Shown: piece by piece, positions 1-64,000 of the stretch
Layout of the letters: each line of letters starts with the position of its first letter
Position numbering within the stretch: position 1 is the first letter of the stretch
From: an uncultured delta proteobacterium
Lineage (GTDB): Bacteria; Desulfobacterota; Binatia; Binatales; Binataceae
Reading direction: 5' to 3'
Length of the DNA: 64,000 nucleotides
Assembly (NCBI GenBank): GCA_963794325.1
Contig: CAWCDG010000009.1
Coordinates: 1 to 64,000 of the forward strand
Notes under the pieces: model-generated
What the model was told of the DNA's origin: nothing
What the model saw: the letters and a program-made list of their open reading frames with translations, nothing else
The model's database searches: none
Made by a program: the position numbers and the translations under genes

Positions 1-31
1 TGTATCGCCGCGCGAATCTGGCCTGAGCTGA

Positions 32-1560
32 GTGACAGGCGCGGTGCTTCCGAAGTTTGCCGATACTGTCGTTATCGGTGGCGGCACTGCTGGGGCGGCG
101 ATCGCGGGGCTGCTCGCATCGCATTCCGCGCCGTCGGTGCTGCTGCTGGAGGCGGGTCCGGATTACGGTCCGTTCGCCGCGGGCCGATGGCCGGCTGATC
201 TTATCGACGCGGGCACAATTCCGGCCACTCACGATTGGGGCTACCACAGCGGCAAGCAGTACGCGCCGCGGGTCATCAGTTACGGGCGTGCTCGTGTGAT
301 CGGCGGATGCTCGTCGCATAACGGATGCGCGGCCATTTGGGGCAGCCGTATCGACTACGACGGATGGGCGGCACTCAACAATCCGGGATGGTCGGCGGAC
401 GAACTTATGCCGCTGTTCAAGGCCGGCTCCGAGCGTTTGCGGGTTCGAATTCCGGAACCAACTGAGATCACTCCTTACCAGCGCGCAGCCTTGGACGCCG
501 CGGCCGAAGCGGGAATCCCGCGCGTCGCCGACCTGAACAATCTTGATGAGAATCTCGGGATGGCGCCGAGTCCGGCGAATATCGTCAACGGCGTCCGGTG
601 GAATACCGCGTTCGCCTATCTGGATCCGGTTCGCGAGCGATCAAACCTGACCATTGTCGGCGACTCGCCGTGCGACCGCCTGGAAATCAGGGCAGGGCGA
701 GTGACCGCAGTAATCGTCGCCGGACGCGACGGGCCGGTTCGCGTCGAGGCAGGACGAGTGATCGTCGCGGCAGGAACCTACGGATCGCCCGCGATTCTTC
801 TACGATCGGGAATCGGCGATCCTGCTGAGCTTCGCACGGCAGGAATCGCGCCGATGCTCGACCTGCCCGGAGTCGGCCGCAATCTGCATGATCATCCGCG
901 GGTCACGCTGAGCTATGCGGGGACGCGCGATCTCGAAGAGATGATGACCGCGTTTGCGCGCGATCACTGGATGCCCGAGGAGCAGACGATCGCCAAGGCG
1001 CAATCCTCGCGATGTACGCAGGCGTTCGACTTGCACATCTATCCGACCGGGGGACCTGACCGCGCGACTGGAGGCGGATGGCAATGGGTGCTGGAAGTCG
1101 CGTGCCTGACGCCGCGCTCTCGCGGCGCGCTCAAGATCAGAAGCGCCGACAGCAAGGCGGCGCCGCTCATCGACCATCGCTACTTGTCCGATCCCGACGA
1201 CGAAGATTTGCGCGTACTGGCCGACGGAGTTGAATTAGCTCGCGAGATAGCTGCGCGACCGGTGCTGGCGCGTCTCGCGGGCCTGGAGATTTACCGAGTA
1301 GCAGAATCGCGACCCGAATTCAGATCGAGGGATTCGTCAGGACGAATTGCTTGCACTACTACCATCCGGTGGGGACGTGCCGCATGGGCCCGGCGAGCGA
1401 CAGGTCCGCGGTGGTCGATTCGCGGGGTAGAATCCACGGGATCGACAACGCTTACGTCGCTGACGCTTCGATCATGCCGGTGATCCCGCGCGCCAACACT
1501 AACATTCCGGCGCTGGTGGTTGGCGAACGAGTCGCGCGCGGCCTGCTGGAACCAGTCTAG
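32..1560 (+). CDS. GMC family FAD oxidoreductase (choline dehydrogenase-like), frameshifted near 1293
   Basis: GGGTAG FAD motif, GRARVIGGCSSHNG, LLRSGIG, GVGRNLHDH; the C-terminal HPVGTCRMG...DASIMP...NTN lies in another frame (ORF 1351..1560). Confidence 0.9.
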
Positions 1561-1585
1561 TACGGGGCGATCGCCGGCTAGTCGT

Positions 1586-1780
1586 TCAATTGAGACGGGT
1601 GGTCGCTACCGCTTCGTCCACAGATCGCGCCGCCTTCACCGTATCGAGCAGATATTCGACCGCGCCTTGCAGCTCCTCGAGTGACGCGGAGCCGTCGGGA
1701 GCGACCAGCGATTGGACACCGTCGTAGGCCTCTGCGACTGATTCGGGAATCTGCGATGCCAAGATACGTCTCATACTCAT
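1586..1780 (-). CDS. small hypothetical protein
   Basis: ORF with GGAG upstream of ATG 1780; no recognisable motif. Confidence 0.45.
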   Translation of the reverse strand: MSMRRILASQIPESVAEAYDGVQSLVAPDGSASLEELQGAVEYLLDTVKAARSVDEAVATTRLN

Positions 1781-2004
1781 AATGACGTTCTCCAAAGGTG
1801 GACTGATGGGTTGGACGAAGCTCGCCACCAAAATATTTAATAAGCAATCTTCACGCCATCAAGCGGATCGCGCGAAGTTCTCATCCGCGCCAACGAAAAG
1901 TCGGCGTAGTTGCGGAGAGTATGTGGATAAGGTCGGACGAATTTCCGGCAATGTGCCACGGAAAAGGCAGCAGAAAAAAGACTGATGTGCGCGGGTCGAT
2001 AACG

Positions 2005-2808
2005 CTATGCCGCTCGGCGAGACCGGCCCCTCGTGGCGGCTTCCTGAACGCGACGATCCACCGTCGGCGCGGTTGGTTCGACAACGCTGCGCGCGATGCC
2101 GGCGATCGCTCCGCCCCTCAACAAGATATAGAGGCGCCCGCGCCGCGCGATTTCACCTTGCTTGATCAAGTCCTGCATCAGGCGACTCACCATCGGCCGC
2201 GAGCAGCCAACCATTTCGGCAAGGTCGCCATGCGCCGGCTCGAATGTAAGCGCGATGCCGTCGTCGTCCGGCGCGCCGAATTTTCTGCCGAGCTGCGCCA
2301 GCACCAATTCGAGCCGCTCGCGAAACGACATCCCCATCAGCGACGCGTAGTAGTGAACCCATCCCGACCATGCCGAGTTCATCCGCTCTGAAACGTCGAG
2401 CAAGGTCGCGGAATCGAGCGAGGTCAGCAGCTCGCGGACGCGCTGGCGGGTAATCATCGCGACCACGCATTTGCTGATGGCCTGCGCCTCGAAGCGGCGA
2501 ATCCACTGTCCCTTTTCATTGATCTGGTCCGCGCAGCCGATCACGTCGCCCGCCGTCGCCAGCCGAACCATGATCCGGTTTCCACGCGAGGTCGGGCAGC
2601 TTTCCTTAACCAGTCCCTTGACGATCCAGAAAATAATATCGGCGGGCGCGCCCTGCCAGAAAATCATCGCGCCCGGCGCGTAGGCAAGGTCGCTGTGATA
2701 CTCCAAAATCTCGCGGACAGTTTCGGGCGGGACCTTCCACGCCAGGAGCTGCACCTCGAACTGATTTCCTCCTGCGGGCGGCGTCGGAATATTCATTTGA
2801 TAACCCAC
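2005..2808 (-). CDS. Crp/Fnr family transcriptional regulator
   Basis: cNMP-type domain (IFWQGAPAD...IVKGLVK) and C-terminal HTH (HGDLAEMVGCSRPMVSR). Confidence 0.88.
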   Translation of the reverse strand: MGYQMNIPTPPAGGNQFEVQLLAWKVPPETVREILEYHSDLAYAPGAMIFWQGAPADIIFWIVKGLVKESCPTSRGNRIMVRLATAGDVIGCADQINEKGQWIRRFEAQAISKCVVAMITRQRVRELLTSLDSATLLDVSERMNSAWSGWVHYYASLMGMSFRERLELVLAQLGRKFGAPDDDGIALTFEPAHGDLAEMVGCSRPMVSRLMQDLIKQGEIARRGRLYILLRGGAIAGIARSVVEPTAPTVDRRVQEAATRGRSRRAA

Positions 2809-3185
2809 TCCAATCCGATTTCACGCGTAAAATTGCGATGCGAGCTGCGGCAGGCAGTCGCCTCGAAGTTCAAACTGATGACCGTCTGATTTGGCAAACT
2901 CCCCAAATTCAAAACGAGATTTTTAGATTTTTTCCGGCCGAGCCCGGACGTGAATGGTTCTATAGGCCAACTTTCATCGTATATGCAAGAGCAAGTTTTA
3001 AGTGACTTTTTGGGGTGACGATAAACTACGTCACGCGCAGTCGTCGCGCTGCCGACTATCGATGCCGGTCCGATTTTGGCAGGCGCATGTGAGCTTGACC
3101 CTTCGATCGCTCCAGCCGCGGGATAAGTCCGGTAGTGAACGCCACTAGACAGAACGACCTATCAGGTCAGGGACGATCTGCGAGA

Positions 3186-4046
3186 CTATCGGGCCCAGCG
3201 ATGCTGGCGCTGAAGAGGAATACGACGCGGGCCGGTCGTCGCGAGCTGAAAGCTTGTCGCCGGTGCGTGACCATTCGAGCTGTGAGAAGAAGCTCCGCTA
3301 ACCGCGGCTTCAATCGCTCCGCCGTGCAGCAAGACGTATTTCCGATCGCGCCGCTCGATTTCTCCATCCTCGGTCAGCTCTGTCATTACCCGCCCGACCA
3401 CCGGCCGCGAGCTTCCGATCATTTCCGCCAGATCGGAATGCGTGGGCTCGAACGTGAGCAAAATTCCGTCGCCGTCGGGGATGCCAAACTTGCGGCCCAG
3501 TTCCGCCATCACCATTTCGATACGCTCGCGATATGACAGGCCGAGGAAGGTCGCGTAGTACTGAATCCATTCGGTGGCCGCCGAATTCATCCGCTCCGAC
3601 AGCATCAGCAGTTCGTCCGGGGTCATCTGTCTCAGCAGATTGCGCACGTGGTCGCGGGTGACGACCGCGAGCACACACGGGCCCGCCGCCCACGCCTCGA
3701 AGCGTCGAACCCATTGACCCTTGTCGTCGAGCTTGTCGGCCAGACCCAGAACGTCGCCCGCGGTTGCCAGCCTCACCAGTGTTTGGGTGCCTTTCGGATT
3801 AGGGCAGATTTCGCGCACCACGCCTTTGACGATCCACATCACGATATCGGCCGGAGAACCCTGGCTGAAAATCAGCTTGCCCGCCGAGTAGTTGAGCTCG
3901 GTGTGGTGCTGGGTCAATTCGCGCGCGGTCTCCTCGGGAATCCCCCACGAGAAGAGGCCGGCCTCGAACACGTTGGCCCGGTTGAGCACCGAGAACCCAT
4001 TCATCTTCGATTCCGGCAAGGTTGCCTCCGCTGTTTTCGTTTTCAT
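3186..4046 (-). CDS. Crp/Fnr family transcriptional regulator (paralog of 2005..2808)
   Basis: IFSQGSPAD...VKGVVR, HTH HSDLAEMIGSSRPVVGR; shares VRLATAGDV and KGQW.RRFEA with its neighbour. Confidence 0.88.
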   Translation of the reverse strand: MKTKTAEATLPESKMNGFSVLNRANVFEAGLFSWGIPEETARELTQHHTELNYSAGKLIFSQGSPADIVMWIVKGVVREICPNPKGTQTLVRLATAGDVLGLADKLDDKGQWVRRFEAWAAGPCVLAVVTRDHVRNLLRQMTPDELLMLSERMNSAATEWIQYYATFLGLSYRERIEMVMAELGRKFGIPDGDGILLTFEPTHSDLAEMIGSSRPVVGRVMTELTEDGEIERRDRKYVLLHGGAIEAAVSGASSHSSNGHAPATSFQLATTGPRRIPLQRQHRWAR

Positions 4047-5907
4047 CGAGTTCGTCCGCGTTGAGTGTTAGAAAATAAGGCAGCCCGGGGTCCCCCGCTC
4101 AAGTGGCCGGTACCTCGTCCCCCGACAGCGCTCAGCCAATTCCGCGGCCGGCCGCCTGAGGGAACATCAGCAAAGGGCATGCCCAAATGAGCGCGATCGT
4201 TCGATTGGATCACAGAAACGGCGCAACCTCGCGTTACTTGGGCGAAATCTTGCTCAGTCGATAGAGGGGCGGGATTCATTTCGCAGGATTGGCGGCCATT
4301 TACATGGAGATTGCCGCGAGTCTTGGGTCAAAATTCCCAATCGTTCGGAGTCATTGTTCCGCAATTCCTGTCTTTCGCGATGCGGCCGGCTTTAGGCGGA
4401 ACGCAGCGGAATGGCATATAACTGGCGGGGGATTTGTTTCGTGCCGCGCATTGGAAGGGAGCACAACTCGTGAAAATCGGCACCCGGCTTACAGTAGTTC
4501 TGATGCTGTGCGTGATGCCGATACTGGCCGCGTACACGTACTGGAGCGTCGAGCACTCCAACGCTTACGTAAACCTGTTGAGGCAATCGGCGCGCGCCTT
4601 CGGCTCCGGCCTGGCCCCTGCGGTCAGCGATGAAGTCGCCGCGCAAGAGTGGAACAAAATCGACGAGGCCTTCCGCGAGATGGATGCCGCTGGAACGCAG
4701 AGCGCGCTGCTTCGAAAAGACGGCACCCTTTGGCACTCGAACCCGGACTTCCCCGCTGAACTTGTCGAAATGGCCCGAGCGCAACTCGCTCAAGCCAAGG
4801 CCGCTGAATTCGAGCCCAGCGCGGACGCGAGGAACTGGTTCTGCGAATTGGTCCCGCTCAAGGGTAGCGACGGCGAGGTCATTGGCTATCTGCTCGAAGT
4901 CCAGGACTGGACCAAGGTAGCGCGCGACAACCGCGCGAACTTTATCGCGACGTTGCTGGTTGCGATTCTCCTGCTGGGTGTGGTCGCCACGGTCATACCG
5001 CTTTCGGTGAATCGCTACGTCTCGCGGCCGCTGGCCGATCTATCGGCCAAGGTCACGAAGTTTTCGGTGGCCGATTCCGATCTCGCCGCAGGCAGCGAAG
5101 TGGAGTTGCTCACCGAGGAATTCCGCAAGCTCGATCAGCAACTCGACCGGGCGCGCACCGATCTCCAGGATCGGCATCGGCGCGAATTGGAACTCGAGCG
5201 TGAGCTGCTGCGCGCGGATCGGCTGGCTACCATCGGCACCCTGGCCGCCGGCCTGGCGCACGAGATCGGCACGCCGATGGGCGTCATACGAGCGCGCGCG
5301 GAGTCGCTGCAAGAGGACGCGACTATTTCGGCCGACTCGCGCGTAAAACTCGGCATCATCGTCCGTCAGATAGATCGGATCGCGCGGATCGTCCGGATGC
5401 TCCTCGATTACGCGCGCAAGAGCGAATCGCACAAGGCGACTTGCGACCTGCGAACCATTGCCGAACGCGCACTGACGCTCCTGGAGCCGGAAGCCGCGCT
5501 GCGCAGCGTTAGAACGATCGCGCGACTCGGCGACAGTCCGCTGATGGTCAATTGCGACGCCGATCAGTTCGAGCAGGTCTTCGTCAACATGATCATGAAC
5601 GCGTTCGACGCGATGAATCGCGGCGGCGGAACGCTGCGCGTGACCGCCGACACGGAACACAACAGCGGCGGCTCACGCGTGATGCTCGCGTTCGAGGATA
5701 CCGGCGTGGGCGTCGCTCCCGAAGACGAGGATCGCCTCTTCGCGCCGTTCTTCACCACCAAGGAACCGGGCAAGGGCACCGGCATGGGTCTCGCCGTGAG
5801 CCAGTCTATAGCTCGTGAGCACGGCGGCGAGATAACCTTCAGCTCGAACCAGTCGGGGTCGCGATTCGTCGTCGCGATTCCGATGGCATCAAGCGAGATG
5901 GTCGAAG

Positions 5908-7293
<1,386 letters not shown>

Positions 7294-7300
7294 CGTTCGC

Positions 7301-8506
7301 TTAGTGAACGCGGGTCGAGCGGAGCTTCTTTGCGAGGTTGCCGCGGCGCGTCACCTTGATTTTTTCGAGGCCCAGCCACGAGGCCATCGTGGACAGCTCG
7401 CGCATCAGCGGCTCGGTCACTGTGCTTGGTCGGACGCCGGGTTCGGTATGCGCTCCCTGGACGAGGAGCGTTCCAGTCGCACGGTCGGATTTCAAATCGA
7501 CGCGCGCGACCAGGCGGTCGCCGAGTAGGAACGGCAGCACGTAGTATCCAAATGTTCGGTCCGCCAACGGAGTGTAAATCTCGATTCGGTAGCGGAAGCC
7601 GAAGATTCTTTCGGTTCGCGCGCGTTCCCATATCAGCGAGTCGAAGGGAGAGAGCAGGGCGCGCGCATCCAGTTTGCGCGGTGACTTCGCGTCGCGCGCG
7701 AGGTAGGCCGGGTCCGGCCATCCTTCGACGGTGACCGGGATCAACTCTCCCGCCTCAACCAGTTCCCTGATGCGCGGTCTTCCGGCACCGATGCGTATGC
7801 GAAAGTAATCGCAAAGATCCTTTTCAGTACCGACACCAAGTGCGCGCGCCGCGATTCGCATCAGCGCGCGTTGCGCGTCTTCGATCGCAGGTGTCGGCAT
7901 CGCGAGGATGCGCGCCGGGATAACCCGCTCCGGGAGATCGTACAGCCGCTCGAAGCCGCGACGCCCCGCGGCCGCGACTTTTCCCGCGGCGAACAGCGCT
8001 TCGAGTGCGCGCTTGCCGTCGCTCCATCCCCACCATCCGCCCTTGCTCGCGCCCGCGCCGGTGATCTCGCGAGCGCTGAGCGCGCCGCGATCGCGAATCT
8101 CGTCGAGCGCCGCCTGTGTGAAGCCGGGACGGCTCCGATCGAGACGCCCAAAGACGTCCCGATGATCGCTAGCTGCCACTGCCATCCGCCAACGCAGCAG
8201 CGGATGCATTTCGTACGGCATCAGCGACGCCATGTGACCCCAATATTCGAACAACTCGCGATTGGCCGGGGCGCCAAGCCATGACGAGTCGAGCAGTTCC
8301 GAAGCGTAAGCGCCGAGGCGCGAAAAGAGCGGCATGTAATGCGAGCGCACCAGCACGTTGACCGAGTCAATCTGCAGCAACCCGATCTGCGCGATGACGC
8401 GTCGCAAGTGCCGCCGGTCGAGCCGCGCCGACGGCCGCGGCTCCGCAAACCCCTGCGCCGCGAGCGCAATCCGTCGCGCTTCGTCCGCCGAGATTTTAGT
8501 TCTCAC
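7301..8506 (-). CDS. YcaQ/AlkZ-family winged-helix crosslink-repair DNA glycosylase
   Basis: LQIDSVNVLVRSH (QxD motif), LFEYWGH, LLSPFDSLIWER, FGYYVLPFL. Confidence 0.85.
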   Translation of the reverse strand: MRTKISADEARRIALAAQGFAEPRPSARLDRRHLRRVIAQIGLLQIDSVNVLVRSHYMPLFSRLGAYASELLDSSWLGAPANRELFEYWGHMASLMPYEMHPLLRWRMAVAASDHRDVFGRLDRSRPGFTQAALDEIRDRGALSAREITGAGASKGGWWGWSDGKRALEALFAAGKVAAAGRRGFERLYDLPERVIPARILAMPTPAIEDAQRALMRIAARALGVGTEKDLCDYFRIRIGAGRPRIRELVEAGELIPVTVEGWPDPAYLARDAKSPRKLDARALLSPFDSLIWERARTERIFGFRYRIEIYTPLADRTFGYYVLPFLLGDRLVARVDLKSDRATGTLLVQGAHTEPGVRPSTVTEPLMRELSTMASWLGLEKIKVTRRGNLAKKLRSTRVH

Positions 8507-8637
8507 GTTCTAACTGCCACCCAGCCCTCGGTTGCGCGACCGCGGATTTTCGCACGGACGTTGCCGATCCTCCACTGGTGCCTGCCGCCGGACGAAACTA
8601 TATTCGGACTCGACCGCCGATAAACAAGGAGAGCTAT

Positions 8638-9183
8638 ATGGGCAATCCTGACCTCATCGCACTTTGGGAAGCGCACTGCCGCTACGAGTTTGAGACCCGC
8701 GATGTCGACGCCACTATGGCCACTATGGTGGCGGAGCCCTACGTCAACCACATCCCCACGATGACGGGGGGCGTTGGGCACGACCATCTCAAGCGCTTCT
8801 ACAAGTATCATTTCATCGGCGTGAATCCGCCCGATTTTCGGCTCACGCCGATTAGCCGCACGGTCGGCACAAGCTGCATCGTTGATGAGTTTATTATGCA
8901 GTTCACACATACCAGGGAGATGGACTGGATGCTGCCGGGTGTGCCGCCGACGGGCAGGACGGTCGAGGTTCCAACTGTGGCCATCGTTCAGTTCGAAGGC
9001 GACAAGCTGGTTCACGAGCATATCTACTGGGACCAGGCGTCGGTCCTCGTGCAGGTCGGCTTGCTCGATCCCGCTGGCTTGCCGGTCGCAGGGGTGGAAA
9101 CTGCGCGGAAGGTCGCCGATAAATGCCGACCAAGCAACGAACTCATGACCCGGTGGGCCGAGAGCAACGGCAAACCGCTATAG
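8638..9183 (+). CDS. SnoaL-like/ester cyclase family protein
   Basis: EPYVNHIPTMTGG, EHIYWDQASVLVQ; AGGAG RBS. Confidence 0.8.
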   Translation: MGNPDLIALWEAHCRYEFETRDVDATMATMVAEPYVNHIPTMTGGVGHDHLKRFYKYHFIGVNPPDFRLTPISRTVGTSCIVDEFIMQFTHTREMDWMLPGVPPTGRTVEVPTVAIVQFEGDKLVHEHIYWDQASVLVQVGLLDPAGLPVAGVETARKVADKCRPSNELMTRWAESNGKPL

Positions 9184-9253
9184 CGACGGGCTGGCCGAAG
9201 TTCTCAGCGCATTTGTAGCCAATGCGACCCGAAAAGATTAATTCTAACTTCCG

Positions 9254-11033
9254 ATGACCTCTACGAATTCTGACAAGCACGCAAGTGACAATACCGCGGC
9301 GGGATTAGTTGCGCCGGATTGTCGCGGGATGAACTTCTACCGCATCGACCGCGGCTTGCGCGACCTGCTCGATCTTCATATGGAGCCGCGGTTGCGCGCT
9401 GCGATGGAGCCGCATCTCGATCGCCTCGGCCAACTTGCTGGAGGCCGGCTCGACGAGCTCGCGGAAATTGCCGACAAGCATCCTCCGGTGCTTCATTCGC
9501 GCGATCGTTTCGGGCGCGACGAGGATTGGGTCGAGTTCCATCCGGCGTACCGCGAGATGGAGCGAATCGCGTTCGGCGAGTTCGGGCTTCATGCGATGGC
9601 GCATCGGCCCGGCGTGATCGGATGGCCCGAGCCGCTGCCCTACATCGCGAAGTACGCGTTCCAGTACCTGTTCGTGCAGGCCGAGTTTGGCCTGATGTGC
9701 CCCATAAGCGTGACCGATACCGGCGCGGTGCTGGTCGAAAATTACGGCAGCGATGAACTCAAGTCGCGCTACCTCGGCCGCATGCTCTCGCAGAACATGG
9801 ATGAGATTTTCAAGGGCGCGCAATACATGACCGAGCGCGCCGGCGGGTCCGATCTCGGCAACAGTGCGGTAGTTGCGAAGCGCGAGGGCGATTTCTGGCG
9901 GCTCTACGGCGACAAGTGGTTTTGCTCGGCGGTTGACGGCGACGTCGTGCTGCTGTTGGCGCGTCCCGACGGCGCGCCCGCCGGATCGAAAGGGCTTGGA
10001 CTTTTCCTGATGCCGCGGCGATTGGAAAACGGCGAGCGCAACAACTATCGAATCGCAAGGCTCAAGGACAAATTTGGCACGCGCTCGATGGCGAGCGGCG
10101 AAGTCGTGCTCGAAGGCGCTTTTGCGTACCAGCTCGGCGCGCTCGACCGCGGCCTGCGCCAGATGATGGACATGGTGAATCTCAGCCGCATGTCTCACGG
10201 CGCCCGCGCGGCCGGCATGATGCGCCGATGCCTCAACGAGTCGCTCGAGGTCGCGCGTCATCGCGCGGCGTTCGGGAAACCGATCATCGAGCATCCGCTG
10301 TTGCGCCGCCAGTTGATGAAGCTGATGGTGCCGACCGAGCAGGCGCTTTCAGTTTTCACTTACGATGCGACGATGATGGACCGGGCGCGCGCGGGCGATG
10401 CGGAAGCCGAGCGTGTGATGCGAGTCCTGACGGCGGTGCTGAAGTTCCGCGCGTGCCGCGACAATATCCGCGTCGCGACCGGCGCGATGGAGGTGCGCGG
10501 CGGCAACGGTTACATCGAGGATTGGGTGAACTCGCGGCTCATCCGCGATGCGCATATCGGCGTGTTGTGGGAAGGCACCAGCAATATCAACGCGCTCGAC
10601 GTGATCAATCGTGCAGTAGCGAAATCCGGCGGCCACGAGACGCTGTCGAAGGCTCTCAAAGCCAAGCTCAAGACGCAAGCGCGGCGCCTGCGGTAAATTC
10701 CGCGCCGAAATCGAAAAGCTGATCGATCGTGCGGTCGCCTTCGCCGGCGAAGTCGCCGCCAAGCCCAAACATGAACGATTGGCCCGCCTTGCGACCGACG
10801 CCCTCTACAATGTAGCGAGCGCAGCGCTGATGACGTGGGAAGGTGCGACCGCCGGCGCCAACGGCCACGACTCCCGCCGCATGATCCTCGCGCGCATGGT
10901 CGTCGAGCATCGCCTGCACGCGGAAGATCCAATGTCGATCCCAACCTCAAACTGGGAGGAGGACGCGACCACCGCGCTGCTCGACCCGGCCGCGGTGTCA
11001 GTCGAACGGGCCGCCCAGCTGGTGACGGCCTAG
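9254..11033 (+). CDS. acyl-CoA dehydrogenase (AidB-like), frameshifted near 10680
   Basis: MTERAGGSD, KWFCS, RLKDKFGTRSMASGE, GGNGYIED, LWEGTSN; continues in another frame (GKFRAEIEKLIDRA...) into ORF 10779..11033. Confidence 0.88.
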
Positions 11034-11833
11034 TTCCTTAGCCAGTTCACGATTCGCTGATGAATCCCGACTGGGTCGGCGGCCTGGAAGGCGTGGCCGG
11101 CGCCGGGAATCATGTACAACTCGGCCTGCGGGATTTTGCTTTTGATTAGGTGCGCGTTCTCGGGCAGCACCAGCACGTCCTTGTCGCCATGCACGATCAG
11201 CACCGGACACTTGATTTGCCCGAGCCTGTCGTATGCGTTGAACGTCTGGATTCCCGCCATCGCGCGGTCCGCGGTTTCCGGTGGCGTCGGCGGCATCATC
11301 TTCGCTCCCGCCACCATCATCTGTTTGATCTCAGGATGCGCGGCGACAAATTCCGGCGGCATGATCGCGGGCAGCAGGATGTCGAAACCTTTCTCGGGAT
11401 CGGTCGCCATGATTTTGTTCGCCGTCATCAGACGCTCGAGGATTTCCGGCGATGCCATCTTTGCGGTCGTGCCTCCGGCCATCGTGCATCCGAGCACGAC
11501 CTTGCCGACCTGTTCCGGATGCCGCAGGGTTAGCTCCTGCGCTATCATCCCGCCCATCGAGACGCCGAACACTTTTGCCTTCGCGATTCCGAGTGCTTTC
11601 AACAGGTTGCTCGCGTCATCGGCCATCGTCTCGACAGTGTAGATCCCTTCCGGCTTGTCGGTGAGTCCAGTTCCGCGATTGTCAAAGTAGATGCTCTTGA
11701 AGCCGCTGAAGAAGGGCAGCGACGGAATCCATCCCGCGCCCGACATCCCGAATCCCATTATCAGCAGCAGCGGTTCGCCGTCGCCGAAAGTGTCGTAGTT
11801 GATATTGATGTTGCCGGCTTTGATTAGTGGCAT
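11030..11833 (-). CDS. alpha/beta fold hydrolase
   Basis: DNRGTG, nucleophile elbow GVSMGG, HGDKD, GAGH. Confidence 0.9.
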   Translation of the reverse strand: MPLIKAGNININYDTFGDGEPLLLIMGFGMSGAGWIPSLPFFSGFKSIYFDNRGTGLTDKPEGIYTVETMADDASNLLKALGIAKAKVFGVSMGGMIAQELTLRHPEQVGKVVLGCTMAGGTTAKMASPEILERLMTANKIMATDPEKGFDILLPAIMPPEFVAAHPEIKQMMVAGAKMMPPTPPETADRAMAGIQTFNAYDRLGQIKCPVLIVHGDKDVLVLPENAHLIKSKIPQAELYMIPGAGHAFQAADPVGIHQRIVNWLRN

Positions 11834-11865
11834 CGCGAAAGGATCCTCCCGATTGAGAATTCAAA

Positions 11866-11903
11866 ATGAAAACGGACGCGGCTCCTCATCGGGCTGCGTC
11901 CGC
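11866..11903 (-). terminator. intrinsic terminator after Rieske gene
   Basis: minus-strand hairpin CGGACGCAGC...GCCGCGTCCG followed by TTTTCATTTT. Confidence 0.6.
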
Positions 11904-11927
11904 GGTTGCGCGCATTCTAAATCAGTG

Positions 11928-12539
11928 TCAGGCGAGCTTCAGGATGCTCTCGGGATGCTGTTCGTTGGGATCGACGCCGGGTTCCATCGTGTAGATGACA
12001 GACTTGTCGACCACCAATTGCCCGTCGTCGCCGACGTAGATTTTGAATCGATCCATCGGGCGCGGTGCCGGCCCCTCGAAGTTCATTCCGCTGATGTAGT
12101 AGCCGGAGCCGTGGCACGGGCATTTGAACTTCTGCTCCGTCTTGAGCCATCGCGGCGTGCATCCGAGATGCGTGCATTTGGCGAAGATCGCGTAGAAGCC
12201 CAACTTGGTGCGGATGATCCAGGTGCGGAAATCCTGCTTATACTTCTCGCTCACTTCGCCGACCACGTAGTCGTCGGGAAGGCCGGCTTTGAACTTCGAT
12301 GGCGGCAGGAAGAGCACGCGGGGGAACGCAGAGCGGACCGCAGCGAGCAAACCGATCAGCGAGAAAACTCCGAACCCGGACCATCCGAGGACGCCCAGAA
12401 AATCGCGACGGCTCCACAGAGTGCCGATCTCGGATTTTTCCTTGTCGCGTTTCGCGCGTTCTTTTGCCTGCTCGTCCTCGCGCCACTTCTTGAGTTGGGC
12501 CGGATCGGTCGGAGCTTTCTCTTTGAGTGCAACAGCCAT
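11928..12539 (-). CDS. Rieske 2Fe-2S subunit (cytochrome bc/b6f type)
   Basis: SRRDFL Tat-like motif plus TM helix, CTHLGC and CPCHGS boxes, GPAPRP. Confidence 0.92.
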   Translation of the reverse strand: MAVALKEKAPTDPAQLKKWREDEQAKERAKRDKEKSEIGTLWSRRDFLGVLGWSGFGVFSLIGLLAAVRSAFPRVLFLPPSKFKAGLPDDYVVGEVSEKYKQDFRTWIIRTKLGFYAIFAKCTHLGCTPRWLKTEQKFKCPCHGSGYYISGMNFEGPAPRPMDRFKIYVGDDGQLVVDKSVIYTMEPGVDPNEQHPESILKLA

Positions 12540-12720
12540 CTAAGTGACGCAACCTCCCACTTCGTGACAAGCGTGCATTAGCTCATCCACATCTAATTGG
12601 ACGTATATGATTAGCAAAAATTCTATTACCCAAAGATACGCAACATTCAAGGGCGAAGATAACCCCCGATTGCCCGGCAATATTGGGTTGATGGCGATGC
12701 TTCTCGACGAGGACCGAATT

Positions 12721-13194
12721 TCAGTGAAGCGCAGGCTGACTGCTCGACCCTGATTGCGCCGGTGGTGCAGGCTGACTGCTCGACCACGATGCCGCCGGTG
12801 GTGCGGCCTGCCTTATCACACTCGAATTGGTGGTGACGGGCGCTCGCGTCGGAGACCAGTCCTGCGGTGTCGTCGAAGTCGTCGTCTGGTCCATCGTGTT
12901 GTCGGGAATGATAGGCACCGGCGGCGGAGGGGCATTTCGATCTTCGCCGCCGATCGGCCGGAAAACCGGCGCCGCGGGACTGTCATTGGCGATCCAATGC
13001 ATCGGACGCGCGACCAGCCATTCGATGCCGTAGCCGATTGGATAGATGATGTCGGCGAAGAGCGCGAGCGGTTGCGAGTCCTCGTCGTGATATTCCTTGG
13101 GGTTCTGTTGATCGTTATCGTTGTACTGCGCGTGTGAAATTGTCGGCAGCCCAACGAACAGCGCGGCGCAGAAAATAATTGCAACTCGACGCAT
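12721..13194 (-). CDS. secreted hypothetical protein with P/S/T-rich tail
   Basis: signal peptide (ISHA-Q) and low-complexity C-terminus. Confidence 0.65.
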   Translation of the reverse strand: MRRVAIIFCAALFVGLPTISHAQYNDNDQQNPKEYHDEDSQPLALFADIIYPIGYGIEWLVARPMHWIANDSPAAPVFRPIGGEDRNAPPPPVPIIPDNTMDQTTTSTTPQDWSPTRAPVTTNSSVIRQAAPPAASWSSSQPAPPAQSGSSSQPALH

Positions 13195-13284
13195 GCGGAT
13201 AACTTTGCGTGATTGCGCACGGCGATGTCAACACGTCGCAATCGTTCTTGCGCTGCCACCCTTGCAGGCGCAATTCTAAGCGAG

Positions 13285-14634
13285 ATGAGCACATCAGCCA
13301 TGCGCCCCCTTCGTGCATGCTTGCAGATTTCCACCACCGCGGCAGCAATTCTTCTATTCGCGTTCGGTTCGATTGCCTACGGCGCGGCGCCGGCCGGCTG
13401 TATCGCTTTCGTCGGCACCGATTCGAACATCTACTACTGCGACGCAATGTGCGCGACGCCAAAATGCATCACGTGCAAGGCAGCCGCGATACACGTTCGG
13501 CGCGACGATGCGATCACAGCGGTCGCGCTAACCGACGCCGCTCCTGACGCCGGGCCCGGCGCGGGCGGCACCGAGTACGGATGGCCGACGTTCTCTCCCG
13601 ATGGCCGCCGCATCGCGTATTCGTCCGAGACCCACAAGCCAGCCGAGGATTCGTTCGCGGTATGGGTTTACGATCTCGCGCACAGCCAGGCGATGCTGAT
13701 ATTTGAAAGCCGCTCCGAGCGCATCGTGTACATGGCATGGACGCCCGACGGACAGCATCTTTCGTTTCTGCTCGGCGAGCCGCACGGACTGAGCCTGGTG
13801 CTGGCTGAGGTCAAGGAATCGACGCCGGTCAGAATCGTCACGACCGGCCTGCCGCTGTACTTCGATTGGGGCGGGCCCGGCGAGGTTGCACTGCACACGC
13901 TCGCGCTCGATTCCGAACGCACCGAACAGGTTTCGCTGATGACCGTGACGCCCACCAGCCAGAACGTCGTCAAAGTGCTGTCGAACGGGCGCACCCCGTT
14001 CAAGACTCCCGCATGGTCGCCCGACGGCAAGCACCTCGCGTACATCGCTAGCTACCACGCCGAGTCAAACATCGTGGTCGCCGACGCCGACGCCAGCCAT
14101 CCGCGCTCGGTGGTGAGTCTGCCGGTGGGAGAGAACAGCTTCGTGTGGGCGCCGGACTCGGCGCATCTGGCGTACTCGACCGCGATCACGCCGCAGGACC
14201 CCACCTATCACGGCATCAAGCTGGTCGACATCGCGACCGCGAATTCGAAATGGCTGACCAAGGACGACGTCGCGGCATTTTTCTTCGCGCCCGACTCGCG
14301 CCACGTCGCGTTCATCGGCGTCCCCGAAGAGAAGCCGTACTACAGCTGGTCGGTGGTTGACGTTAAGAGCGGCGCTCAAAAGGCGCTCGGCAATTTTCTG
14401 GCGACGCCCGACGAATCGACCGCGTATCGTTACTTCGATCAGCTCGCCGTGTCGCACACGATCTGGTCGCCTGATTCGACCGCATTCATCTACGCGGGAG
14501 TGAAACTCGAAGGGTCGCCGCAGCATGCACTGGGAATTGCGCCGGCGCCGTCGGCGTACATTGTGCCGATCGACGGCAGCTCCCCGCACGCAGTCGCCAA
14601 CGCAGTGCTAGGTTTCTTCTCGCCCGCAAAGTAG
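13285..14634 (+). CDS. secreted TolB-like beta-propeller (PD40 repeats)
   Basis: repeated PTFSPDG, WTPDG, AWSPDG, WAPDS, IWSPDS; signal peptide; start codon uncertain. Confidence 0.8.
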   Translation: MSTSAMRPLRACLQISTTAAAILLFAFGSIAYGAAPAGCIAFVGTDSNIYYCDAMCATPKCITCKAAAIHVRRDDAITAVALTDAAPDAGPGAGGTEYGWPTFSPDGRRIAYSSETHKPAEDSFAVWVYDLAHSQAMLIFESRSERIVYMAWTPDGQHLSFLLGEPHGLSLVLAEVKESTPVRIVTTGLPLYFDWGGPGEVALHTLALDSERTEQVSLMTVTPTSQNVVKVLSNGRTPFKTPAWSPDGKHLAYIASYHAESNIVVADADASHPRSVVSLPVGENSFVWAPDSAHLAYSTAITPQDPTYHGIKLVDIATANSKWLTKDDVAAFFFAPDSRHVAFIGVPEEKPYYSWSVVDVKSGAQKALGNFLATPDESTAYRYFDQLAVSHTIWSPDSTAFIYAGVKLEGSPQHALGIAPAPSAYIVPIDGSSPHAVANAVLGFFSPAK

Positions 14635-14661
14635 GGCGATCGTTCGCGAGTCGAAGGGCGT

Positions 14662-14946
14662 ATGGACAAGGTCGAACGAATTGGCCATCTTATTGTCGAG
14701 GCGCGATCAAAGGCCAGGTTTTTAGCGAGGTTCGCACTCAAGCCACAACTCAGGGCGAAGGCCGCAGATCTAATGAAACGCGTAAACGAGAGCCATCAGA
14801 AGCTTCAGAGTTTGAGCCGAGCCTCTCAGGGAAACGGAAAGGGGATCGATCAGGCGAAGCTCGATACGGCCTTGGACGATTTGATCAAAACGTTTGAGGA
14901 CGTCAACCGGAAGCTCGACGAATTGATCGCCGAAGCCAAAGGATAG
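14662..14946 (+). CDS. hypothetical helical protein
   Basis: ORF with GAAGGG upstream filling the gap between convergent genes; amphipathic pattern. Confidence 0.55.
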   Translation: MDKVERIGHLIVEARSKARFLARFALKPQLRAKAADLMKRVNESHQKLQSLSRASQGNGKGIDQAKLDTALDDLIKTFEDVNRKLDELIAEAKG

Positions 14947-14953
14947 CCGTCGG

Positions 14954-16120
14954 CTACTCTTTGCGGCAGACGTAAATCGCCGCCGGCTTGCCCAACACCG
15001 ACACGCGGATGATTTTGCTCGGCGCGATCTTGCGCGTGCGTTCGAGGTCGCGCATCAGCCGCCATTCCGCCGTCAGTAGCACCATCGCGCCGCCGCTTTT
15101 CAGCACGCGCGCGAATTCCCGGAACCACAGCGGATACAGCTTCCGATTCTCGCCGTGCGAGCCATAACGCAATCCCCACGGCAGGTTGGTGACGATTTTA
15201 TCGACGCTCGCGTCGCTGAGCGGGAGCGCGCCCGCGTCCCAGTTCTCGAGCTGAATCGGCTTGTAGCGCGCGCCGACGTTCTCCCGCGCCGCCGCCAGCG
15301 CTGCCGCATCGCGATCGCTGCCGAGCAGCATCGCGTACCGCCCCATGTGCGCGCGCTCGATCAGTATCGTGCCCGCGCCGCAAAACGGATCGAGCACCAC
15401 GTCGTCCTCGCGCGGCTCCGACAGCCATGCGAGCGCCGCCGCACTCGACGCGCGCAGCGACGCCGGGCGATGCGCGCTCTTGTACTCGCGATGGCGCATT
15501 CGGTCGTCGCTGAGGCGCACCGTCAGAAAGAACTCCGCGTCGATCATCGTCGCCCACAGCTCGACGTCGGCGTCCTCTTCTTCGAGCCGCCAGGTATGGT
15601 CGCCGCGCTCGAGAATCCCGCGCTCGACCGCGCGCTGAAAATCGACGCGGCGAAATTCATGCTCCCCAGCCATCCTCGCGATCACACGGAACTTCAGCCT
15701 GCGCCCCGCGCGCGTCCCCTTCGAAACTTTGACGCGCGCGACCAGCGCCGGCTCGACCAGGGGCGCTTCGCGCGCCGCGCCGCGAATCTTGTCCAGTTCC
15801 TTATTCTCGGCGCCGATGCCGGCGCGGTAGCCTGCCAGCCCGAAGAGATCCTCGGGCGTGCGCAGTACGCCGAGCTTGTCCGCCCCTGGCGCGAAAAAAA
15901 TCGTCATCCCGGCGCGATCGGGTACGACCCGCCGCGTGATCTCGCGTGCGCCGTGGATTCGCTGCGCGATTTCGTCCGACGCGACTCCCTCGAACCCCGG
16001 CTGCGTATGCGCGATGTAGAGATTGGGCCCGAATCTTATCGGATGCGGCTGCGCACGCTCCGGCAGTGCAGGCTTGCGATTGCGCGCGGCATCGCGATAC
16101 GTCTGGCGCGCGCTATTCAC
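14954..16120 (-). CDS. THUMP-domain RNA methyltransferase (Trm14/TrmN/RlmL-like)
   Basis: PASLR, LDPFCGAGTILIE, VTNLPWG. Confidence 0.85.
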   Translation of the reverse strand: MNSARQTYRDAARNRKPALPERAQPHPIRFGPNLYIAHTQPGFEGVASDEIAQRIHGAREITRRVVPDRAGMTIFFAPGADKLGVLRTPEDLFGLAGYRAGIGAENKELDKIRGAAREAPLVEPALVARVKVSKGTRAGRRLKFRVIARMAGEHEFRRVDFQRAVERGILERGDHTWRLEEEDADVELWATMIDAEFFLTVRLSDDRMRHREYKSAHRPASLRASSAAALAWLSEPREDDVVLDPFCGAGTILIERAHMGRYAMLLGSDRDAAALAAARENVGARYKPIQLENWDAGALPLSDASVDKIVTNLPWGLRYGSHGENRKLYPLWFREFARVLKSGGAMVLLTAEWRLMRDLERTRKIAPSKIIRVSVLGKPAAIYVCRKE

Positions 16121-16146
16121 CTATCATCCGTACTGCTTCGAGCGTG

Positions 16147-16710
16147 CTACTTCGAGCGCGACAGGTATTCGTGCGTCTCGGTGTTGATCGTGATCGTGTC
16201 GCCCTCGGCGACGAAGTGCGGCACGTTGATAACCATCCCGGTCTCGAGCGTCGCCGGCTTGAGCGTATTGTTCACCGCCGCCGTTTTCATTCCCGGGTCG
16301 GTCTGCACCACCTTGAGCGCGACCGTTTTCGGCAGCGTCACGTTGAGCGGGGTGGTCTCGTAAAACTCGACTTCGACTTCGAGATTCGGGGTCAGGAATC
16401 CGACCACATCTTCGATCAGATCTTTGGGAATCGTGATCTGCTCGTAGTTCTCGGTGTTCATGAAATGGAAATCGTCGCCGTCCTGGTAGAGGAACTGCAT
16501 CTTGCTCTGATTCAGGATCACCCGCTCGACGCGATCTTCCGAGCGGAACCGGTTCTCGGTCTGCGAGCCGGTCTTGATGTTGCGCAGCTTGGTCTGCACC
16601 ATCCCGCGCCAGTTGCCGGGCGTGATGTGGGTGATCGTCATGATTCGCCACAGGTCTTTGTTGTACTCGACAATCATACCCGGGCGCAGTTGCGTCGCTT
16701 GAATCAGCAT
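16147..16710 (-). CDS. efp: elongation factor P
   Basis: ATQLRPG...HITPGNWRG...KPATLETG...VPHFV...YLSR. Confidence 0.95.
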   Translation of the reverse strand: MLIQATQLRPGMIVEYNKDLWRIMTITHITPGNWRGMVQTKLRNIKTGSQTENRFRSEDRVERVILNQSKMQFLYQDGDDFHFMNTENYEQITIPKDLIEDVVGFLTPNLEVEVEFYETTPLNVTLPKTVALKVVQTDPGMKTAAVNNTLKPATLETGMVINVPHFVAEGDTITINTETHEYLSRSK

Positions 16711-16843
16711 TGCTTGGACACTCTCGATAAGAACGAAGGTTAAGAAGGGAATTCTACGCAAGCCCAAGGCGCGCGGCAAGTTCGTGGGAATCGCCGGTAG
16801 TGGGTCAGTTTGAATGACCCACTACCGAATCGCCGGCACTGGT

Positions 16844-17101
16844 TCAGTTTGACAACCCCAATGATTTGTAGGTATCGGCAAGTTTCTTTTGCTGGTCACA
16901 CTCATCCGGATAGTCAGAGTAGATACACCGCTGATATTCGTCCTGAGCAGGGGTTTCAAAACCGGCCCCTCCGAGCGGCGTTGAAAATGGGCTGCCAAGA
17001 TTGAGCGACGAACAAGACGACAATAATAAGCTCAGCATCACAAGCGCGGCTGCGTGGCGAAGTCTCATCGCGCGCACTAATGAAACAGTTTGCTGTACCA
17101 C
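16844..17101 (-). CDS. small lipoprotein
   Basis: hydrophobic stretch and lipobox LLSSC. Confidence 0.55.
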   Translation of the reverse strand: MVQQTVSLVRAMRLRHAAALVMLSLLLSSCSSLNLGSPFSTPLGGAGFETPAQDEYQRCIYSDYPDECDQQKKLADTYKSLGLSN

Positions 17102-18567
17102 GGCCTCGACGGGGGAGGCGTGCCGTACGGCGGCGGGTATCCATATGGATACGGATTCGGGGCGTACGGATTGTAGCCCGGGGCATACGGATTCGCGTAT
17201 GCGTACGGATTTGGCCGGTAGTACGGCGACGGCGGATACGCTCCATACGGCGAGGGATACGTCGGCGGATTGCTGTACGCGGTCATCCCGCTGCCGCCGC
17301 CGACCGTGTCGATCGACGCCTCGACGAAATTGTCGCCGTTGCCGTATGCGCGGATCCTCGCGTCGCTGCCCGCCGGCATCGGGAACGTCAGATCGAACGC
17401 ACTGTAGCCGCCGGTGCTGATCGAAATCGGCTTGACCAGCCGGCCGTTGACGTAAACGCCCGCATGACGCACGCCCGGTCCTGCGATCTGCCCGACCACT
17501 TCGACATTTCCCGGCGCCGACATTAACTCCTCGGCATCGATCACGTTGATCTGCACGTTGGTCAAAGGCCCGAGCGACGAGTTCGCTTCGATATGACGCC
17601 GCGACGGCGAGAGTTCATCGCCGGGCCGCCCAATCTCGGCGGTGTTGTTACCCTTGGACGGTCCCGCCGACGCGAGCGGACTCTCCGCCAACGGACCCGC
17701 CTCTCCGCCCGACGCGCTCGCGCCCGGATCGACTTCGATCATCTCTTCGCGGCCCTTCATCGGGCCAATCGCCGCAGGGTCCGGCGTCACCAGCGCCTGT
17801 GCTTCGCGCCCGTAAACGTCGGCCACGCGAATCGATTGTGTCGCCGACGGCTGCTCGATCGAGAAATCAAAATTGACGCGCTGCTCGCCCGGCGTATCCG
17901 CGACGTCGATGTCCTTGGTCTTCGCGTCGCCGTCGAAAATTCCCGCCGACTTGAGATCGGTGCCTTCGAAGAAGCCCTTCACCCGCACCTTCCCCTCCTG
18001 GAACACTCGCGATGCGATCTGGATCTTCGGCGCCTCCGGCATCTTTTCTCCCGCTGGCGGCGCAACCGACGAATGCGATTCCGGCACGTCGCTGTGGGCA
18101 ACCGGCCCTTTCGCCGCGGGCACCTGCTTTTCCAGCGCCGCGATCTTTTCCCTGATACTCGTCCACTGCTCAGGATATTGCCCGCCTGCAATTTTCGCCG
18201 CGGCTTCTATCCGGTCGCGATCGCTGAGTATCGAGGTCATCGCGCCGCCGGCGCTCGCACTGTCATGCGCACTCAGAGCCGGGGAGAGCGTTTGCGCATC
18301 GCCGGCCAGGCTGGCGGCGGGCGCCAAGATCGGCCCGGCCTTGGTGGACGACGCATTGATCGCATTGAGCATCGCGAACGCACGGTCGCTCAACTCGAGG
18401 GCCTGTGCCTGCGCGTCCTGCGCGAAGGATTGCCGCGGCCCGATTCCCAACGCAGCGGTCGCGAACGCCAGTAATAAGATCGCCGTCGCGATCCGCCCGC
18501 GGACGGATTCGATACGCGCCACGCGCGCGACGCTTCTTGTTTTGACGAAGTCGATCACCCCGCCCAT
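17077..18567 (-). CDS. secreted hypothetical protein with Tyr/Pro-rich C-terminus
   Basis: signal-like N-terminus; tail YPSPYGAYPPSPYYRPNPYAYANPYAPGYNPY. Confidence 0.75.
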   Translation of the reverse strand: MGGVIDFVKTRSVARVARIESVRGRIATAILLLAFATAALGIGPRQSFAQDAQAQALELSDRAFAMLNAINASSTKAGPILAPAASLAGDAQTLSPALSAHDSASAGGAMTSILSDRDRIEAAAKIAGGQYPEQWTSIREKIAALEKQVPAAKGPVAHSDVPESHSSVAPPAGEKMPEAPKIQIASRVFQEGKVRVKGFFEGTDLKSAGIFDGDAKTKDIDVADTPGEQRVNFDFSIEQPSATQSIRVADVYGREAQALVTPDPAAIGPMKGREEMIEVDPGASASGGEAGPLAESPLASAGPSKGNNTAEIGRPGDELSPSRRHIEANSSLGPLTNVQINVIDAEELMSAPGNVEVVGQIAGPGVRHAGVYVNGRLVKPISISTGGYSAFDLTFPMPAGSDARIRAYGNGDNFVEASIDTVGGGSGMTAYSNPPTYPSPYGAYPPSPYYRPNPYAYANPYAPGYNPYAPNPYPYGYPPPYGTPPPSRPWYSKLFH

Positions 18568-18578
18568 GACCCAGTTTG

Positions 18579-18716
18579 CTACTGCGATTCCCGGTAGCGT
18601 TCCGCGGTTTGTTTGATCCGGCGAGCGAGTTTCAGGAACACTTCCCCCTCATCGTAGATGAAGAGCGCAAGAGCAGCAGCAGCACCCACAATCAGACCGA
18701 GGATAAATGCGCCCAT
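18579..18716 (-). CDS. 45-aa membrane protein (YtxH-like N-terminus), not in ORF track
   Basis: hand translation MGAFILGLIVGAAAALALFIYDEGEVFLKLARRIKQTAERYRESQ; strong GGAGGGGAGG RBS; 11 bp before next gene. Confidence 0.75.
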   Translation of the reverse strand: MGAFILGLIVGAAAALALFIYDEGEVFLKLARRIKQTAERYRESQ

Positions 18717-18787
18717 AATTTCCTCCCCTCCGGTGTCACGATTATATTCAAATTCCCGCGATTGAACCTACCCGAAAAAACCTCGGT

Positions 18788-18877
18788 AATCCGGTTCCCT
18801 TTCCCACTATGGGAAGAGGCTACTCCCAACAATCCGGTTCCCCTTCCCACGATGGGAAGGGGTTAGGGGTTAGGTTC
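18788..18877 (-). repeat. palindromic repeat family A, double-hairpin copy
   Basis: reverse complement AACCTAACCCCTAACCCCTTCCC-N-GGGAAGGGGAACCGG; matches copies at 30303, 33484, 35640, 43893. Confidence 0.85.
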
Positions 18878-18918
18878 CCGATACGCAACCCGCAACTTTC
18901 TAGTATCTTGATCATATC

Positions 18919-19857
18919 GTGCCGCATCTCGACACATCCGATCGCCCCAATGTGGGCGTCCTCCCCCTCGACGCGCGGATCATTGTCCGCGTGACCGGTG
19001 ACGATCGCGCGTCGTTTCTTCATGGGATGTGCACCGCTGACGTGAACGGCGCCCGCCCCGGAACGATCCTGCCGGCGCTGTTTCTCACCGAGCATGCGCA
19101 CGTGATTTCCGAAGCGTTCATCTGGGTGACGTCTGATTCGCTGCTGCTCGACATCGACGCCGAAGCATGGACGCGCACACATGCGCATCTGGAAAAATTG
19201 CTGGTCGCCGACGATGTCGAATTCGAAGATGCCGCCGATCTCGCGATCATAGACGTCGAAGGACCGGCCGCCCTCGACGCTACCGGCGCGACGCAGCTCG
19301 CTGAGTGGAGCTTCAAGGTCGTCGGCGAGTCGCTGGTCGGCAACCTGCCTCGCTTCGGGGGACCGGCGGCGTCTGTGATCGCACCGCGCGATTCGATCGA
19401 TTCGACCATCGCATCAGTTCTCGCGAAGGCCCCCGGAGCGCGCCGCATCGATTCCTCGATACTAAACAGCATCCGCGTCGAAAATGGTGTCGCACTGGTC
19501 GGCGTCGATACCAGCGACAAGACGATCGCGCTCGAAGCGCGTCTCAATCGCTCGATCTCCTCTAATAAGGGATGCTATCTCGGGCAGGAAACGATCGAGC
19601 GCGCGACTGCTCGCGGCGGTTTGAAAAAACGGATGTTCGGACTTAAGTTCAATATTGCGACTGCCCCGGCGACCGGCTCGGTCCTGAGTCTCGACGGCAA
19701 GGAAATCGGCCGGGTGACGAGCGCCGTAATCTCGCCGCGCTTCGGCGCGATCGGGCTTGCGATTCTGCATCACAGCGCATGGACGCCCGGGATGCAGCTG
19801 AAAGTGGGCGAGGGCGGCTCTGCAACAGTGATGGAGTTGCCGTTTGCGCAGAATTGA
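18919..19857 (+). CDS. ygfZ: YgfZ/GcvT family folate-binding protein
   Basis: KGCYLGQE signature; VTGDDRASFLHG. Confidence 0.9.
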   Translation: MPHLDTSDRPNVGVLPLDARIIVRVTGDDRASFLHGMCTADVNGARPGTILPALFLTEHAHVISEAFIWVTSDSLLLDIDAEAWTRTHAHLEKLLVADDVEFEDAADLAIIDVEGPAALDATGATQLAEWSFKVVGESLVGNLPRFGGPAASVIAPRDSIDSTIASVLAKAPGARRIDSSILNSIRVENGVALVGVDTSDKTIALEARLNRSISSNKGCYLGQETIERATARGGLKKRMFGLKFNIATAPATGSVLSLDGKEIGRVTSAVISPRFGAIGLAILHHSAWTPGMQLKVGEGGSATVMELPFAQN

Positions 19858-19924
19858 CGAGTTGATGCGATACTTTAAGTTTATTTTATCGGCCCACAGG
19901 GTCGAATTTTGAAGGAGTTCATCG

Positions 19925-20068
19925 ATGGCTAACGTGCTCGGTAAGCGTTACATGTGCGAAAAGTGCGGCACTGAGGTGCTCTGCAACAAGGCTGGCACCG
20001 GCCCGCTCGAGTGTTGCGACATCGAGATGAAAATCAAGGAAGCGAAGCCGCTTCCAAGTTCCGATTAG
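19925..20068 (+). CDS. 47-aa desulforedoxin-like metal-binding protein with KPLPSSD tail, not in ORF track
   Basis: MANVLGKRYMCEKCGTEVLCNKAGTGPLECCDIEMKIKEAKPLPSSD; CxxC-x15-CC; GAAGGAG RBS. Confidence 0.88.
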   Translation: MANVLGKRYMCEKCGTEVLCNKAGTGPLECCDIEMKIKEAKPLPSSD

Positions 20069-20086
20069 TACCTCACGCCGCCGCGA

Positions 20087-21679
20087 TTGGTCGCTGGCGA
20101 CGAAGGCATTCGTTCCAAAGTGGTAGCCGCGTCCGGGAAAGCTGACCTGGTTCTGCACGAGGGTATTATCCTCGGTCATCCGGGCAGCGACTCGGTGGCA
20201 ATCTCCGGTGGCTTGATCGCCGCGCTCGGTCCGTTCGCGGATCTGAAACCGTTCGTCGGTCCGCAAACTCATCTGATCAAGCTGGCCGGCCGCGTCGTCG
20301 CCCCCGGCCTGATCGATTCACACATCCATTTTCGCGAGGCCGCCGCCGCCGCAACCGGAATCTCGGTTCAGCGATGCCGCACGGTTGGCGATGTGCTCGC
20401 GGACCTGCGCCTCGCCAGTGGCAAGGCTCCGCCCGGCAACTGGCTGCGCGCATTCGGATGCGACGAAGCGCTGATGCTGGAAAAGCGCGGGCCGACGCGC
20501 GCCGAGCTCGATCACTCGACGCCTAAAAATCCGCTGCGCCTGCGCCATCAGACGCTCCACGCCACCTGGCTCAACTCGCGCGCGATCGCGCTGCTCGGTC
20601 TCGAGGCGCCCGACTTCACGCCGCCCTACGGCGCCAACATGATTCGCGACGCCGCCGGCAAGCTCACTGGCCTGCTGGTCGGAATGGAAACGTGGCTGTC
20701 GGATCATCTGCCGCCGGTGACCGCCGCGGAATCCGAATCGCGCGCGCGTATCATGAGCCGCGAGATGGCTGGCAACGGAGTCACCGCGTTCACCGACGCC
20801 ACCACGCGCAACGGCCCGGTCGAAGTCGAGCAGTTCGCAAAGCTCGTGCAGTCGAATGCGATATGCCAGCGCGTCGCGCTGATGATCGGCGGCCAGCATC
20901 TCGACCTCATCGATCGATGCGATCAGATTGCCCGCGCCGCGAAGATCTCGCTGGCCGGCGCGAAGTTCATGCCCGGTTATCAATACGATCCCGCAGGCCT
21001 TTCGCGCCCCGTCCGTCGTGCACTCGAACGCGGACTGGATTGTGCGTTTCACGTCACCGAACTCGAAGAGCTGGAAGAGGCGCTCGCGGCTATCGAAGCC
21101 GCCAAGGCAAAATTCGCGGGCGCGCACGAGATGCCGAAGTTCCGCATCGAGCACGGCGGTCTCATCACGCCCGACTACATCGACCGCCTGATGGCCGCCA
21201 ACGTGTGGGTCGTGACCAACCCCGGCTTCATTTATTTCCGCGGCGCCAAGTACAGTGACGAGCCCGGGCTCCTCGCGCATCTATATCGCGCGCGCAGTCT
21301 CAAGGACGCCAACGTCCACCTGGCCGGCGCGACCGACGCGCCGGTCACGCCCGCGCGGCCGCTCACGGCGATCGCGGCCGCGGTTACGCGCACCACGATC
21401 GACGGCGTCCAGCTTGCGCCCGCCGAAGCGCTCTCGATGCCCGATGCGTTCGCGCTTTTCACCACCGAAGCCGCGCGCCTCGCGCGTCTCGACGCCGGCG
21501 CCATCGCAGTCGATCGGCTGGCCGATCTGATCGTGCTGCCGCGCGATCCTTTCGCGATGAAACCCGCCGACCTGATGAACCTCACCGTCGATATCACGAT
21601 CGTCGCCGGCCGCGTGGTGTACGAGCGCGGCCGCCCCGCAATCGCCAGCAGCGACAGCGCCGACCTGCGCTCCACGTAA
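20087..21679 (+). CDS. amidohydrolase family 3 (YtcJ-like)
   Basis: PGLIDSHIH, FRIEHG, ATDAPVT, ADLIVL, IVAGRVVY; start uncertain. Confidence 0.85.
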   Translation: MVAGDEGIRSKVVAASGKADLVLHEGIILGHPGSDSVAISGGLIAALGPFADLKPFVGPQTHLIKLAGRVVAPGLIDSHIHFREAAAAATGISVQRCRTVGDVLADLRLASGKAPPGNWLRAFGCDEALMLEKRGPTRAELDHSTPKNPLRLRHQTLHATWLNSRAIALLGLEAPDFTPPYGANMIRDAAGKLTGLLVGMETWLSDHLPPVTAAESESRARIMSREMAGNGVTAFTDATTRNGPVEVEQFAKLVQSNAICQRVALMIGGQHLDLIDRCDQIARAAKISLAGAKFMPGYQYDPAGLSRPVRRALERGLDCAFHVTELEELEEALAAIEAAKAKFAGAHEMPKFRIEHGGLITPDYIDRLMAANVWVVTNPGFIYFRGAKYSDEPGLLAHLYRARSLKDANVHLAGATDAPVTPARPLTAIAAAVTRTTIDGVQLAPAEALSMPDAFALFTTEAARLARLDAGAIAVDRLADLIVLPRDPFAMKPADLMNLTVDITIVAGRVVYERGRPAIASSDSADLRST

Positions 21680-22410
21680 TGTCGTCGAAGTCGAACGGTT
21701 CGAGCGCGGTGCTCTACGAAAAGCGCGGCCCCGTCGCGTGGGTCACGCTGAATCGCCCCGCGCAATTCAACGCCTACAACATGGCGATGCGCGACGCATT
21801 GTTTCAAATCCTCGCCGCCATCCACGACGATCGCGAGGTTCGCGCGATGGTGCTGCGCGGCGCCGGCCAGGCCTTCTCGACCGGCGGCGATCTCGCCGAA
21901 TTCGGGATGGCGCCGTCGCCAATCGTCGCGCGATGGGTCCGCTTTCGCCGCGACGTGTGGGGGATGCTCCGCGCGTTGCCGATACCGACTATCGCGGCCA
22001 TCCACGGTTACACGGTTGGCGGCGGTCTCGAGATGGCTCTGCTCTGCGACTTCGCAATCGCCGCCGACGACACCCGCCTGTCACTGCCCGAGACCGGCGC
22101 CGGCATGATTCCCGGCGTCGCCGGAACGCAGACCGCCGCGCGCCGCCTCGGCCTCGGCCGCGCGCTCGACCTTTGCCTCACCGGCCGTTGGATTGACGCC
22201 CAAGACGCGTTACTTTCAGGTATGGTCGCCGAAGTGGTCCCCCTGGCCGACTTGGATCGCCGCGCTCTCACGATCGCGCGTGAATTTGCACGCGTCAGCC
22301 GCGAGCGGTCCGCGATACTGAAGCTGGCGGTCTGGGGAGGCCTCGATTTGCCGTTGCGACAAGGACTCGAACTCGAACGTCGGCTCTGGAAGAGAGGAAG
22401 CGCGCTGTGA
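21679..22410 (+). CDS. enoyl-CoA hydratase/isomerase
   Basis: TLNRP, FSTGGDL, GGGLEMALLCD, LPETGAG; start overlaps upstream stop. Confidence 0.9.
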   Translation: MSSKSNGSSAVLYEKRGPVAWVTLNRPAQFNAYNMAMRDALFQILAAIHDDREVRAMVLRGAGQAFSTGGDLAEFGMAPSPIVARWVRFRRDVWGMLRALPIPTIAAIHGYTVGGGLEMALLCDFAIAADDTRLSLPETGAGMIPGVAGTQTAARRLGLGRALDLCLTGRWIDAQDALLSGMVAEVVPLADLDRRALTIAREFARVSRERSAILKLAVWGGLDLPLRQGLELERRLWKRGSAL

Positions 22411-23954
22411 ACACCGTCAACTTCGTCACGATCCCTGCTTCGATCGTGCCCGACCAGGAAATCCTGGTTTTCGGCGCGCGACGTCTCACCTACGCGGATC
22501 TGAACGACCAGGTCGCCCGCCTCTGCGCGGTATTCAAGCAGTTCGGCCTCGCGCACGGCGACGTCATTGCAGTCCTGGACACCAACTCTGATCTCTACAT
22601 CGAATGCTATTACGCCGCGGCCAAGGCCGGGCTCACATTCCTGCCGCTCAACTATCGCGCCAAGGATGCCGAGCTCGAGTACATGATCAACACCGCGGAT
22701 GCGAAAGCGTTGCTGGTCGGCGATCGCTATCTCGAATTGATCGCGAAGATTCAGCCGCGGTTGCGCGCCAGCAAAATCGTGGCGCTCGGCGATGGCGCCA
22801 AGGGATTGCCGCGCCTCGCCGACCTGGTCGCGAAGGCGGAGCCCGATGAATCCGAAGCGGAAGTCGAAGACGAGGACATCTCGATCCTCATGTACACGAG
22901 CGGGACTACGTCGCTGCCCAAAGGCGTCCAGCTTCGCTTCCGCGATTTCGCCGCGTACGTGACCGCCAACGTCGAGATGGCCGACGGCACCGACCGCGGC
23001 GTCGCGCTGGTGTGCGTGCCCTTTTACCACATCGCGGGAACCACGGCGTACATGACCAACACCTGGACCGGCCGCAAGCTGATCATAATGCCGCAGTTCG
23101 ACGCCAAGGCATGGCTCGATCTCGTCGCGCGCGAGCACGTCACGCACGCCTTCGTCGTGCCCACGATGATGAAGCAGATCATCGACGAGCCTGCGTTCGC
23201 GAAAACCGATCTCTCGACGCTGACCAACCTCGCCTACGGCGGCGCTGCGATGCCGGTACAGGTGATTCGTCGCGCGATTGAAGTCTTCCCGAAGAAAGTC
23301 GGCTTCGTGAACGCCTACGGCCAGACTGAAACGACGTCATCGTTGACCGTGCTCGGTCCCGACGATCACCGGATCGAGGGGACGCCTGAAGAGGTCGAAC
23401 TCAAGCTCAAACGCCTCAACTCAATTGGCAAGCCGCTCCCCGACGTCGAAATCCGCGTCCGCGACGAAGACGGCAAGTTCCTGCCGCACGGCCAGGTCGG
23501 CGAAATAATTATCCGCACCCCGCGCATCATGAAGGGCTATGCCGGCCGCGACGATGACGCGCGACTGCCCGACGGATGGCGCGCGACCGGCGACCTCGGA
23601 TGGCTCGACGACGACGGCTACGTTTTCTTCGCGGGCCGCAAGGACGACATGATCATCCGCGGCGGCGAAAATATCGCGCCAGCTGAAATCGAAACCGTCC
23701 TGATGAGCCATCCGGCCGTTGACGAATGCGCTGTTATTGGCGTTCCTTCGGTCGAATGGGGGCAAATCGTCAAGGCCTTCGTCTGTGTGCGCAAGGGCGC
23801 CAAGGTGAGCGAGTCTGAGCTCGAGGATTTTTGCCGGTCGCGGCTTGCGAGCTTCAAGCGCCCCGAGCGTATCGAGTTCATCGACGCGCTACCGAAAAAT
23901 CCGCTCGGCAAAATTCTGCGCAAAGATTTGCGCGCACCCGCTGGAGGCGTCTGA
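22407..23954 (+). CDS. AMP-dependent acyl-CoA synthetase (class I adenylate-forming)
   Basis: YTSGTTSLPKG, YGQTET, TGDLG, GRKDDMIIRGGENI, LPKNPLGK. Confidence 0.93.
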   Translation: MNTVNFVTIPASIVPDQEILVFGARRLTYADLNDQVARLCAVFKQFGLAHGDVIAVLDTNSDLYIECYYAAAKAGLTFLPLNYRAKDAELEYMINTADAKALLVGDRYLELIAKIQPRLRASKIVALGDGAKGLPRLADLVAKAEPDESEAEVEDEDISILMYTSGTTSLPKGVQLRFRDFAAYVTANVEMADGTDRGVALVCVPFYHIAGTTAYMTNTWTGRKLIIMPQFDAKAWLDLVAREHVTHAFVVPTMMKQIIDEPAFAKTDLSTLTNLAYGGAAMPVQVIRRAIEVFPKKVGFVNAYGQTETTSSLTVLGPDDHRIEGTPEEVELKLKRLNSIGKPLPDVEIRVRDEDGKFLPHGQVGEIIIRTPRIMKGYAGRDDDARLPDGWRATGDLGWLDDDGYVFFAGRKDDMIIRGGENIAPAEIETVLMSHPAVDECAVIGVPSVEWGQIVKAFVCVRKGAKVSESELEDFCRSRLASFKRPERIEFIDALPKNPLGKILRKDLRAPAGGV

Positions 23955-24001
23955 CGCCGCGCCTCGCCAAAAAATCCCGGCCGCATCGCGCCGCTCGCAA
24001 C

Positions 24002-24739
24002 GTGCCCGCCGGCGCGATCGATGTTTCTTTCGCCAGTGGATGCGTGACCGCGGCGCTTCATTACTCCGGCTCGCGCGCGATTCTCACCCCGGCGATGGCC
24101 GTCCGGCTGCTCGAACTGTTCGAGCACGTCGAGGACGACGACGCTGCTCGCATGCTCGCGCTCACCGGCGCCGGCAACTCGTTCTGCATCGGCTTCGACG
24201 ACGCAGTCGATCCGCGCCTCGTCGAATCGCTTGCCGTGCTCTCGAAGCCCACCGTCGCGATCATCAACGGCGACGCGTTCGACGAAGGCCTCGAGCTTGC
24301 GATGGCCGCCGACATACGCGTTGCAATTTCGTCCGCTCATTTCGCGATCACGCAAGTGAAGAGCGGAACGATGCCCCATTTCGGCGCGACCCAGCGACTC
24401 CCACGCCTCATCGGCGCCGCCAACGCACTGCGCCTGATGCTCACCGGAACGGCTCTGGGAGCCGACGACGCGATGCGCGCCGGCCTCGTTACGTATCTCG
24501 CCGACAGCCCGGGCGACCTCGCCGCCACCAGCGGCCGCGTCGCCGAGGCTATCCTGAGCCGCGCTCCGCTCGCCGCGCGCCTGGTCAAGGACGCGGTCCT
24601 GAAGGGCTACGACATGACTTTGGACCAGGGCATCAGGCTTGAGGAGGATCTGTACGCCCTGCTACAAACGAGTTCCGACCGCGCCGAAGGCGTCCGCGCA
24701 TTTTTGGAGAAGCGCAAACCGCTCTTCCGAGGCGCGTGA
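24002..24739 (+). CDS. crotonase-family protein, degenerate active site
   Basis: GLELAMAADIR, GATQRLPRLIG, EGVRAFLEKRKP; start uncertain (GTG 24002). Confidence 0.85.
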   Translation: MPAGAIDVSFASGCVTAALHYSGSRAILTPAMAVRLLELFEHVEDDDAARMLALTGAGNSFCIGFDDAVDPRLVESLAVLSKPTVAIINGDAFDEGLELAMAADIRVAISSAHFAITQVKSGTMPHFGATQRLPRLIGAANALRLMLTGTALGADDAMRAGLVTYLADSPGDLAATSGRVAEAILSRAPLAARLVKDAVLKGYDMTLDQGIRLEEDLYALLQTSSDRAEGVRAFLEKRKPLFRGA

Positions 24740-24790
24740 ATCTCGGCGCAAACTTAGCGACAAATAATCCGAAAGGACCAGGACCCACGA

Positions 24791-24910
24791 ATGGCAAATC
24801 AGCTCGGCAAAGTTTATATCTGCGGTAACTGCAAATCGCAGGTCATCGTCACCAAAGGCGGCGCCGGCCAGCTCAAGTGCTGCGGCGCTCCGATGGAACA
24901 AAAAAAGTAG
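24791..24910 (+). CDS. 39-aa desulforedoxin-like protein, not in ORF track
   Basis: MANQLGKVYICGNCKSQVIVTKGGAGQLKCCGAPMEQKK; CxxC-x15-CC; AGGA upstream. Confidence 0.88.
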   Translation: MANQLGKVYICGNCKSQVIVTKGGAGQLKCCGAPMEQKK

Positions 24911-24964
24911 CGATCACCCGCGCTGTTCCTGGCGCTATCGCGACAACTGAACTGAGGTCCCCAA

Positions 24965-25189
24965 ATGATTGCTGCGATCATAGTCGGAATAATTGCAGGC
25001 TTTCTGGCCGGCAAGATCATGGATGGCTCGGGCTTCGGAGTGATCGGCGATCTGCTGCTCGGCCTGGTCGGCGGCCTCATCGGCGGCGCGATCTTCGGTT
25101 CACCGAACGGCATGATCGGCGCGATTGCCGTCGCCACGATCGGCGCGGTGATCCTGGTGTGGATCTCGCACATGATTAAGCGCGTCTAG
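24965..25189 (+). CDS. GlsB/YeaQ/YmgE family membrane protein
   Basis: GIIAGFLAGKIM...G.IGDLLLGLVG...ATIGA. Confidence 0.88.
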   Translation: MIAAIIVGIIAGFLAGKIMDGSGFGVIGDLLLGLVGGLIGGAIFGSPNGMIGAIAVATIGAVILVWISHMIKRV

Positions 25190-25301
25190 GGAAACGGTTT
25201 GCGCGGGCGGAATTCCCAGCCGCTCGCGCGGATGGAGCAAAAAAAGTAGCGGTCACGCTGTGCCGCTCTAGCGCTATTGCGACAACCAGGAGGACCACAC
25301 G

Positions 25302-25535
25302 ATGCTCTATGCGATCCTAGTCGGAATAGTCGCGGGCTGGCTCGCCGGCAAGCTGGTGCGCGGCGCAGGCTTCGGACTAATCGGCGACCTGATCCTCGGC
25401 CTGATCGGTGGCTTCGTCGGCGCATGGATCTTCGGCGCCCTCGGAATTCATGGACCCGACGGCGCGATAGGCGCGATCCTCGTCGCGACCGTCGGCGCCG
25501 TCGTGCTGGTCTGGATCTCGCACGTTATTCTATAG
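25302..25535 (+). CDS. GlsB/YeaQ/YmgE family membrane protein (tandem paralog)
   Basis: GIVAGWLAGKLV...IGDLILGLIG...ATVGA; AGGAGG RBS. Confidence 0.88.
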   Translation: MLYAILVGIVAGWLAGKLVRGAGFGLIGDLILGLIGGFVGAWIFGALGIHGPDGAIGAILVATVGAVVLVWISHVIL

Positions 25536-25565
25536 GTCTGATCGAGCGCCGACGCGCGCCGCCGC

Positions 25566-25955
25566 TCACCCGATCGCGCGGATGCGCAGTTCCTCGGCCT
25601 GCTTGCGAATCGGCTCCGGCAGCTTTACTTCGTGCGCATCAATCCAGTTGCGCTCGAGCCGATAGAACTCGCGCGCCGGTTCGTAGAACAGGTGGATCAC
25701 GACGTCGTCGTAGTCGAGCACGACCCAGTGCGCATGATGCATCCCTTCGACGGCCAGCGGACGCTGCCCCGTCCTGCCCATCGCTTCCTCGATTCCGCGC
25801 GCGATCGCCTGCACCTGCACATCGGAGCGTCCGGTCGCCACCAGGAAATAATCCGCGACCGGCTTCAGATGCTCGGCTTCGAGCACGACCAGGTCGTAGG
25901 CCTTTTTTTCGAGCGCCGCTTCGGCCGCGACGATAGCCTTCTTCAGCGCCGTCAA
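25566..25955 (-). CDS. rsfS: ribosome silencing factor
   Basis: DYFLVATG, WVVLDYDDVVIHLF, REFYRLE; follows nadD. Confidence 0.93.
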   Translation of the reverse strand: MTALKKAIVAAEAALEKKAYDLVVLEAEHLKPVADYFLVATGRSDVQVQAIARGIEEAMGRTGQRPLAVEGMHHAHWVVLDYDDVVIHLFYEPAREFYRLERNWIDAHEVKLPEPIRKQAEELRIRAIG

Positions 25956-26046
25956 GAAATCTGACCGCGATTGGCCGCGATGTCCGGCGTCGGTGGATGT
26001 TTTGATCGGGATTGGAATGAACGCGAAGATTTAAGCAGAGCGAACC

Positions 26047-26685
26047 TCAATACAGCGCGTGGCGCTGGATGTAATCGACGACGTCGATCGGCACGAGGTA
26101 CCTGATCGATTCATCGTGATGGAGTTTGCCGCGAATTTCAGTCGCTGAAATAGGTAGGAAGGTGGTTTCGACGAAAGATAGCGTTTGTTCGCTCGAATGC
26201 ACGTAGTGATCGTCTGCCTGAGTGTAGCCAAACCGTTTGAGCGCGGCAACTGAAATTCGCGGCGGTCCATCTTGTCCTTCGGTTAACCTTGTATGAACGG
26301 CAAAATTGCACAGCCGCACCAATTCCTCGGGCTCCTTCCATGAATCCAGCTCGGCAAACTGATCCGCGCCCATCATCAGGTAGAGCGGCGCAGGCTGCCG
26401 CAGCGTCGATTGGAAGTAGCGCACCGTGTCGATTGTGTACGATCGCCCGGCCCGCCGAATCTCGACGTCCGACGTCATGAAATGGCGGTTGCCCTTGGTC
26501 GCCAGCCGCACCATCGCAAGCCGATGCTCCGCGGGAGCCAGTTCGCCGGCCGGCTTATGCGGTGGCGACGCGGCCGGAATAAAATATACGAGGTCGAGTT
26601 GCAGGGCCTCGCGAACTTCCTCAGCCGCGCGCAGATGCCCGAGATGAATCGGATTGAAACTACCGCCGAACAATCCTACCCGCAT
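26047..26685 (-). CDS. nadD: nicotinate-nucleotide adenylyltransferase
   Basis: GGSFNPIHLGH, SYTIDT, MGAD, ISATEIR. Confidence 0.95.
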   Translation of the reverse strand: MRVGLFGGSFNPIHLGHLRAAEEVREALQLDLVYFIPAASPPHKPAGELAPAEHRLAMVRLATKGNRHFMTSDVEIRRAGRSYTIDTVRYFQSTLRQPAPLYLMMGADQFAELDSWKEPEELVRLCNFAVHTRLTEGQDGPPRISVAALKRFGYTQADDHYVHSSEQTLSFVETTFLPISATEIRGKLHHDESIRYLVPIDVVDYIQRHALY

Positions 26686-26724
26686 TTGATTCTTTTACTG
26701 GCCCCCGTCGGAACGGGGGTCGCT

Positions 26725-27978
26725 TCAGGCGCGGACTTGTCCGGTCCCGCGCAGGACGTACTTATATGTGGTCAACTCGTTGAGCCCCATCGGGCCCCGC
26801 GCGTGCAGCCGATTGGTCGAGATTCCCGTCTCCGCACCGAATCCGAATTCAAAACCGTCAGTGAAACGCGTCGACGCATTGACGTAAACCGTAGCCGAAT
26901 CGACCTCCCGTTCAAAGCGCGCCGCCGCGCCGGAGTCACTGGTGACGATCGCGTCGGCAAGATGAGATCCGTGACGCGCGATAAACTGGATTGCCTCGTC
27001 AATCGAATCGACAACTTTGACCGCCAGTATCAGGTCGAGGTATTCCGCATCCCAGTCTTCGTCAGTCGCCGCGCGCATCGCCGGCACGATTTTTCTCGTC
27101 GCGTCGTCGCCGCGAAGCTCGACGCCGGCCGCCGTCATCCGCGCCGCGAGCGATGGCAGAAATTTCTCCGCGATCCCGCGATGCACCAGCAATTTCTCCA
27201 TCGAATTGCAGACCGAAGGCCGCGAGCATTTCGCATTAATACAAATTTCCTCGGCCATCTTCAGATCCGCCGCCCGATCGACGTAGGTGTGGCATTTGCC
27301 ATCGAAGTGCGGCAGCAGCGGCACGGCCGACCCGTCGAGCGCGTCTTTCAACGAATTGCCACCGCGCGGAATTATCAAATCGATCAGATCACGGCTGCGC
27401 TTCATTACCTGGATCACTTCGCGATCGGGATTGCGAATGAAGGAAGCAGCGTCCGGATTCAAGTCCGCATCCTTCAAAGCGCGCGAGATCAAGTCGGCCA
27501 GGAATCCGTTACTGCTCAGCGCCTCGCTGCCACCGCGCAGGACGACGGCGTTACCCGCCTTGAGAGTCAGCGCAGCCGCATCGATAGTGACGTTGGGACG
27601 CGACTCGTAAATCATCGCGATCACGCCGATCGGCACCCTGATCTTTTCGATCTTGAGCCCGTTAGGCCGCGTCCATTTTTCGATCACACTGCCGACCGGA
27701 TCGTCGAGCGCCTCGACTTGCAGCACGCCCGCCGCCATCGACTCGATTCGCTTGTCGTCGAGCGTGAGCCGCTCGACAAACGCGCCGCCGCGTCCACTCT
27801 TGCCCGCGCGCTCGAGGTCGATTGCGTTGGCGCGAATAATCTCGGCACGCGAATCACGAATCGCGCTCGCCAGCCGTCGCAGAAAATCGTTCTTCTGCGC
27901 CGTGGTCGCCAGGGCTATCCGTGGCGCCGCCGCGCGCGCCCGCTCGAGCGCCGCAACAGTTTCAGCTTCAACAGTCAT
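26725..27978 (-). CDS. proA: glutamate-5-semialdehyde dehydrogenase
   Basis: IYESRPNVT, IPRGG, VCNSME, NASTRFTDG, HARGPMG. Confidence 0.96.
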   Translation of the reverse strand: MTVEAETVAALERARAAAPRIALATTAQKNDFLRRLASAIRDSRAEIIRANAIDLERAGKSGRGGAFVERLTLDDKRIESMAAGVLQVEALDDPVGSVIEKWTRPNGLKIEKIRVPIGVIAMIYESRPNVTIDAAALTLKAGNAVVLRGGSEALSSNGFLADLISRALKDADLNPDAASFIRNPDREVIQVMKRSRDLIDLIIPRGGNSLKDALDGSAVPLLPHFDGKCHTYVDRAADLKMAEEICINAKCSRPSVCNSMEKLLVHRGIAEKFLPSLAARMTAAGVELRGDDATRKIVPAMRAATDEDWDAEYLDLILAVKVVDSIDEAIQFIARHGSHLADAIVTSDSGAAARFEREVDSATVYVNASTRFTDGFEFGFGAETGISTNRLHARGPMGLNELTTYKYVLRGTGQVRA

Positions 27979-28033
27979 TCAGCTTTGAGAATATATCCCG
28001 ACCTCACTCAAATAAACTGCGAGCCTTCCTAAT

Positions 28034-28091
28034 ACTAAGGTGCAGGGGTTACCCCTGCCCAAGGAAGCGTGAAACCCACGGCGGGTTTCAC
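28034..28091 (+). repeat. palindromic repeat family B
   Basis: GGTGCAGGGGTTACCCCTGC...GTGAAACCCACGGCGGGTTTCAC; copies at 33604, 42247, 45438, 55434. Confidence 0.85.
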
Positions 28092-28124
28092 TTTAAATAA
28101 AGTGATTTACCTTTCCCCGGGGCG

Positions 28125-29270
28125 CTACGCGATTTCCTTGATCAGCACAAAATTATCGCGATGGATAATTTCGTCCGCAACTTTGTATCCGAGCAGAGTC
28201 GGGATTTCAGTTGAACGCCTGCCTGCCACTTTCAGCACGTCGGACGCGGGATAGTTCACCAGGCCGCGGCCGAACTCGACGCCGTCCGGATCGAACAGGC
28301 TCACGCAATCGCCGCCGCCGAAATCTCCGCGAACCTCCTTCACACCAGACGGCAGCAGCGAACGTCCGCGGTTGCGGAGCGCGTCGGCCGCGCCCTTGTC
28401 CACCGCGAGCGAGCCGGCCGGCCGCAGCGCGAATGCGATCCAATGCTTACGGCTCTTGAGCCGCACTCCGGCCGGCACGATCAGCGTGCCTGCCTCGCGC
28501 GCCGGATCGAGCGCCGCGGTGACGACGCCGGCTTCGCGTCCGCGCGCGATAATCACCGCGATCCCCGCACGCGCCGCCTGGCGCGCCGCCTTCAACTTGG
28601 TCGCCATCCCGCCGACCCCGAGCGGACCGGCCTTCTCGGCCACCAGCCCGCGCATCTCGGCTTCGGGATCGTTAATCACAGGAATCAGGCGCGCATCGGC
28701 GCGCTCGCGAGGATCGCCGGTCAGGACGCCGTCGACGTCGCTCAAAATAATCAGCAACTGCGCCTGCACCAGGCTCGCGACCAGCGACGACAGCACGTCG
28801 TTGTCGCCGAGCCGAATCTCCTCGACCGCGACCGTGTCGTTCTCGTTGACGATCGGAATCACGCCCGCGCCGAGTAATTCAGTGAGCGTTTGATTCGCGT
28901 TCTGACGGCGCTTGCGTTCCGCCAAATCCTGATGGGTCAGCAAAATCTGCGCGACGCTCCGCTCGTGAATCCCGAATGCGCGCGCCCACGCCGACATCAG
29001 GTCGATTTGCCCGGTGGCCGCCGCCGCTTGACGGGCCGCGATAGTCGCGCCGTGAAGTTTCGACAGTCGCGCGCGCCCTGCAGCGACCGCGCCCGACGTG
29101 ACGATCACGATTTCCTGCCCCGCGCGCACCGCCGACTCGATTTGTGCGGCGAGTTGCTCGATCACCTCGACGCGCAGCCCCTCGACGTCCGACAACACTG
29201 CGCTGCCGACCTTGATTACGATTCGCCGCGCGCGCGCGACCGTCGATTCCTTATAGTTCAGTTGAGACAT
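28125..29270 (-). CDS. proB: glutamate 5-kinase
   Basis: IKVGSA, VTSGAV, NENDTV, GDND, GGMATK, PUA domain ending IHRDN. Confidence 0.96.
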   Translation of the reverse strand: MSQLNYKESTVARARRIVIKVGSAVLSDVEGLRVEVIEQLAAQIESAVRAGQEIVIVTSGAVAAGRARLSKLHGATIAARQAAAATGQIDLMSAWARAFGIHERSVAQILLTHQDLAERKRRQNANQTLTELLGAGVIPIVNENDTVAVEEIRLGDNDVLSSLVASLVQAQLLIILSDVDGVLTGDPRERADARLIPVINDPEAEMRGLVAEKAGPLGVGGMATKLKAARQAARAGIAVIIARGREAGVVTAALDPAREAGTLIVPAGVRLKSRKHWIAFALRPAGSLAVDKGAADALRNRGRSLLPSGVKEVRGDFGGGDCVSLFDPDGVEFGRGLVNYPASDVLKVAGRRSTEIPTLLGYKVADEIIHRDNFVLIKEIA

Positions 29271-30270
29271 GCGCCGGCTGATCCATCGTGTGAAGCATTC
29301 GCGCGATCGCCGCGACCAACGGCGCAAGTTTCTGGTTCTGGTCCGCCGAGATCGGAAACACTTCGAGTCCGGTCAGCTTGCGCAGCTTGCGCGCGATCTT
29401 CGTCACTTCGGCCGCGTCGAGCAGATCGATTTTATTGAGCGCGACCAGCGCCAGCCGTTCCGCGAGCATCGGATCGAACGCCGCGATCTCACCGCGCACA
29501 GTCGCAAAGGCCACAGCAGGATCGTCGGCAACGTCGAGTACATAAACAATCAGCCGCGTGCGCATGATATGCCGCAAGAAACGAATCCCCAGCCCAAGTC
29601 CCTTGTGCGCACCTTCGATCAGACCGGGAATATCCGCCAGCGTGAAACTTTCCTCATGGGAAATCGACACGCGGCCAATATTGGGCGCGAGCGTCGTGAA
29701 AGGGTAGGGCGCGATCTTTGGCCGCGCCGCACTGAGAGCGCTCAGCATCGTCGATTTGCCAGCGTTCGGAAGTCCCACGAGACCGGCCTCCGCGACCAGC
29801 CGCAGCTCCATCCGAATCCATCGTTGATCGCCCGCGGTTCCCGGCGTCGCGATGCGCGGCGAGCGTCGCGTCGACGACGCAAAGTGCATATTGCCGCGGC
29901 CACCTTCGCCGCCTTGTGCGATTACCGCGGTGTCACCCGGCATCACGAGGTCCGCGAGCGTCTTGCCGCTCTCTTCGTCGAAGACGATCGTGCCCGGTGG
30001 CACGCGCACGATGATGTCGTCGGCGCCGTGCCCGTACTGCTCCTTGCCGCGGCCCGGCTCGCCGTCTTTCGCGATCAGACGCGGCTGATATTTGAAATCG
30101 AGCAGCGTCGAGAGGCCTTCATCGACCTGGAAGATTACGCTGCCGCCGCGACCGCCGTTGCCGCCCGCCGGTCCGCCGAACGGCCGATACTTCTCGCGCA
30201 AAAACGCGATAGCACCGTCGCCGCCTTTCCCGGCGTGCACGAATACCCTGGCTTCATCGATAAATCGCAT
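29251..30270 (-). CDS. obgE: GTPase ObgE
   Basis: FIDEA...GGPAGGNGGRGG, GLPNAGKST, DIPGLIEGA, NKID. Confidence 0.96.
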   Translation of the reverse strand: MRFIDEARVFVHAGKGGDGAIAFLREKYRPFGGPAGGNGGRGGSVIFQVDEGLSTLLDFKYQPRLIAKDGEPGRGKEQYGHGADDIIVRVPPGTIVFDEESGKTLADLVMPGDTAVIAQGGEGGRGNMHFASSTRRSPRIATPGTAGDQRWIRMELRLVAEAGLVGLPNAGKSTMLSALSAARPKIAPYPFTTLAPNIGRVSISHEESFTLADIPGLIEGAHKGLGLGIRFLRHIMRTRLIVYVLDVADDPAVAFATVRGEIAAFDPMLAERLALVALNKIDLLDAAEVTKIARKLRKLTGLEVFPISADQNQKLAPLVAAIARMLHTMDQPAHVSTEL

Positions 30271-30302
30271 AGCGAGTCACTGGCAATGTGATGGAGCCAA
30301 AC

Positions 30303-30391
30303 AACCTAACCCCTAACCCCTTCCCATAGTGGGAAGGGGGACCGGATTGTTGGAAGTGACCCCTTCCCTCGAGGGAAGGGGAACAATCGCG
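30303..30391 (+). repeat. palindromic repeat family A, double-hairpin copy
   Basis: AACCTAACCCCTAACCCCTTCCCATAGTGGGAAGGGG...CCCTTCCCTCGAGGGAAGGGGAACAATCGCG. Confidence 0.85.
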
Positions 30392-30401
30392 TTATGTTCT
30401 T

Positions 30402-31431
30402 CTACAGACAAATCTCCGCTAGCGCGCGCACCGTATTGATATCGCCGGTGCCGATTAGCATCGTCTTCACCGGCGATGCCTTCCACGCCTTGAGGCGGTC
30501 CGCGATTCGCTCGCGATTGCCGACCAGCGCGACCTCGTCAACCAGCTTGTCCGGCACCATCGCCATCGCCTCGGCCTTCTTGCCGGCGAGGAACGCGTCC
30601 TGGATTTTTCCCGCGACCTCTTCGTAGCCGAGCCGCTTGGCGTAGTCGTTGTAGAAATTTTTCGCGCGCGCGCCCATCCCGCCGATATACAGCGCGAGCA
30701 TCCCCTTCACCGGCATCCGGCACTTCTCGACGTCCGGCCCCATGATGCAGGTGACGAAGGGCGCGACATCGAAATTGTCGAGACTCTTTTTGCCGCCGGT
30801 CTTCGCGAAGCCTTCCTTGAGCGGCGCGTCATAGATGTCCCATCGCTCCGGATTCATCCAGACCGGAATCACGCCGTCGGCGATTTCCCCAGCGAGCGCG
30901 ATTCCCTTCGGGCTGATCGACGCGGTGTAAATCGGCATGTCCTTGCGCCCGTGCAGGATACTCTTGAGCGGCTTGCCGAGGCCCGACGCGCCCGGGCCGG
31001 TGTACGGGATGTCGAATTCCTTGCCGTGATGCTCGACGGGAACTTCGCGCGCGAGAATCGTGCGCACATCTCGAAATGTACTCACGCGTGCGCTGCAGCG
31101 GCTTGCCGTACGACACGCCGTGCCAGCCCTCGACCACCTGCGGACCCGACGGCCCGATGCCGAGGATGAAGCGGCCGCCCGACAGAGCGTCGAGCGTCAT
31201 CGCAGTCATCGCGGTCATCGCCGGGGTGCGTCCGGGCATCTGCATGATACCGGTGCCGAGCCGGATCTTTTTGGTCATCGCGCCGATCCACGCCAACGGC
31301 GTGATCGCGTCGGAGCCGTAGGCCTCGGCGGTCCACACGGAATCGAAGCCGGCGCGTTCCGCCTCGAGAATCGTGTCCATCGGCAGTCCCATCTGCGCGC
31401 CCGAATAGCCGGAGAGTAAACCTAGTCGCAT
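30402..31431 (-). CDS. LLM class F420-dependent oxidoreductase, frameshifted near 31070
   Basis: [33 protein letters not shown] in ORF 30829..31446; C-terminal half ([16 protein letters not shown]) in ORF 30402..31085. Confidence 0.88.
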
Positions 31432-31478
31432 TGAAATTTCCTCCATCGCGGAAACGTCCGCGATATAAAATCGAATTC

Positions 31479-31513
31479 AAAAAAAGAAGCCCCACGGCAT
31501 GCCGCAGGGCTTC
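31479..31513 (-). terminator. intrinsic terminator after rpmA
   Basis: minus strand GAAGCCCTGCGGCATGCCGTGGGGCTTC followed by TTTTTTT. Confidence 0.75.
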
Positions 31514-31537
31514 AGCAGAATCTCGCTGGATAACGAT

Positions 31538-31819
31538 CTACGCAGACGCCCCTGCGGTATCACCGGCGGGGAGCGGCTCGACGCTCACTTGCCGCTTCTC
31601 ACCCTTCGGCTCGTACTTAACCACACCGTCGATGAGCGCGTAAATCGTATAGTCGCGGCCCAGCCCGACGTTACGCCCCGGATGCACGCGAGTGCCGAGC
31701 TGGCGGATGATGATATTGCCGGCCTTGACGGTCTGACCCGCGTAAATCTTGATACCACGGCGCTGGCCCGGACTATCGCGGCCATTGCGCGTCGAACCCT
31801 GGCCTTTTTTGTGCGCCAC
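31538..31819 (-). CDS. rpmA: 50S ribosomal protein L27
   Basis: [15 protein letters not shown]. Confidence 0.97.
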
Positions 31820-31887
31820 GCAGTGTCTCCTGAGGTGAGCGGCCTTCCGGGCCGCAGTTCGGTGAAAAAATAAAAATCGCGCGGCTA

Positions 31888-32202
31888 CTATGCGCCCGCG
31901 GAGATTTCCTCGATCTTCAGAACGGTCAGTTCCTGCCGATGCCCGCGCTTTCGTCGATAATTCTTGCGCCGCTTTTTCTTGAACACGATTATCTTCGTGC
32001 CGCGCGGCTGCTGGACGATCTTCGCCGTCACCGACGCGCCCGCAACGACCGGAGTGCCGATCTTCGGCGCTTCACCGCCAACCGCCAGCACTTGGTCAAG
32101 TGAGATAGCCGCGCCAACCTCGCCGACGAGCCGCTCGACCGTAATCTGGTCGCCGACGCCGACGCGGTACTGTTTTCCGCCTGTCTTTACTATTGCAAAC
32201 AT
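31888..32202 (-). CDS. rplU: 50S ribosomal protein L21
   Basis: [12 protein letters not shown]...[16 protein letters not shown]. Confidence 0.97.
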
Positions 32203-32262
32203 CGGTATGCCGAACGAACACAATTATCGGACGCAGTGGGGCAAGTCAACGCATCGCCCGTA

Positions 32263-32478
32263 TCAAGGAAGGCAATCGGCAGATGGATGGGGATCGCAAT
32301 CGCAATTTACGCCCGCCTTGTTTACCAGAGAAAGGTGATTTAGGAATCTTGCGGCTCCGCATGAGTCCGTAAAGTGGTAGGCGGCGTACATTGAAGCCAG
32401 CGCGACGAGGATCGCGACCGTTGAGCCGATCATTATCTGTGCCAGCGAGCCTATTGCGGTTCTCATGCCAGCCATCAA
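32263..32478 (-). CDS. small hypothetical membrane protein
   Basis: single TM segment and Cys-containing tail, downstream of sufT. Confidence 0.4.
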   Translation of the reverse strand: MMAGMRTAIGSLAQIMIGSTVAILVALASMYAAYHFTDSCGAARFLNHLSLVNKAGVNCDCDPHPSADCLP

Positions 32479-32500
32479 CGGAGCTGGTACGCGAGGTTAG

Positions 32501-33043
32501 TCAGTCGATGCCGAGGCGCTCGCGGCCCTCAGGCGAAATCATCTGCGGGGTCCATGGCGGATCCCAGACCAGGTCGACGTCCGCTTCCGACACGCCCGGC
32601 AGCGTCATGATCTTGTAGCGCGCGTCGGTCGCGATCGAGGCGCCCATGCCGCAGCCCTGCGCCGTCAGCGTCATCTTGACTTCGACTTTCTTGGTGCCGT
32701 CGTCGGCGTCCTTCACTTCCATTCCATAGACGAGGCCGAGGTCCACGATGTTGACGGGAATCTCGGGATCGAAGCAGGTCTTGAGCTGCTCCCACACCAT
32801 CGCTTCGAGGTCGCCGCCGCCCGATGCGGACACGACGCCCGCGTCTTCAGGAGTCTTGCCGAGCGCATCGGCGTCCTTGCCCGCGACGCGGAACAGCCCA
32901 CCGTATGCGGGAACTTGCAGGGTGAAGGTTCCGCCGAGCGATTGCGTGATAAAGGCTTCGAGGCCCTTTTCGAGCATCATCTTGTTTCCGGCCGGGACCT
33001 GGACGCCCTCGATTTCGCGGGCCAATTCAACGCGTTCCATCAT
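32501..33043 (-). CDS. sufT: Fe-S cluster assembly protein SufT (DUF59)
   Basis: ITQSLGGTFT, DPEIPVNIVDLGLVY, MTLTAQGCGMG, WDPPW. Confidence 0.9.
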   Translation of the reverse strand: MMERVELAREIEGVQVPAGNKMMLEKGLEAFITQSLGGTFTLQVPAYGGLFRVAGKDADALGKTPEDAGVVSASGGGDLEAMVWEQLKTCFDPEIPVNIVDLGLVYGMEVKDADDGTKKVEVKMTLTAQGCGMGASIATDARYKIMTLPGVSEADVDLVWDPPWTPQMISPEGRERLGID

Positions 33044-33170
33044 TGGACGAATACCTTCCTTGTCAGACCCACTATTGTAACCACTGAACGGAGGGCTGTC
33101 ATCCAGCCGGATTGGCCGTCAACCTTACGATGTGCGATATTCCGATCAAATTCCCGGAGGTAATATTGCG

Positions 33171-33464
33171 ATGCCCCATTACGTGGTTTTTTTCCATCTG
33201 ACTCATCAGGGACTCGACCATCTTCGAGGTTCGCCCGACCGTGTCGATGCGGCCAAGAAGACCTTCAGCCAGCACGGCGCCAAGGTGACGGCCTTCTACT
33301 CGATGATGGGGCAGTACGATTCGATGTTCATCGTCGAGGCGCCGAACGACGACGTGATGGCGCAGTTGTCGCTGACAGTAGGGGCGCAGGGCAACGTGCG
33401 CACCGAGACGCATCGCGCATTCAACGAAGAGGAGTATCGGAAGATCGTCAAGAGCATTCCGTGA
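33171..33464 (+). CDS. GYD domain protein
   Basis: MGQYD...EAPND...GNVRTET; GGAGG RBS. Confidence 0.85.
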   Translation: MPHYVVFFHLTHQGLDHLRGSPDRVDAAKKTFSQHGAKVTAFYSMMGQYDSMFIVEAPNDDVMAQLSLTVGAQGNVRTETHRAFNEEEYRKIVKSIP

Positions 33465-33483
33465 TTGAAGAGGTCTGGAGAAG

Positions 33484-33522
33484 AACCTAACCCCTAACCC
33501 CTTCCCGCGCGGGAAGGGGAAC
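33484..33522 (+). repeat. palindromic repeat family A
   Basis: AACCTAACCCCTAACCCCTTCCCGCGCGGGAAGGGGAAC. Confidence 0.85.
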
Positions 33523-33603
33523 GGTCGCAGAGAGCCACCCCCGCTCGAGTCCTTCCTTACCAGAGAGTTCTAACAGGGACGAAGCCCCGCATCTTTTCTT
33601 AAC

Positions 33604-33659
33604 ACTGGGTGCAGGGGTCACCCCTGCCGAAGGAAGTGTGAAACCCATCGCGGGTTTCA
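33604..33659 (+). repeat. palindromic repeat family B
   Basis: ACTGGGTGCAGGGGTCACCCCTGCCGAAGGAAGTGTGAAACCCATCGCGGGTTTCA. Confidence 0.85.
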
Positions 33660-33753
33660 AATTTAATTAGTGAATTGTTTTCCGCCGCGATGCAGAGCGT
33701 TGCCGTTGCTAAGCGGCCCTGATAAAGCGAAGAGGGGGCGAAGGGGCAGGCGG

Positions 33754-35646
33754 ATGGAAGCAGCGAGCATACCGGGCGGGAATCAGAGTCAATTCGGCGT
33801 TTCGGCCAAGCAGAAGCTTTATCACTTTCTCTGTTCGCGGCCGGCTGGCGCCGACGCGGGCGAGCTGATCGGTCTGCTGCTCAGCGGAGTCGGCTCTGAT
33901 CCTGAACTTGGCGCGCGCTTGGTCCGCCAGCTCCTCGACTGCGATCCGAATTTCATCTTCGACGCGGACACGGCGCAGTGGCGGCTGGCGCAGAGCGATC
34001 GGCTGCGCGTCGGGCTCGACGATGCCGAGTTCACCGTGGTTGATCTCGAAACCACCGGCGGACGAATTGCGCCCGGCAATATCATCGAGATCGGCGCCTA
34101 CCGAATGGTCGGTAAGCGGCTTACCGATACGTTCTCGCAACTGGTGCGCCCGCAAGGCGGGATCGTCCCGCGCTTCATCACGGGGCTTACGTCGATAACG
34201 ACCGAGATGATTCGCGAGGCGCCGCCGATCGAGCAGGTGCTGCCGATGTTTCGCGAGTTCATGGGCGATCGCGTGATGGTCGCGCACAACGCCGCCTTCG
34301 ATTTCGGATTTCTCGATTTTGAATTTCGCCGCATCTTTGGAATCGGGCTCAGCAATCCGGTCCTGTGCACGTTTCGGATGGCGCGGCGGTTCATGCCGTC
34401 GCTTAAGCGCCGCCGGCTCGATTTGCTCGCGGATCATTTCGGACTCTCGCAAGCGGGACGGCATCGCGGCCTCGGCGACGCGCGGATGGCGGCGGAGATT
34501 CTCTCGATTTTTCTCGAAATGGCGCAGAAGATGGGAATTACGCGCCTCGACCGCCTGCTCGACGACCATCATCGCGGAATTGCGGGTCGGAGGATCGAGC
34601 GGCACGTGGCGCCCGAAGAAATCACAGCGCTTCCGCATGCGCCCGGCGTTTACCTGATGCGCAACGAGCGCGGCGACCTGCTGTACATCGGCAAGGCGCG
34701 GCGGCTCCGGGAGCGGGTGAGCTCGTATTTCTCGGCGTCGGTGAGGGCGAAGACGGCGGAGCTAATCTCGCACGTTTACAAAATCGAGACGCGGGTGACG
34801 CGTTCGGCGCTCGAGGCGGCACTCGACGAAGCGCGGCTCATCCGCGAGCTGAAACCTCCGTACAATCGGATGCTGAAATCGGCGGCGCCCGCGTTTTTCA
34901 TCAAGGTCGATCTGATGGACGAGTTTCCGCGGGTGACGCTCTCGACCAGGATGACGGCGCGACGCGGCGTGATGCATCTTGGTCCGTTCATCGGCCGCCG
35001 CGGTATCGAGCATTCGGTTCGCGCGCTGTCGCGAATCCTCGGGCTGCGCACCTGCGGCGGCAAGCTGCGGCCGAGCGAGGAAATTTCGCCGTGCATTTAT
35101 GGGCAGATGGGCCACTGCACCGCGCCCTGCAACATGAGTATCGACGCTGACGGTTACGCGGAGCGGGTCCGGCGCGCGGTGAGTTTTTTGCGCGGACGCA
35201 GCGGTCCGATCCTCGGTGAACTCGCAAGGGCGCGCGATCAGGCCGCGGCCGCGATGCACTTTGAAGAGAGTGCGCGCTTTCAGCATCATCTCGAGGCGCT
35301 GACCACCCTGGCGCATCGCGCGACACGCCTAAGCGAAGTTGTGACCGAAAATAATCTCGTGATCGTGACCGGCGAGGATGGCGATCGCGCAGCGCACATC
35401 GTGCTGTCAGGACGTCTCGCGATGACGCGCGGCCTGGACCGCGAAGACGCCGCAACTGAGGTACAGGAATTCGTCGCCGCGAATTACGAGCGATACAAGC
35501 TGAAAGCGATCGAACGCAGCGAACTAGAACCGATGTCGATCGTCGCGCGATGGCTCCGGGAGCGCACCCCCGACGAAGGCCGGCTCATTCATTTGAGCGG
35601 CCCACACCTGGATCTGCTCGCGTTGGCGAATGAGAGGGGAACCTAA
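33754..35646 (+). CDS. DEDDh exonuclease fused to UvrC-like GIY-YIG nuclease
   Basis: VVDLETTG, AHNAAFD, HRGLGDA; GVYLM...LYIGKA...RVSSYF; Cys cluster C...CIYGQMGHCTAPC. Confidence 0.9.
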   Translation: MEAASIPGGNQSQFGVSAKQKLYHFLCSRPAGADAGELIGLLLSGVGSDPELGARLVRQLLDCDPNFIFDADTAQWRLAQSDRLRVGLDDAEFTVVDLETTGGRIAPGNIIEIGAYRMVGKRLTDTFSQLVRPQGGIVPRFITGLTSITTEMIREAPPIEQVLPMFREFMGDRVMVAHNAAFDFGFLDFEFRRIFGIGLSNPVLCTFRMARRFMPSLKRRRLDLLADHFGLSQAGRHRGLGDARMAAEILSIFLEMAQKMGITRLDRLLDDHHRGIAGRRIERHVAPEEITALPHAPGVYLMRNERGDLLYIGKARRLRERVSSYFSASVRAKTAELISHVYKIETRVTRSALEAALDEARLIRELKPPYNRMLKSAAPAFFIKVDLMDEFPRVTLSTRMTARRGVMHLGPFIGRRGIEHSVRALSRILGLRTCGGKLRPSEEISPCIYGQMGHCTAPCNMSIDADGYAERVRRAVSFLRGRSGPILGELARARDQAAAAMHFEESARFQHHLEALTTLAHRATRLSEVVTENNLVIVTGEDGDRAAHIVLSGRLAMTRGLDREDAATEVQEFVAANYERYKLKAIERSELEPMSIVARWLRERTPDEGRLIHLSGPHLDLLALANERGT

Positions 35647-35685
35647 CCCCTAACCCCTTCCCTCGAGGGAAGGGGAACAATCGCG
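35640..35685 (+). repeat. palindromic repeat family A overlapping the nuclease stop codon
   Basis: AACCTAACCCCTAACCCCTTCCCTCGAGGGAAGGGGAACAATCGCG. Confidence 0.85.
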
Positions 35686-35711
35686 CGGAGTGTCTGATCG
35701 CGCGCTCGCGC

Positions 35712-36410
35712 TCACCCTTTCAAATTTGCGGCGAATAGCTTCAGTGTTCGCTCCCATGCGTCTTTTGCTTCTTCAGGACGATAGACGTCGGGGCGGGTGT
35801 CGTTGAAGAATCCGTGCGAGCATCCCTTGTAAATCTTGACCTCGCCCTTCTTGTCGAACTTTTTCAGCGCCGCCGCCAGCCGATCCACGTCGGCCCGCTG
35901 GATCCATCCGTCGTTTTCGCCGTAAGCATAAAAGATCGGACAGTTGAGATGCTGGAGTTTTTCGTCCGGCGGGATCTCGCCATAGAACGGCGCCGCGGCT
36001 GCAATCTCTTTGCTCTCGCATGGCAACAGCAGCGCGTAGCTGCCGCCCATGCAGAATCCCGTGATGCCGATGCGGGTCGATCGCGTCTCCTCCTGTGCGC
36101 GCAGCCATTCTACCGTGGTCTGAAGATCCGCGATGCCGTCCTCTTTCTTCAATCCACCCATCAGTTGCGCCGCCGTATTGGGATCGGTCGCGACCTTGTG
36201 GCCCTGGCGCGAGTACAAGTCCGGAGCGATCGCGAAATAGCCTTCGCGCGCCAGACGACGGGCGATGTCACGGATGTGGTCGTTCAGCCCCCACCATTCC
36301 TGGACGACGATCGCCGCCGGTGACGTCGCAGCGCTCGCCGGTTCGGCCACAAACGCCTTGATTTTGCACGCGCTGCCCACATAACTCACTTCACGAGTAA
36401 CCATTGTCAT
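35712..36410 (-). CDS. dienelactone hydrolase family protein
   Basis: QEWWGLN, APDLY, GFCMGG, HGFFND. Confidence 0.92.
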   Translation of the reverse strand: MTMVTREVSYVGSACKIKAFVAEPASAATSPAAIVVQEWWGLNDHIRDIARRLAREGYFAIAPDLYSRQGHKVATDPNTAAQLMGGLKKEDGIADLQTTVEWLRAQEETRSTRIGITGFCMGGSYALLLPCESKEIAAAAPFYGEIPPDEKLQHLNCPIFYAYGENDGWIQRADVDRLAAALKKFDKKGEVKIYKGCSHGFFNDTRPDVYRPEEAKDAWERTLKLFAANLKG

Positions 36411-36428
36411 TCACCTCGAAAAAAACAG

Positions 36429-36569
36429 CTATATTCGACGAATGCTCGCGCTTGGCGCCTTTTCAATTGCAGTCGCCTCACGAAGAGCGGCGCGAGCGAG
36501 AATGCGTGTCGAGTCCAGAATCGGTAGCGCCGAGTCGGCTGCGCTGATGAGCAATGCGATGTGCTTCAC
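36429..36569 (-). pseudogene. 3' remnant of an aspartate/glutamate racemase-like gene
   Basis: hand translation IALLISAADSALPILDSTRILARAALREA resembles the racemase C-terminus; catalytic GCTE and rest of gene absent. Confidence 0.6.
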
Positions 36570-36653
36570 GAGTACATTCATTCCAACGCAAACAACTAAA
36601 TTAAGCTGTCACCCCCGCCCTATCGTGTTCCCCAACTACTCAGCCGCTCCCCT

Positions 36654-37550
36654 CTACTCGGCGGCGGCTACTGGGATGAAGCCGGTCGTGCCGTTCTTGA
36701 GCCGGATTTGCAGGTAGTCGCCGGTGATGCCGGTGACGTGGACGTACTTCCTTCGGCGCACCTCGCCGATGGTCATGCTGGCCGCATCTGGATTTTGATA
36801 GACCGGCGAATTTTTGGTCAACAGGAAAAGCTTATTGAGCGGCTTGATCTGCGGACCTGCCGCTCCCGGTGCCGACGCGGTCGTCGTGGCAGGCGCCCCC
36901 TCCGGCGGCGGCGCTGCGGCAGCGGCCGTCGCGGCGGCAGCGGGCATCAGCTTGGGGTCGAGTGCGCGCACTTCGTCGAACTCCGCGTTGGCTTCGGTCT
37001 GGCGACCGGGCTCGAGCGCCAGCAGATTCGCCAGCGCCAGGTGAGCCTTCGCGTCTTTGGGACTGAGTCCGATCGCGGTGCGAATCTGATCCTCCGCCGC
37101 GCCCATCTTGCCTTCCTGCTTGAGCACCTCGCCCAAATCGAGATGGTAGTTGTCGCGGTCCGGCTCGAGCGCTACCGCGGCGCGGTACTGATTCTCCGCG
37201 AGGCCGTGCTGATTCTGATCGTTATAAAGATTGCCGAGCGCGACGTGGGTCGCCGCATTTTTCGGATCGATCACGAGGACCTTCATGAACTCGATCTGTG
37301 CGTCACCCGGCTTGTGCTCGAACACATAAAGATTCCCGAGCGCGATATGAACGCGCGGGTCGTTCGGCGCTATCTTCTCCGCTCCCAGATACGCGACCTC
37401 CGCCTGCGGCAGTTGGGTTGCCTGCAGGTCGGCATCGCCCTCGGCGAGATAGTCATCGACAGTCTTATGATGGCATCCGACCCCAATCAGGATCATCGCG
37501 CCAGCCACGATCATTGCCCCGAATCGGGCCGGTACGCTGCGTTTCATCAT
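36654..37550 (-). CDS. TPR-repeat lipoprotein with C-terminal SH3-like domain
   Basis: lipobox IGVGC, TPR repeats (HIALGNLY, HVALGNLY), A/P linker, YLQIRLKNGTTGFI. Confidence 0.8.
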   Translation of the reverse strand: MMKRSVPARFGAMIVAGAMILIGVGCHHKTVDDYLAEGDADLQATQLPQAEVAYLGAEKIAPNDPRVHIALGNLYVFEHKPGDAQIEFMKVLVIDPKNAATHVALGNLYNDQNQHGLAENQYRAAVALEPDRDNYHLDLGEVLKQEGKMGAAEDQIRTAIGLSPKDAKAHLALANLLALEPGRQTEANAEFDEVRALDPKLMPAAAATAAAAAPPPEGAPATTTASAPGAAGPQIKPLNKLFLLTKNSPVYQNPDAASMTIGEVRRRKYVHVTGITGDYLQIRLKNGTTGFIPVAAAE

Positions 37551-37783
37551 CGGACAAGAACCTCCAGGACCCTTTTGCGCCCCCGATTTGAGCAATGATC
37601 GGACCAGCGATGGAAAAATCTACAATTTATGTTGAATTGCGGAGGGAAACCGTGTCAAGTATGCCACGCCGGTCACGTTACAGCGCGCGAAATCGGTAAT
37701 TTTTACGTCGGCGACGCACGACTCTTTACCGCTGAGCAGTTTCCCGTTGGATGCCTGTGTTTGTTAGGTTATAAAGAAACGCC

Positions 37784-38428
37784 GTGCGCTTCATCCTGAT
37801 TGCCGCCAAGCAGCTCGAATTCGCCAAGACCCGGCTCGCGCCGGTGTTGCCCGCGGCCGAACGTCGCGAGTTGGCCGAACAGATGTTTCGCGACGTACTG
37901 GCCGCTTCGCTCGGCGCCAATTCGACCGACCACGTCGCGGTCATAACCTCCGACGCAGGCCTGCTCGCGATAGCTCGCGCGGCCGGTGCGTTGGTTATCG
38001 ATGAGGAATTTCCGCGCGGCCTGAACGTCGCGGTCGCACTTGGCACCTCCGCGCTCATCGCTCAAGGCGCCAGGATCGTCTGCACTGTGCTGTCCGACAT
38101 CCCGCTGGTCGCCGCCGAAGACCTCGATGAAGTATTTGCGGCGATGCCCGACGGACGCGGCGTCGTGCTGGTTCCCTCGCGCGACTTTTCCGGCACCAAC
38201 ATCATATGCCGCTCGCCGGCCGACGCGGTGCCCACTCGATTCGGCCGGATGAGCCTGGTGCGGCATCTGGACGATTGCCGCAATGCCGGCGTTCCAGCTA
38301 GAGTGCTGCGACTTGCCCGACCGGCGCTGGACCTTGACGTGATCGCGGATCTCGCCGAGTTCGAGCGCGCCGGGTCAAGCACGCATACACAAAACCAGTT
38401 ATCCCGGCTCGGAATTGCTCACCATTAA
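37784..38428 (+). CDS. cofC: 2-phospho-L-lactate/PEP guanylyltransferase (F420 biosynthesis)
   Basis: AKTRLAPVL, GLNVAV, DIPL, GTN, FGRMSL.RH, LDLD. Confidence 0.88.
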   Translation: MRFILIAAKQLEFAKTRLAPVLPAAERRELAEQMFRDVLAASLGANSTDHVAVITSDAGLLAIARAAGALVIDEEFPRGLNVAVALGTSALIAQGARIVCTVLSDIPLVAAEDLDEVFAAMPDGRGVVLVPSRDFSGTNIICRSPADAVPTRFGRMSLVRHLDDCRNAGVPARVLRLARPALDLDVIADLAEFERAGSSTHTQNQLSRLGIAHH

Positions 38429-38445
38429 AAATTGAAAAACGCCTG

Positions 38446-39222
38446 ATGTCGATCGTTGAAATGATTGAGCGGCTCGGCGCTTTTGTGCTCGACGGCATTG
38501 TCAGCCTGGGCGACTTCGTGCTGTTTTTGCTGAGCTCGGTCTTTTATGTTTTTCTTCCGCCGTACAAGCCGCGCCTGTGGATTCGGCAGACGCGAATCAT
38601 CGGCGCCGATTCGCTTTTTCTGATCATTCTGATCGGCGGCTTCACCGGCATGGTGCTTGGCCTGCAGGGTTACTCCACGTTGCGCCGCTTTGGTTCAGAG
38701 GGCGCGCTCGGCACCGTCGTCGCGCTGGTGCTGGTGCGCGAGCTTGGCCCCGTGCTCGCCGCAATCATGATCACGGCGCGCGCCGGTTCCGCGATGGCGG
38801 CCGAGATCGGCTCGATGCAATCCACCGAACAGATCGACGCGCTCACCGTGATGGCGATCAACCCGGTCCAATACCTGGTCTCGCCGCGGATGCTGGCCGG
38901 AGTGATCAGTTTCCCGCTGCTGACGTCGATTTTCGACGTGGTCGGAATCTACGGCGGCTACATGGTCGGGGTCGGCCTGATGGGCGCACCGTCGGGCGCC
39001 TACTTCAACGGCATCGCCGCCAACATGGTCGGCCACGACATCATGATCAGCCTCTACAAAGCGCTGGTCTTCGGCGTGATCGTGATGTGGGTCTGTTGCT
39101 ACAAGGGATACCACGCCGAACGGATGGCAACCGGAGTCAGCCGCGCCACTACCGAAGCGGTCGTGCTGTCCAGCGTGCTGATTCTTGCTTTCGACTATTT
39201 TCTTGGGTCAATACTTCTGTGA
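38446..39222 (+). CDS. mlaE: MlaE ABC permease
   Basis: RELGPV, GSAMAAEIGSM, EQIDAL, GVSRATT. Confidence 0.93.
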   Translation: MSIVEMIERLGAFVLDGIVSLGDFVLFLLSSVFYVFLPPYKPRLWIRQTRIIGADSLFLIILIGGFTGMVLGLQGYSTLRRFGSEGALGTVVALVLVRELGPVLAAIMITARAGSAMAAEIGSMQSTEQIDALTVMAINPVQYLVSPRMLAGVISFPLLTSIFDVVGIYGGYMVGVGLMGAPSGAYFNGIAANMVGHDIMISLYKALVFGVIVMWVCCYKGYHAERMATGVSRATTEAVVLSSVLILAFDYFLGSILL

Positions 39223-39246
39223 TAACGCGGATCGATTCAACGAATC

Positions 39247-40071
39247 ATGAATCAAACTGAAACATCCCCTCACGGCAACCCGCAGCCAGCCGGCGCTGCT
39301 GCCGCGGGCAACGCGATCGAAGTGCGCGATCTCCGCAAGCGCTTCGGCCAGCAGCAAGTGCTCGACGGCGTCACACTCGACATTCCAGCCGGCAAGATTA
39401 CGACGATCGTCGGCCCCAGCGGCAGTGGCAAGACCGTGCTGCTCAAGCATCTTAACCTGCTGTATCGACCCGACTCAGGCACGATCATTTTCGACGGAAC
39501 CGATGTAACCAAACTAAACTGGAGAGGCCTGGACGCGGTCCGCGAAAAATTCGGGATGCTCTTTCAGGCCGGCGCGCTGTTCGATTCGATGCCGGTATTC
39601 GACAACGTCGCGTTCCCACTGGTCGAGAAGACCAACCTCTCGCGCGAGGAGATCGCAGAGCGCGTGCATGAAACATTGAAGGCAGTCGGCCTCGAAGGCA
39701 TGGAATCCAAGTTTCCCTCGCAGATAAGCGGTGGGATGCAGAAACGCGCCGCGCTGGCACGAGCATTGGTGCGACGCCCGAAAATTCTAATGCTCGACGA
39801 GCCGACCACCGGCCTCGATCCGACGCGGACCGGCGCGATTCACGAACTCATCCGGCGCACCCAGGAAAATTTTCATCTGACCGCGGTGATGGTCAGTCAC
39901 GACGTGCCCGCGGTGTTCCAGGTTTCCGACCGCGTCGCATTTCTGCATAACGGCCGAACTCGCCTCAACGGCACTGTCGATGAGGTGATGGCGGCGGACG
40001 ACGACGTCTTCAAGCGCTTTTTGGCTGGCAAAGCATCCGGCGAGGAGAATGAAACAGCCCTCGCGGGCTGA
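39247..40071 (+). CDS. mlaF: MlaF ABC ATPase
   Basis: GPSGSGKT, FQAGALFDS, ISGGMQKR, DEPTTGLDP. Confidence 0.93.
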   Translation: MNQTETSPHGNPQPAGAAAAGNAIEVRDLRKRFGQQQVLDGVTLDIPAGKITTIVGPSGSGKTVLLKHLNLLYRPDSGTIIFDGTDVTKLNWRGLDAVREKFGMLFQAGALFDSMPVFDNVAFPLVEKTNLSREEIAERVHETLKAVGLEGMESKFPSQISGGMQKRAALARALVRRPKILMLDEPTTGLDPTRTGAIHELIRRTQENFHLTAVMVSHDVPAVFQVSDRVAFLHNGRTRLNGTVDEVMAADDDVFKRFLAGKASGEENETALAG

Positions 40072-40082
40072 GACGAAATCCT

Positions 40083-40601
40083 ATGTACGCAAGTCGAACT
40101 ACCCAGTTTATCGTCGGGATTTTCGCCCTTCTAGGGATTGCCGCGCTGGCGATTCTGTCAATATCGCTCGGCAAGATTTCACTGTTTCCGCCGCCGGGGT
40201 ACACCCTCTATGCAAGTTTCGATAATATTTCAGGCCTGAAGACCGGCGACCAGGTTCAACTGGCGGGCGTGCAGGTCGGCAAGGTTGTGGATATCGGAAT
40301 CAAGGACTACCGCGCGAGAGTTGCAATGCGCATTTACAACGCAGTGCCGATCGATGAGGACGCGATTGCGGCGATCAAGACCAGCGGAATTATCGGCGAC
40401 AAGTATGTCTCCATCCAGCTCGGCCCGAGCGATCACTACCTCAAAGACGGCGACACGCTTCGGCAAACCCAGTCAGCATTCGTCCTCGAGGACGCCATCG
40501 GCCAACTGATCAACAATAGCGGCAGCAGTGGAGACAAAGACAAGGACAAGGATAAGTCCTCGAGTTCCGAAAACGAGAAGCCTGCAAAACCGGAGAAATA
40601 A
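40083..40601 (+). CDS. mlaD: MlaD MCE protein
   Basis: FDNISGLK.GD.V.LAGVQVG, TSGIIGDKY. Confidence 0.92.
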   Translation: MYASRTTQFIVGIFALLGIAALAILSISLGKISLFPPPGYTLYASFDNISGLKTGDQVQLAGVQVGKVVDIGIKDYRARVAMRIYNAVPIDEDAIAAIKTSGIIGDKYVSIQLGPSDHYLKDGDTLRQTQSAFVLEDAIGQLINNSGSSGDKDKDKDKSSSSENEKPAKPEK

Positions 40602-40607
40602 CCCCGA

Positions 40608-41276
40608 GTGAAATTTATGATTATGCCAAGTTCTTTCCGCCGATTCCTGCAGCGACGCGCGACCGTGACGCTGATGGTGGCCGTCGCGCTCGCCGTCAGC
40701 CTTGCGCCATCGCGCTTTGTCGCGCCGGCGTGGGCCGACGATCCAATGACTGTCGTTAAGACCACTGTCGACCAAGCCCTCGAAGTGCTGCGCGACAAGA
40801 GCACTCCGCTGGCCCAGCGCCAGGATAAGCTTCGTCAAATCGTCGCGCAGACTTTTGATTTCACCGAGATGGCCAAGTCGGCCCTCGGCTATCATTGGAA
40901 GGAGATCACGCCCGCTCAGCAGCAGGAGTTCACCAACGCCTTCATCGCCTTCATCGAGGATTCCTACCTGAGCAAGATCAACGACTACCGCGGCCAGCAG
41001 GTCAGTTTCCTCAGGGTCAGCAATGAGGGCGCTCAATACGCCCAGGTCGCCACCGACATCGTCCAGCCAAAGGGCGATGCGATCCACGTGAATTACCGCC
41101 TCGAGCAAGAGGGCAACACCTGGAAAATCTACGATGTTACGGTCGACGCAATCAGCATCATCGCGAACTACCGTAACCAGTTTAATCGCGTGATGAACAA
41201 TAAGGGTTATGAAACGCTGATTGCCGATTTGAAGGCTAAGCAGGCCGCCCTTGCCGCGAGTCTCGCCAATCACTAG
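40608..41276 (+). CDS. mlaC: MlaC/Ttg2D periplasmic lipid-binding protein
   Basis: FDFTEMAKSALG, WKIYDV...SIIANYRNQF. Confidence 0.9.
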   Translation: MKFMIMPSSFRRFLQRRATVTLMVAVALAVSLAPSRFVAPAWADDPMTVVKTTVDQALEVLRDKSTPLAQRQDKLRQIVAQTFDFTEMAKSALGYHWKEITPAQQQEFTNAFIAFIEDSYLSKINDYRGQQVSFLRVSNEGAQYAQVATDIVQPKGDAIHVNYRLEQEGNTWKIYDVTVDAISIIANYRNQFNRVMNNKGYETLIADLKAKQAALAASLANH

Positions 41277-41356
41277 CCGCGGGTATGGATTCGGCGAGGT
41301 TAGACAGGTACGCTTCTAGGGAAGATTCTGGGACGATGGCCCACATGGAGAGGCAA

Positions 41357-42172
41357 ATGAGATCTGGTTCGAAAGTAGTCACAAAGACAAGCGTTCTGTG
41401 GACGATCCTTGCATCGTCCCTGCTCGCAGTCGTTTCGTTTGCTATCCCCGCGATGAGTGCGGATGTCGCGCCGTTCTCGCAGAACCCGGCGGCCCAATCG
41501 GCCGCGGCCACGCAGCCCCCGCCGGGCGAGAACCAGGGCGTCTATTCCGATCCGTTGTCTGGATTCAACGAGCCGATGTTCACCTTCAACCTGAAGCTCG
41601 ACGATTGGGTGCTGAGCCCGGTCGCACGAGGTTACTCGTTCATCACGCCACAGCCTGTGCGCGAAGGCGTCGGCCGCTTCTTTGACAACGTCCGCGTCAT
41701 CCCGCGTTTCGCCAACAACCTGTTCCAGCTCAAACTGGCCGAGGCCGGCACCGAAGTCGCGCGCTTCGGGATTAACTCGACGCTCGGATTGGCAGGCTTT
41801 TTCGATCCCGCCGATCTATGGTTCGGACTCGAAGAGCATCCCAACGATTTCGGCTTGACGATTCGCTACTACAACATCCCGACCGGACCCTACGTCATGC
41901 TGCCGTTCTTTGGACCTTCGACGGTTGGCGATACGGTCGGCTTGGTGGCGGATGGTGCGATGAATCCGATGGACTATCTGCTTCCGACATGGATAACGCT
42001 GGTCGTGAATACCGGGCAGCGCGCGGTTGAAGCGGTAAACTACCGCTCACTGCATATGAACCAGTTCGAGGAAGCCGATCGCTATGCGGTCGATCTCTAC
42101 GGCGCGGTTCAGGACGCATACCTGCAGACCCGCGACCACGAGGTCAAGAAGCTCCACGAGGAACAGTGGTAA
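41357..42172 (+). CDS. mlaA: MlaA/VacJ protein
   Basis: DPLSGFN...RFGINSTLGLAGFFD...DFGLT...GPYVMLPFFGPST. Confidence 0.9.
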   Translation: MRSGSKVVTKTSVLWTILASSLLAVVSFAIPAMSADVAPFSQNPAAQSAAATQPPPGENQGVYSDPLSGFNEPMFTFNLKLDDWVLSPVARGYSFITPQPVREGVGRFFDNVRVIPRFANNLFQLKLAEAGTEVARFGINSTLGLAGFFDPADLWFGLEEHPNDFGLTIRYYNIPTGPYVMLPFFGPSTVGDTVGLVADGAMNPMDYLLPTWITLVVNTGQRAVEAVNYRSLHMNQFEEADRYAVDLYGAVQDAYLQTRDHEVKKLHEEQW

Positions 42173-42207
42173 GCCGGACTTAGTTCGACTCTCAATTTTC
42201 TAATAAA

Positions 42208-42244
42208 CGCGCCGCGAGACAGATGTCCCGCGGCGCGCTTTTTT
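42208..42244 (+). terminator. intrinsic terminator after mlaA
   Basis: CGCGCCGCG...CGCGGCGCG followed by CTTTTTT. Confidence 0.7.
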
Positions 42245-42246
42245 AC

Positions 42247-42303
42247 ACTGGGTGCAGGGGTCACCCCTGCTCAGGGAAGTGTGAAACCCACGGTGGGTTT
42301 CAC
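42247..42303 (+). repeat. palindromic repeat family B
   Basis: ACTGGGTGCAGGGGTCACCCCTGCTCAGGGAAGTGTGAAACCCACGGTGGGTTTCAC. Confidence 0.85.
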
Positions 42304-42309
42304 ATTAAA

Positions 42310-43203
42310 TCAAGTGATTTCCCCTTCCCGCGTATGGTCCGACTGCACATGCTCCCACGCGTGATACGAACTCCGGACCAGTGGCCCGGACTCAACATGA
42401 TGGAATCCCATCGCGAGCGCCGCCGTCTTGATCTCCGCGAACTCCGCCGGCGGCACGTATCGCGCGACTGGAATGTGATCGGCTGACGGACGCAGATACT
42501 GCCCGAGCGTCAGAATGTCGCATTCGACCGCGCGCAAGTCGCGGATCACCCCGAGCAATTCGTCGTTGGTCTCGCCCAGACCGAGCATCACCCCGGCCTT
42601 GGTGAACATCGGCTTGCCGATCTTTCGCGCGACGTCCTTCGCATGGCGGATCACATCGAGCGAGCGCTGGTAATTCCCGCCCGGCCGCACCGCGCGATAG
42701 AGACTCGGCACCGTTTCGATATTGTGGTTGTAGATATCGATTGGCGATTCGACCACCGTCCGAACGCTGTCGAACGATCCCTGGAAGTCGGGCACCAGCA
42801 CTTCGACCCGCGCCGGCTCAGGATTCGATTTGATCGCATGCGCAGTTGCCGCAAAATGCGCCGCGCCGCCGTCTGGCAAATCGTCGCGATCGACCGACGT
42901 CACGACGACGTGTTGCAGGCCCAACCGCGCGACCGCTTCCGCGATTCGACGCGGCTCGTCACTGTCGAGCGGACGCACCTTGCCGTGCGCCACCGCGCAA
43001 TACGGGCAATTGCGCGTGCACACATCGCCCATCAGCATGAACGTCGCCGTGCGATGCGAAAAGCATTCGCCGATATTCGGGCAGCACGCCTCCTGGCAGA
43101 CCGAATGCAGCTTCAGCTCGCCGAGAATCGCCTTCGTCCGAAAGTACTCCGGCGACACCGGCGCGCGAACCTTGATCCAGTCGGGATGCTTCCGTTCAGC
43201 CAT
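42310..43203 (-). CDS. lipA: lipoyl synthase
   Basis: CQEACCPNIGEC, CTRNCPYC, GQYLRP, GPLVRSSY. Confidence 0.96.
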   Translation of the reverse strand: MAERKHPDWIKVRAPVSPEYFRTKAILGELKLHSVCQEACCPNIGECFSHRTATFMLMGDVCTRNCPYCAVAHGKVRPLDSDEPRRIAEAVARLGLQHVVVTSVDRDDLPDGGAAHFAATAHAIKSNPEPARVEVLVPDFQGSFDSVRTVVESPIDIYNHNIETVPSLYRAVRPGGNYQRSLDVIRHAKDVARKIGKPMFTKAGVMLGLGETNDELLGVIRDLRAVECDILTLGQYLRPSADHIPVARYVPPAEFAEIKTAALAMGFHHVESGPLVRSSYHAWEHVQSDHTREGEIT

Positions 43204-43966
43204 CGTTAGCCATCAACACAGCGGTCGGAATAATCTGCGCCGCGGACACAGAAGCAATTTCACTATAATTGAATACGCGCGCGAAACTCTCGCACATCAC
43301 GCCGGCGAACTCCCTAACTGACACCGCGCGATTCATCAATTCGGACACCGATGTCATGCGGCATCCTTCGATTCCGCATGGCACGATCGAATCGAAGTAG
43401 CTGAGATCGGTGGACACGTTCAGCGCGAAGCCGTGCCACGTTGTCCAGCGCCGGATACCCACGCCGATCGACGCGATCTTGCGCACTCCGACCCACACCC
43501 CGGTCATCGCATCGCGCCGCCCCGCGTCGATGCCGAAGTTTGCGAGCGCGTCGATCATCGCCGCCTCGAGATTTCGAAGATACTTGGTAACGTCGCGATC
43601 GCGCCCTTCAAGTTTGAGAATCGGATACCCGATCAACTGCCCCGGCCCGTGATACGTGACCTGCCCCCCGCGCGACACCCGCCGAACCGGCACCCGGTCT
43701 TTATTGCCAATAATAAACCGCTCATCAGCTCCGCGCCCAAGTGTAAAAACATGGGGATGCTCCATCATCAGGAGCGTATCGCCAATCGATCCCTCGATCC
43801 GCGCCGCGAGCATCGAAGTCTGAATCGCAAGCGCGTCGTCATAATCGACAACCCCCAACTCCGCAACGGCGACCGCTCTTCCCCTCTCCCCGTCCGGTTC
43901 CCTTTCCCGCGAGGCCCGAAAAAAGGGGTTAGGGGTTAGGTTTCTTGCATCGGCTTGAACGTCCAT
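43196..43966 (-). CDS. lipB: octanoyltransferase
   Basis: EHPHVFTLG, RGGQVTYHGPGQL, KIASIG, HGFALNV, IVPCG. Confidence 0.94.
   Translation of the reverse strand: MDVQADARNLTPNPFFRASREREPDGERGRAVAVAELGVVDYDDALAIQTSMLAARIEGSIGDTLLMMEHPHVFTLGRGADERFIIGNKDRVPVRRVSRGGQVTYHGPGQLIGYPILKLEGRDRDVTKYLRNLEAAMIDALANFGIDAGRRDAMTGVWVGVRKIASIGVGIRRWTTWHGFALNVSTDLSYFDSIVPCGIEGCRMTSVSELMNRAVSVREFAGVMCESFARVFNYSEIASVSAAQIIPTAVLMANDG
43893..43942 (-). repeat. degenerate family A repeat in lipB 5' region
   Basis: reverse complement AACCTAACCCCTAACCCCTTTTTT...GCGGGAAAGGGAACCGGA. Confidence 0.75.
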
Positions 43967-43968
43967 CG

Positions 43969-45381
43969 TCAAAAGTCTATCGCTTCCCCATCAGCCGCCA
44001 AAGCCGCCTGCATGATCGCCTCCGACATCGTCGGATGCGGATGCGCCGTCTTTCCGATTTCCGTGACCGTCGTCTCGAGCGCCTTGCCCAGCACGACCTC
44101 CGAAATGATGTCGGTGGCGGCGTGTCCGATTATCTGGCATCCAATCACTTCGCCGTACTGCTTGGTCGCAACGATCTTTACGAAGCCCGCGGTCTCGCCA
44201 ATCGCCACCGCCTTGCCCATCGCGCGAAACGGAATCTTTCCGACCTTGACCTCGATACCGCGCGCCTTCGCCTCCGCCTCGCTGAGTCCGACCGTCGCAA
44301 CTTCCGGCTCGCAGTAGATACATCCCGGGATTGCCAGCAAGTCGAACCCCGGCTCGCGCACCCCCGCCATGATTTCCACTGCCGCGATTCCCTCCGAGCT
44401 CGCCTTATGCGCCAGCAGCGGCGGCCGAATCACATCGCCAATCGAGTAGATACTCGGGACCGTAGTCTGGAACGAATCGTTCACCTTGATAAACCCGCCA
44501 CGCTCCAACTCGACGCCAACTTTCTCGAGCCCGACGTTCATGCTGAGCGGAGTACGACCGACCGCGACCAGTACAACCTCGGCCTCGACAGATTTTTCAG
44601 TCCCGTTGGCATCCACCGTGACCGACCACGAATCGCCCTTTCGAGCCATCGACTTGTAGCCATGCCCCAGCATCACCGTGATGCCGCGCTTTACGAACGC
44701 GCGCCGCAACTCCTCGGCGACCTCGGCGTCGAAGCCGGGCAGCATCTGCTTTTCCAGTTCGACGATCGTAACCTTCGCGCCGAACGCGCTGTAGAAATAC
44801 CCGAACTCGAGCCCAATCGCGCCGGCCCCAATCACGACGACACTCGCCGGCATCTTGTCGAGCACCAGCGCCTCGTGGCTGGTGACAACCCCGTCGCCAA
44901 CCTTCATCCCGGGAAAGAGTTTCTCGCCGGACCCCGCCGCAATCAGAATCCTCTCCCCTTCGAGCGCCGCTGCCGCCGGCGCCGCCTTCCCCTCGACTTG
45001 GCGGAGCGCAACGGTGTGAGGCCCAGTCACAAGCGCATCAGCTTCGAAGTAATCGATCTTGTTTTTCCGTAACAGGTAAAGCACGCCCTTGGAGAGCTTC
45101 TCCGCCGCCGCCCGGGACCGCGCGATCACTTTCGCAAAATCAAACCGAATCTCCCCGGTCTCAATCCCATGCTCTTTGGATGCGCCCCGAATCGTATCCA
45201 TCGCCATCGCCGAACTGAGCAGCGCCTTGGAAGGAATACACCCCCAATTGAGACACACGCCCCCAGGCCGATCCCGCTCAATCACCGCCACCCGCATCTT
45301 CAACTGCGAGGCCCGAATCGCCGCAACATACCCCCCAGGCCCAGAACCAATCACAACAAGGTCATACCGAGAATTATCCAA
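43969..45381 (-). CDS. lpdA: dihydrolipoyl dehydrogenase
   Basis: GSGPGGY, GGVCLNWGCIPSK, GAGAIGLE, HPHPTMSE. Confidence 0.96.
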   Translation of the reverse strand: MDNSRYDLVVIGSGPGGYVAAIRASQLKMRVAVIERDRPGGVCLNWGCIPSKALLSSAMAMDTIRGASKEHGIETGEIRFDFAKVIARSRAAAEKLSKGVLYLLRKNKIDYFEADALVTGPHTVALRQVEGKAAPAAAALEGERILIAAGSGEKLFPGMKVGDGVVTSHEALVLDKMPASVVVIGAGAIGLEFGYFYSAFGAKVTIVELEKQMLPGFDAEVAEELRRAFVKRGITVMLGHGYKSMARKGDSWSVTVDANGTEKSVEAEVVLVAVGRTPLSMNVGLEKVGVELERGGFIKVNDSFQTTVPSIYSIGDVIRPPLLAHKASSEGIAAVEIMAGVREPGFDLLAIPGCIYCEPEVATVGLSEAEAKARGIEVKVGKIPFRAMGKAVAIGETAGFVKIVATKQYGEVIGCQIIGHAATDIISEVVLGKALETTVTEIGKTAHPHPTMSEAIMQAALAADGEAIDF

Positions 45382-45437
45382 GATGAAGTCCTTCCAAGTG
45401 TTTTAATCATTATTCCCCGAATCAGAGTCTGATCGTA

Positions 45438-45494
45438 GTGAAACCCGCCGTGGGTTTCACGCTTCTTTGGGCAGGGGTAACCCTGCACCTTGGT
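45438..45494 (-). repeat. palindromic repeat family B (inverted)
   Basis: GTGAAACCCGCCGTGGGTTTCAC...GGGCAGGGGTAACCCTGCACC. Confidence 0.8.
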
Positions 45495-45557
45495 ACCAAG
45501 ATGAGGGCGTGTACCTGGAGCGGGGTCTGCTTCTTAGCTTGGCAGAAACCATCAGCC

Positions 45558-45830
45558 TTAACGCCGCGAGGTTGCGAGCCACCGCTCCACAATGCTTCTC
45601 GCCAGTGTCGTGTGACCGACTCCGCGACGTTTCGCCAGCTTCTTGAGAGTCGCCAGATCGTCCTTGTAAAGCCTCAAAGCGATCTGCTCGGTGCGCGCGG
45701 GTCGAATCTGGACGTCGAGATCCTCGAGTTCGTCGCCGAATTCCTCGACGCTATGACGATTCCAGAATTTGCGCTCGGCTCTATCGCTCTCGAACTTCGG
45801 AAGCTTGCGTATTTTATCAATCATCTTCAT
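45558..45830 (-). CDS. CopG/BrnA-like antitoxin
   Basis: LPKFESDRAERKFW; C-terminal RHH-like IALRL...LKKLAKRRGVGHTTL. Confidence 0.8.
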   Translation of the reverse strand: MKMIDKIRKLPKFESDRAERKFWNRHSVEEFGDELEDLDVQIRPARTEQIALRLYKDDLATLKKLAKRRGVGHTTLARSIVERWLATSRR

Positions 45831-46206
45831 CGTCCTTTTCCTCGCCGCCAGGTGCGGTAACCCCGGACCTCGTCCGGCGCGGAGACGCGTGCACTAACGC
45901 ACAGTCGCATTGATGCGTCGAATTTCAATCGCTGACCGGCTTGACTCTCAGGCTGCATAAAAGCACTCCTTCCTCGTCGAGATCGCGCGGCTCTGCTGCG
46001 CGCAGGACACAGGTCAAAAACGCTCCGTCAGCCAACGGAGCCACCACGAACCATCTCGTTCGAGTCCCTCGTCCACCGCGCCGGACGCGCGCCAGACCAT
46101 GGCGACCGAAGACGGCGTCCGCTACGTCATCGGCATCTATGTCGCGCTCGGCCAGATGTTCAAGGCTGGCGGCGGTGAACACCAGCGTCCAGCCCAACCT
46201 CTGCAT
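45827..46206 (-). CDS. BrnT/RelE-like toxin, frameshifted near 45963
   Basis: EHLAERDI...DV.DA N-terminus; alternate frame gives ...LCVSARVSAPDEVRGYRTWRRGKGR* whose TGA overlaps the antitoxin ATG. Confidence 0.65.
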
Positions 46207-46269
46207 ACCATAATGGTATGCAGAGAGTTTATAACTCGCAAGAGGCCGGCCCGCACGACTTCGCCCAAC

Positions 46270-47070
46270 TCACTTCTTCTGAATCGGTGCGGCCGCCCAC
46301 GATTGCTGGGTCAGGATGAAAGGGTCGGGCGAGACGCTGATCTCGCCGCGAAACGGCCAGTCGAGCGCGATGATCATCACGATGATCAGCCCGAGCGTCG
46401 CCGCGAGCGTTCCGGTCATCGCCAGATGCATCGCGAAGTTCTCGTAGCCGAAGAAGTAGGTGTATGCCGTCGTGATCGCCGCTCCGAAAAACACGATCGC
46501 CCAGATGACGCCCGGGATATGTCCCTGCACCGCCGACAGCCGCGCGCTCCGCGCGTTGTACAGCTCGTTCCACGTCTTGAGCATCTCCGCTTCGATTACC
46601 GCCTCGCCTTGGGTATGCGGATCGATCGTCGCGATTGCCGTCGCGAGGTCGCGCAGCGGCTTCCATCCCTGATCCGGCGTCTTGCCGGCCCTCTGGATGG
46701 GCCATTCCTCGTCGACCACAACGCTGACGTACTTCGCCAGCGCGTCGCGAATCTCTTTTCCCTTGGCATCCGGCAAGCCCGCGGTGTCGAGGTACATGCC
46801 GCCGGCATAGTCCGATTCGTTCTCGACGATGTCAGACGCCCGGCTGAAAGATTCCCACGTGGCGATTGCGATGAATGCCAGCAGCACCGCGTACAGCACG
46901 CCGACAATCGCAAACGTGAACCCGGCCAGGTCGTTGTGAGCCCGGCGCAGGCTGACGTGGACCAATCGATGGAAGATCAGCAGACCACCGCATGAAACCG
47001 CGATGAACAGCGCGATCAGAATAGGCCCCCAGAGCCAGGTCGGGTTGTTATAGATCCAGTCGACAATCAT
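46270..47070 (-). CDS. DUF4239/bestrophin-like membrane protein
   Basis: GVLYAVLLAF, LDWPFRGEISV. Confidence 0.8.
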   Translation of the reverse strand: MIVDWIYNNPTWLWGPILIALFIAVSCGGLLIFHRLVHVSLRRAHNDLAGFTFAIVGVLYAVLLAFIAIATWESFSRASDIVENESDYAGGMYLDTAGLPDAKGKEIRDALAKYVSVVVDEEWPIQRAGKTPDQGWKPLRDLATAIATIDPHTQGEAVIEAEMLKTWNELYNARSARLSAVQGHIPGVIWAIVFFGAAITTAYTYFFGYENFAMHLAMTGTLAATLGLIIVMIIALDWPFRGEISVSPDPFILTQQSWAAAPIQKK

Positions 47071-47202
47071 TCGTGCCCCTTATCTTTTACTTTTCGGATT
47101 TAGATGCCCATTATTGTACCAAAGTACAATACCCGCTTCGCTTCAGTTATGAGCGAATAGACGCAATTGACCTTGCAGAACCAGCACTATGAAGGGAGAT
47201 GG

Positions 47203-47946
47203 ATGATGATCAACAGCTTACGAAACAGAATGTTTGCCGGTGTGGCCGCGGCGAGTTTGGCTGCCGCGCTACTGGCTTCGGGATGCTCGACGACGGTCGA
47301 GAGTGCGCCGCCCGCGGCGAAGGCGCTCGAATCGGGCGGTCCGTTGCCCAGCGCGGTGACGGGATTCCTCGGCCCCGACGCGTCGAAGCTGGCCCCGGGC
47401 CCGGAAGGCGGCGCCGCACTCGCATGGATAAATCCCAACGCTCAATGGGCCAGTTATACCAAGATACAGTTGATGCCGGTTGAGTTCTGGGCCGCTGCCG
47501 ATTCGAAAGTGTCGACAGCCGATCAGGCGGTGCTGACCGAATACTTCTACAACCAACTGCAAACCAACCTGTCCAAGAGTTTCACCCTTGTCGATCAGCC
47601 GGGACCAGGCGTGATGACTTTGCGAGTGGCGCTGATGGACGCGACAACCGCCGTCCCCGGACTTCGCACCGTCTCGGTAATCGTCCCGCAGGCGCGCGTG
47701 CTCAACATGGCGCAGTCGCTGGCGACCGACAGCTATGCGTTCGTAGGGTCCGCCGAAGCCGAAATGAAGATGACCGATTCGGTGAGCGGTGAACTGCTGG
47801 GCGAAGCAGTCGATCAGCGTGCCGGTGGCATGGGCCTCAAGGGTGCGGCGTCATTTCAATGGGGCGACGCGCAGAACGCGATGGATTACTGGTCGCAGAA
47901 AATCCCGAATCGCATTTCGCAGTTGCAGGGAAAAACTCAAAGCTAG
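47203..47946 (+). CDS. DUF3313 family lipoprotein
   Basis: lipobox LASGC, TGFLG, PGPGVMTLRVAL, DSVSGELLGEAVDQR. Confidence 0.75.
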   Translation: MMINSLRNRMFAGVAAASLAAALLASGCSTTVESAPPAAKALESGGPLPSAVTGFLGPDASKLAPGPEGGAALAWINPNAQWASYTKIQLMPVEFWAAADSKVSTADQAVLTEYFYNQLQTNLSKSFTLVDQPGPGVMTLRVALMDATTAVPGLRTVSVIVPQARVLNMAQSLATDSYAFVGSAEAEMKMTDSVSGELLGEAVDQRAGGMGLKGAASFQWGDAQNAMDYWSQKIPNRISQLQGKTQS

Positions 47947-47964
47947 CTGACAGAATCGCGCCAC

Positions 47965-48000
47965 AAAAAAAGCGGGCGTCCCCGATGCGGGGCGCCCGCC
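47965..48000 (-). terminator. terminator-like hairpin (possibly bidirectional)
   Basis: A7 then GCGGGCGTCCC...GGGGCGCCCGC. Confidence 0.55.
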
Positions 48001-48025
48001 TGCAAACTCGCCGTGAGGGGCGCAA

Positions 48026-48496
48026 ATGCAACCAACCGGTGTAGGCGCATGGGCTGGCGACTGGGCCTGGAGCCTGCCCCTGATCGTGCTGACCGTCGTG
48101 ATTCATGTATGCGGCCTCGCCGCGATCGGCGAGCGAGTCATTCGCGCTCTCGGCGAGACCGTCGAGCGCCACAGATTCATGCTCAAGTTCGCAGTCGTGA
48201 TGGGCGTGACGTCTCTGCTCGCCACTATGCTGCATGGGATCGAGGCGGCGATTTGGGCGGCCGCGTACTGGTTTCTGGCTGCGTTGCCCGACGCCAGAAT
48301 CGCGATGCTCTACTCGCTCAGCGCGATGACGAGTTACGGCCACGCCAACCTGTTCTTGAAAGGTCGATGGCAACTGATGGGTGCGTTGGAGGCGCTGAAC
48401 GGGATGCTGCTGTTCGGGCTGACGACTGCATTTCTGTTCGCGATAATCCAAAGAGTATGGCCCCTGGGAAGCAGGGATCATCATCGCGATCGCTAG
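48026..48496 (+). CDS. small ion-channel-like membrane protein
   Basis: LYSLSAMTSYG pore-like motif, EALNGMLLFGLTTAFL. Confidence 0.7.
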   Translation: MQPTGVGAWAGDWAWSLPLIVLTVVIHVCGLAAIGERVIRALGETVERHRFMLKFAVVMGVTSLLATMLHGIEAAIWAAAYWFLAALPDARIAMLYSLSAMTSYGHANLFLKGRWQLMGALEALNGMLLFGLTTAFLFAIIQRVWPLGSRDHHRDR

Positions 48497-48515
48497 TACA
48501 ACGTGATCGGATCGC

Positions 48516-49922
48516 TCACAGCAGGAGGCTCGAGGGGTTCTCGAGGAAGCGTTTCAGTTCTTGCAAGAAGCGGCCGGCCACGACGCCGTCGACGATGCGA
48601 TGGTCGAACGATCCGGTCATCATCATCGTCTTGCCGACCGCCAGCTGCCCGTTGCGCACGACCGGCCGATCCTTGATTGCACTCACGGCGAGAATCGCGG
48701 CTTGCGGCGGAACGATCACGGCCGCGAAATGCTCGACGCCGAGCATGCCCATGTTCGAGATCGAGAACGTCGCGCCGGACAGTTCGCCCGAGGTGAACCC
48801 GCCGCGGCTCGACTTGGAGACCAGTCGATGCGCCGCCCGGGAGATTTCGAGCAGCGATAACTGCTCGCATCCGTGAATCACCGGCAGGATAAGTCCGTCC
48901 TCGACCGCGACGGCGACGCCGATATTGATATTGGGATGGATGACGATGCCCTCATCCACGTAGCTGGCGTTGATCCGCGGGTAGCGGCCGAGTGCGAGTG
49001 CGCATGCCTTCACGATGATGTCGTTGTAGGTGATCGCCTCTTCGAACATCTCGGTTGCTTCGAGTGAGTCCTTCAGTCGCACCGCGTCTTCCATCGCGAC
49101 TTCGACGGTGACGTAGAAGTGAGGGATCTCGCGCTTCGACAAGGCCATTCGCTTGGCGATCGTCTTGCGCATCGCGGACAGCTCTTCGCGGGAGCCGGGC
49201 GCTCCTTCGCGCGGCGACACCAGCCGGCGAAACTTGAAGAGCTGCTGCTCGCGCAGAAAGTTGTCGATGTCGCGCTTGGTGATGCGCCCGTCGGGTCCGG
49301 TGCCGCGAACGTGAGTAATATCGACCCCGGCCTCCTCGGCGGCGCGTCGCGCCAGCGGAGAGGCGCGCAGCTTGTGACCGTCGCCCGCGTCGGCGTCGGC
49401 TCTGGGAGCGGGCGGCTCGGGTTTAGGTGGAGGCGCCGCGATCGCTGTCGGCGCGGCACTGGGATTGGCGGACATCGCAGGATGCACGTGCAAGTCGCCT
49501 GCGGACCCGTCGGTCACGACGGCCGCGGCAGCGATGGATTTTTTTGGCGTCTCTTTGCGCTCGGCGGCTTTCGGCTTGATTGCAGTTGGCTTCGGCAACT
49601 CTGTAGTCGCCGCTGCCTCGACCGCGGGATTCTCCATCGCCGACCCCGGCATCGATTTGCTATCCGCCTTCGAGTCTTTCGCACCCGCGGATTTCATCGT
49701 CGCAATCACCGCGCCGACCGGCGCGCTCTCGCCTTCGTTCAATTTGATCTGATCGAGCACGCCCTCGTCGAACGCTTCGAGCACCATGTCGGCCTTGTCG
49801 GTCTCGACCTCGGCAATCGGCTCGCCGCGTGCGATCTTGTCGCCGGGATGCTTGAGCCATCGAAGGATCTTTCCTTCCTCCATCGTGTCCGAGAGCTTGG
49901 GCATCGTGATTTCGTTGCTCAT
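48516..49922 (-). CDS. pdhC: pyruvate dehydrogenase E2
   Basis: lipoyl ETDKA, E3-binding ASPLARR...GTGPDGRI, DHRIVDG. Confidence 0.95.
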   Translation of the reverse strand: MSNEITMPKLSDTMEEGKILRWLKHPGDKIARGEPIAEVETDKADMVLEAFDEGVLDQIKLNEGESAPVGAVIATMKSAGAKDSKADSKSMPGSAMENPAVEAAATTELPKPTAIKPKAAERKETPKKSIAAAAVVTDGSAGDLHVHPAMSANPSAAPTAIAAPPPKPEPPAPRADADAGDGHKLRASPLARRAAEEAGVDITHVRGTGPDGRITKRDIDNFLREQQLFKFRRLVSPREGAPGSREELSAMRKTIAKRMALSKREIPHFYVTVEVAMEDAVRLKDSLEATEMFEEAITYNDIIVKACALALGRYPRINASYVDEGIVIHPNINIGVAVAVEDGLILPVIHGCEQLSLLEISRAAHRLVSKSSRGGFTSGELSGATFSISNMGMLGVEHFAAVIVPPQAAILAVSAIKDRPVVRNGQLAVGKTMMMTGSFDHRIVDGVVAGRFLQELKRFLENPSSLLL

Positions 49923-49939
49923 TATTTCCCGCCCAATGG

Positions 49940-50914
49940 TTAGGTCAATTGCTCCGCCGCCTTGACTATGTCACCTGCGCTCGGCAGCGACGCGTGCTCG
50001 AGATGCTTGTTATACGGCATCGGACTATCCAGTGCGGCAACCCGGACGACCGGAGCATCCAGCGAATCGAAGGCCGCCTCGTGAATCTGTGCGGCGATCT
50101 CAGCGCCGGCGCCTCCGGTGCGCCATCCCTCATACACGACGATTGCGCGGCCGGTCTTTTTCACCGACGCGACGACGGTCGCCATGTCGAGCGGGTTCAG
50201 CGTTCGCAGATCGACTATCTCGGCGTCGATCCCCGAGTTCTCGAGCACCTCGGCCGCCGCGATCGCGTCGTAAACGCACTTCGAGTAAGTGACTATAGTC
50301 ACATCCTTACCTTCCCGAATTACATTTGCCTTGCCGAACGGGACCATGTACTCGGGATCTTCCGGGACCTCTCCTTTGATGCCGTATAGCGACTCGTGTT
50401 CGAGGAATATCACGGGATCAATCTGGCGAATCGCGGTTTTCAGCAGTCCTTTCGCGTCTGCGGGTGTGGCGGGAATAACCACGCGCAGCCCGGGGCAATG
50501 GAGGAAATACGCTTCGAGGCTCTGGCTGTGTTGCGCGCCGAGCTGATGGCCCCCGCCCTGCGGCGCACGAATGACTAATGGCACGGTAGCTTTGCCACCG
50601 AACATGAAATGTATTTTGGCCGCGCTATTTACTATTTGGTCTATAGCCAGTAGCGCGAAGTTGATAGTCATCAGTTCGACTATCGGTTTCAGCCCGCCCA
50701 TCGCAGCGCCGACGCCCGCGCCGACGATAGTCAGTTCGGAAATGGGAGTGTCGCGGACGCGCTTCTCCCCATAGACCGCGAGCAGGCCGTCGGTGACCTT
50801 GAATGCGCCGCCGAAGTAGCCGACTTCCTCGCCCATGATAAAGACCCGCTCATCGCGATCGAGCTCCTCGCGCAGGGCCTGGTTCAGAGCTTCGCGGTAA
50901 GTGATCTGCGCCAT
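49940..50914 (-). CDS. pdhB: pyruvate dehydrogenase E1 beta
   Basis: DTPISE, AQHSQ, DLRTL. Confidence 0.93.
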   Translation of the reverse strand: MAQITYREALNQALREELDRDERVFIMGEEVGYFGGAFKVTDGLLAVYGEKRVRDTPISELTIVGAGVGAAMGGLKPIVELMTINFALLAIDQIVNSAAKIHFMFGGKATVPLVIRAPQGGGHQLGAQHSQSLEAYFLHCPGLRVVIPATPADAKGLLKTAIRQIDPVIFLEHESLYGIKGEVPEDPEYMVPFGKANVIREGKDVTIVTYSKCVYDAIAAAEVLENSGIDAEIVDLRTLNPLDMATVVASVKKTGRAIVVYEGWRTGGAGAEIAAQIHEAAFDSLDAPVVRVAALDSPMPYNKHLEHASLPSAGDIVKAAEQLT

Positions 50915-50919
50915 TCAGC

Positions 50920-51933
50920 TTATTTGTCTTCCGAGGCGTAAACGCCCTTGCCGAGTTCATCCATCGACGGCTCCGGGCTTTCGTCGGCGAACTTGACCGC
51001 GTCGTCTATTGTGGCGGCGACTTCGTTTTCGACGTCGTTGAGTTTCGATTCGGTTGCGCGCTTTTCGGTCAACAGGCGGCGGCGCAGATTCTTGATCGGA
51101 TCGCGCTCCTGCCAGATTCGTTCCTCGCGCTTGGATCGGTACTCGGCCGGGTCGGACATCGAATGACCGCGAAAGCGGTAGGTGACGGCCTCGATCAGCG
51201 AGGGCCCGTCACCGGCGCGGGCGCGAGCGACCGCCTCGGTCGTGGCCGTGTAAACGTCGAGCACGTCCATCCCGTCCACGCGCACGCCGGGCATCTTGTA
51301 CGGCTCTGCGAACCGGTAGAGCTCTTCCTGGCTGATCGCATTCTGGACCAGCGTGCCCATCCCGTAGAAGTTGTTCTCGCAAATGAAAACCAGCGGCAGC
51401 TTCCACAGCGACGCCATGTTCAATGTCTCGTGGAACGCGCCTTGTGGAAGCGCGCCGTCGCCGAAGAAGCAGCAGACCACCTCGGGACCTTCGTTGTAGC
51501 TGACCGCAAGCGCGAGGCCGCATGCGATCGGCAATCCACCGCCGACGATCGCGTAACCGCCCATGAAGCGCAGGTCCTGATCGAACAGATGCATCGAGCC
51601 GCCGCGGCCGTGCGAGATGCCGGTGGCCTTGCCGAACAGCTCGGCCATCACGACGCGCGGATCGGCGCCCTTGGCAAGGCAATGCCCATGCTCGCGATAG
51701 GTTGAGACGACGTAGTCCTTGTCGTAGAGCGCGTAAATCGAGCCGACGGCGACCGCCTCCTCGCCGGCGTAGAGATGACAGAACCCGGTGATTTTCCCGC
51801 GGCTGTACATCTCGGCAGTTTTCTCCTCGAACCGCCGGATCAGCGTCATGCGCCGATAGAGGTCGAGAAGCTGGCTCTCGTGCAGGGTCAGCAGCGCATG
51901 CTGCGCGGTATGCTTATGGGGTTCGAGCGCCAT
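50920..51933 (-). CDS. pdhA: pyruvate dehydrogenase E1 alpha
   Basis: GFCHLY, GRGGSMH, GDGA TPP motif, YRFRGHSMSDP. Confidence 0.95.
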   Translation of the reverse strand: MALEPHKHTAQHALLTLHESQLLDLYRRMTLIRRFEEKTAEMYSRGKITGFCHLYAGEEAVAVGSIYALYDKDYVVSTYREHGHCLAKGADPRVVMAELFGKATGISHGRGGSMHLFDQDLRFMGGYAIVGGGLPIACGLALAVSYNEGPEVVCCFFGDGALPQGAFHETLNMASLWKLPLVFICENNFYGMGTLVQNAISQEELYRFAEPYKMPGVRVDGMDVLDVYTATTEAVARARAGDGPSLIEAVTYRFRGHSMSDPAEYRSKREERIWQERDPIKNLRRRLLTEKRATESKLNDVENEVAATIDDAVKFADESPEPSMDELGKGVYASEDK

Positions 51934-51988
51934 GAACTTAATTGTAGTGAAACCCCCGCTTTGTTTCAGCAGGCAATGCATCGCCCGA

Positions 51989-52223
51989 TCCTAACCTCTC
52001 CTTGTCCGAGGAGAGGTCGGCGCGAGCCGTAGGCGAGCGACGGGAGTGGTGCAGCGCTGGCCGTCGCTACAAGGCGCGTTGTGCTGCTGTCGAGTGGCGA
52101 ACTGGTTTCTCTGCATTGAGATTAAACGAGTCCGCGTTGGTGGACTGTCGCGCGTTGTACCACTCCCGGCGACACCGCTGCGCGGCTTTCGCCGACCTCT
52201 CCTCGGACAAGGAGAGGTTAGGA
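51989..52223. repeat. REPIN/MITE-like element with 34-bp perfect terminal inverted repeats
   Basis: TCCTAACCTCTCCTTGTCCGAGGAGAGGTCGGCG at 51989..52022 and its reverse complement at 52190..52223. Confidence 0.85.
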
Positions 52224-52224
52224 A

Positions 52225-52851
52225 TCAAAACAATGGGCGTTGCGCTGACGCTGCCACCGGCTGGAACGAGCGGCGATGGATTGGCGATGGGCCGAGCTTG
52301 ATCAGCGTTTGCATGTGGTCGTTGGTGCAGTAGCCCTTGTGTTGCGCGAAGCCATAGCCGGGATACTGGCCGTCGAGTTCGACCATCATGCGGTCGCGCG
52401 TGACCTTGGCGATGATCGAGGCAGCGGCGATGCAGAAACTCTTGCGGTCGCCGCCGACGATCTTTGTTTGCGGAAATTCGAGACTCGGGATCTCGCGACC
52501 GTCAACCAGCACGTGGCCGGGCGTGAGACTGAGGGCGGATAGCGCGCGGCGGCTCGCAGACATCGTGGCCCAATAGATATTGAGCCGATCGATTTCGTTG
52601 ACCTCCGCGATACCGACGCCGATCGCGATGGCGCGCTCGCTGATCGGCGTGAAGAGGTCCTCGCGCTGTTCGTGGGTCAACTGCTTTGAATCGTGCACGC
52701 CTCGGATGAAAATCTCAGGCGCGAAGATGACCGCCGCTGCGACCACCGGACCCGCCATCGGGCCGACCCCGGCTTCATCGACGCCGGCGACAGCGTCGAT
52801 GCCAAGTTTCCAGAGCCGTCGTTCGTAGCGCAGGTCGGGTCGCTTGCTCAT
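52225..52851 (-). CDS. rnhB: ribonuclease HII
   Basis: GVDEAG, DSKQL, VDG, AAASIIAKVTRD, HKGY, HRRSF. Confidence 0.95.
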   Translation of the reverse strand: MSKRPDLRYERRLWKLGIDAVAGVDEAGVGPMAGPVVAAAVIFAPEIFIRGVHDSKQLTHEQREDLFTPISERAIAIGVGIAEVNEIDRLNIYWATMSASRRALSALSLTPGHVLVDGREIPSLEFPQTKIVGGDRKSFCIAAASIIAKVTRDRMMVELDGQYPGYGFAQHKGYCTNDHMQTLIKLGPSPIHRRSFQPVAASAQRPLF

Positions 52852-53390
52852 TACGCCATCCGCTTCAAACGTGCCTTGCGAATCGTCTCTGCCGCAAGAT
52901 CGGGATCGTAAATCTCGTTAAGCCGGATGGCATAGTCGGCGCTGGCCGCCGATGCGATCGTAACGTCGCCGAGTCCGAACATCCTTTGAAAGACGCGCTT
53001 GGTGACTTCGACCGAGCGGATGTCGGCCAGTTCCATCTCGCGCCGGCGTGACGCGACCAGTCCGCGCTTTTCGATCAGGCGATCGGAAGTCAGACTCCAA
53101 CTGATGGTCCGCGCGCGAATCATAGTGATGATCCAGAACAGCACGCCGAGGCCGATTACTCCAAAGCCGGCCTGGATCGGTTGAAATTTGACGTAGAGAA
53201 GGCGGCCGCCAGCCGCGATCAGGATTCCGCCGACGATGAATCCGTTCGCGTAGTAGAACAGCGAAGGCCGGAAGGTGGCGAGTGCGTACTCGCGAACTGC
53301 CGACGGCTTGGGCGCGAACAACCGCGTCCCGCATCGCGAGCAGAATGCGGCGCCTTGCTGGTTGTCGTTACCGCACTGGGGACATCTCAT
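52851..53390 (-). CDS. zinc-ribbon plus bacterial PH domain membrane protein
   Basis: CPQCG...CSRCG, two TMs, LTSDRLI...QRMFGLGDV. Confidence 0.8.
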   Translation of the reverse strand: MRCPQCGNDNQQGAAFCSRCGTRLFAPKPSAVREYALATFRPSLFYYANGFIVGGILIAAGGRLLYVKFQPIQAGFGVIGLGVLFWIITMIRARTISWSLTSDRLIEKRGLVASRRREMELADIRSVEVTKRVFQRMFGLGDVTIASAASADYAIRLNEIYDPDLAAETIRKARLKRMA

Positions 53391-53522
53391 CGCGCGCCCG
53401 CCTCATCCGCATCATCGGCCAGAGTCGTAGTCGATGCGATTATGATGATGGCCGGCGTGCCGCGTCAATGCAGTGGCGCGAACAACTGGCCTGAATCTAC
53501 AGGGTCGTGGTAATCGTCGTTC

Positions 53523-54371
53523 ATGAAAATCGGATTATTCGGAATCAACAACGGTCCGTGTGCGTTTCCCAAATGCGCCGCCAGTGTCGCGCGTGCGGCC
53601 GAGGACGCGGGCTTCGAAAGCGTGTGGACCGGCGAGCACGTGATACTGCCCGACCCGCAGGCGCCGCCGTCGCCGGTAGCGGCCGACTACCCGATGCTCG
53701 ATCCTGCGGTCTCGCTCGCGTTCATCGCGGCGCATACGACCAAGCTTCGGCTCGGCACCGGCATCATCATATTGCCCCAGCGCAACCCGGTGGTGCTCGC
53801 GAAGGAGCTCGCCTCGACCGACGTGCTCTCGAACGGACGGCTGATTTTCGGAATCGGTGTTGGTTACCTGAAGCCGGAGTTCGAGGCGATCGGTGCGCCG
53901 TTCGATCATAAGGGTGCGCGTTCCGAGGAATGGCTGGCGGCGATGATCGCGCTGTGGTCGATGCCGAAGCCGGAGTTCGCCGGCAAGTGGATCAAATTCA
54001 AGGGCGTCAATGCGATGCCGCGGCCGGTGCAGAAGCCGCATCCCGAGATTGTCTTCGGCGGACATACCAAGGAAGCGTTCAGCCGCGCCGCTCGTCTCGC
54101 GAAGGGCTGGTATGGATTTGCGCAAGACCTTGACGGTACTGCGAAGTGCGTTGAGGGGCTGAAGGCCGCATGCAAGGCGGCGGGCCGCCGGTTCGAGGAG
54201 TTAGAGATAAGCATCACGCCAAGTCCGCGAGTGAAGGTTGATCGCGACACAGCCCAGCGTTACGCCGAGCTCGGCGTGAGTCGTCTGATACTGTTGCAGC
54301 GCGGCGCGGACGAAGCAGAGTTACTGAAAGGCGTCGGCGAGGTTGCGCGCGAACTGATCGGGAAAGTGTAA
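53523..54371 (+). CDS. LLM class F420-dependent oxidoreductase
   Basis: GFESVWTGEH, LSNGRLIFGIGVGY, PRPVQKPHP. Confidence 0.9.
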   Translation: MKIGLFGINNGPCAFPKCAASVARAAEDAGFESVWTGEHVILPDPQAPPSPVAADYPMLDPAVSLAFIAAHTTKLRLGTGIIILPQRNPVVLAKELASTDVLSNGRLIFGIGVGYLKPEFEAIGAPFDHKGARSEEWLAAMIALWSMPKPEFAGKWIKFKGVNAMPRPVQKPHPEIVFGGHTKEAFSRAARLAKGWYGFAQDLDGTAKCVEGLKAACKAAGRRFEELEISITPSPRVKVDRDTAQRYAELGVSRLILLQRGADEAELLKGVGEVARELIGKV

Positions 54372-54659
54372 GGCGTCAACTGATAGTTAGCGGAATCGAG
54401 CCGGTCAAAACAGGACGACAAGTGTCCCAGAAGCGCGACGGAGTGCATTGACGAGTCGCGTTCACGGCACGACCGTCATTTTTCGGTCGTAGTGGCAAAA
54501 TCCTACCGTCTGCGGCGTTCAATTTCAGCCGCATACTGCTTTATTCGAGTGACATTCAGGCTGGTATCCCCTCGGCACGCAGCTTGCGATAGCCCTCTGA
54601 GAGTCCGCTGTGGCAATCACACGAATCAATAAAGGAAAGTGAAAAGAGGGAGCTGACAG

Positions 54660-54854
54660 ATGCTGAAAAATGACAGCAGTCACGTACTGACGGTCAAGGA
54701 ACTTTCTGACTATCTGAAGGTTCATCCGTCGACGATATATCGCCAGCTCAAGCGCGGGCGTTTGCCGGCGTTCAAGGTTGGCAGCGACTGGCGCTTCAAT
54801 ATCGAATCGATCGACCGATGGCGTCTGGAGCAGGACGCATTCAAAGAGATGTAG
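54660..54854 (+). CDS. excisionase-like (HTH_17) DNA-binding protein
   Basis: LTVKELSDYLKVHPSTIYR...LPAFKVGSDWRF; GAGGGAG RBS. Confidence 0.88.
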   Translation: MLKNDSSHVLTVKELSDYLKVHPSTIYRQLKRGRLPAFKVGSDWRFNIESIDRWRLEQDAFKEM

Positions 54855-54913
54855 TACTGCCGGGGGGCACGCTCGTGGTGGGGACCAACGGGGGGAGCTG
54901 GGGGAAAGAGGGG

Positions 54914-54959
54914 AGTCACGCAGAGGGCGTCCGCAAGGACGCCCGGCGTGGCTAGTTTT
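54914..54959 (+). terminator. long hairpin with GCAA tetraloop
   Basis: AGTCACGC..GGGCGTCC-GCAA-GGACGCCC.GCGTGGCT then AGTTTT. Confidence 0.55.
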
Positions 54960-55048
54960 CGGCGTCAGTGGGACGGGCCGCGTCAGTGGGGCGGGCCGCC
55001 TTGCCCGCCAAGGCCAAGCTTGAGGAGTGTGAGCGTCGAGGAGAAATT

Positions 55049-55255
55049 ATGCGTTTGACTATTGTGGCGGGATTGATCATGGGCCTGTCGCTGGCAGTCC
55101 AGTCGATGCTAGGCGCTCACGCGAAGGCAAAAGTCGGTGATGCGGCGAGCTCAGTGCGGTCCAATGCGCGCGTGGTCGCGCCGTGGTACGTCGCGGCAAG
55201 TGATGCGCGTCGCGAGAAGCACAGCGTAGACACGGCCACTGAGTCGCGAACCTGA
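55049..55255 (+). CDS. small secreted hypothetical protein
   Basis: GAGGAG RBS, signal-peptide-like N-terminus. Confidence 0.55.
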   Translation: MRLTIVAGLIMGLSLAVQSMLGAHAKAKVGDAASSVRSNARVVAPWYVAASDARREKHSVDTATESRT

Positions 55256-55433
55256 TTCGATCGCATCTCCGCGACCGACCGGTTCTCCTTCCCGCTCGTG
55301 AAGGGGTTAGTTGATCATGCGCTGCGCGCACCCTGACGGATGAAAGCCGAACATCTGTTACGCGCTCCATCGATCCGCCACCCCTGAGAGCAAAAGCGCG
55401 TCCTCGCGATTTTTGCGATTTCTTTCTCTTAAT

Positions 55434-55459
55434 ACTGGGTGCAGGGGTCACCCCTGCCG
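55434..55459 (+). repeat. partial family B repeat (first hairpin only)
   Basis: ACTGGGTGCAGGGGTCACCCCTGCC. Confidence 0.75.
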
Positions 55460-55550
55460 CCCGCCGCGCAGGCGATTATTTCTTTGTTTTATTTTCCATC
55501 TGGCGACGTGCCAGACACATCAGACTGTTCTTATCGCGCCGGTCGATGCC

Positions 55551-57512
55551 TCATCGGCAGGAACCGACGAAATCGAATGCGAGCCATCCGCGGAGCGGAT
55601 CGACGCGGCTCACTTGCACCATGATCGGTAGCTGATTCGGAAGGCTGGGCGCTCCGTGCAAGGTTCCTCGAACCGTGAAGTCGACCAGCTCTGCGCTCTG
55701 GCCTTCGCGTGCGACGTAGGCGAGCAACGGGCCGTCCTGGGCGTGACGTTCAAGATAGCGAAGGATCCAGTAGCGCTTCGCACGCCGCTCGAGTTCGCGG
55801 CCCGACGCTTCCGCATTCTCGGCGCCGGCCAGCACGGTCAGCAATTCATCGACGGTATATATCGCGGTGTCGTGGTCGCGATTCGCAAGCGCGCCCAACA
55901 ATTGTCGCTGCAGGACCAGGTCGGCATAGCGGCGGATCGGCGAGCTCAACTGGGCATAAAAGTCGAGTCCGATCCCGGCGTGATATTCCGGGTGCAGCGA
56001 CAGCCGAGGGCGCATCGACGCCATATCGCCTCCGCCCATTTGCGGCTGCACGCGGTAGATGATCGGAATGCGATTCGCCGCCGCGTATCGAGCTGCGACG
56101 AAATTGTTCAGCACCATGAACTCCGCCACAAGCGTGCGGCCGGGAGACGCGTTGTCGAGCACAGAGATTTGAACGTCGTCGCCATGCACGCGAACCTTCG
56201 CCTCACGCCGCTGCACGAGCACCGCGCCGGAGGTACGTCGTCGTTGGCGAAGCTTGATCGCCGCGGCGTTGAGGCGAGAGACGGTCGCCGCGGTTTCGTC
56301 GCCGTCATTTCCTGATTCGAGAAACCGATCGACCTGGTCATAGTCGAGCCGGCGCATGATTGGAATTCGCGCTGGGTAAATCGAAGCTTCGAGCAGTTCG
56401 CCGTCCGCCGACAATCGCACGTCGGTGGTCAGCACCGGCCGATCCTGGCCCTCAATCAGACTCGCCGCGCGGCATGAGATCGGATCAGGTAGCATCCTGA
56501 TAGTCGTCTCGGGCAGGTAGACCGTGGTGGCGCGCGAGGCCGCTTCCTGATCCATCGCGCCGCCCTTGGCGACGAAATCCGCCACCAGCGCGATATGCAC
56601 CCGGACGCGGATGCCGCCGTCGGCGAGTGGCTCGCAACTGAGAGCATCGTCGACCTCGACGGTATCGTTGTCATCGACTGTGACTGCGAAGCCGCCGTCG
56701 GAAATCGCGCGCGGACCCGGCACCACCTCGGACGCCTCCTTCATCACCGCATCGCTGAACTCGTCCTTGAGCCCGGCGATGAATGCGAAGCGTGGCACGC
56801 GCAGCGGAGCGCCGAGCCGCTCGAGAATTTCGAATGCTGCTTCCGCCGGATCGACGTCGGGCGCCGCCTGCGTGAGCATCTGCGTCATATCGCGGTTGCG
56901 GGTGTGCGGATTTTTGAGAAAACGCGTTAGCTCTTCGATAAGCGCAGCCGCTTCGTCGGCGGGCGGCTTCTCGGCGCCGATCAGGACGTCGCGCAGATGC
57001 TTCTGGATTTTGCGAGAGTCCTTGCTGCGCGCACGAATCCGATCGTTCTGTATCCGCAGGCGTTCGACCTGTTCGGGTGTGCGCGGCACGAAATCCATGT
57101 GGCGGCGGACAAAGTAAGTGCGATCATTCAGCAAAGCTTCGAGCATCACGGAGGCGGCCGCGTTCGAGCGACGGCCGAAAAACAGATCGGCCAGCTCGAC
57201 CGCCGAAAAACTGCGGCTCTGCTCCTGCGCGACTTGCCAGAGCAACTCGAGATCGAGTTCGGCGGCTAGTTGGGCGCGCTCATGTTCGAGCTCCGCGATC
57301 GCCTCGGCAACGTTTTCGCGATCGGCATGTCGCTCCGGATGGCGCATCAGCACCAGGTCGCGTGGAACCAGCTTCTCGTGTCCCGCGGCATCGACCACCG
57401 CGAGATGGCGTTCCTGTTCGCGGGTCACGAGCGCAGGTTTCAGCCGGCCCTGATCGAGGTACTCGATTATAGTACCGATAAATTTTACTGGTGATGACAC
57501 GTCTGAATTCAT
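55551..57512 (-). CDS. RNase II/RNB-domain exoribonuclease
   Basis: TVDDNDTVEVDDALS, TVYLP, LVAEFM, SSPIRRYADL. Confidence 0.92.
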   Translation of the reverse strand: MNSDVSSPVKFIGTIIEYLDQGRLKPALVTREQERHLAVVDAAGHEKLVPRDLVLMRHPERHADRENVAEAIAELEHERAQLAAELDLELLWQVAQEQSRSFSAVELADLFFGRRSNAAASVMLEALLNDRTYFVRRHMDFVPRTPEQVERLRIQNDRIRARSKDSRKIQKHLRDVLIGAEKPPADEAAALIEELTRFLKNPHTRNRDMTQMLTQAAPDVDPAEAAFEILERLGAPLRVPRFAFIAGLKDEFSDAVMKEASEVVPGPRAISDGGFAVTVDDNDTVEVDDALSCEPLADGGIRVRVHIALVADFVAKGGAMDQEAASRATTVYLPETTIRMLPDPISCRAASLIEGQDRPVLTTDVRLSADGELLEASIYPARIPIMRRLDYDQVDRFLESGNDGDETAATVSRLNAAAIKLRQRRRTSGAVLVQRREAKVRVHGDDVQISVLDNASPGRTLVAEFMVLNNFVAARYAAANRIPIIYRVQPQMGGGDMASMRPRLSLHPEYHAGIGLDFYAQLSSPIRRYADLVLQRQLLGALANRDHDTAIYTVDELLTVLAGAENAEASGRELERRAKRYWILRYLERHAQDGPLLAYVAREGQSAELVDFTVRGTLHGAPSLPNQLPIMVQVSRVDPLRGWLAFDFVGSCR

Positions 57513-57584
57513 TTTGACGACCGCCGCGAGCTAAGACTATATGGAAGGACGAACAATCGCGGAAAGTGTATTGAGCGAAGCAGC

Positions 57585-57800
57585 TTGAGCAGGAAAATTC
57601 AGATCGACGTGCCCGACGAACTGTTCGAGCATCTCATTCGGGTTGCGCAGGCGATGGGGATTTCGAATCCCGAAGAGGCTGCGACCGTTGGGCTGGCCGA
57701 GTGGGTGTTGCGCCGCAAGTCGGAGCTGGACGATCTGGATCCGAACGAAAAGTACGAAGTCAACGAGGCACTTGATGAACTTCTCGAAAAGAAAAAATAA
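57585..57800 (+). CDS. small hypothetical protein (RHH-like N-terminus)
   Basis: KIQIDVPDELFEHL pattern. Confidence 0.55.
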   Translation: MSRKIQIDVPDELFEHLIRVAQAMGISNPEEAATVGLAEWVLRRKSELDDLDPNEKYEVNEALDELLEKKK

Positions 57801-58819
57801 CTTTTCTATCTTCGCCGCAGCGTTCGCCATCGTTGCATTGACGATCGCCGCGTTGCCGGGCTTGACCAACTCGATCGCGCGCGCGTCGGGTCCCGGCCTC
57901 GAAGTCGAAGTCCCATTCGAGATCAAGGCGCTCAAGGCGCCCGGCCTCGTCGCACCGTACTTTATCCAGGACAATCACGGCACCATGGTGGTGTCCGATC
58001 AGGCTGGTGGCGTTTACTCGGTCACATTCGGAGGCAAAGCGACACCGCTGGCCGACAAGACGAAGACTCAAAAATCCGGCCGGATTGGCAATCGGCCCCG
58101 CAGGATTCGGATCATATGAGGGCAACGTTTTCGTCCTGGCCGCGACCGGCGGTATCAAGGGACCGTGCGAAGTCGAACGTATCGACAAGTCGGGCGCTGT
58201 CAGTACCTTCGCAAAAATGCCGGATGCGGCCGCGACGCAATGCAGTGACCTGGAATTCGGCAAGGCTAGCTCACCGTTCGCCGGCAAGCTTTACGCGATA
58301 ACGAATGGCAACGCATCGATTTATGCCATCGACGCCTCGGGCAAGGCGACCACATTTGGCTCGTACAACAAGCCGGTCGCGTTCGAGCTGACGACGATAA
58401 CATTCCCACCGTCGTCCGATTCGAAAGCGGCGGGCACGATGCTGATCGGGATGCGCGCGAAAGGTGGTTTCGCGGCGAAGGTTGGCCGCATCGGGATGAT
58501 CACTCCCGACGGCAAGTTGAAGGACGACGTTTACCTGGTCGGATTCATCCGGCCGGCGGGCTTTGCGTGGTCGCCCTCAACCTTCGGATCGTACAGCGAC
58601 GAATTGATGATCGCGGACACCGGCAAGTTTGCTTCCGAGAACAACAACGAACGCGACGGAACCGTCTACCGGGTCGAGAAAGATATTGCGCGGTCGTTCG
58701 CCTCGGGCTTGATGGATCCGACCGACATGAAGTTCATCGGCAGCAAGGCAGTGATTTGCGATCCCGCCGAGAAGGGCAAGGGGCAGGGCGCGATCGTGAT
58801 TATCTCGTCGATGCTGTAA
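57775..58819 (+). CDS. secreted beta-propeller-like (NHL/SMP-30-like) protein, frameshifted near 58066
   Basis: signal peptide in ORF 57643..58119, continuing as LKNPAGLAIGP...RPAGFAWSP...DPTDMKF in ORF 58007..58819. Confidence 0.7.
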
Positions 58820-58826
58820 GCGCGAA

Positions 58827-59534
58827 TCAGTGCCAGGGCTCGCGGACTACTTCGGTGTCGCCGGTCTCGCGATCGACCAGCAGCATCTCAACCTGGTTAT
58901 ACTGTCCCTTGGGGAAAAAGACGTAGCCGCTGACAGTAAAGTCCTTGCGCACTTCCTCGGGCTTGAGTGAAACCGCTTCGAGCTGTTGATTGGCCTGCTG
59001 GTCGGCTTTTGACTGTCCTCGCTCAGCGCCCCTGAAAATGCCGCCCGCAGCTCCGAACGCCGTGCCCACCAACGCGCCCGCGCCCGGAGAGCCGAAACCA
59101 TACCATCCAGCGGAACGTCCCGCCGCACCGGCGATAGCGCCGGCACCCGCACCTACCGCAGCACCGCCAACGCCGCTGATCGCAGCGCTCTTCACTGCGC
59201 CTTCGAGTTCGTTAGCGCCGCCGGCCTGGCGCGCAGCTTCACCCGGAGCAAGAGGCGCCACTCGCTCGCCGGCTTCATTGAGCGCGAAGATCTGGCTGGG
59301 AATCACCGACCGCGGCGCATCAGTGCCGTTCGCGACCGACACATAAACCGGGGTTACTTCGCCGACGGTTGGCGCGGCCGCGACGCTCACCGCAACTCGG
59401 CCCTGCTGCGGCGTCGCGACGATATTGGGCGTATGCGCAATCGGCGCCGGCGCCACAGCGCAACCGGCAGTCACGACAACCATCGCGACCGCTCCGGCCC
59501 GCAGTGCAGCTAAGCGATTTTTTATCAGCGTCAC
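58827..59534 (-). CDS. lipoprotein with glycine zipper
   Basis: lipobox TAGC; GAAVGAGAGAIAG; VSGYVFFP. Confidence 0.72.
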   Translation of the reverse strand: MTLIKNRLAALRAGAVAMVVVTAGCAVAPAPIAHTPNIVATPQQGRVAVSVAAAPTVGEVTPVYVSVANGTDAPRSVIPSQIFALNEAGERVAPLAPGEAARQAGGANELEGAVKSAAISGVGGAAVGAGAGAIAGAAGRSAGWYGFGSPGAGALVGTAFGAAGGIFRGAERGQSKADQQANQQLEAVSLKPEEVRKDFTVSGYVFFPKGQYNQVEMLLVDRETGDTEVVREPWH

Positions 59535-59704
59535 GAATGCAAACCCCTGCTCTTCATTTCAGTCGATGGCGCGCGGCAAGTCTATACCTCGCACGGCTCG
59601 CATCATTAGACGTTGCTCGCAGCGCCGGACGTTTCAGATGAACGAACGTTTATTTCAGGTGCGTTTTCGAGGCTTTTCCGGCAAGCTCTGCTAGGATTCA
59701 CTCG

Positions 59705-61222
59705 ATGAGCCCGGCCGATACGCACCGCCCGAAGAACGCCATCGTAATCCTGCTCGACAGCCTCAATCGTCACATGATCGGCGCCTATGGCGGCCGCGAG
59801 TTCGCGACGCCCAACCTCGACAGTTTCGCACGGCGCGCGATTCGCTTCGATCGTCATTACTCGGGGTCGCTGCCGTGTATCCCGGCGCGTCACGATATTC
59901 TTTGCGGCGCGATCGATTTTTTGTGGAAGCCATGGGGATCGATCGAAATCTGGGAGCGGCCGCTCACTGCATATCTTCGCGCGGCCGGCGTCGTCACCAA
60001 GCTGGTCTCGGACCATCCGCATCTGTTTGAAGTCGGCGGCGAAAACTATCACACCGATTTCACCGCGTGGGACTACCAGCGCGGGCATGAGAGCGACCCA
60101 TGGCAGACGCGGCCCGATCCGAGCTGGATGGGCGCGCCGTCGTTCGCGCGCGGGCATACTCCGTACGACAACTCGCGCGGCTACTTTCGCGGCGAAGCGG
60201 ATTTTCCGGGGCCGCGCACGATGGCGGCGGCTACCGAATGGCTCGAGCGTTCGGCGCGCAGTCACGATCGTTTCATGTTGTTCGTTGATGAGTTCGATCC
60301 GCACGAGCCCTTCGATACGCCGGAGCCTTACGCCTCGATGTACGATTCGTCGTGGCAAGGTCCTCACATGATCTGGCCGCCGTATATGCGCGGCGCCCTG
60401 GAGCGTGGCGTGCTCACACTCGAGCAGGCGGCGCAAATTCGCGCGTGCTACGGCGCGAAGCTGACGATGATCGACGCGTGGCTCGGCAAGCTGCTCGGGG
60501 CAATCGAGCGCGGCGGGTTCTACCACGACACCGCGGTGATCGTATGCACCGATCACGGGCATTACCTGGGCGAGAAGGACATCTGGGGCAAGCCCGCGGT
60601 GCCGATTTACGAACCGCTCGGGCATACGCCGTTGCTGATCGCGATGCCGGGAGTTGGCAACAGAAATGTCGATGCGCTCACCACTAACGTCGATATCTGC
60701 GCGACGCTCGCGGATATTTTCGGCGTCGAGATGAAGCATCGGACCCACGGACGCTCGATGATTCCGCTGATGACGGGCGAAGCGCACTCGATTCGCGACT
60801 GGGCTTTAGCGGGAGTATGGGGACGCGAGGTTCATTTGATCGACGCGGAAGCGAAGTATGCGCGCGCGCCGTCGGGCGATAACGCGCCGCTGAGCCTGTG
60901 GTCGAATCGATGGTCCACGATGCCGATACATCACATGCCGGAAATCCAGATGCCGCCGCCCGACGATCGCGCGATCCTCGACCGGATGCCGGGCGCACGG
61001 ATTCCAGTTATCCGCCAGCCTTATCGCGCCGGCGACCTGCTGCCTTTCTGGGCGATGGGCAAGTTCAGTGGTAATCATTTGTATCGCGTGCGCGACGATC
61101 CTGCGGAAGAAGCGAACCTCGCGGGCGGTGTCGAAGAAAAACGCGCGGCGGAAAAACTTCGCGCCGTTCTTATCGAGATGGAAGCGCCCAAGGATCAGCT
61201 CGAACGCCTCGCGCTCGCATAA
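59705..61222 (+). CDS. sulfatase
   Basis: LLDSL, TPNLD, CIPAR (CxPxR), DPHEPF, TDHGHYLGE. Confidence 0.93.
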   Translation: MSPADTHRPKNAIVILLDSLNRHMIGAYGGREFATPNLDSFARRAIRFDRHYSGSLPCIPARHDILCGAIDFLWKPWGSIEIWERPLTAYLRAAGVVTKLVSDHPHLFEVGGENYHTDFTAWDYQRGHESDPWQTRPDPSWMGAPSFARGHTPYDNSRGYFRGEADFPGPRTMAAATEWLERSARSHDRFMLFVDEFDPHEPFDTPEPYASMYDSSWQGPHMIWPPYMRGALERGVLTLEQAAQIRACYGAKLTMIDAWLGKLLGAIERGGFYHDTAVIVCTDHGHYLGEKDIWGKPAVPIYEPLGHTPLLIAMPGVGNRNVDALTTNVDICATLADIFGVEMKHRTHGRSMIPLMTGEAHSIRDWALAGVWGREVHLIDAEAKYARAPSGDNAPLSLWSNRWSTMPIHHMPEIQMPPPDDRAILDRMPGARIPVIRQPYRAGDLLPFWAMGKFSGNHLYRVRDDPAEEANLAGGVEEKRAAEKLRAVLIEMEAPKDQLERLALA

Positions 61223-61242
61223 CATCGAACAGGAGGAATGCA

Positions 61243-61653
61243 ATGGCAGCAAAAATTGTCGGTGGATGCATGTGCGGTGCGGTTCGTTACGAATCCACGG
61301 CGGACGCCGTGATGCAGGCGAGCTGTTACTGCCGCGATTGCCAGCGTTCGACTGGCGCGGCGTTCGCGCCGGTCCTGCTCGTCCCGAAAGACGCATTCAA
61401 GCTGACCAGGGGCGAGCTGAAACACTACGAGGTGAAAGGCGACAGCGGCAACAAAGTCAGCCGCGCGTTTTGCGCCAACTGCGGATCGCCGATCATGAGC
61501 GTCCTGTCGGGCATGCCGTTCACCGCGATCAAGGCCGGCAGCCTGGACGATCCAAGCCAGTTTCAGCCGACCGCGAGCATTTTCGTAGCCAGCGCACCGA
61601 AGTGGGCACCGCATTTTCCGGGCGTTCCAACCTTCGCCAAAAATCCCGGCTGA
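61243..61653 (+). CDS. GFA family protein
   Basis: GGCMCGAVRY, CYCRDCQR, RAFCANCGSP. Confidence 0.92.
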   Translation: MAAKIVGGCMCGAVRYESTADAVMQASCYCRDCQRSTGAAFAPVLLVPKDAFKLTRGELKHYEVKGDSGNKVSRAFCANCGSPIMSVLSGMPFTAIKAGSLDDPSQFQPTASIFVASAPKWAPHFPGVPTFAKNPG

Positions 61654-61704
61654 TACGGCGCCAGTTACGCGTGCCCATCTCGAGAGGAGCAATTCTCCCG
61701 GCAT

Positions 61705-62295
61705 CTAGCGGTGCCCACCTCCACCATGCCCCCCTCCGCCGCCGTGTCCTCCCGCATGCCCGCCACCGCGGTGACCTCCGCCGTGGCCGCCACCGCCGAA
61801 ATGCGGCGCGGGGGCGAATCCTCCGATCCAGAATGTTGGCGGCGGAAAGAACGCACCGTTCAAAGCGTTCAGTGACGCGACCTGCTGATCGTCGGATTGA
61901 GCGGCATATTGCGCAGTGTCACTCTCCTGCCGTTGCGCCACCTGGTAGCGGTCGTAGTCGCTTTGATGGCCTTCATAAACGCAGACGCAAATGTCGGGAT
62001 CGTAATACCAGTAAACCGCGCCTGATTGTGCGGTGTACTTGCGAATCTCGTAGGGCGGCAAATCTTCCACGAGGCCGCCCTCGTCATCAGTGACGACTTT
62101 GATCGTCGTGAATCCCGCCTCTGAGAGCATCGCCTCGGTTTTCCGAACGGTCTCCGGCTTCGAGGCTTCATAGCGCCGGTATAGTGCACAACTTGATACG
62201 ATCAGCGCCAGCAGAACCCCAACAATGAACCGTCTGTACAGCAAGCGAAGCCGATCATATATGCCTCGCTCCCCGGACAGAATGAACAATCGCAA
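61705..62295 (-). CDS. lipoprotein with Gly/His-rich tail
   Basis: lipobox VSSC; MLSEAGF; tail GGGGHGGGHRGGGH; start uncertain. Confidence 0.6.
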   Translation of the reverse strand: MRLFILSGERGIYDRLRLLYRRFIVGVLLALIVSSCALYRRYEASKPETVRKTEAMLSEAGFTTIKVVTDDEGGLVEDLPPYEIRKYTAQSGAVYWYYDPDICVCVYEGHQSDYDRYQVAQRQESDTAQYAAQSDDQQVASLNALNGAFFPPPTFWIGGFAPAPHFGGGGHGGGHRGGGHAGGHGGGGGHGGGGHR

Positions 62296-62356
62296 TCAAC
62301 CCGCCATCTTCGCCCGCCGGCGTGTTTATGATTTAACGATCTTGCTCGCCCAAAAC

Positions 62357-62441
62357 GCCGGGGTGGCGAAATGGCATACGCAGAGGACTTAAAATCCTCT
62401 GGAGCGAAAGCTCCGTGCGGGTTCGACCCCCGCCCCCGGCA
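62357..62441 (+). tRNA. tRNA-Leu (TAA)
   Basis: GCCGGGG acceptor stem, anticodon arm GAGGA-CTTAAAA-TCCTC, long variable arm, GTTCGAC T-loop; CCA not encoded. Confidence 0.95.
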
Positions 62442-62528
62442 TCGAAACAAAACGGGCTTAGCGGACTAGGCGGCGGCAAGCGGGATTGAATCGATACGGC
62501 TGCTAGCGTCTACAATCTTTCACGACCT

Positions 62529-63608
62529 TCACGATCGCATTTCGCTCGAACCTTTGGGCGCCGCCGACGCCATCGGATCGACCCTCAAGGGAATCTCGAA
62601 ACTGACCGACTGCGGAATCTTGCAAATCTGATCGCTGCATTCCTGAAAACTGAGCGTGCCCTTCAGCTTGTAGTCGCCAGGCTTCAATCCGGAACGCACG
62701 AGGATTCTTCCTTTGGCTCGAAAGCTACCCGCATAGACCGGCAGGGTCTCGCCCAGTTCGGGGAAAGCGACTTTCTGTGGATCGGGATACTCGAACGACT
62801 GCTTCGCGACGCAGTCGCTATCAAATACGATCGCAGTCGGCGTATAGTTTGTCGGAAGCGGTTGCCCGTAAATGTGCCATCCCTTCGCAATTGAGAAGTC
62901 TGCGGCGACCCCGATCTCCTGGCCGGCTACCGCGCGATCCATCGACGGAGTGATCATGATTCGAATGTCTTCCGCGGTTAACGATACAGATTTGCCACTC
63001 GGGTCCGCACCGAGTTCATTAACCAGGATTTCCGACGAAGCCACCCTCGTCTGATAATCGGGTAGAAAGTACTTGGCCTGGATTACGCCATCGGGAGAGA
63101 TAAGGTAATCGCCCGGGAACGGAATACCGTAGAACGGATGACCCTTTGGAATATTCGAATTGAGGATTCCGAACTCGCTAATAACAACGCTGCCCTTGTC
63201 GGATAGACACGGAAATCCGAGTTCATGCGCGGCGCTGAAGCGGTGGAGAATCTCCTGAGAATCGTAGGTGACGACCGCGATCTTTACGCCCCGCTGTTCG
63301 AAGGCTCGGCGCGACTGCTCCAGCTCGACGAGCTGGCTTCTGCAGTAGGGTCACCAATCGGCGCTTCGACTAAAGACCAGAAGAAGTCCCGCGGGGCCGG
63401 TGAGATCGCGAAACTTTCTTTCGTTACCGTTCTGATCCACGAGTGCGAAGTCAGGTATTTTCTCCCCGACCTTAAGACCGGTGGTTGCGCCATCGTTTTG
63501 GGCCTTAACGAAATCCTGAAACTCGCCCGGCGCGATCTTCTCGCCACTGCGCATTTTTTTCAGGACCTGTGTGAGAACCTCGCCGTTCCTGGAATTCGAG
63601 TCTGGCAT
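62529..63608 (-). CDS. probable selenoprotein: AhpC/TSA redoxin (UxxC) fused to DsbD-N-like domain
   Basis: AGGAGG RBS; frame open through in-frame TGA at 63353..63351 (SADW-U-PYC) to 62529; C-terminal WHIYG and QECSDQIC. Confidence 0.85.
63315..63350 (-). promoter_or_regulatory. putative bacterial SECIS hairpin
   Basis: directly 3' of UGA: CTGC...CCAGCTC-GTC-GAGCTGG-A-GCAG with G first in the apical loop, 22 nt after UGA. Confidence 0.65.
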
Positions 63609-63715
63609 CGCTACCTCCTGGGCAGACACCAACGGGATTCTGCCGCAAAATCCCACGATCACCGAAAAGATCGCGGGAATTACACTACCTTTGAAATCAA
63701 AGTGGGATCGCGATT

Positions 63716-64000
63716 TCATATCTCTCGCGTGAGTAAAGCTCTGTGGGCACCCATGTATTCAATCAGTCGCACGGCCAGTAGCGCCGCAAGCACGAGCCCA
63801 TAGGCGAGTGGCTCGCTTTCGTCGCGTTTGACCCTCAAAGTGAAATGAAGGACCGCGAGCGCCGGTGCCAGATAAGCAAGGCGATGGAGCTGCTTCCACC
63901 GGACGTAACCGATGCGTCTGAGGGCGGAATTCGTCGATGTCGCGGCCAACGGAATCAGTAGCACAAAAGTAGAAAATCCCAAGAAGATAAACTTCCGCTT
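63716..64000 (-). CDS. msrQ: MsrQ/YedZ heme-binding membrane subunit (3' part; runs off window)
   Basis: PLAATSTN...WKQLHRLAY...LHF. Confidence 0.82.
   Translation of the reverse strand, partial: KRKFIFLGFSTFVLLIPLAATSTNSALRRIGYVRWKQLHRLAYLAPALAVLHFTLRVKRDESEPLAYGLVLAALLAVRLIEYMGAHRALLTREI

Follow-up and report, generated by a model that had tools for sequence, protein, structure and literature searches.

Two mini-genes that encode desulforedoxin-like proteins open and close a run of CoA-ester enzymes in the DNA examined here, which raises the question of what such proteins contribute to an operon of this kind. The window, by which we mean the whole 64,000-nucleotide stretch that was analysed, comes from an uncultured delta proteobacterium (GCA_963794325.1, CAWCDG010000009.1:1-64000).

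The mini-genes and the operon between them

The first mini-gene, DxL (19925..20068, + strand), encodes a tailed protein of 47 aa with a predicted desulforedoxin fold, a CxxC-x15-CC motif and the C-terminus KPLPSSD. The second, DxS (24791..24910, + strand), encodes a tail-less protein of 39 aa with the same predicted fold and motif. Both follow the pattern MAN.LGK.Y.C-x2-C-x15-CC, with cysteines C11, C14, C30 and C31 in each, and a Shine-Dalgarno-like sequence lies 7 nt upstream of either ATG (AAGGAG for DxL and AGGA for DxS). The pN/pS ratio was low for DxL (0.14 across 79 Binataceae loci) as well as for DxS (0.155 across 62), and a search with DxL returned 126 close relatives and 429 representatives at 50% identity (E<=1e-3). 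DxL and DxS are real, conserved genes, and purifying selection acts on both. Genes of this type are shorter than usual ORF cut-offs or are labelled merely 'hypothetical protein'.

In a Pfam scan, PF06397 (Desulfoferrod_N) matched DxS with 31.8 bits, which passes the cut-off of 23, and DxL with 20.3 bits, which falls slightly under it, such that DxS alone of the pair reached the gathering score. The two were the only PF06397 matches in the window's genome, a member of Binataceae (4.45 Mb, 85% complete). The superoxide-reductase domain PF01880 had no match there, an absence that is not proven at this level of completeness.

Four genes, all on the + strand, lie between the mini-genes. An Amidohydro_3 metal-dependent hydrolase (20087..21679; PF07969, 221 bits; TTG start uncertain) carries the metal motif DSHIHF, as read from its translation, and has only 3icj and 3igh, both uncharacterised, as relatives in the PDB. 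It overlaps by 1 nt (TAATG) with ECH1 (21679..22410; PF00378, 166 bits), a canonical crotonase (enoyl-CoA hydratase) that retains the two catalytic Glu residues, whose orthologs have Glu at each of these two positions in 78 of 78 cases and whose closest solved structure is 5zai, a 3-hydroxypropionyl-CoA dehydratase. ECH1 overlaps by 4 nt (GTGA) with an ANL-family acyl-CoA ligase (22407..23954; AMP-binding PF00501, 276 bits; AMP-binding_C PF13193, 82 bits), which scored 479.4 bits against the curated NCBIfam model NF004837 (cut-off 476). The last of the four, ECH2 (24002..24739; PF00378, 132 bits), is a non-canonical crotonase in which the second catalytic Glu is replaced; across 73 orthologs, this position holds Gln in 61, His in 8, another residue in 4 and Glu in none. 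The start of ECH2 is uncertain: its ORF opens at 23831, and the GTG at 24002 is the first start past the ligase stop.

Upstream of DxL lies a gene for a YgfZ/GcvT-like folate-binding protein (18919..19857, + strand; Pfam GCV_T and GCV_T_C; TIGR03317, 68.7 bits, cut-off 49). A YgfZ-like gene also precedes DxL in genomes G174, G110 and G076 and in Binataceae loci, and none was seen in the loci of other families, so this neighbour is conserved upstream only within class Binatia. The region 18700-25700 contained no promoter or terminator signal exceeding shuffles. Taken together, the coordinates, Shine-Dalgarno sites, shared motif and pN/pS ratios agree with the first-pass annotation, which had described two paralogous mini-genes with ribosome-binding sites and a common cysteine pattern. 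Its descriptions of the products as desulforedoxin-like proteins lacking a superoxide-reductase partner, and of the intervening genes as a tightly coupled amidohydrolase, crotonase, adenylate-forming ligase and second crotonase, likewise fit the Pfam matches and the gene overlaps.

A paired module with metal ligands dispensable in its tailed half

We compared the arrangement of the two mini-genes across relatives. The order DxL-Amido-ECH1-Lig-ECH2-DxS is kept in 62 of 80 Binataceae loci. At metagenome loci outside Binatia, DxS lies directly 5' of DxL in all 73 loci with room for DxS, of which 68 came from tblastn and 5 were added by eye, and the two genes are also adjacent in 7 genomes of the same phylum. 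A fused form of ~100 aa, in which a DxS-like half is followed by a linker and a tailed half ending in PLP[SA]SD, forms 1477 clusters at 90% identity, and PF06397 matched two stretches apiece in the fused relatives P0123 and P0121 (46.3 and 42.7 bits). Outside Binatia the halves thus adjoin or are fused, which indicates that the window carries the split form of the module. We conclude that DxS and DxL belong together as a pair. A possible split form had been anticipated from a two-domain fusion beside AMP-binding enzymes, and such a fusion does exist, in Actinomycetota and Alphaproteobacteria, where it has the form DxS-linker-DxL; however, it joins the halves of the mini-protein and not an AMP-binding enzyme.

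Other architectures were also encountered. In some relatives, a helical 'X' domain of ~60 aa takes the place of DxS, and tblastn found no match to this domain in any fetched locus. Precomputed data assign PF26435 to relative P0003, a family that was not among the Pfam models scanned here. Two apparent DxL-amidohydrolase fusions (P0266 and P0274) were singletons with frame-shifted, garbled C-termini and were taken as assembly artefacts.

The modelled structures show a desulforedoxin-like fold. Structure comparison used an AF2 model of the fused relative P0121 (pLDDT 82.6, pTM 0.70) rather than the window proteins, and the tailed half of this model superposed on desulforedoxin 1dxg_A with a TM score of 0.95 (rmsd 0.4 Å, 35 columns) and on 1cfw_A with a Z score of 4.7 (rmsd 0.3 Å, 36 residues). 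A profile of the fused form matched 1cfw with an E value of 0.0026 and desulfoferrodoxins with E ~0.006. A model of the window's DxL by itself had a pLDDT of 83.6. Its tail block scored 71, compared with 84 for that of the fused model, values that are too weak to place the packing of the tail. A search of the ESM Atlas led to no clusters other than those of the protein's own kind.

Conservation of the metal ligands differs between the halves. C11, C14, C30 and C31 are all invariant in DxS (alignment A7), whereas the invariant residues of DxL are G6, K7, C11, C14, G26 and D47, and its fourth cysteine varies among C, H, F and G (alignment A1). In all 12 plasmid fusions and in the copy of genome G143, the tailed half is without its four metal Cys ligands, and these proteins nevertheless retain GKRY and KPLP[SA]SD. 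Among the fused forms, G, R, L and the terminal D are the only invariant columns (alignment A5), and of the tail only the terminal Asp is invariant in every architecture. Because the 12 plasmid fusions and the G143 copy do without them, we conclude that the metal ligands of the tailed half are dispensable and that the Fe/Zn site is no essential feature of the family.

These patterns bear on whether the pair carries electrons. A rubredoxin- or desulforedoxin-type Fe(Cys)4 protein could feed or drain electrons for a flavoenzyme of the pathway, and the retention of CxxC...CC in both window proteins, the invariant cysteines of DxS and the occurrence of NMO-type FMN enzymes, acyl-CoA dehydrogenases and ferredoxins in several related clusters are consistent with such a role. 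We nonetheless consider it highly improbable, given that the Pfam scan found no redox enzyme among the proteins of the window's operon, that the fourth cysteine of DxL is variable, and that the tailed half can lose all four ligands while its tail stays invariant. We also considered the tail as a docking signal shared with other proteins. A six-frame search of the genome for ORFs of at least 35 aa with the same tail gave four matches, of which DxL alone looks real, and this candidate was rejected, as no other such ORF convincingly ends in this way.

Linkage to the acyl-CoA ligase

Nine of 200 other genomes of the phylum have an ortholog of the ligase (at least 506 bits; next best, 395). The tailed DxL is present in all nine and lies inside the cluster in eight, and the ligase ortholog is within the cluster in 8 of 10 same-phylum genomes. 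Linkage of the mini-genes to ligase and crotonase genes, which the first-pass annotation had made the touchstone of its proposal, was found in at least seven families of the phylum, although it is not universal. Gene order differs by class, being DxL-Amido-ECH1-Lig-ECH2-DxS in one and ECH2-ECH1-Lig-DxS-DxL in another, so the linkage has outlasted rearrangement. Of 12 annotated plasmid loci from Rhodococcus, Streptomyces, Mycobacterium, Sphingobium and Sphingomonas, 11 have an adenylate-forming ligase gene right next to the fused gene and on the same strand, with the ligase on either side and the remaining genes varying over at least five arrangements; at the R. gordoniae plasmid locus, no ligase lies within 5 kb of the fused gene. 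Linkage to the ligase therefore recurs in three phyla, and it is the strongest and most consistent linkage of the mini-protein pair.

Not every locus conforms to this pattern. Of the metagenome loci of at least 6 kb, 7 of 40 have a CoA-type gene within 5 kb and 33 have none, and the other neighbours include thioredoxin, luciferase-like, universal stress protein, LexA, RelA/SpoT, pyrimidine and folate genes. Genome G143, also of class Binatia, has an orthologous YgfZ-Amido-ECH1-Lig-ECH2 operon without mini-genes and carries a Cys-less pair on another contig. The amidohydrolase is absent from several clusters, including that of G076 and most plasmid loci, and ligases ~40% identical to that of the window occur in genomes in which no DxL was found. 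The proposal that the mini-proteins are dedicated partners of an amide-hydrolysis and acyl-activation pathway consequently holds for the ligase and crotonase linkage and is too narrow beyond it.

The same exceptions would be expected of a general-purpose protein that serves in housekeeping, stress, regulation or metal handling and has no part in the chemistry of the operon. Its CoA-gene context would then stem from inheritance and from hitch-hiking in operons, in lineages rich in such genes. Besides the varied contexts of the 33 metagenome loci and the unlinked pair of G143, the window's genome itself gave tblastn matches to ~30 crotonases, 36 family-III CoA-transferases and 31 acyl-CoA dehydrogenases, so that landing next to a CoA gene of some kind by chance is no rare event. 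This explanation seems unlikely to us, however, because linkage to the orthologous ligase has outlasted changes of gene order among the families of the phylum and appears again, in diverse arrangements, at the plasmid loci of two other phyla.

The reading that we favor, and to which we give about an even chance, is that the module assists carboxylate activation as a small partner without a redox role. DxS and DxL would be two halves of one small desulforedoxin-fold module, a heterodimer in the window's organism and, in other phyla, one pseudo-dimeric chain. It would serve as a non-catalytic partner of the operon's carboxylate-activating step, chiefly of the ANL acyl-CoA ligases of this clade. 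A non-redox role is suggested by the loss of metal ligands in the 12 plasmid fusions and G143 while GKRY and the tail are kept. The Cys4 metal sites of the window proteins may only stabilise the fold. Two invariant features would do the work, namely the GKRY surface and the C-terminal tail, which ends in Asp and may dock on the partner enzyme. That the module physically binds the ligase, and that its tail has this role, we infer. Complex prediction for DxS, DxL and the ligase, scored on the ligase with 31-row alignments and no controls, gave ipSAE values of 0.21 and 0.30 against a mark of 0.32, which speaks neither for nor against such binding.

Four loci (L040 and L194-L196) have a pair of family-I CoA-transferase genes in the ligase's place beside DxS-DxL, which a partner restricted to the ANL fold leaves unaccounted for. 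The constant neighbour is a carboxylate-activating enzyme with either of two unrelated folds, and a common substrate would suit this better than a subunit tied to one fold. In a rival reading, this enzyme would activate the C-terminal Asp carboxylate of DxL, by adenylation or CoA-thioesterification, or would load it, with the mini-protein as a LysW- or ubiquitin-like scaffold for chemistry and an amidohydrolase as the release step. The terminal Asp, constant where the rest of the tail varies, and the recurrence of amidohydrolases among the clusters are consistent with such a carrier. Even so, we judge it quite improbable: we know of no precedent for an ANL enzyme that activates a protein C-terminus, crotonases and CaiB/BaiF transferases work on small acyl-CoAs, many clusters have no amidohydrolase, and enzymes of these kinds are lacking in the vicinity of many family members. 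In its strongest version, which we consider very unlikely, the tailed mini-protein would be a new kind of protein-borne carboxylate, and the neighbouring ANL ligase, or a CoA-transferase in some lineages, would activate its Asp or load it with an intermediate. If true, the pair would be a LysW- or ubiquitin-like scaffold for CoA-dependent chemistry and not a passive subunit.

Returning to the partner reading, we know of no accessory subunit of acyl-CoA ligases, and our search of the literature found no paper on the DxS/DxL family, the only desulforedoxin-like hits being two on oxidative stress in C. difficile. A real partner would matter for the expression and engineering of acyl-CoA ligases and for the annotation of catabolic clusters, and it appears to be widespread, judging from the 429 representatives and the 1477 fused clusters. 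In this family, moreover, a classic iron-protein fold has been put to use again without its metal. Rhodococcus, Streptomyces and Sphingobium strains that can be cultured have fused genes on their plasmids, which makes the question directly open to bench work.

Comparison with known systems

The closest known relatives are desulforedoxin of Desulfovibrio gigas (1dxg/1cfw, PF06397) and the N-terminal centre-I domain of desulfoferrodoxin (2Fe-SOR), which have the same ~36-residue fold and CxxC-x15-CC motif. Desulforedoxin is a dimer, which agrees with a module of two parts. In contrast to that homodimer, the window's family has two unlike halves or a fused pseudo-dimer, along with a family-specific GKRY and a 10-residue C-terminal tail with an invariant Asp end, and many of its members dispense with metal ligands. 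Its hosts are aerobic lineages of soil and sea, in which it neighbours acyl-CoA ligases, and, unlike the case of desulfoferrodoxin, no SOR domain was found in the window's genome (85% complete).

Other small proteins offer functional likenesses. LysW is a small zinc-ribbon-type globule with an acidic C-terminal tail, EDWGE, whose last residue is the functional carboxylate, and DxL similarly combines such a globule with a conserved acidic tail. The DxL tail differs, however, in reading KPLPSSD, and its neighbours are CoA-thioester enzymes, with no ATP-grasp domain (as in a LysX-type ligase) among the operon's proteins in the Pfam scan. The DUF35/OB-fold zinc-ribbon protein, a scaffold of thiolase and HMG-CoA synthase complexes, is likewise small, non-catalytic, Cys4 zinc-ribbon-bearing and encoded among CoA-ester enzymes, and DUF35-type 'OB-fold' genes adjoin thiolases in several of the same plasmid clusters. 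Its OB-fold, its rubredoxin-like ribbon and its thiolase partner set it apart. MbtH-like proteins are tiny non-catalytic partners of NRPS adenylation domains, which belong to the ANL superfamily; their genes lie next to those of the adenylating enzymes, and they too occur as orphans. Pfam scans of DxL, DxS and 10 relatives gave no match to the MbtH family or fold and returned just PF06397 and weak zinc-ribbon matches, so the resemblance would lie in a possible mode of working and not in family. Whereas the partner of an MbtH-like protein is an NRPS domain, that of DxS and DxL would be an acyl-CoA ligase.

The mini-genes and their operon

The window encodes two desulforedoxin-like mini-proteins, namely the 47-residue DxL (19925-20068, plus strand), which ends in the tail ...KEAKPLPSSD, and its 39-residue paralogue DxS (24791-24910, plus strand), from which that tail is absent. 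As the first-pass annotation had described, the two translations share the pattern MAN.LGK.Y.C-x2-C-x15-CC, and a Shine-Dalgarno-like site lies 7 nt 5' of each ATG. DxS matches Desulfoferrod_N (PF06397, cut-off 23) at 31.8 bits and DxL falls below the cut-off at 20.3 bits; they are the only PF06397 matches in the genome (4.45 Mb, 10 contigs, 85% complete). No superoxide-reductase domain (PF01880) was found in this 85%-complete genome, which agrees with the earlier claim that such a partner is missing. Domain matches also bear out the proposed run of enzymes between DxL and DxS, which comprises an Amidohydro_3 hydrolase, a crotonase (ECH1), an ANL acyl-CoA ligase (479 bits to NF004837, cut-off 476) and a second crotonase (ECH2). 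The amidohydrolase and ECH1 genes overlap by 1 nt and the ECH1 and ligase genes by 4 nt; the start of ECH2 is uncertain, with the ORF open from 23831, within the ligase gene, and the first start past the ligase stop being a GTG at 24002. Directly 3' of DxS, two paralogous genes in tandem encode small membrane proteins of the Transgly_assoc type (PF04226; 74 and 77 aa; 24965-25189 and 25302-25535, plus strand), a homologue of which also lies 3' of the operon in G174, another genome of the phylum. On the minus strand, a 496-aa ORF (17077-18567) ends in an extreme Pro/Tyr-rich low-complexity tail of about 70 residues.

DxL and DxS are real genes. Relatives of DxL number 126 at E<=0.01 in a 90%-clustered collection, and a 50%-clustered library contains 429 representatives at E<=1e-3. 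The order YgfZ-like, DxL, amidohydrolase, ECH1, ligase, ECH2, DxS is kept in 62 of 80 Binataceae loci, a count that covers 7 kb per locus and accepts split matches, which assembly frameshifts yield; 15 other loci end at a contig edge and 3 are incomplete inside the scanned 7 kb. With the window as reference, the 79 DxL loci give a pN/pS of 0.14 and the 62 DxS loci one of 0.155, which together with the kept order indicates that the ORFs are conserved.

Both catalytic Glu residues are present in ECH1 in 78 of 78 orthologs. Among 73 orthologs of ECH2 the first catalytic Glu is kept and the second position is Gln (61), His (8) or another residue (4), never Glu; this enzyme is unlikely to be a plain hydratase. 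Of solved structures, a 3-hydroxypropionyl-CoA dehydratase is nearest to both crotonases, feruloyl- and fatty-acyl-CoA synthetases to the ligase, and two uncharacterised hydrolases to the amidohydrolase. The pathway stays generic, with no substrate assignable.

Split, fused and third architectures

Of 200 other genomes of the phylum, 10 encode a tailed DxL, with matches that extend through residue 47 at E<1e-9. In three of these, which belong to the same class (G174, G110 and G076), the pair brackets the operon as in the window, and in the other seven (G126, G067, G046, G182, G152, G070 and G031) DxS lies immediately upstream of DxL. A metagenome scan with a query from a different DxL clade returned 432 relatives, from which 80 loci were kept; at least 260 bp was present upstream of DxL in 73 of them, and a DxS-like gene precedes DxL in all 73 (68 by tblastn, 5 by eye). 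Among library representatives of 80-120 aa, many join a DxS-like half through a linker to a tailed half in one chain. An AF2 model of one such natural fusion, P0121 (32 aligned sequences), reached a pLDDT of 82.6 and a pTM of 0.70, with only the linker scoring low. Natural fusions, DxS-DxL adjacency and the model therefore confirm the first-pass suggestion of a two-domain fusion, which is present in the window in split form. What is fused is one mini-protein half to the other, not a mini-protein to an enzyme.

In a third architecture (P0188, P0191, P0192, P0196, P0204, P0205, P0218, P0221 and others), the place of DxS before the tailed half is taken by an unrelated N-terminal domain of about 60 aa, probably helical, for which neither Pfam nor any fetched locus gave a match. 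Fused, split and third architectures all keep the tailed half, which is thus the constant element of the family. A full-text literature search found no paper on the DxS/DxL family.

No enzyme fusions were found apart from P0266 and P0274, which were rejected as frameshifted singletons. Locus L041 (G070:C2, 1737-4324) has a DxS-like gene after the ligase and a second one before DxL, and a divergent CoA-transferase A/B pair separates the two. In L043 (G109:C131, 68-3375), two HpaB-type flavin-dependent hydroxylase genes enclose a tail-less desulforedoxin-like mini-ORF of a different subfamily (1643-1765); methylmalonyl-CoA mutase genes follow, and the context is possibly a redox one.

Linkage to the ligase and other neighbours

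Within the phylum, clusters with adjacent DxS-DxL read ECH2, ECH1, ligase, DxS, DxL, followed by NMO-type, alpha/beta-hydrolase or MBL genes and then by two family-III CoA-transferases, Amidohydro_3 and acyl-CoA dehydrogenase. Orthologs of the ligase form a distinct group (at least 506 bits, next best 395) found in nine of the 200 genomes, each of which encodes a tailed DxL; in eight it lies inside the cluster. These genomes cover at least seven families, but relatives do not count as independent samples. From cultured organisms of two further phyla come 19 plasmid records that match a Cys-poor fused form (Rhodococcus 12, Streptomyces 3, Sphingobium 2, Sphingomonas 1, Mycobacterium 1), of which 12 define the contexts, leaving aside 4 without usable annotation under the match, 2 near-duplicates and record H7. 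In 11 of these 12 loci, a 'hypothetical protein' of about 100 aa directly adjoins a same-strand adenylate-forming or fatty-acid-CoA ligase, upstream of it in 7 and downstream in 4; no ligase was found within 5 kb in one plasmid locus, that of R. gordoniae. The adjoining ligases are 36-41% identical to the window ligase, versus 28% for other ligases of the same loci. The remaining plasmid genes vary (CaiB/BaiF pairs, crotonases, SDRs, acyl-CoA dehydrogenases, thiolase with an OB-fold protein, amidohydrolase).

Linkage to the ligase thus recurs in the phylum and on plasmids, but an ECH, ligase, CoA-transferase, amidohydrolase or NMO match lies within 5 kb in only 7 of 40 metagenome loci of at least 6 kb, a sample biased by query clade. 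Other metagenome contexts include Thioredoxin_9, luciferase-like and Zn-ADH genes, pyrimidine genes with GTP cyclohydrolase I, LexA with RelA/SpoT, and lipoyl synthase. A rival reading is that the family is a general-purpose small protein whose linkage holds in some lineages only. The metagenome contexts and the R. gordoniae plasmid speak against the proposal of dedicated partners of an amide-hydrolysis/acyl-activation pathway, and so do two further findings. The amidohydrolase is inconstant, missing in the G076 cluster and most plasmid loci, and the same-class genome G143 carries an operon orthologous to that of the window (YgfZ, amidohydrolase, ECH1, a 58% identical ligase, ECH2) which no mini-genes adjoin (L205, G143:C13:16000-35000, about 8320-13674, minus strand). 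The sole DxL of G143 is a tailed, Cys-less form on a different contig (L044, about 9761-9889), where it is accompanied by a weak DxS and adjoins a sulfotransferase-like gene.

DxS-DxL is closely preceded, in one marine metagenome clade, by a same-strand gene for a conserved protein of about 155 aa that matches no Pfam family (L137:9219-9695, L142:9267-9734, L164:9066-9575, L172:2970-3416), with a Thioredoxin_9 gene diverging from it; the protein could be another partner.

A proposed role for the tailed module

Beside DxS-DxL in L040 (G152) and L194-L196, a family-I CoA-transferase pair occupies the usual place of the ligase. These loci speak against a dedicated partner of the ligase, and the interchange favours a rival reading, in which the terminal Asp of DxL serves as carrier or substrate. 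Among 29 diverse single-domain DxL proteins, G6, K7, C11, C14, G26 and the terminal D47 are invariant and the fourth cysteine varies (C, H, F or G); a C-terminal [PA][SAG][SA]D ends about 115 of the 150 best library representatives. In 32 aligned fused forms the only invariant columns are G, R, L and the terminal D, and a large fused subgroup has lost all metal ligands of the tailed half while keeping GKRY, E[VL]L.TK.G and KPLP[SA]SD. At E<=1e-3 the Cys-poor fused form has 1477 relatives, and those that bear names, few in number, are Acidimicrobiales. Judging from these sequences, the function of the tailed half cannot depend on a redox metal, and a role as electron carrier is disfavoured because the metal ligands are lost.

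The best-supported reading, to which we give roughly even chances, is that DxS and DxL make up a small desulforedoxin-fold module without redox function, split in the window and fused elsewhere, that serves the carboxylate-activating step. This module would act mainly with the present ANL ligase clade, and its C-terminal tail may be a contact element with a putative binding role. In the P0121 model, the tailed half superposes on D. gigas desulforedoxin 1dxg_A with a TM of 0.95 and an rmsd of 0.4 A over 35 columns, and residues 46-81 match 1cfw_A with a Z of 4.7 and an rmsd of 0.3 A over 36 residues; the desulforedoxin core ends before the tail, which lies beyond it.

Follow-up and report, generated by a model that had tools for sequence, protein, structure and literature searches.

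A desulforedoxin-fold mini-protein with a conserved C-terminal tail as a putative partner of an acyl-CoA ligase subfamily

Background

The acyl-CoA ligases of the ANL (class I adenylate-forming) type belong to the most intensively studied and engineered enzymes. To our knowledge, a CoA ligase that stands alone is considered to need no helper, and the MbtH-like proteins, which are small activators or chaperones, have been described only for the adenylation domains of NRPS systems. LysW is the amino-group carrier protein of the lysine and arginine pathways of Thermus and archaea and has an acidic end of the EDWGE type. The desulforedoxin (Dx) of Desulfovibrio gigas (1cfw; PF06397, TIGR00319) is a homodimer in its solved structure, and its type of domain is redox-active and holds iron in a distorted Fe(Cys)4 centre. 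Excerpts of one report describe LvaB of Pseudomonas putida as a 12-kDa hypothetical protein that belongs to the levulinate operon and pulls down with the kinase LvaA (PMC6692424).

The window analyzed here is a stretch of 64,000 nucleotides from an uncultured member of the Binataceae, and it encodes two desulforedoxin-like mini-proteins, one tailed and one short, on either side of a block of enzyme genes that includes an ANL ligase. Like the MbtH-like proteins, the mini-protein is small (about 5-11 kDa), has no catalytic residues and is encoded beside, and co-inherited with, an ANL enzyme; unlike them it has an unrelated, all-beta fold, and its partner is of the stand-alone acyl-CoA-ligase type rather than an NRPS module. 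With LysW it shares a tiny metal-knuckle globule, a flexible tail and an invariant acidic last residue, but its tail closes with P-x-S-D and not with the EDWGE-type end of LysW, its ligase is an ANL enzyme and not an ATP-grasp enzyme of the LysX/ArgX type, no hydrolase is constant beside it, and the pathway enzymes nearby are CoA-dependent. The tailed protein has the cysteine pattern and the fold of Dx, whose homodimer fits both the split-pair and the fused pseudo-dimer forms of the mini-protein family. Compared with Dx, the tailed protein adds a conserved tail of nine residues, a fifth cysteine and a non-identical second gene, most of its fused relatives are without metal ligands, and its genomic partner is a CoA ligase rather than the genes of oxygen defence or sulfate reduction.

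LvaB, as the excerpts present it, resembles the mini-protein in being a small uncharacterised helper in an acyl-CoA catabolic operon with a CoA ligase (PMC6692424). A kinase context of the LvaA/LvaB type, in the form of an APH-type gene, was found in 3 of 11 plasmid contexts of the mini-protein and in 0 of 80 metagenome loci; the kinase context is not supported, and LvaB is listed here as no more than a possible relative of the family.

Results and discussion

The tailed mini-gene and its gene block

The features of the window are collected in Table 1. The tailed mini-protein has four cysteines, C11, C14, C30 and C31, in the spacing C-x2-C-x15-C-C, and a fifth, C20, in the stretch VLCNK; GKRY occupies residues 6-9, and the sequence after the knuckle reads ...KIKEAKPLPSSD. 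The initial annotation had pointed out that only this first mini-protein carries an extra tail and a fifth cysteine, and this is correct, the short twin having VIVTK at the equivalent place and ending in PMEQKK. A word-based search returned 126 short-protein homologues of the tailed mini-protein, sized 25-83 aa and mostly from Candidatus Binataceae MAGs. Because of these homologues, and because the codons of the tail have drifted almost only synonymously (see below), we regard the 47-codon reading frame as a genuine gene and not a chance ORF. The genome of the window was searched for further mini-protein copies beyond the tailed and the short one and none was found, and a promoter and terminator scan gave nothing above the shuffled expectation.

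The amidohydrolase start lies 19 nt past the stop codon of the tailed gene and the ligase follows 2.3 kb downstream in the same operon, which is the more exact sense of the initial annotation's placing of the mini-gene next to a ligase. The nearest solved relative of the amidohydrolase is 3icj, an 'uncharacterized metal-dependent hydrolase' (E 3e-17). The listed ORF of ECH2 overlaps the ligase, so that its true start is probably further downstream. A Pfam scan detected no oxidoreductase in the window's own cluster, and no ATP-grasp domain was present in the nine proteins scanned from 18919 to 25535. Right after the short mini-gene there are two tandem genes (24965-25189 and 25302-25535) for small Transgly_assoc membrane proteins of the GlsB/YeaQ/YmgE type. 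The YgfZ/GcvT-like gene was found upstream in all 80 Binataceae-type loci (the best 80 of the contig search) and was absent from the other contexts examined. Relatives of YgfZ are linked to the maintenance of Fe-S clusters, and the position of such a gene beside that of a Cys4 metalloprotein is intriguing.

Table 1. Features of the window around the tailed mini-gene (positions in the window)
Feature	Position	Strand	Basis and remarks
YgfZ/GcvT-like folate-binding protein	18919..19857	+	PF01571, PF08669; directly upstream of the tailed mini-gene
Shine-Dalgarno-like AAGGAG	19912..19917	+	7-nt spacer to the start codon (ATG) of the tailed mini-gene
Tailed mini-gene	19925..20068	+	ORF listing; ATG start; 47 aa plus stop
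Tail EAKPLPSSD, residues 39-47	20039..20065	+	Sequence, model; outside the Dx fold
Amidohydro_3 metal-dependent hydrolase	20087..21679	+	PF07969 221 bits; 530 aa from a TTG start
ECH1, enoyl-CoA hydratase/isomerase family	21679..22410	+	PF00378 166 bits
ANL (class I adenylate-forming) acyl-CoA ligase	22407..23954	+	PF00501, PF13193; NF004837 (PRK06187) 479 bits, cut-off 476
Ligase loop insertion, residues about 318-338	23358..23420	+	Alignment of partnered ligases vs paralogues
ECH2, second enoyl-CoA hydratase family protein	23831..24739	+	PF00378 132 bits, match from residue 86
Short desulforedoxin-like mini-gene, 39 aa	24791..24910	+	PF06397 31.8 bits; 46% identical to the tailed protein

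Conservation of the tail

The suggestion that the end of the tail might be invariant among homologues was borne out by the alignments. A C-terminal x-[S/A/T/G/K]-[S/T/A]-D is present in 266 of 277 family proteins (SSD in 224, ASD in 34 and others in 8), and of the 120 homologues listed out of 126, 113 have SSD as their last three residues, 2 have TSD or ASD, and the other 5 are apparently frameshifted or extended. S45, S46 and D47 are invariant in the 90 split-form tailed sequences. At the nucleotide level, 67 distinct orthologous genes of 141 nt show synonymous changes throughout codons 38-47, with six codons in use at S45, six at L43 and four at P44, and the sole amino-acid change in these codons is that of P42 to A in 7 genes. 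Synonymous drift combined with fixed amino acids means that the tail peptide is under purifying selection.

An alignment of 21 sequences, 18 split and 3 fused, has G6, K7, R8, Y9, L19, K22, K41, S45, S46 and D47 as invariant residues, and the four metal cysteines are not among them. Only three residues are invariant across 109 fused forms: the arginine of GKRY, a glycine and the terminal Asp. No residue in the whole mini-protein family is more conserved than this Asp. K22, K41 and C20 are each substituted in some fused members, C20 being Val in many of them; none of the three can therefore be an obligatory attachment site, and only the terminal Asp could be one.

A family of split and fused forms

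We searched 401 genomes of the phylum in six frames and found matches in 56 of them, with the tailed type in about 21. Outside Binatia, 11 genomes have the short and the tailed gene side by side, the short one first, with a gap of 5-190 nt; in Binatia-type genomes the two lie 3.5-5 kb apart and bracket the enzyme genes. Three further genomes encode one fused chain of 102-126 aa that has lost most of the metal cysteines and has kept LGKRY, L[C/V]xK and the tail. A profile search of 1.84 billion representatives returned 1291 clusters (50% identity) with E <= 1e-3, of which 589 reach E <= 1e-10. Among the 150 top-ranking matches most are the fused form of about 100 aa, in the same order of short half followed by tailed half, and the fused form occurs in hundreds of clusters, from Rhodococcus, Mycobacterium, Streptomyces and sphingomonads. 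In the majority of fused forms the four metal cysteines are gone whereas GKRY and the tail are retained, and intermediates that are fused with all cysteines still present also exist (P0134, P0137 and P0148). The tailed protein and the short one are thus the halves of a single unit.

Two arrangements depart from the usual ones. The 122-aa metagenome protein P0139 has its halves in reverse, the tailed-like one first and the short-like one last; it is hydrophobic in a stretch near the N-terminus and does not end in SSD. Locus L036 contains three mini-genes (1737-1856, 3741-3998 and 4187-4327), an extra short copy standing 24 nt past a ligase, followed by an opposite-strand CoA_trans pair and then by the usual short and tailed pair.

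The curated families hold no Pfam or NCBIfam model for these proteins beyond the sub-threshold Dx match of the split forms, and a Pfam scan of one fused form assigned it to no family. The nearest clusters in the ESM Atlas are 'hypothetical protein' only, without a common Pfam family, and the source names of the family clusters are likewise all 'hypothetical protein'. Literature searches, including searches for the tail motif PLPSSD and for desulforedoxin together with enoyl-CoA hydratase, found no description of the tailed or the fused protein; for 'desulforedoxin-like' proteins the papers listed were two on oxygen tolerance in Clostridioides difficile.

Fold and metal site

The metal knuckle recognized in the initial annotation is more exactly of the desulforedoxin type. 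The short twin scores above the Pfam cut-off against PF06397 (Desulfoferrod_N), and the tailed protein, at 20.3 bits, falls below the cut-off of 23. The nearest solved sequence relatives of the mini-proteins are desulfoferrodoxin and desulforedoxin (E 0.013-0.049), and the aligned desulfoferrodoxin chains have the same cysteine spacing. An AlphaFold2 model of the tailed protein, built with 90 natural sequences, has a pLDDT of 77.5, and of 61 across the last residues. It superposes on desulforedoxin 1cfw_A with Z 5.2 and an rmsd of 1.1 A over 36/36 residues at 36% identity, the next row of the comparison being at Z 3.0. From this superposition we assign residues 3-38 to a Dx domain and residues 39-47 to an appendage.

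The model of the fused form is all-beta and has a pLDDT of 95.3 and a pTM of 0.85. Foldseek returned no match for it in the PDB at E <= 1e-3; a wider structure search matched its C-terminal half to 1cfw_A (Z 3.4, rmsd 1.4 A, 36/36 residues). Since half of the fused form again matches desulforedoxin, the split pair is most simply read as a heterodimer equivalent to the fused pseudo-dimer.

All four metal cysteines are invariant in the split forms, 90 tailed and 56 short, and for this reason a metal or redox aspect is possible in the lineage of the window. The conserved function of the family as a whole cannot be Fe(Cys)4 redox chemistry, because most fused members have lost these cysteines. The working surface of the partner would be GKRY together with the flexible, free-Asp tail, rather than the metal site.

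Genomic neighbours across lineages

The Binataceae-type set comprises the best 80 matches of the contig search, all of them close Binataceae relatives, and it informs on synteny and not on breadth. The order YgfZ, tailed gene, amidohydrolase, ECH, ligase, ECH, short gene is found in 61 of these loci, the other 19 being truncated contigs, and the ligase is present in 61/61 complete loci. The eight other Desulfobacterota-type loci have the order ECH, ECH, ligase, short gene, tailed gene, followed by a gene for an NMO-type flavoprotein or an alpha/beta hydrolase and with a CoA-transferase III gene nearby, and in 6/8 the ligase is immediately upstream of the short and tailed pair. At L044 and L045 a fused gene is followed directly by a ligase that is 37-38% identical to that of the window, and L046 has no ligase. 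At L035 a two-subunit CoA_trans stands in the place of the ligase. We considered this pair as proof that the ligase only makes a CoA ester and rejected the argument, because CoA_trans-family pairs may be hydrolases, the ring-opening hydrolase IpdAB being such a case.

Searches by tblastn located the fused form on 18-19 plasmids of Rhodococcus, Streptomyces, Sphingobium, Sphingomonas and Mycobacterium. Of the 11 annotated plasmid contexts that we opened, 10 have a gene for an adenylate-forming enzyme as the immediate same-strand neighbour, the exception being R. gordoniae. Of the 80 metagenome loci, 55 have a ligase gene on the same strand no more than 250 nt away; among the 38 loci with 600 nt or more of sequence to either side the number is 32. 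The other neighbours in the 80 metagenome loci are ECH (35), CaiB-type (27), amidohydrolase (16), thiolase (7) and APH kinase (0) genes. The amidohydrolase is thus not a constant neighbour (16/80 metagenome loci and 3/11 plasmid contexts). The members of the family that lack a nearby ligase are L035, L046, the plasmid hit H18 and, among the 38 metagenome loci with long flanks, another 6. The APH-type phosphotransferase genes that occur near the fused mini-gene in 3 of the 11 plasmid contexts are at 1375-2463 of L135 (an R. opacus plasmid), at 13770-15140 of L128 and from 4354 of L136.

Long proteins that contain the domain number 26 and are mostly singletons, and their additional regions match AMP-binding (5), CaiB (3), P450 (2), Amidohydro_3 (2) or no family (9), with one each for a phosphotriesterase-like protein, a ferredoxin, a thiolase, PF07681 and PF06742. 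Since these partners are varied and many of the long proteins are probably read-through gene calls, we consider the fusions weak evidence for the ligase. The putative fusion P0327 (602 aa), from a Mycobacterium isolate, has ligase and mini-protein in one frame. Two other putative fusions are P0155 (234 aa), a gene call in which the fused mini-protein is in frame with a 2Fe-2S ferredoxin-like domain, and P0321 (423 aa), a gene call with a phosphotriesterase-like hydrolase in frame, an arrangement seen in 7 sequences from 5 contigs. The fusions of P0121 and P0130 to Amidohydro_3 are apparently frameshifted gene calls and were left out as evidence.

The partnered ligases

The ligases that accompany the mini-protein are 36-41% identical to that of the window across phyla, including Actinomycetota and Alphaproteobacteria, whereas the full-length ligase paralogues of the window's own genome reach at most 30% identity to it; one 228-aa fragment in that genome is 42% identical to the C-terminal third of the ligase. 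For 10/10 partnered ligases the top-scoring NCBIfam model is NF004837 (PRK06187). An insertion of 14-16 residues with the pattern LGP[E/D]DHR...RL, located between motifs A5 and A6, is present in 11/11 partnered ligases from four phyla and in 0/3 paralogues from the window genome, and in the nearest solved sequences the A5-A6 loop is 8-10 residues shorter than in the partnered ligases. The partnered ligases are, as judged from these alignments and gene positions, a co-inherited group that tracks the mini-protein.

The best full-length solved relatives of the window ligase are feruloyl-CoA synthetase and FadD13, and its C-terminal Lys motif is intact. The closest solved sequences for the A5-A6 stretch are 8ppp and 6sq8, which are amide-bond synthetases. 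The product of the ligase is most likely an acyl-CoA, because the neighbouring enzymes act on CoA thioesters and the C-terminal Lys motif is the usual one. A complex prediction for the tailed protein, the short protein and the ligase, with the ligase scored as the partner and run without controls, gave ipSAE values of 0.02 and 0.14 (mark, 0.32), which speaks neither for nor against binding.

Possible functions of the mini-protein

The explanation that we favor, with confidence balanced about evenly between acceptance and doubt, is that the two-part unit of Dx fold is a dedicated non-catalytic partner of one PRK06187-like subfamily of ANL acyl-CoA ligases, following an MbtH-like logic with a different fold. 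The ligase would activate a carboxylic acid to its CoA thioester, feeding the neighbouring hydratases. The tail, with GKRY, would dock on the ligase, possibly at the insertion between A5 and A6 that marks the subfamily, and the docking may stabilise, activate or gate the enzyme, as MbtH-like proteins do for NRPS adenylation domains. An MbtH-like role had been raised in the initial annotation. What survives of it is the small partner of an adenylate-forming enzyme, tied to that enzyme in several phyla; kinship with MbtH itself does not, as the MbtH model PF03621 gave no match at E <= 0.01 and the fold is that of desulforedoxin. Taken in this loose sense, an MbtH-like role is the best current reading because the tail is invariant and because of the genetic tie to the adenylating enzyme in several phyla.

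Some members of the family have no ligase nearby, so that the partner may act for the pathway and not for the ligase as such. It could be an adaptor or regulator that bridges the ligase to the CoA-transferase, the hydratase or the amidohydrolase, or that senses a metabolite, a metal or the redox state, with the tail docking on some other partner. We rate this as unlikely, at perhaps half the weight of a ligase partner, while noting that the ligase-less members L035, L046 and H18 keep the tail, that ECH and CaiB genes recur in the metagenome loci (35/80 and 27/80), that the phosphotriesterase-like fusion is seen on several contigs, and that the Binataceae have all of the enzyme genes enclosed between the two halves. 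A general role of this kind has to be set against the observation that no other neighbour comes near the ligase in frequency or in direct same-strand adjacency, and that a subfamily signature tracking the mini-protein was found only in the ligase.

A ligase partner also has to be weighed against a carrier of the LysW type, the other role suggested at the outset, in which the ligase would load a substrate on the tail (at the Asp carboxylate, a Ser or a Lys), other enzymes would modify it and the amidohydrolase would release it. The anatomy is analogous, a small metal-knuckle domain with a flexible tail and an invariant acidic last residue, and the genetic link to an adenylate-forming enzyme is tight. 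The amidohydrolase gene begins 19 nt past the tailed gene, amidohydrolase-superfamily genes recur nearby (16/80 loci) and also in the long gene calls P0317 and P0321, and the A5-A6 stretch is closest to the amide-bond synthetases 8ppp and 6sq8. Against this, no LysW family model appears among the Pfam and NCBIfam hits at E <= 0.01, the ligase is of the ordinary ANL CoA-ligase type with an intact C-terminal Lys motif and not of the ATP-grasp type, the neighbouring ECH, CaiB, ACAD and thiolase enzymes all act on CoA thioesters and make the pathway CoA-dependent, and no release enzyme is constant across the family. The carrier proposal is consequently not supported, and we think it very improbable. 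We give similarly little credence to the terminal Asp being a chemical participant, whether the ANL ligase were to adenylate or acylate the C-terminus of the protein or to employ that terminus as a tethered acid or a leaving group. If true, it would be the first case of an ANL-class enzyme serving a carrier borne on a protein, a load-modify-release cycle in the style of LysW assembled from unrelated parts, and such a carrier cycle would have spread through Actinomycetota, Pseudomonadota and Desulfobacterota-type bacteria.

The poorest account is an ordinary redox-active desulforedoxin pair shuttling electrons to a flavoenzyme of the cluster, which agrees with the sequence and fold match to desulforedoxin, with the four invariant cysteines of the split forms and with the NMO-type flavoprotein or ferredoxin genes of some clusters, but which we find barely credible in view of the many fused members without metal cysteines that have GKRY and the tail, and of a window cluster in which no oxidoreductase was detected.

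Conclusions

The tailed mini-protein is a member of an undescribed family of small proteins that is nearly always encoded beside one kind of acyl-CoA ligase. The family is large (1291 clusters) and unnamed, and it is co-inherited with one ligase subfamily in catabolic gene clusters of Rhodococcus, Mycobacterium, Streptomyces, sphingomonads and uncultured soil Binataceae. The invariant tail with its free Asp offers a sharp and cheap experimental handle. If the mini-protein is an obligate partner, the heterologous expression of partnered ligases may fail without it, and annotation pipelines would be missing a subunit, many of the 40-47-codon genes not even being called. A redox metalloprotein fold would, in that case, have been recruited as a metal-free structural module.
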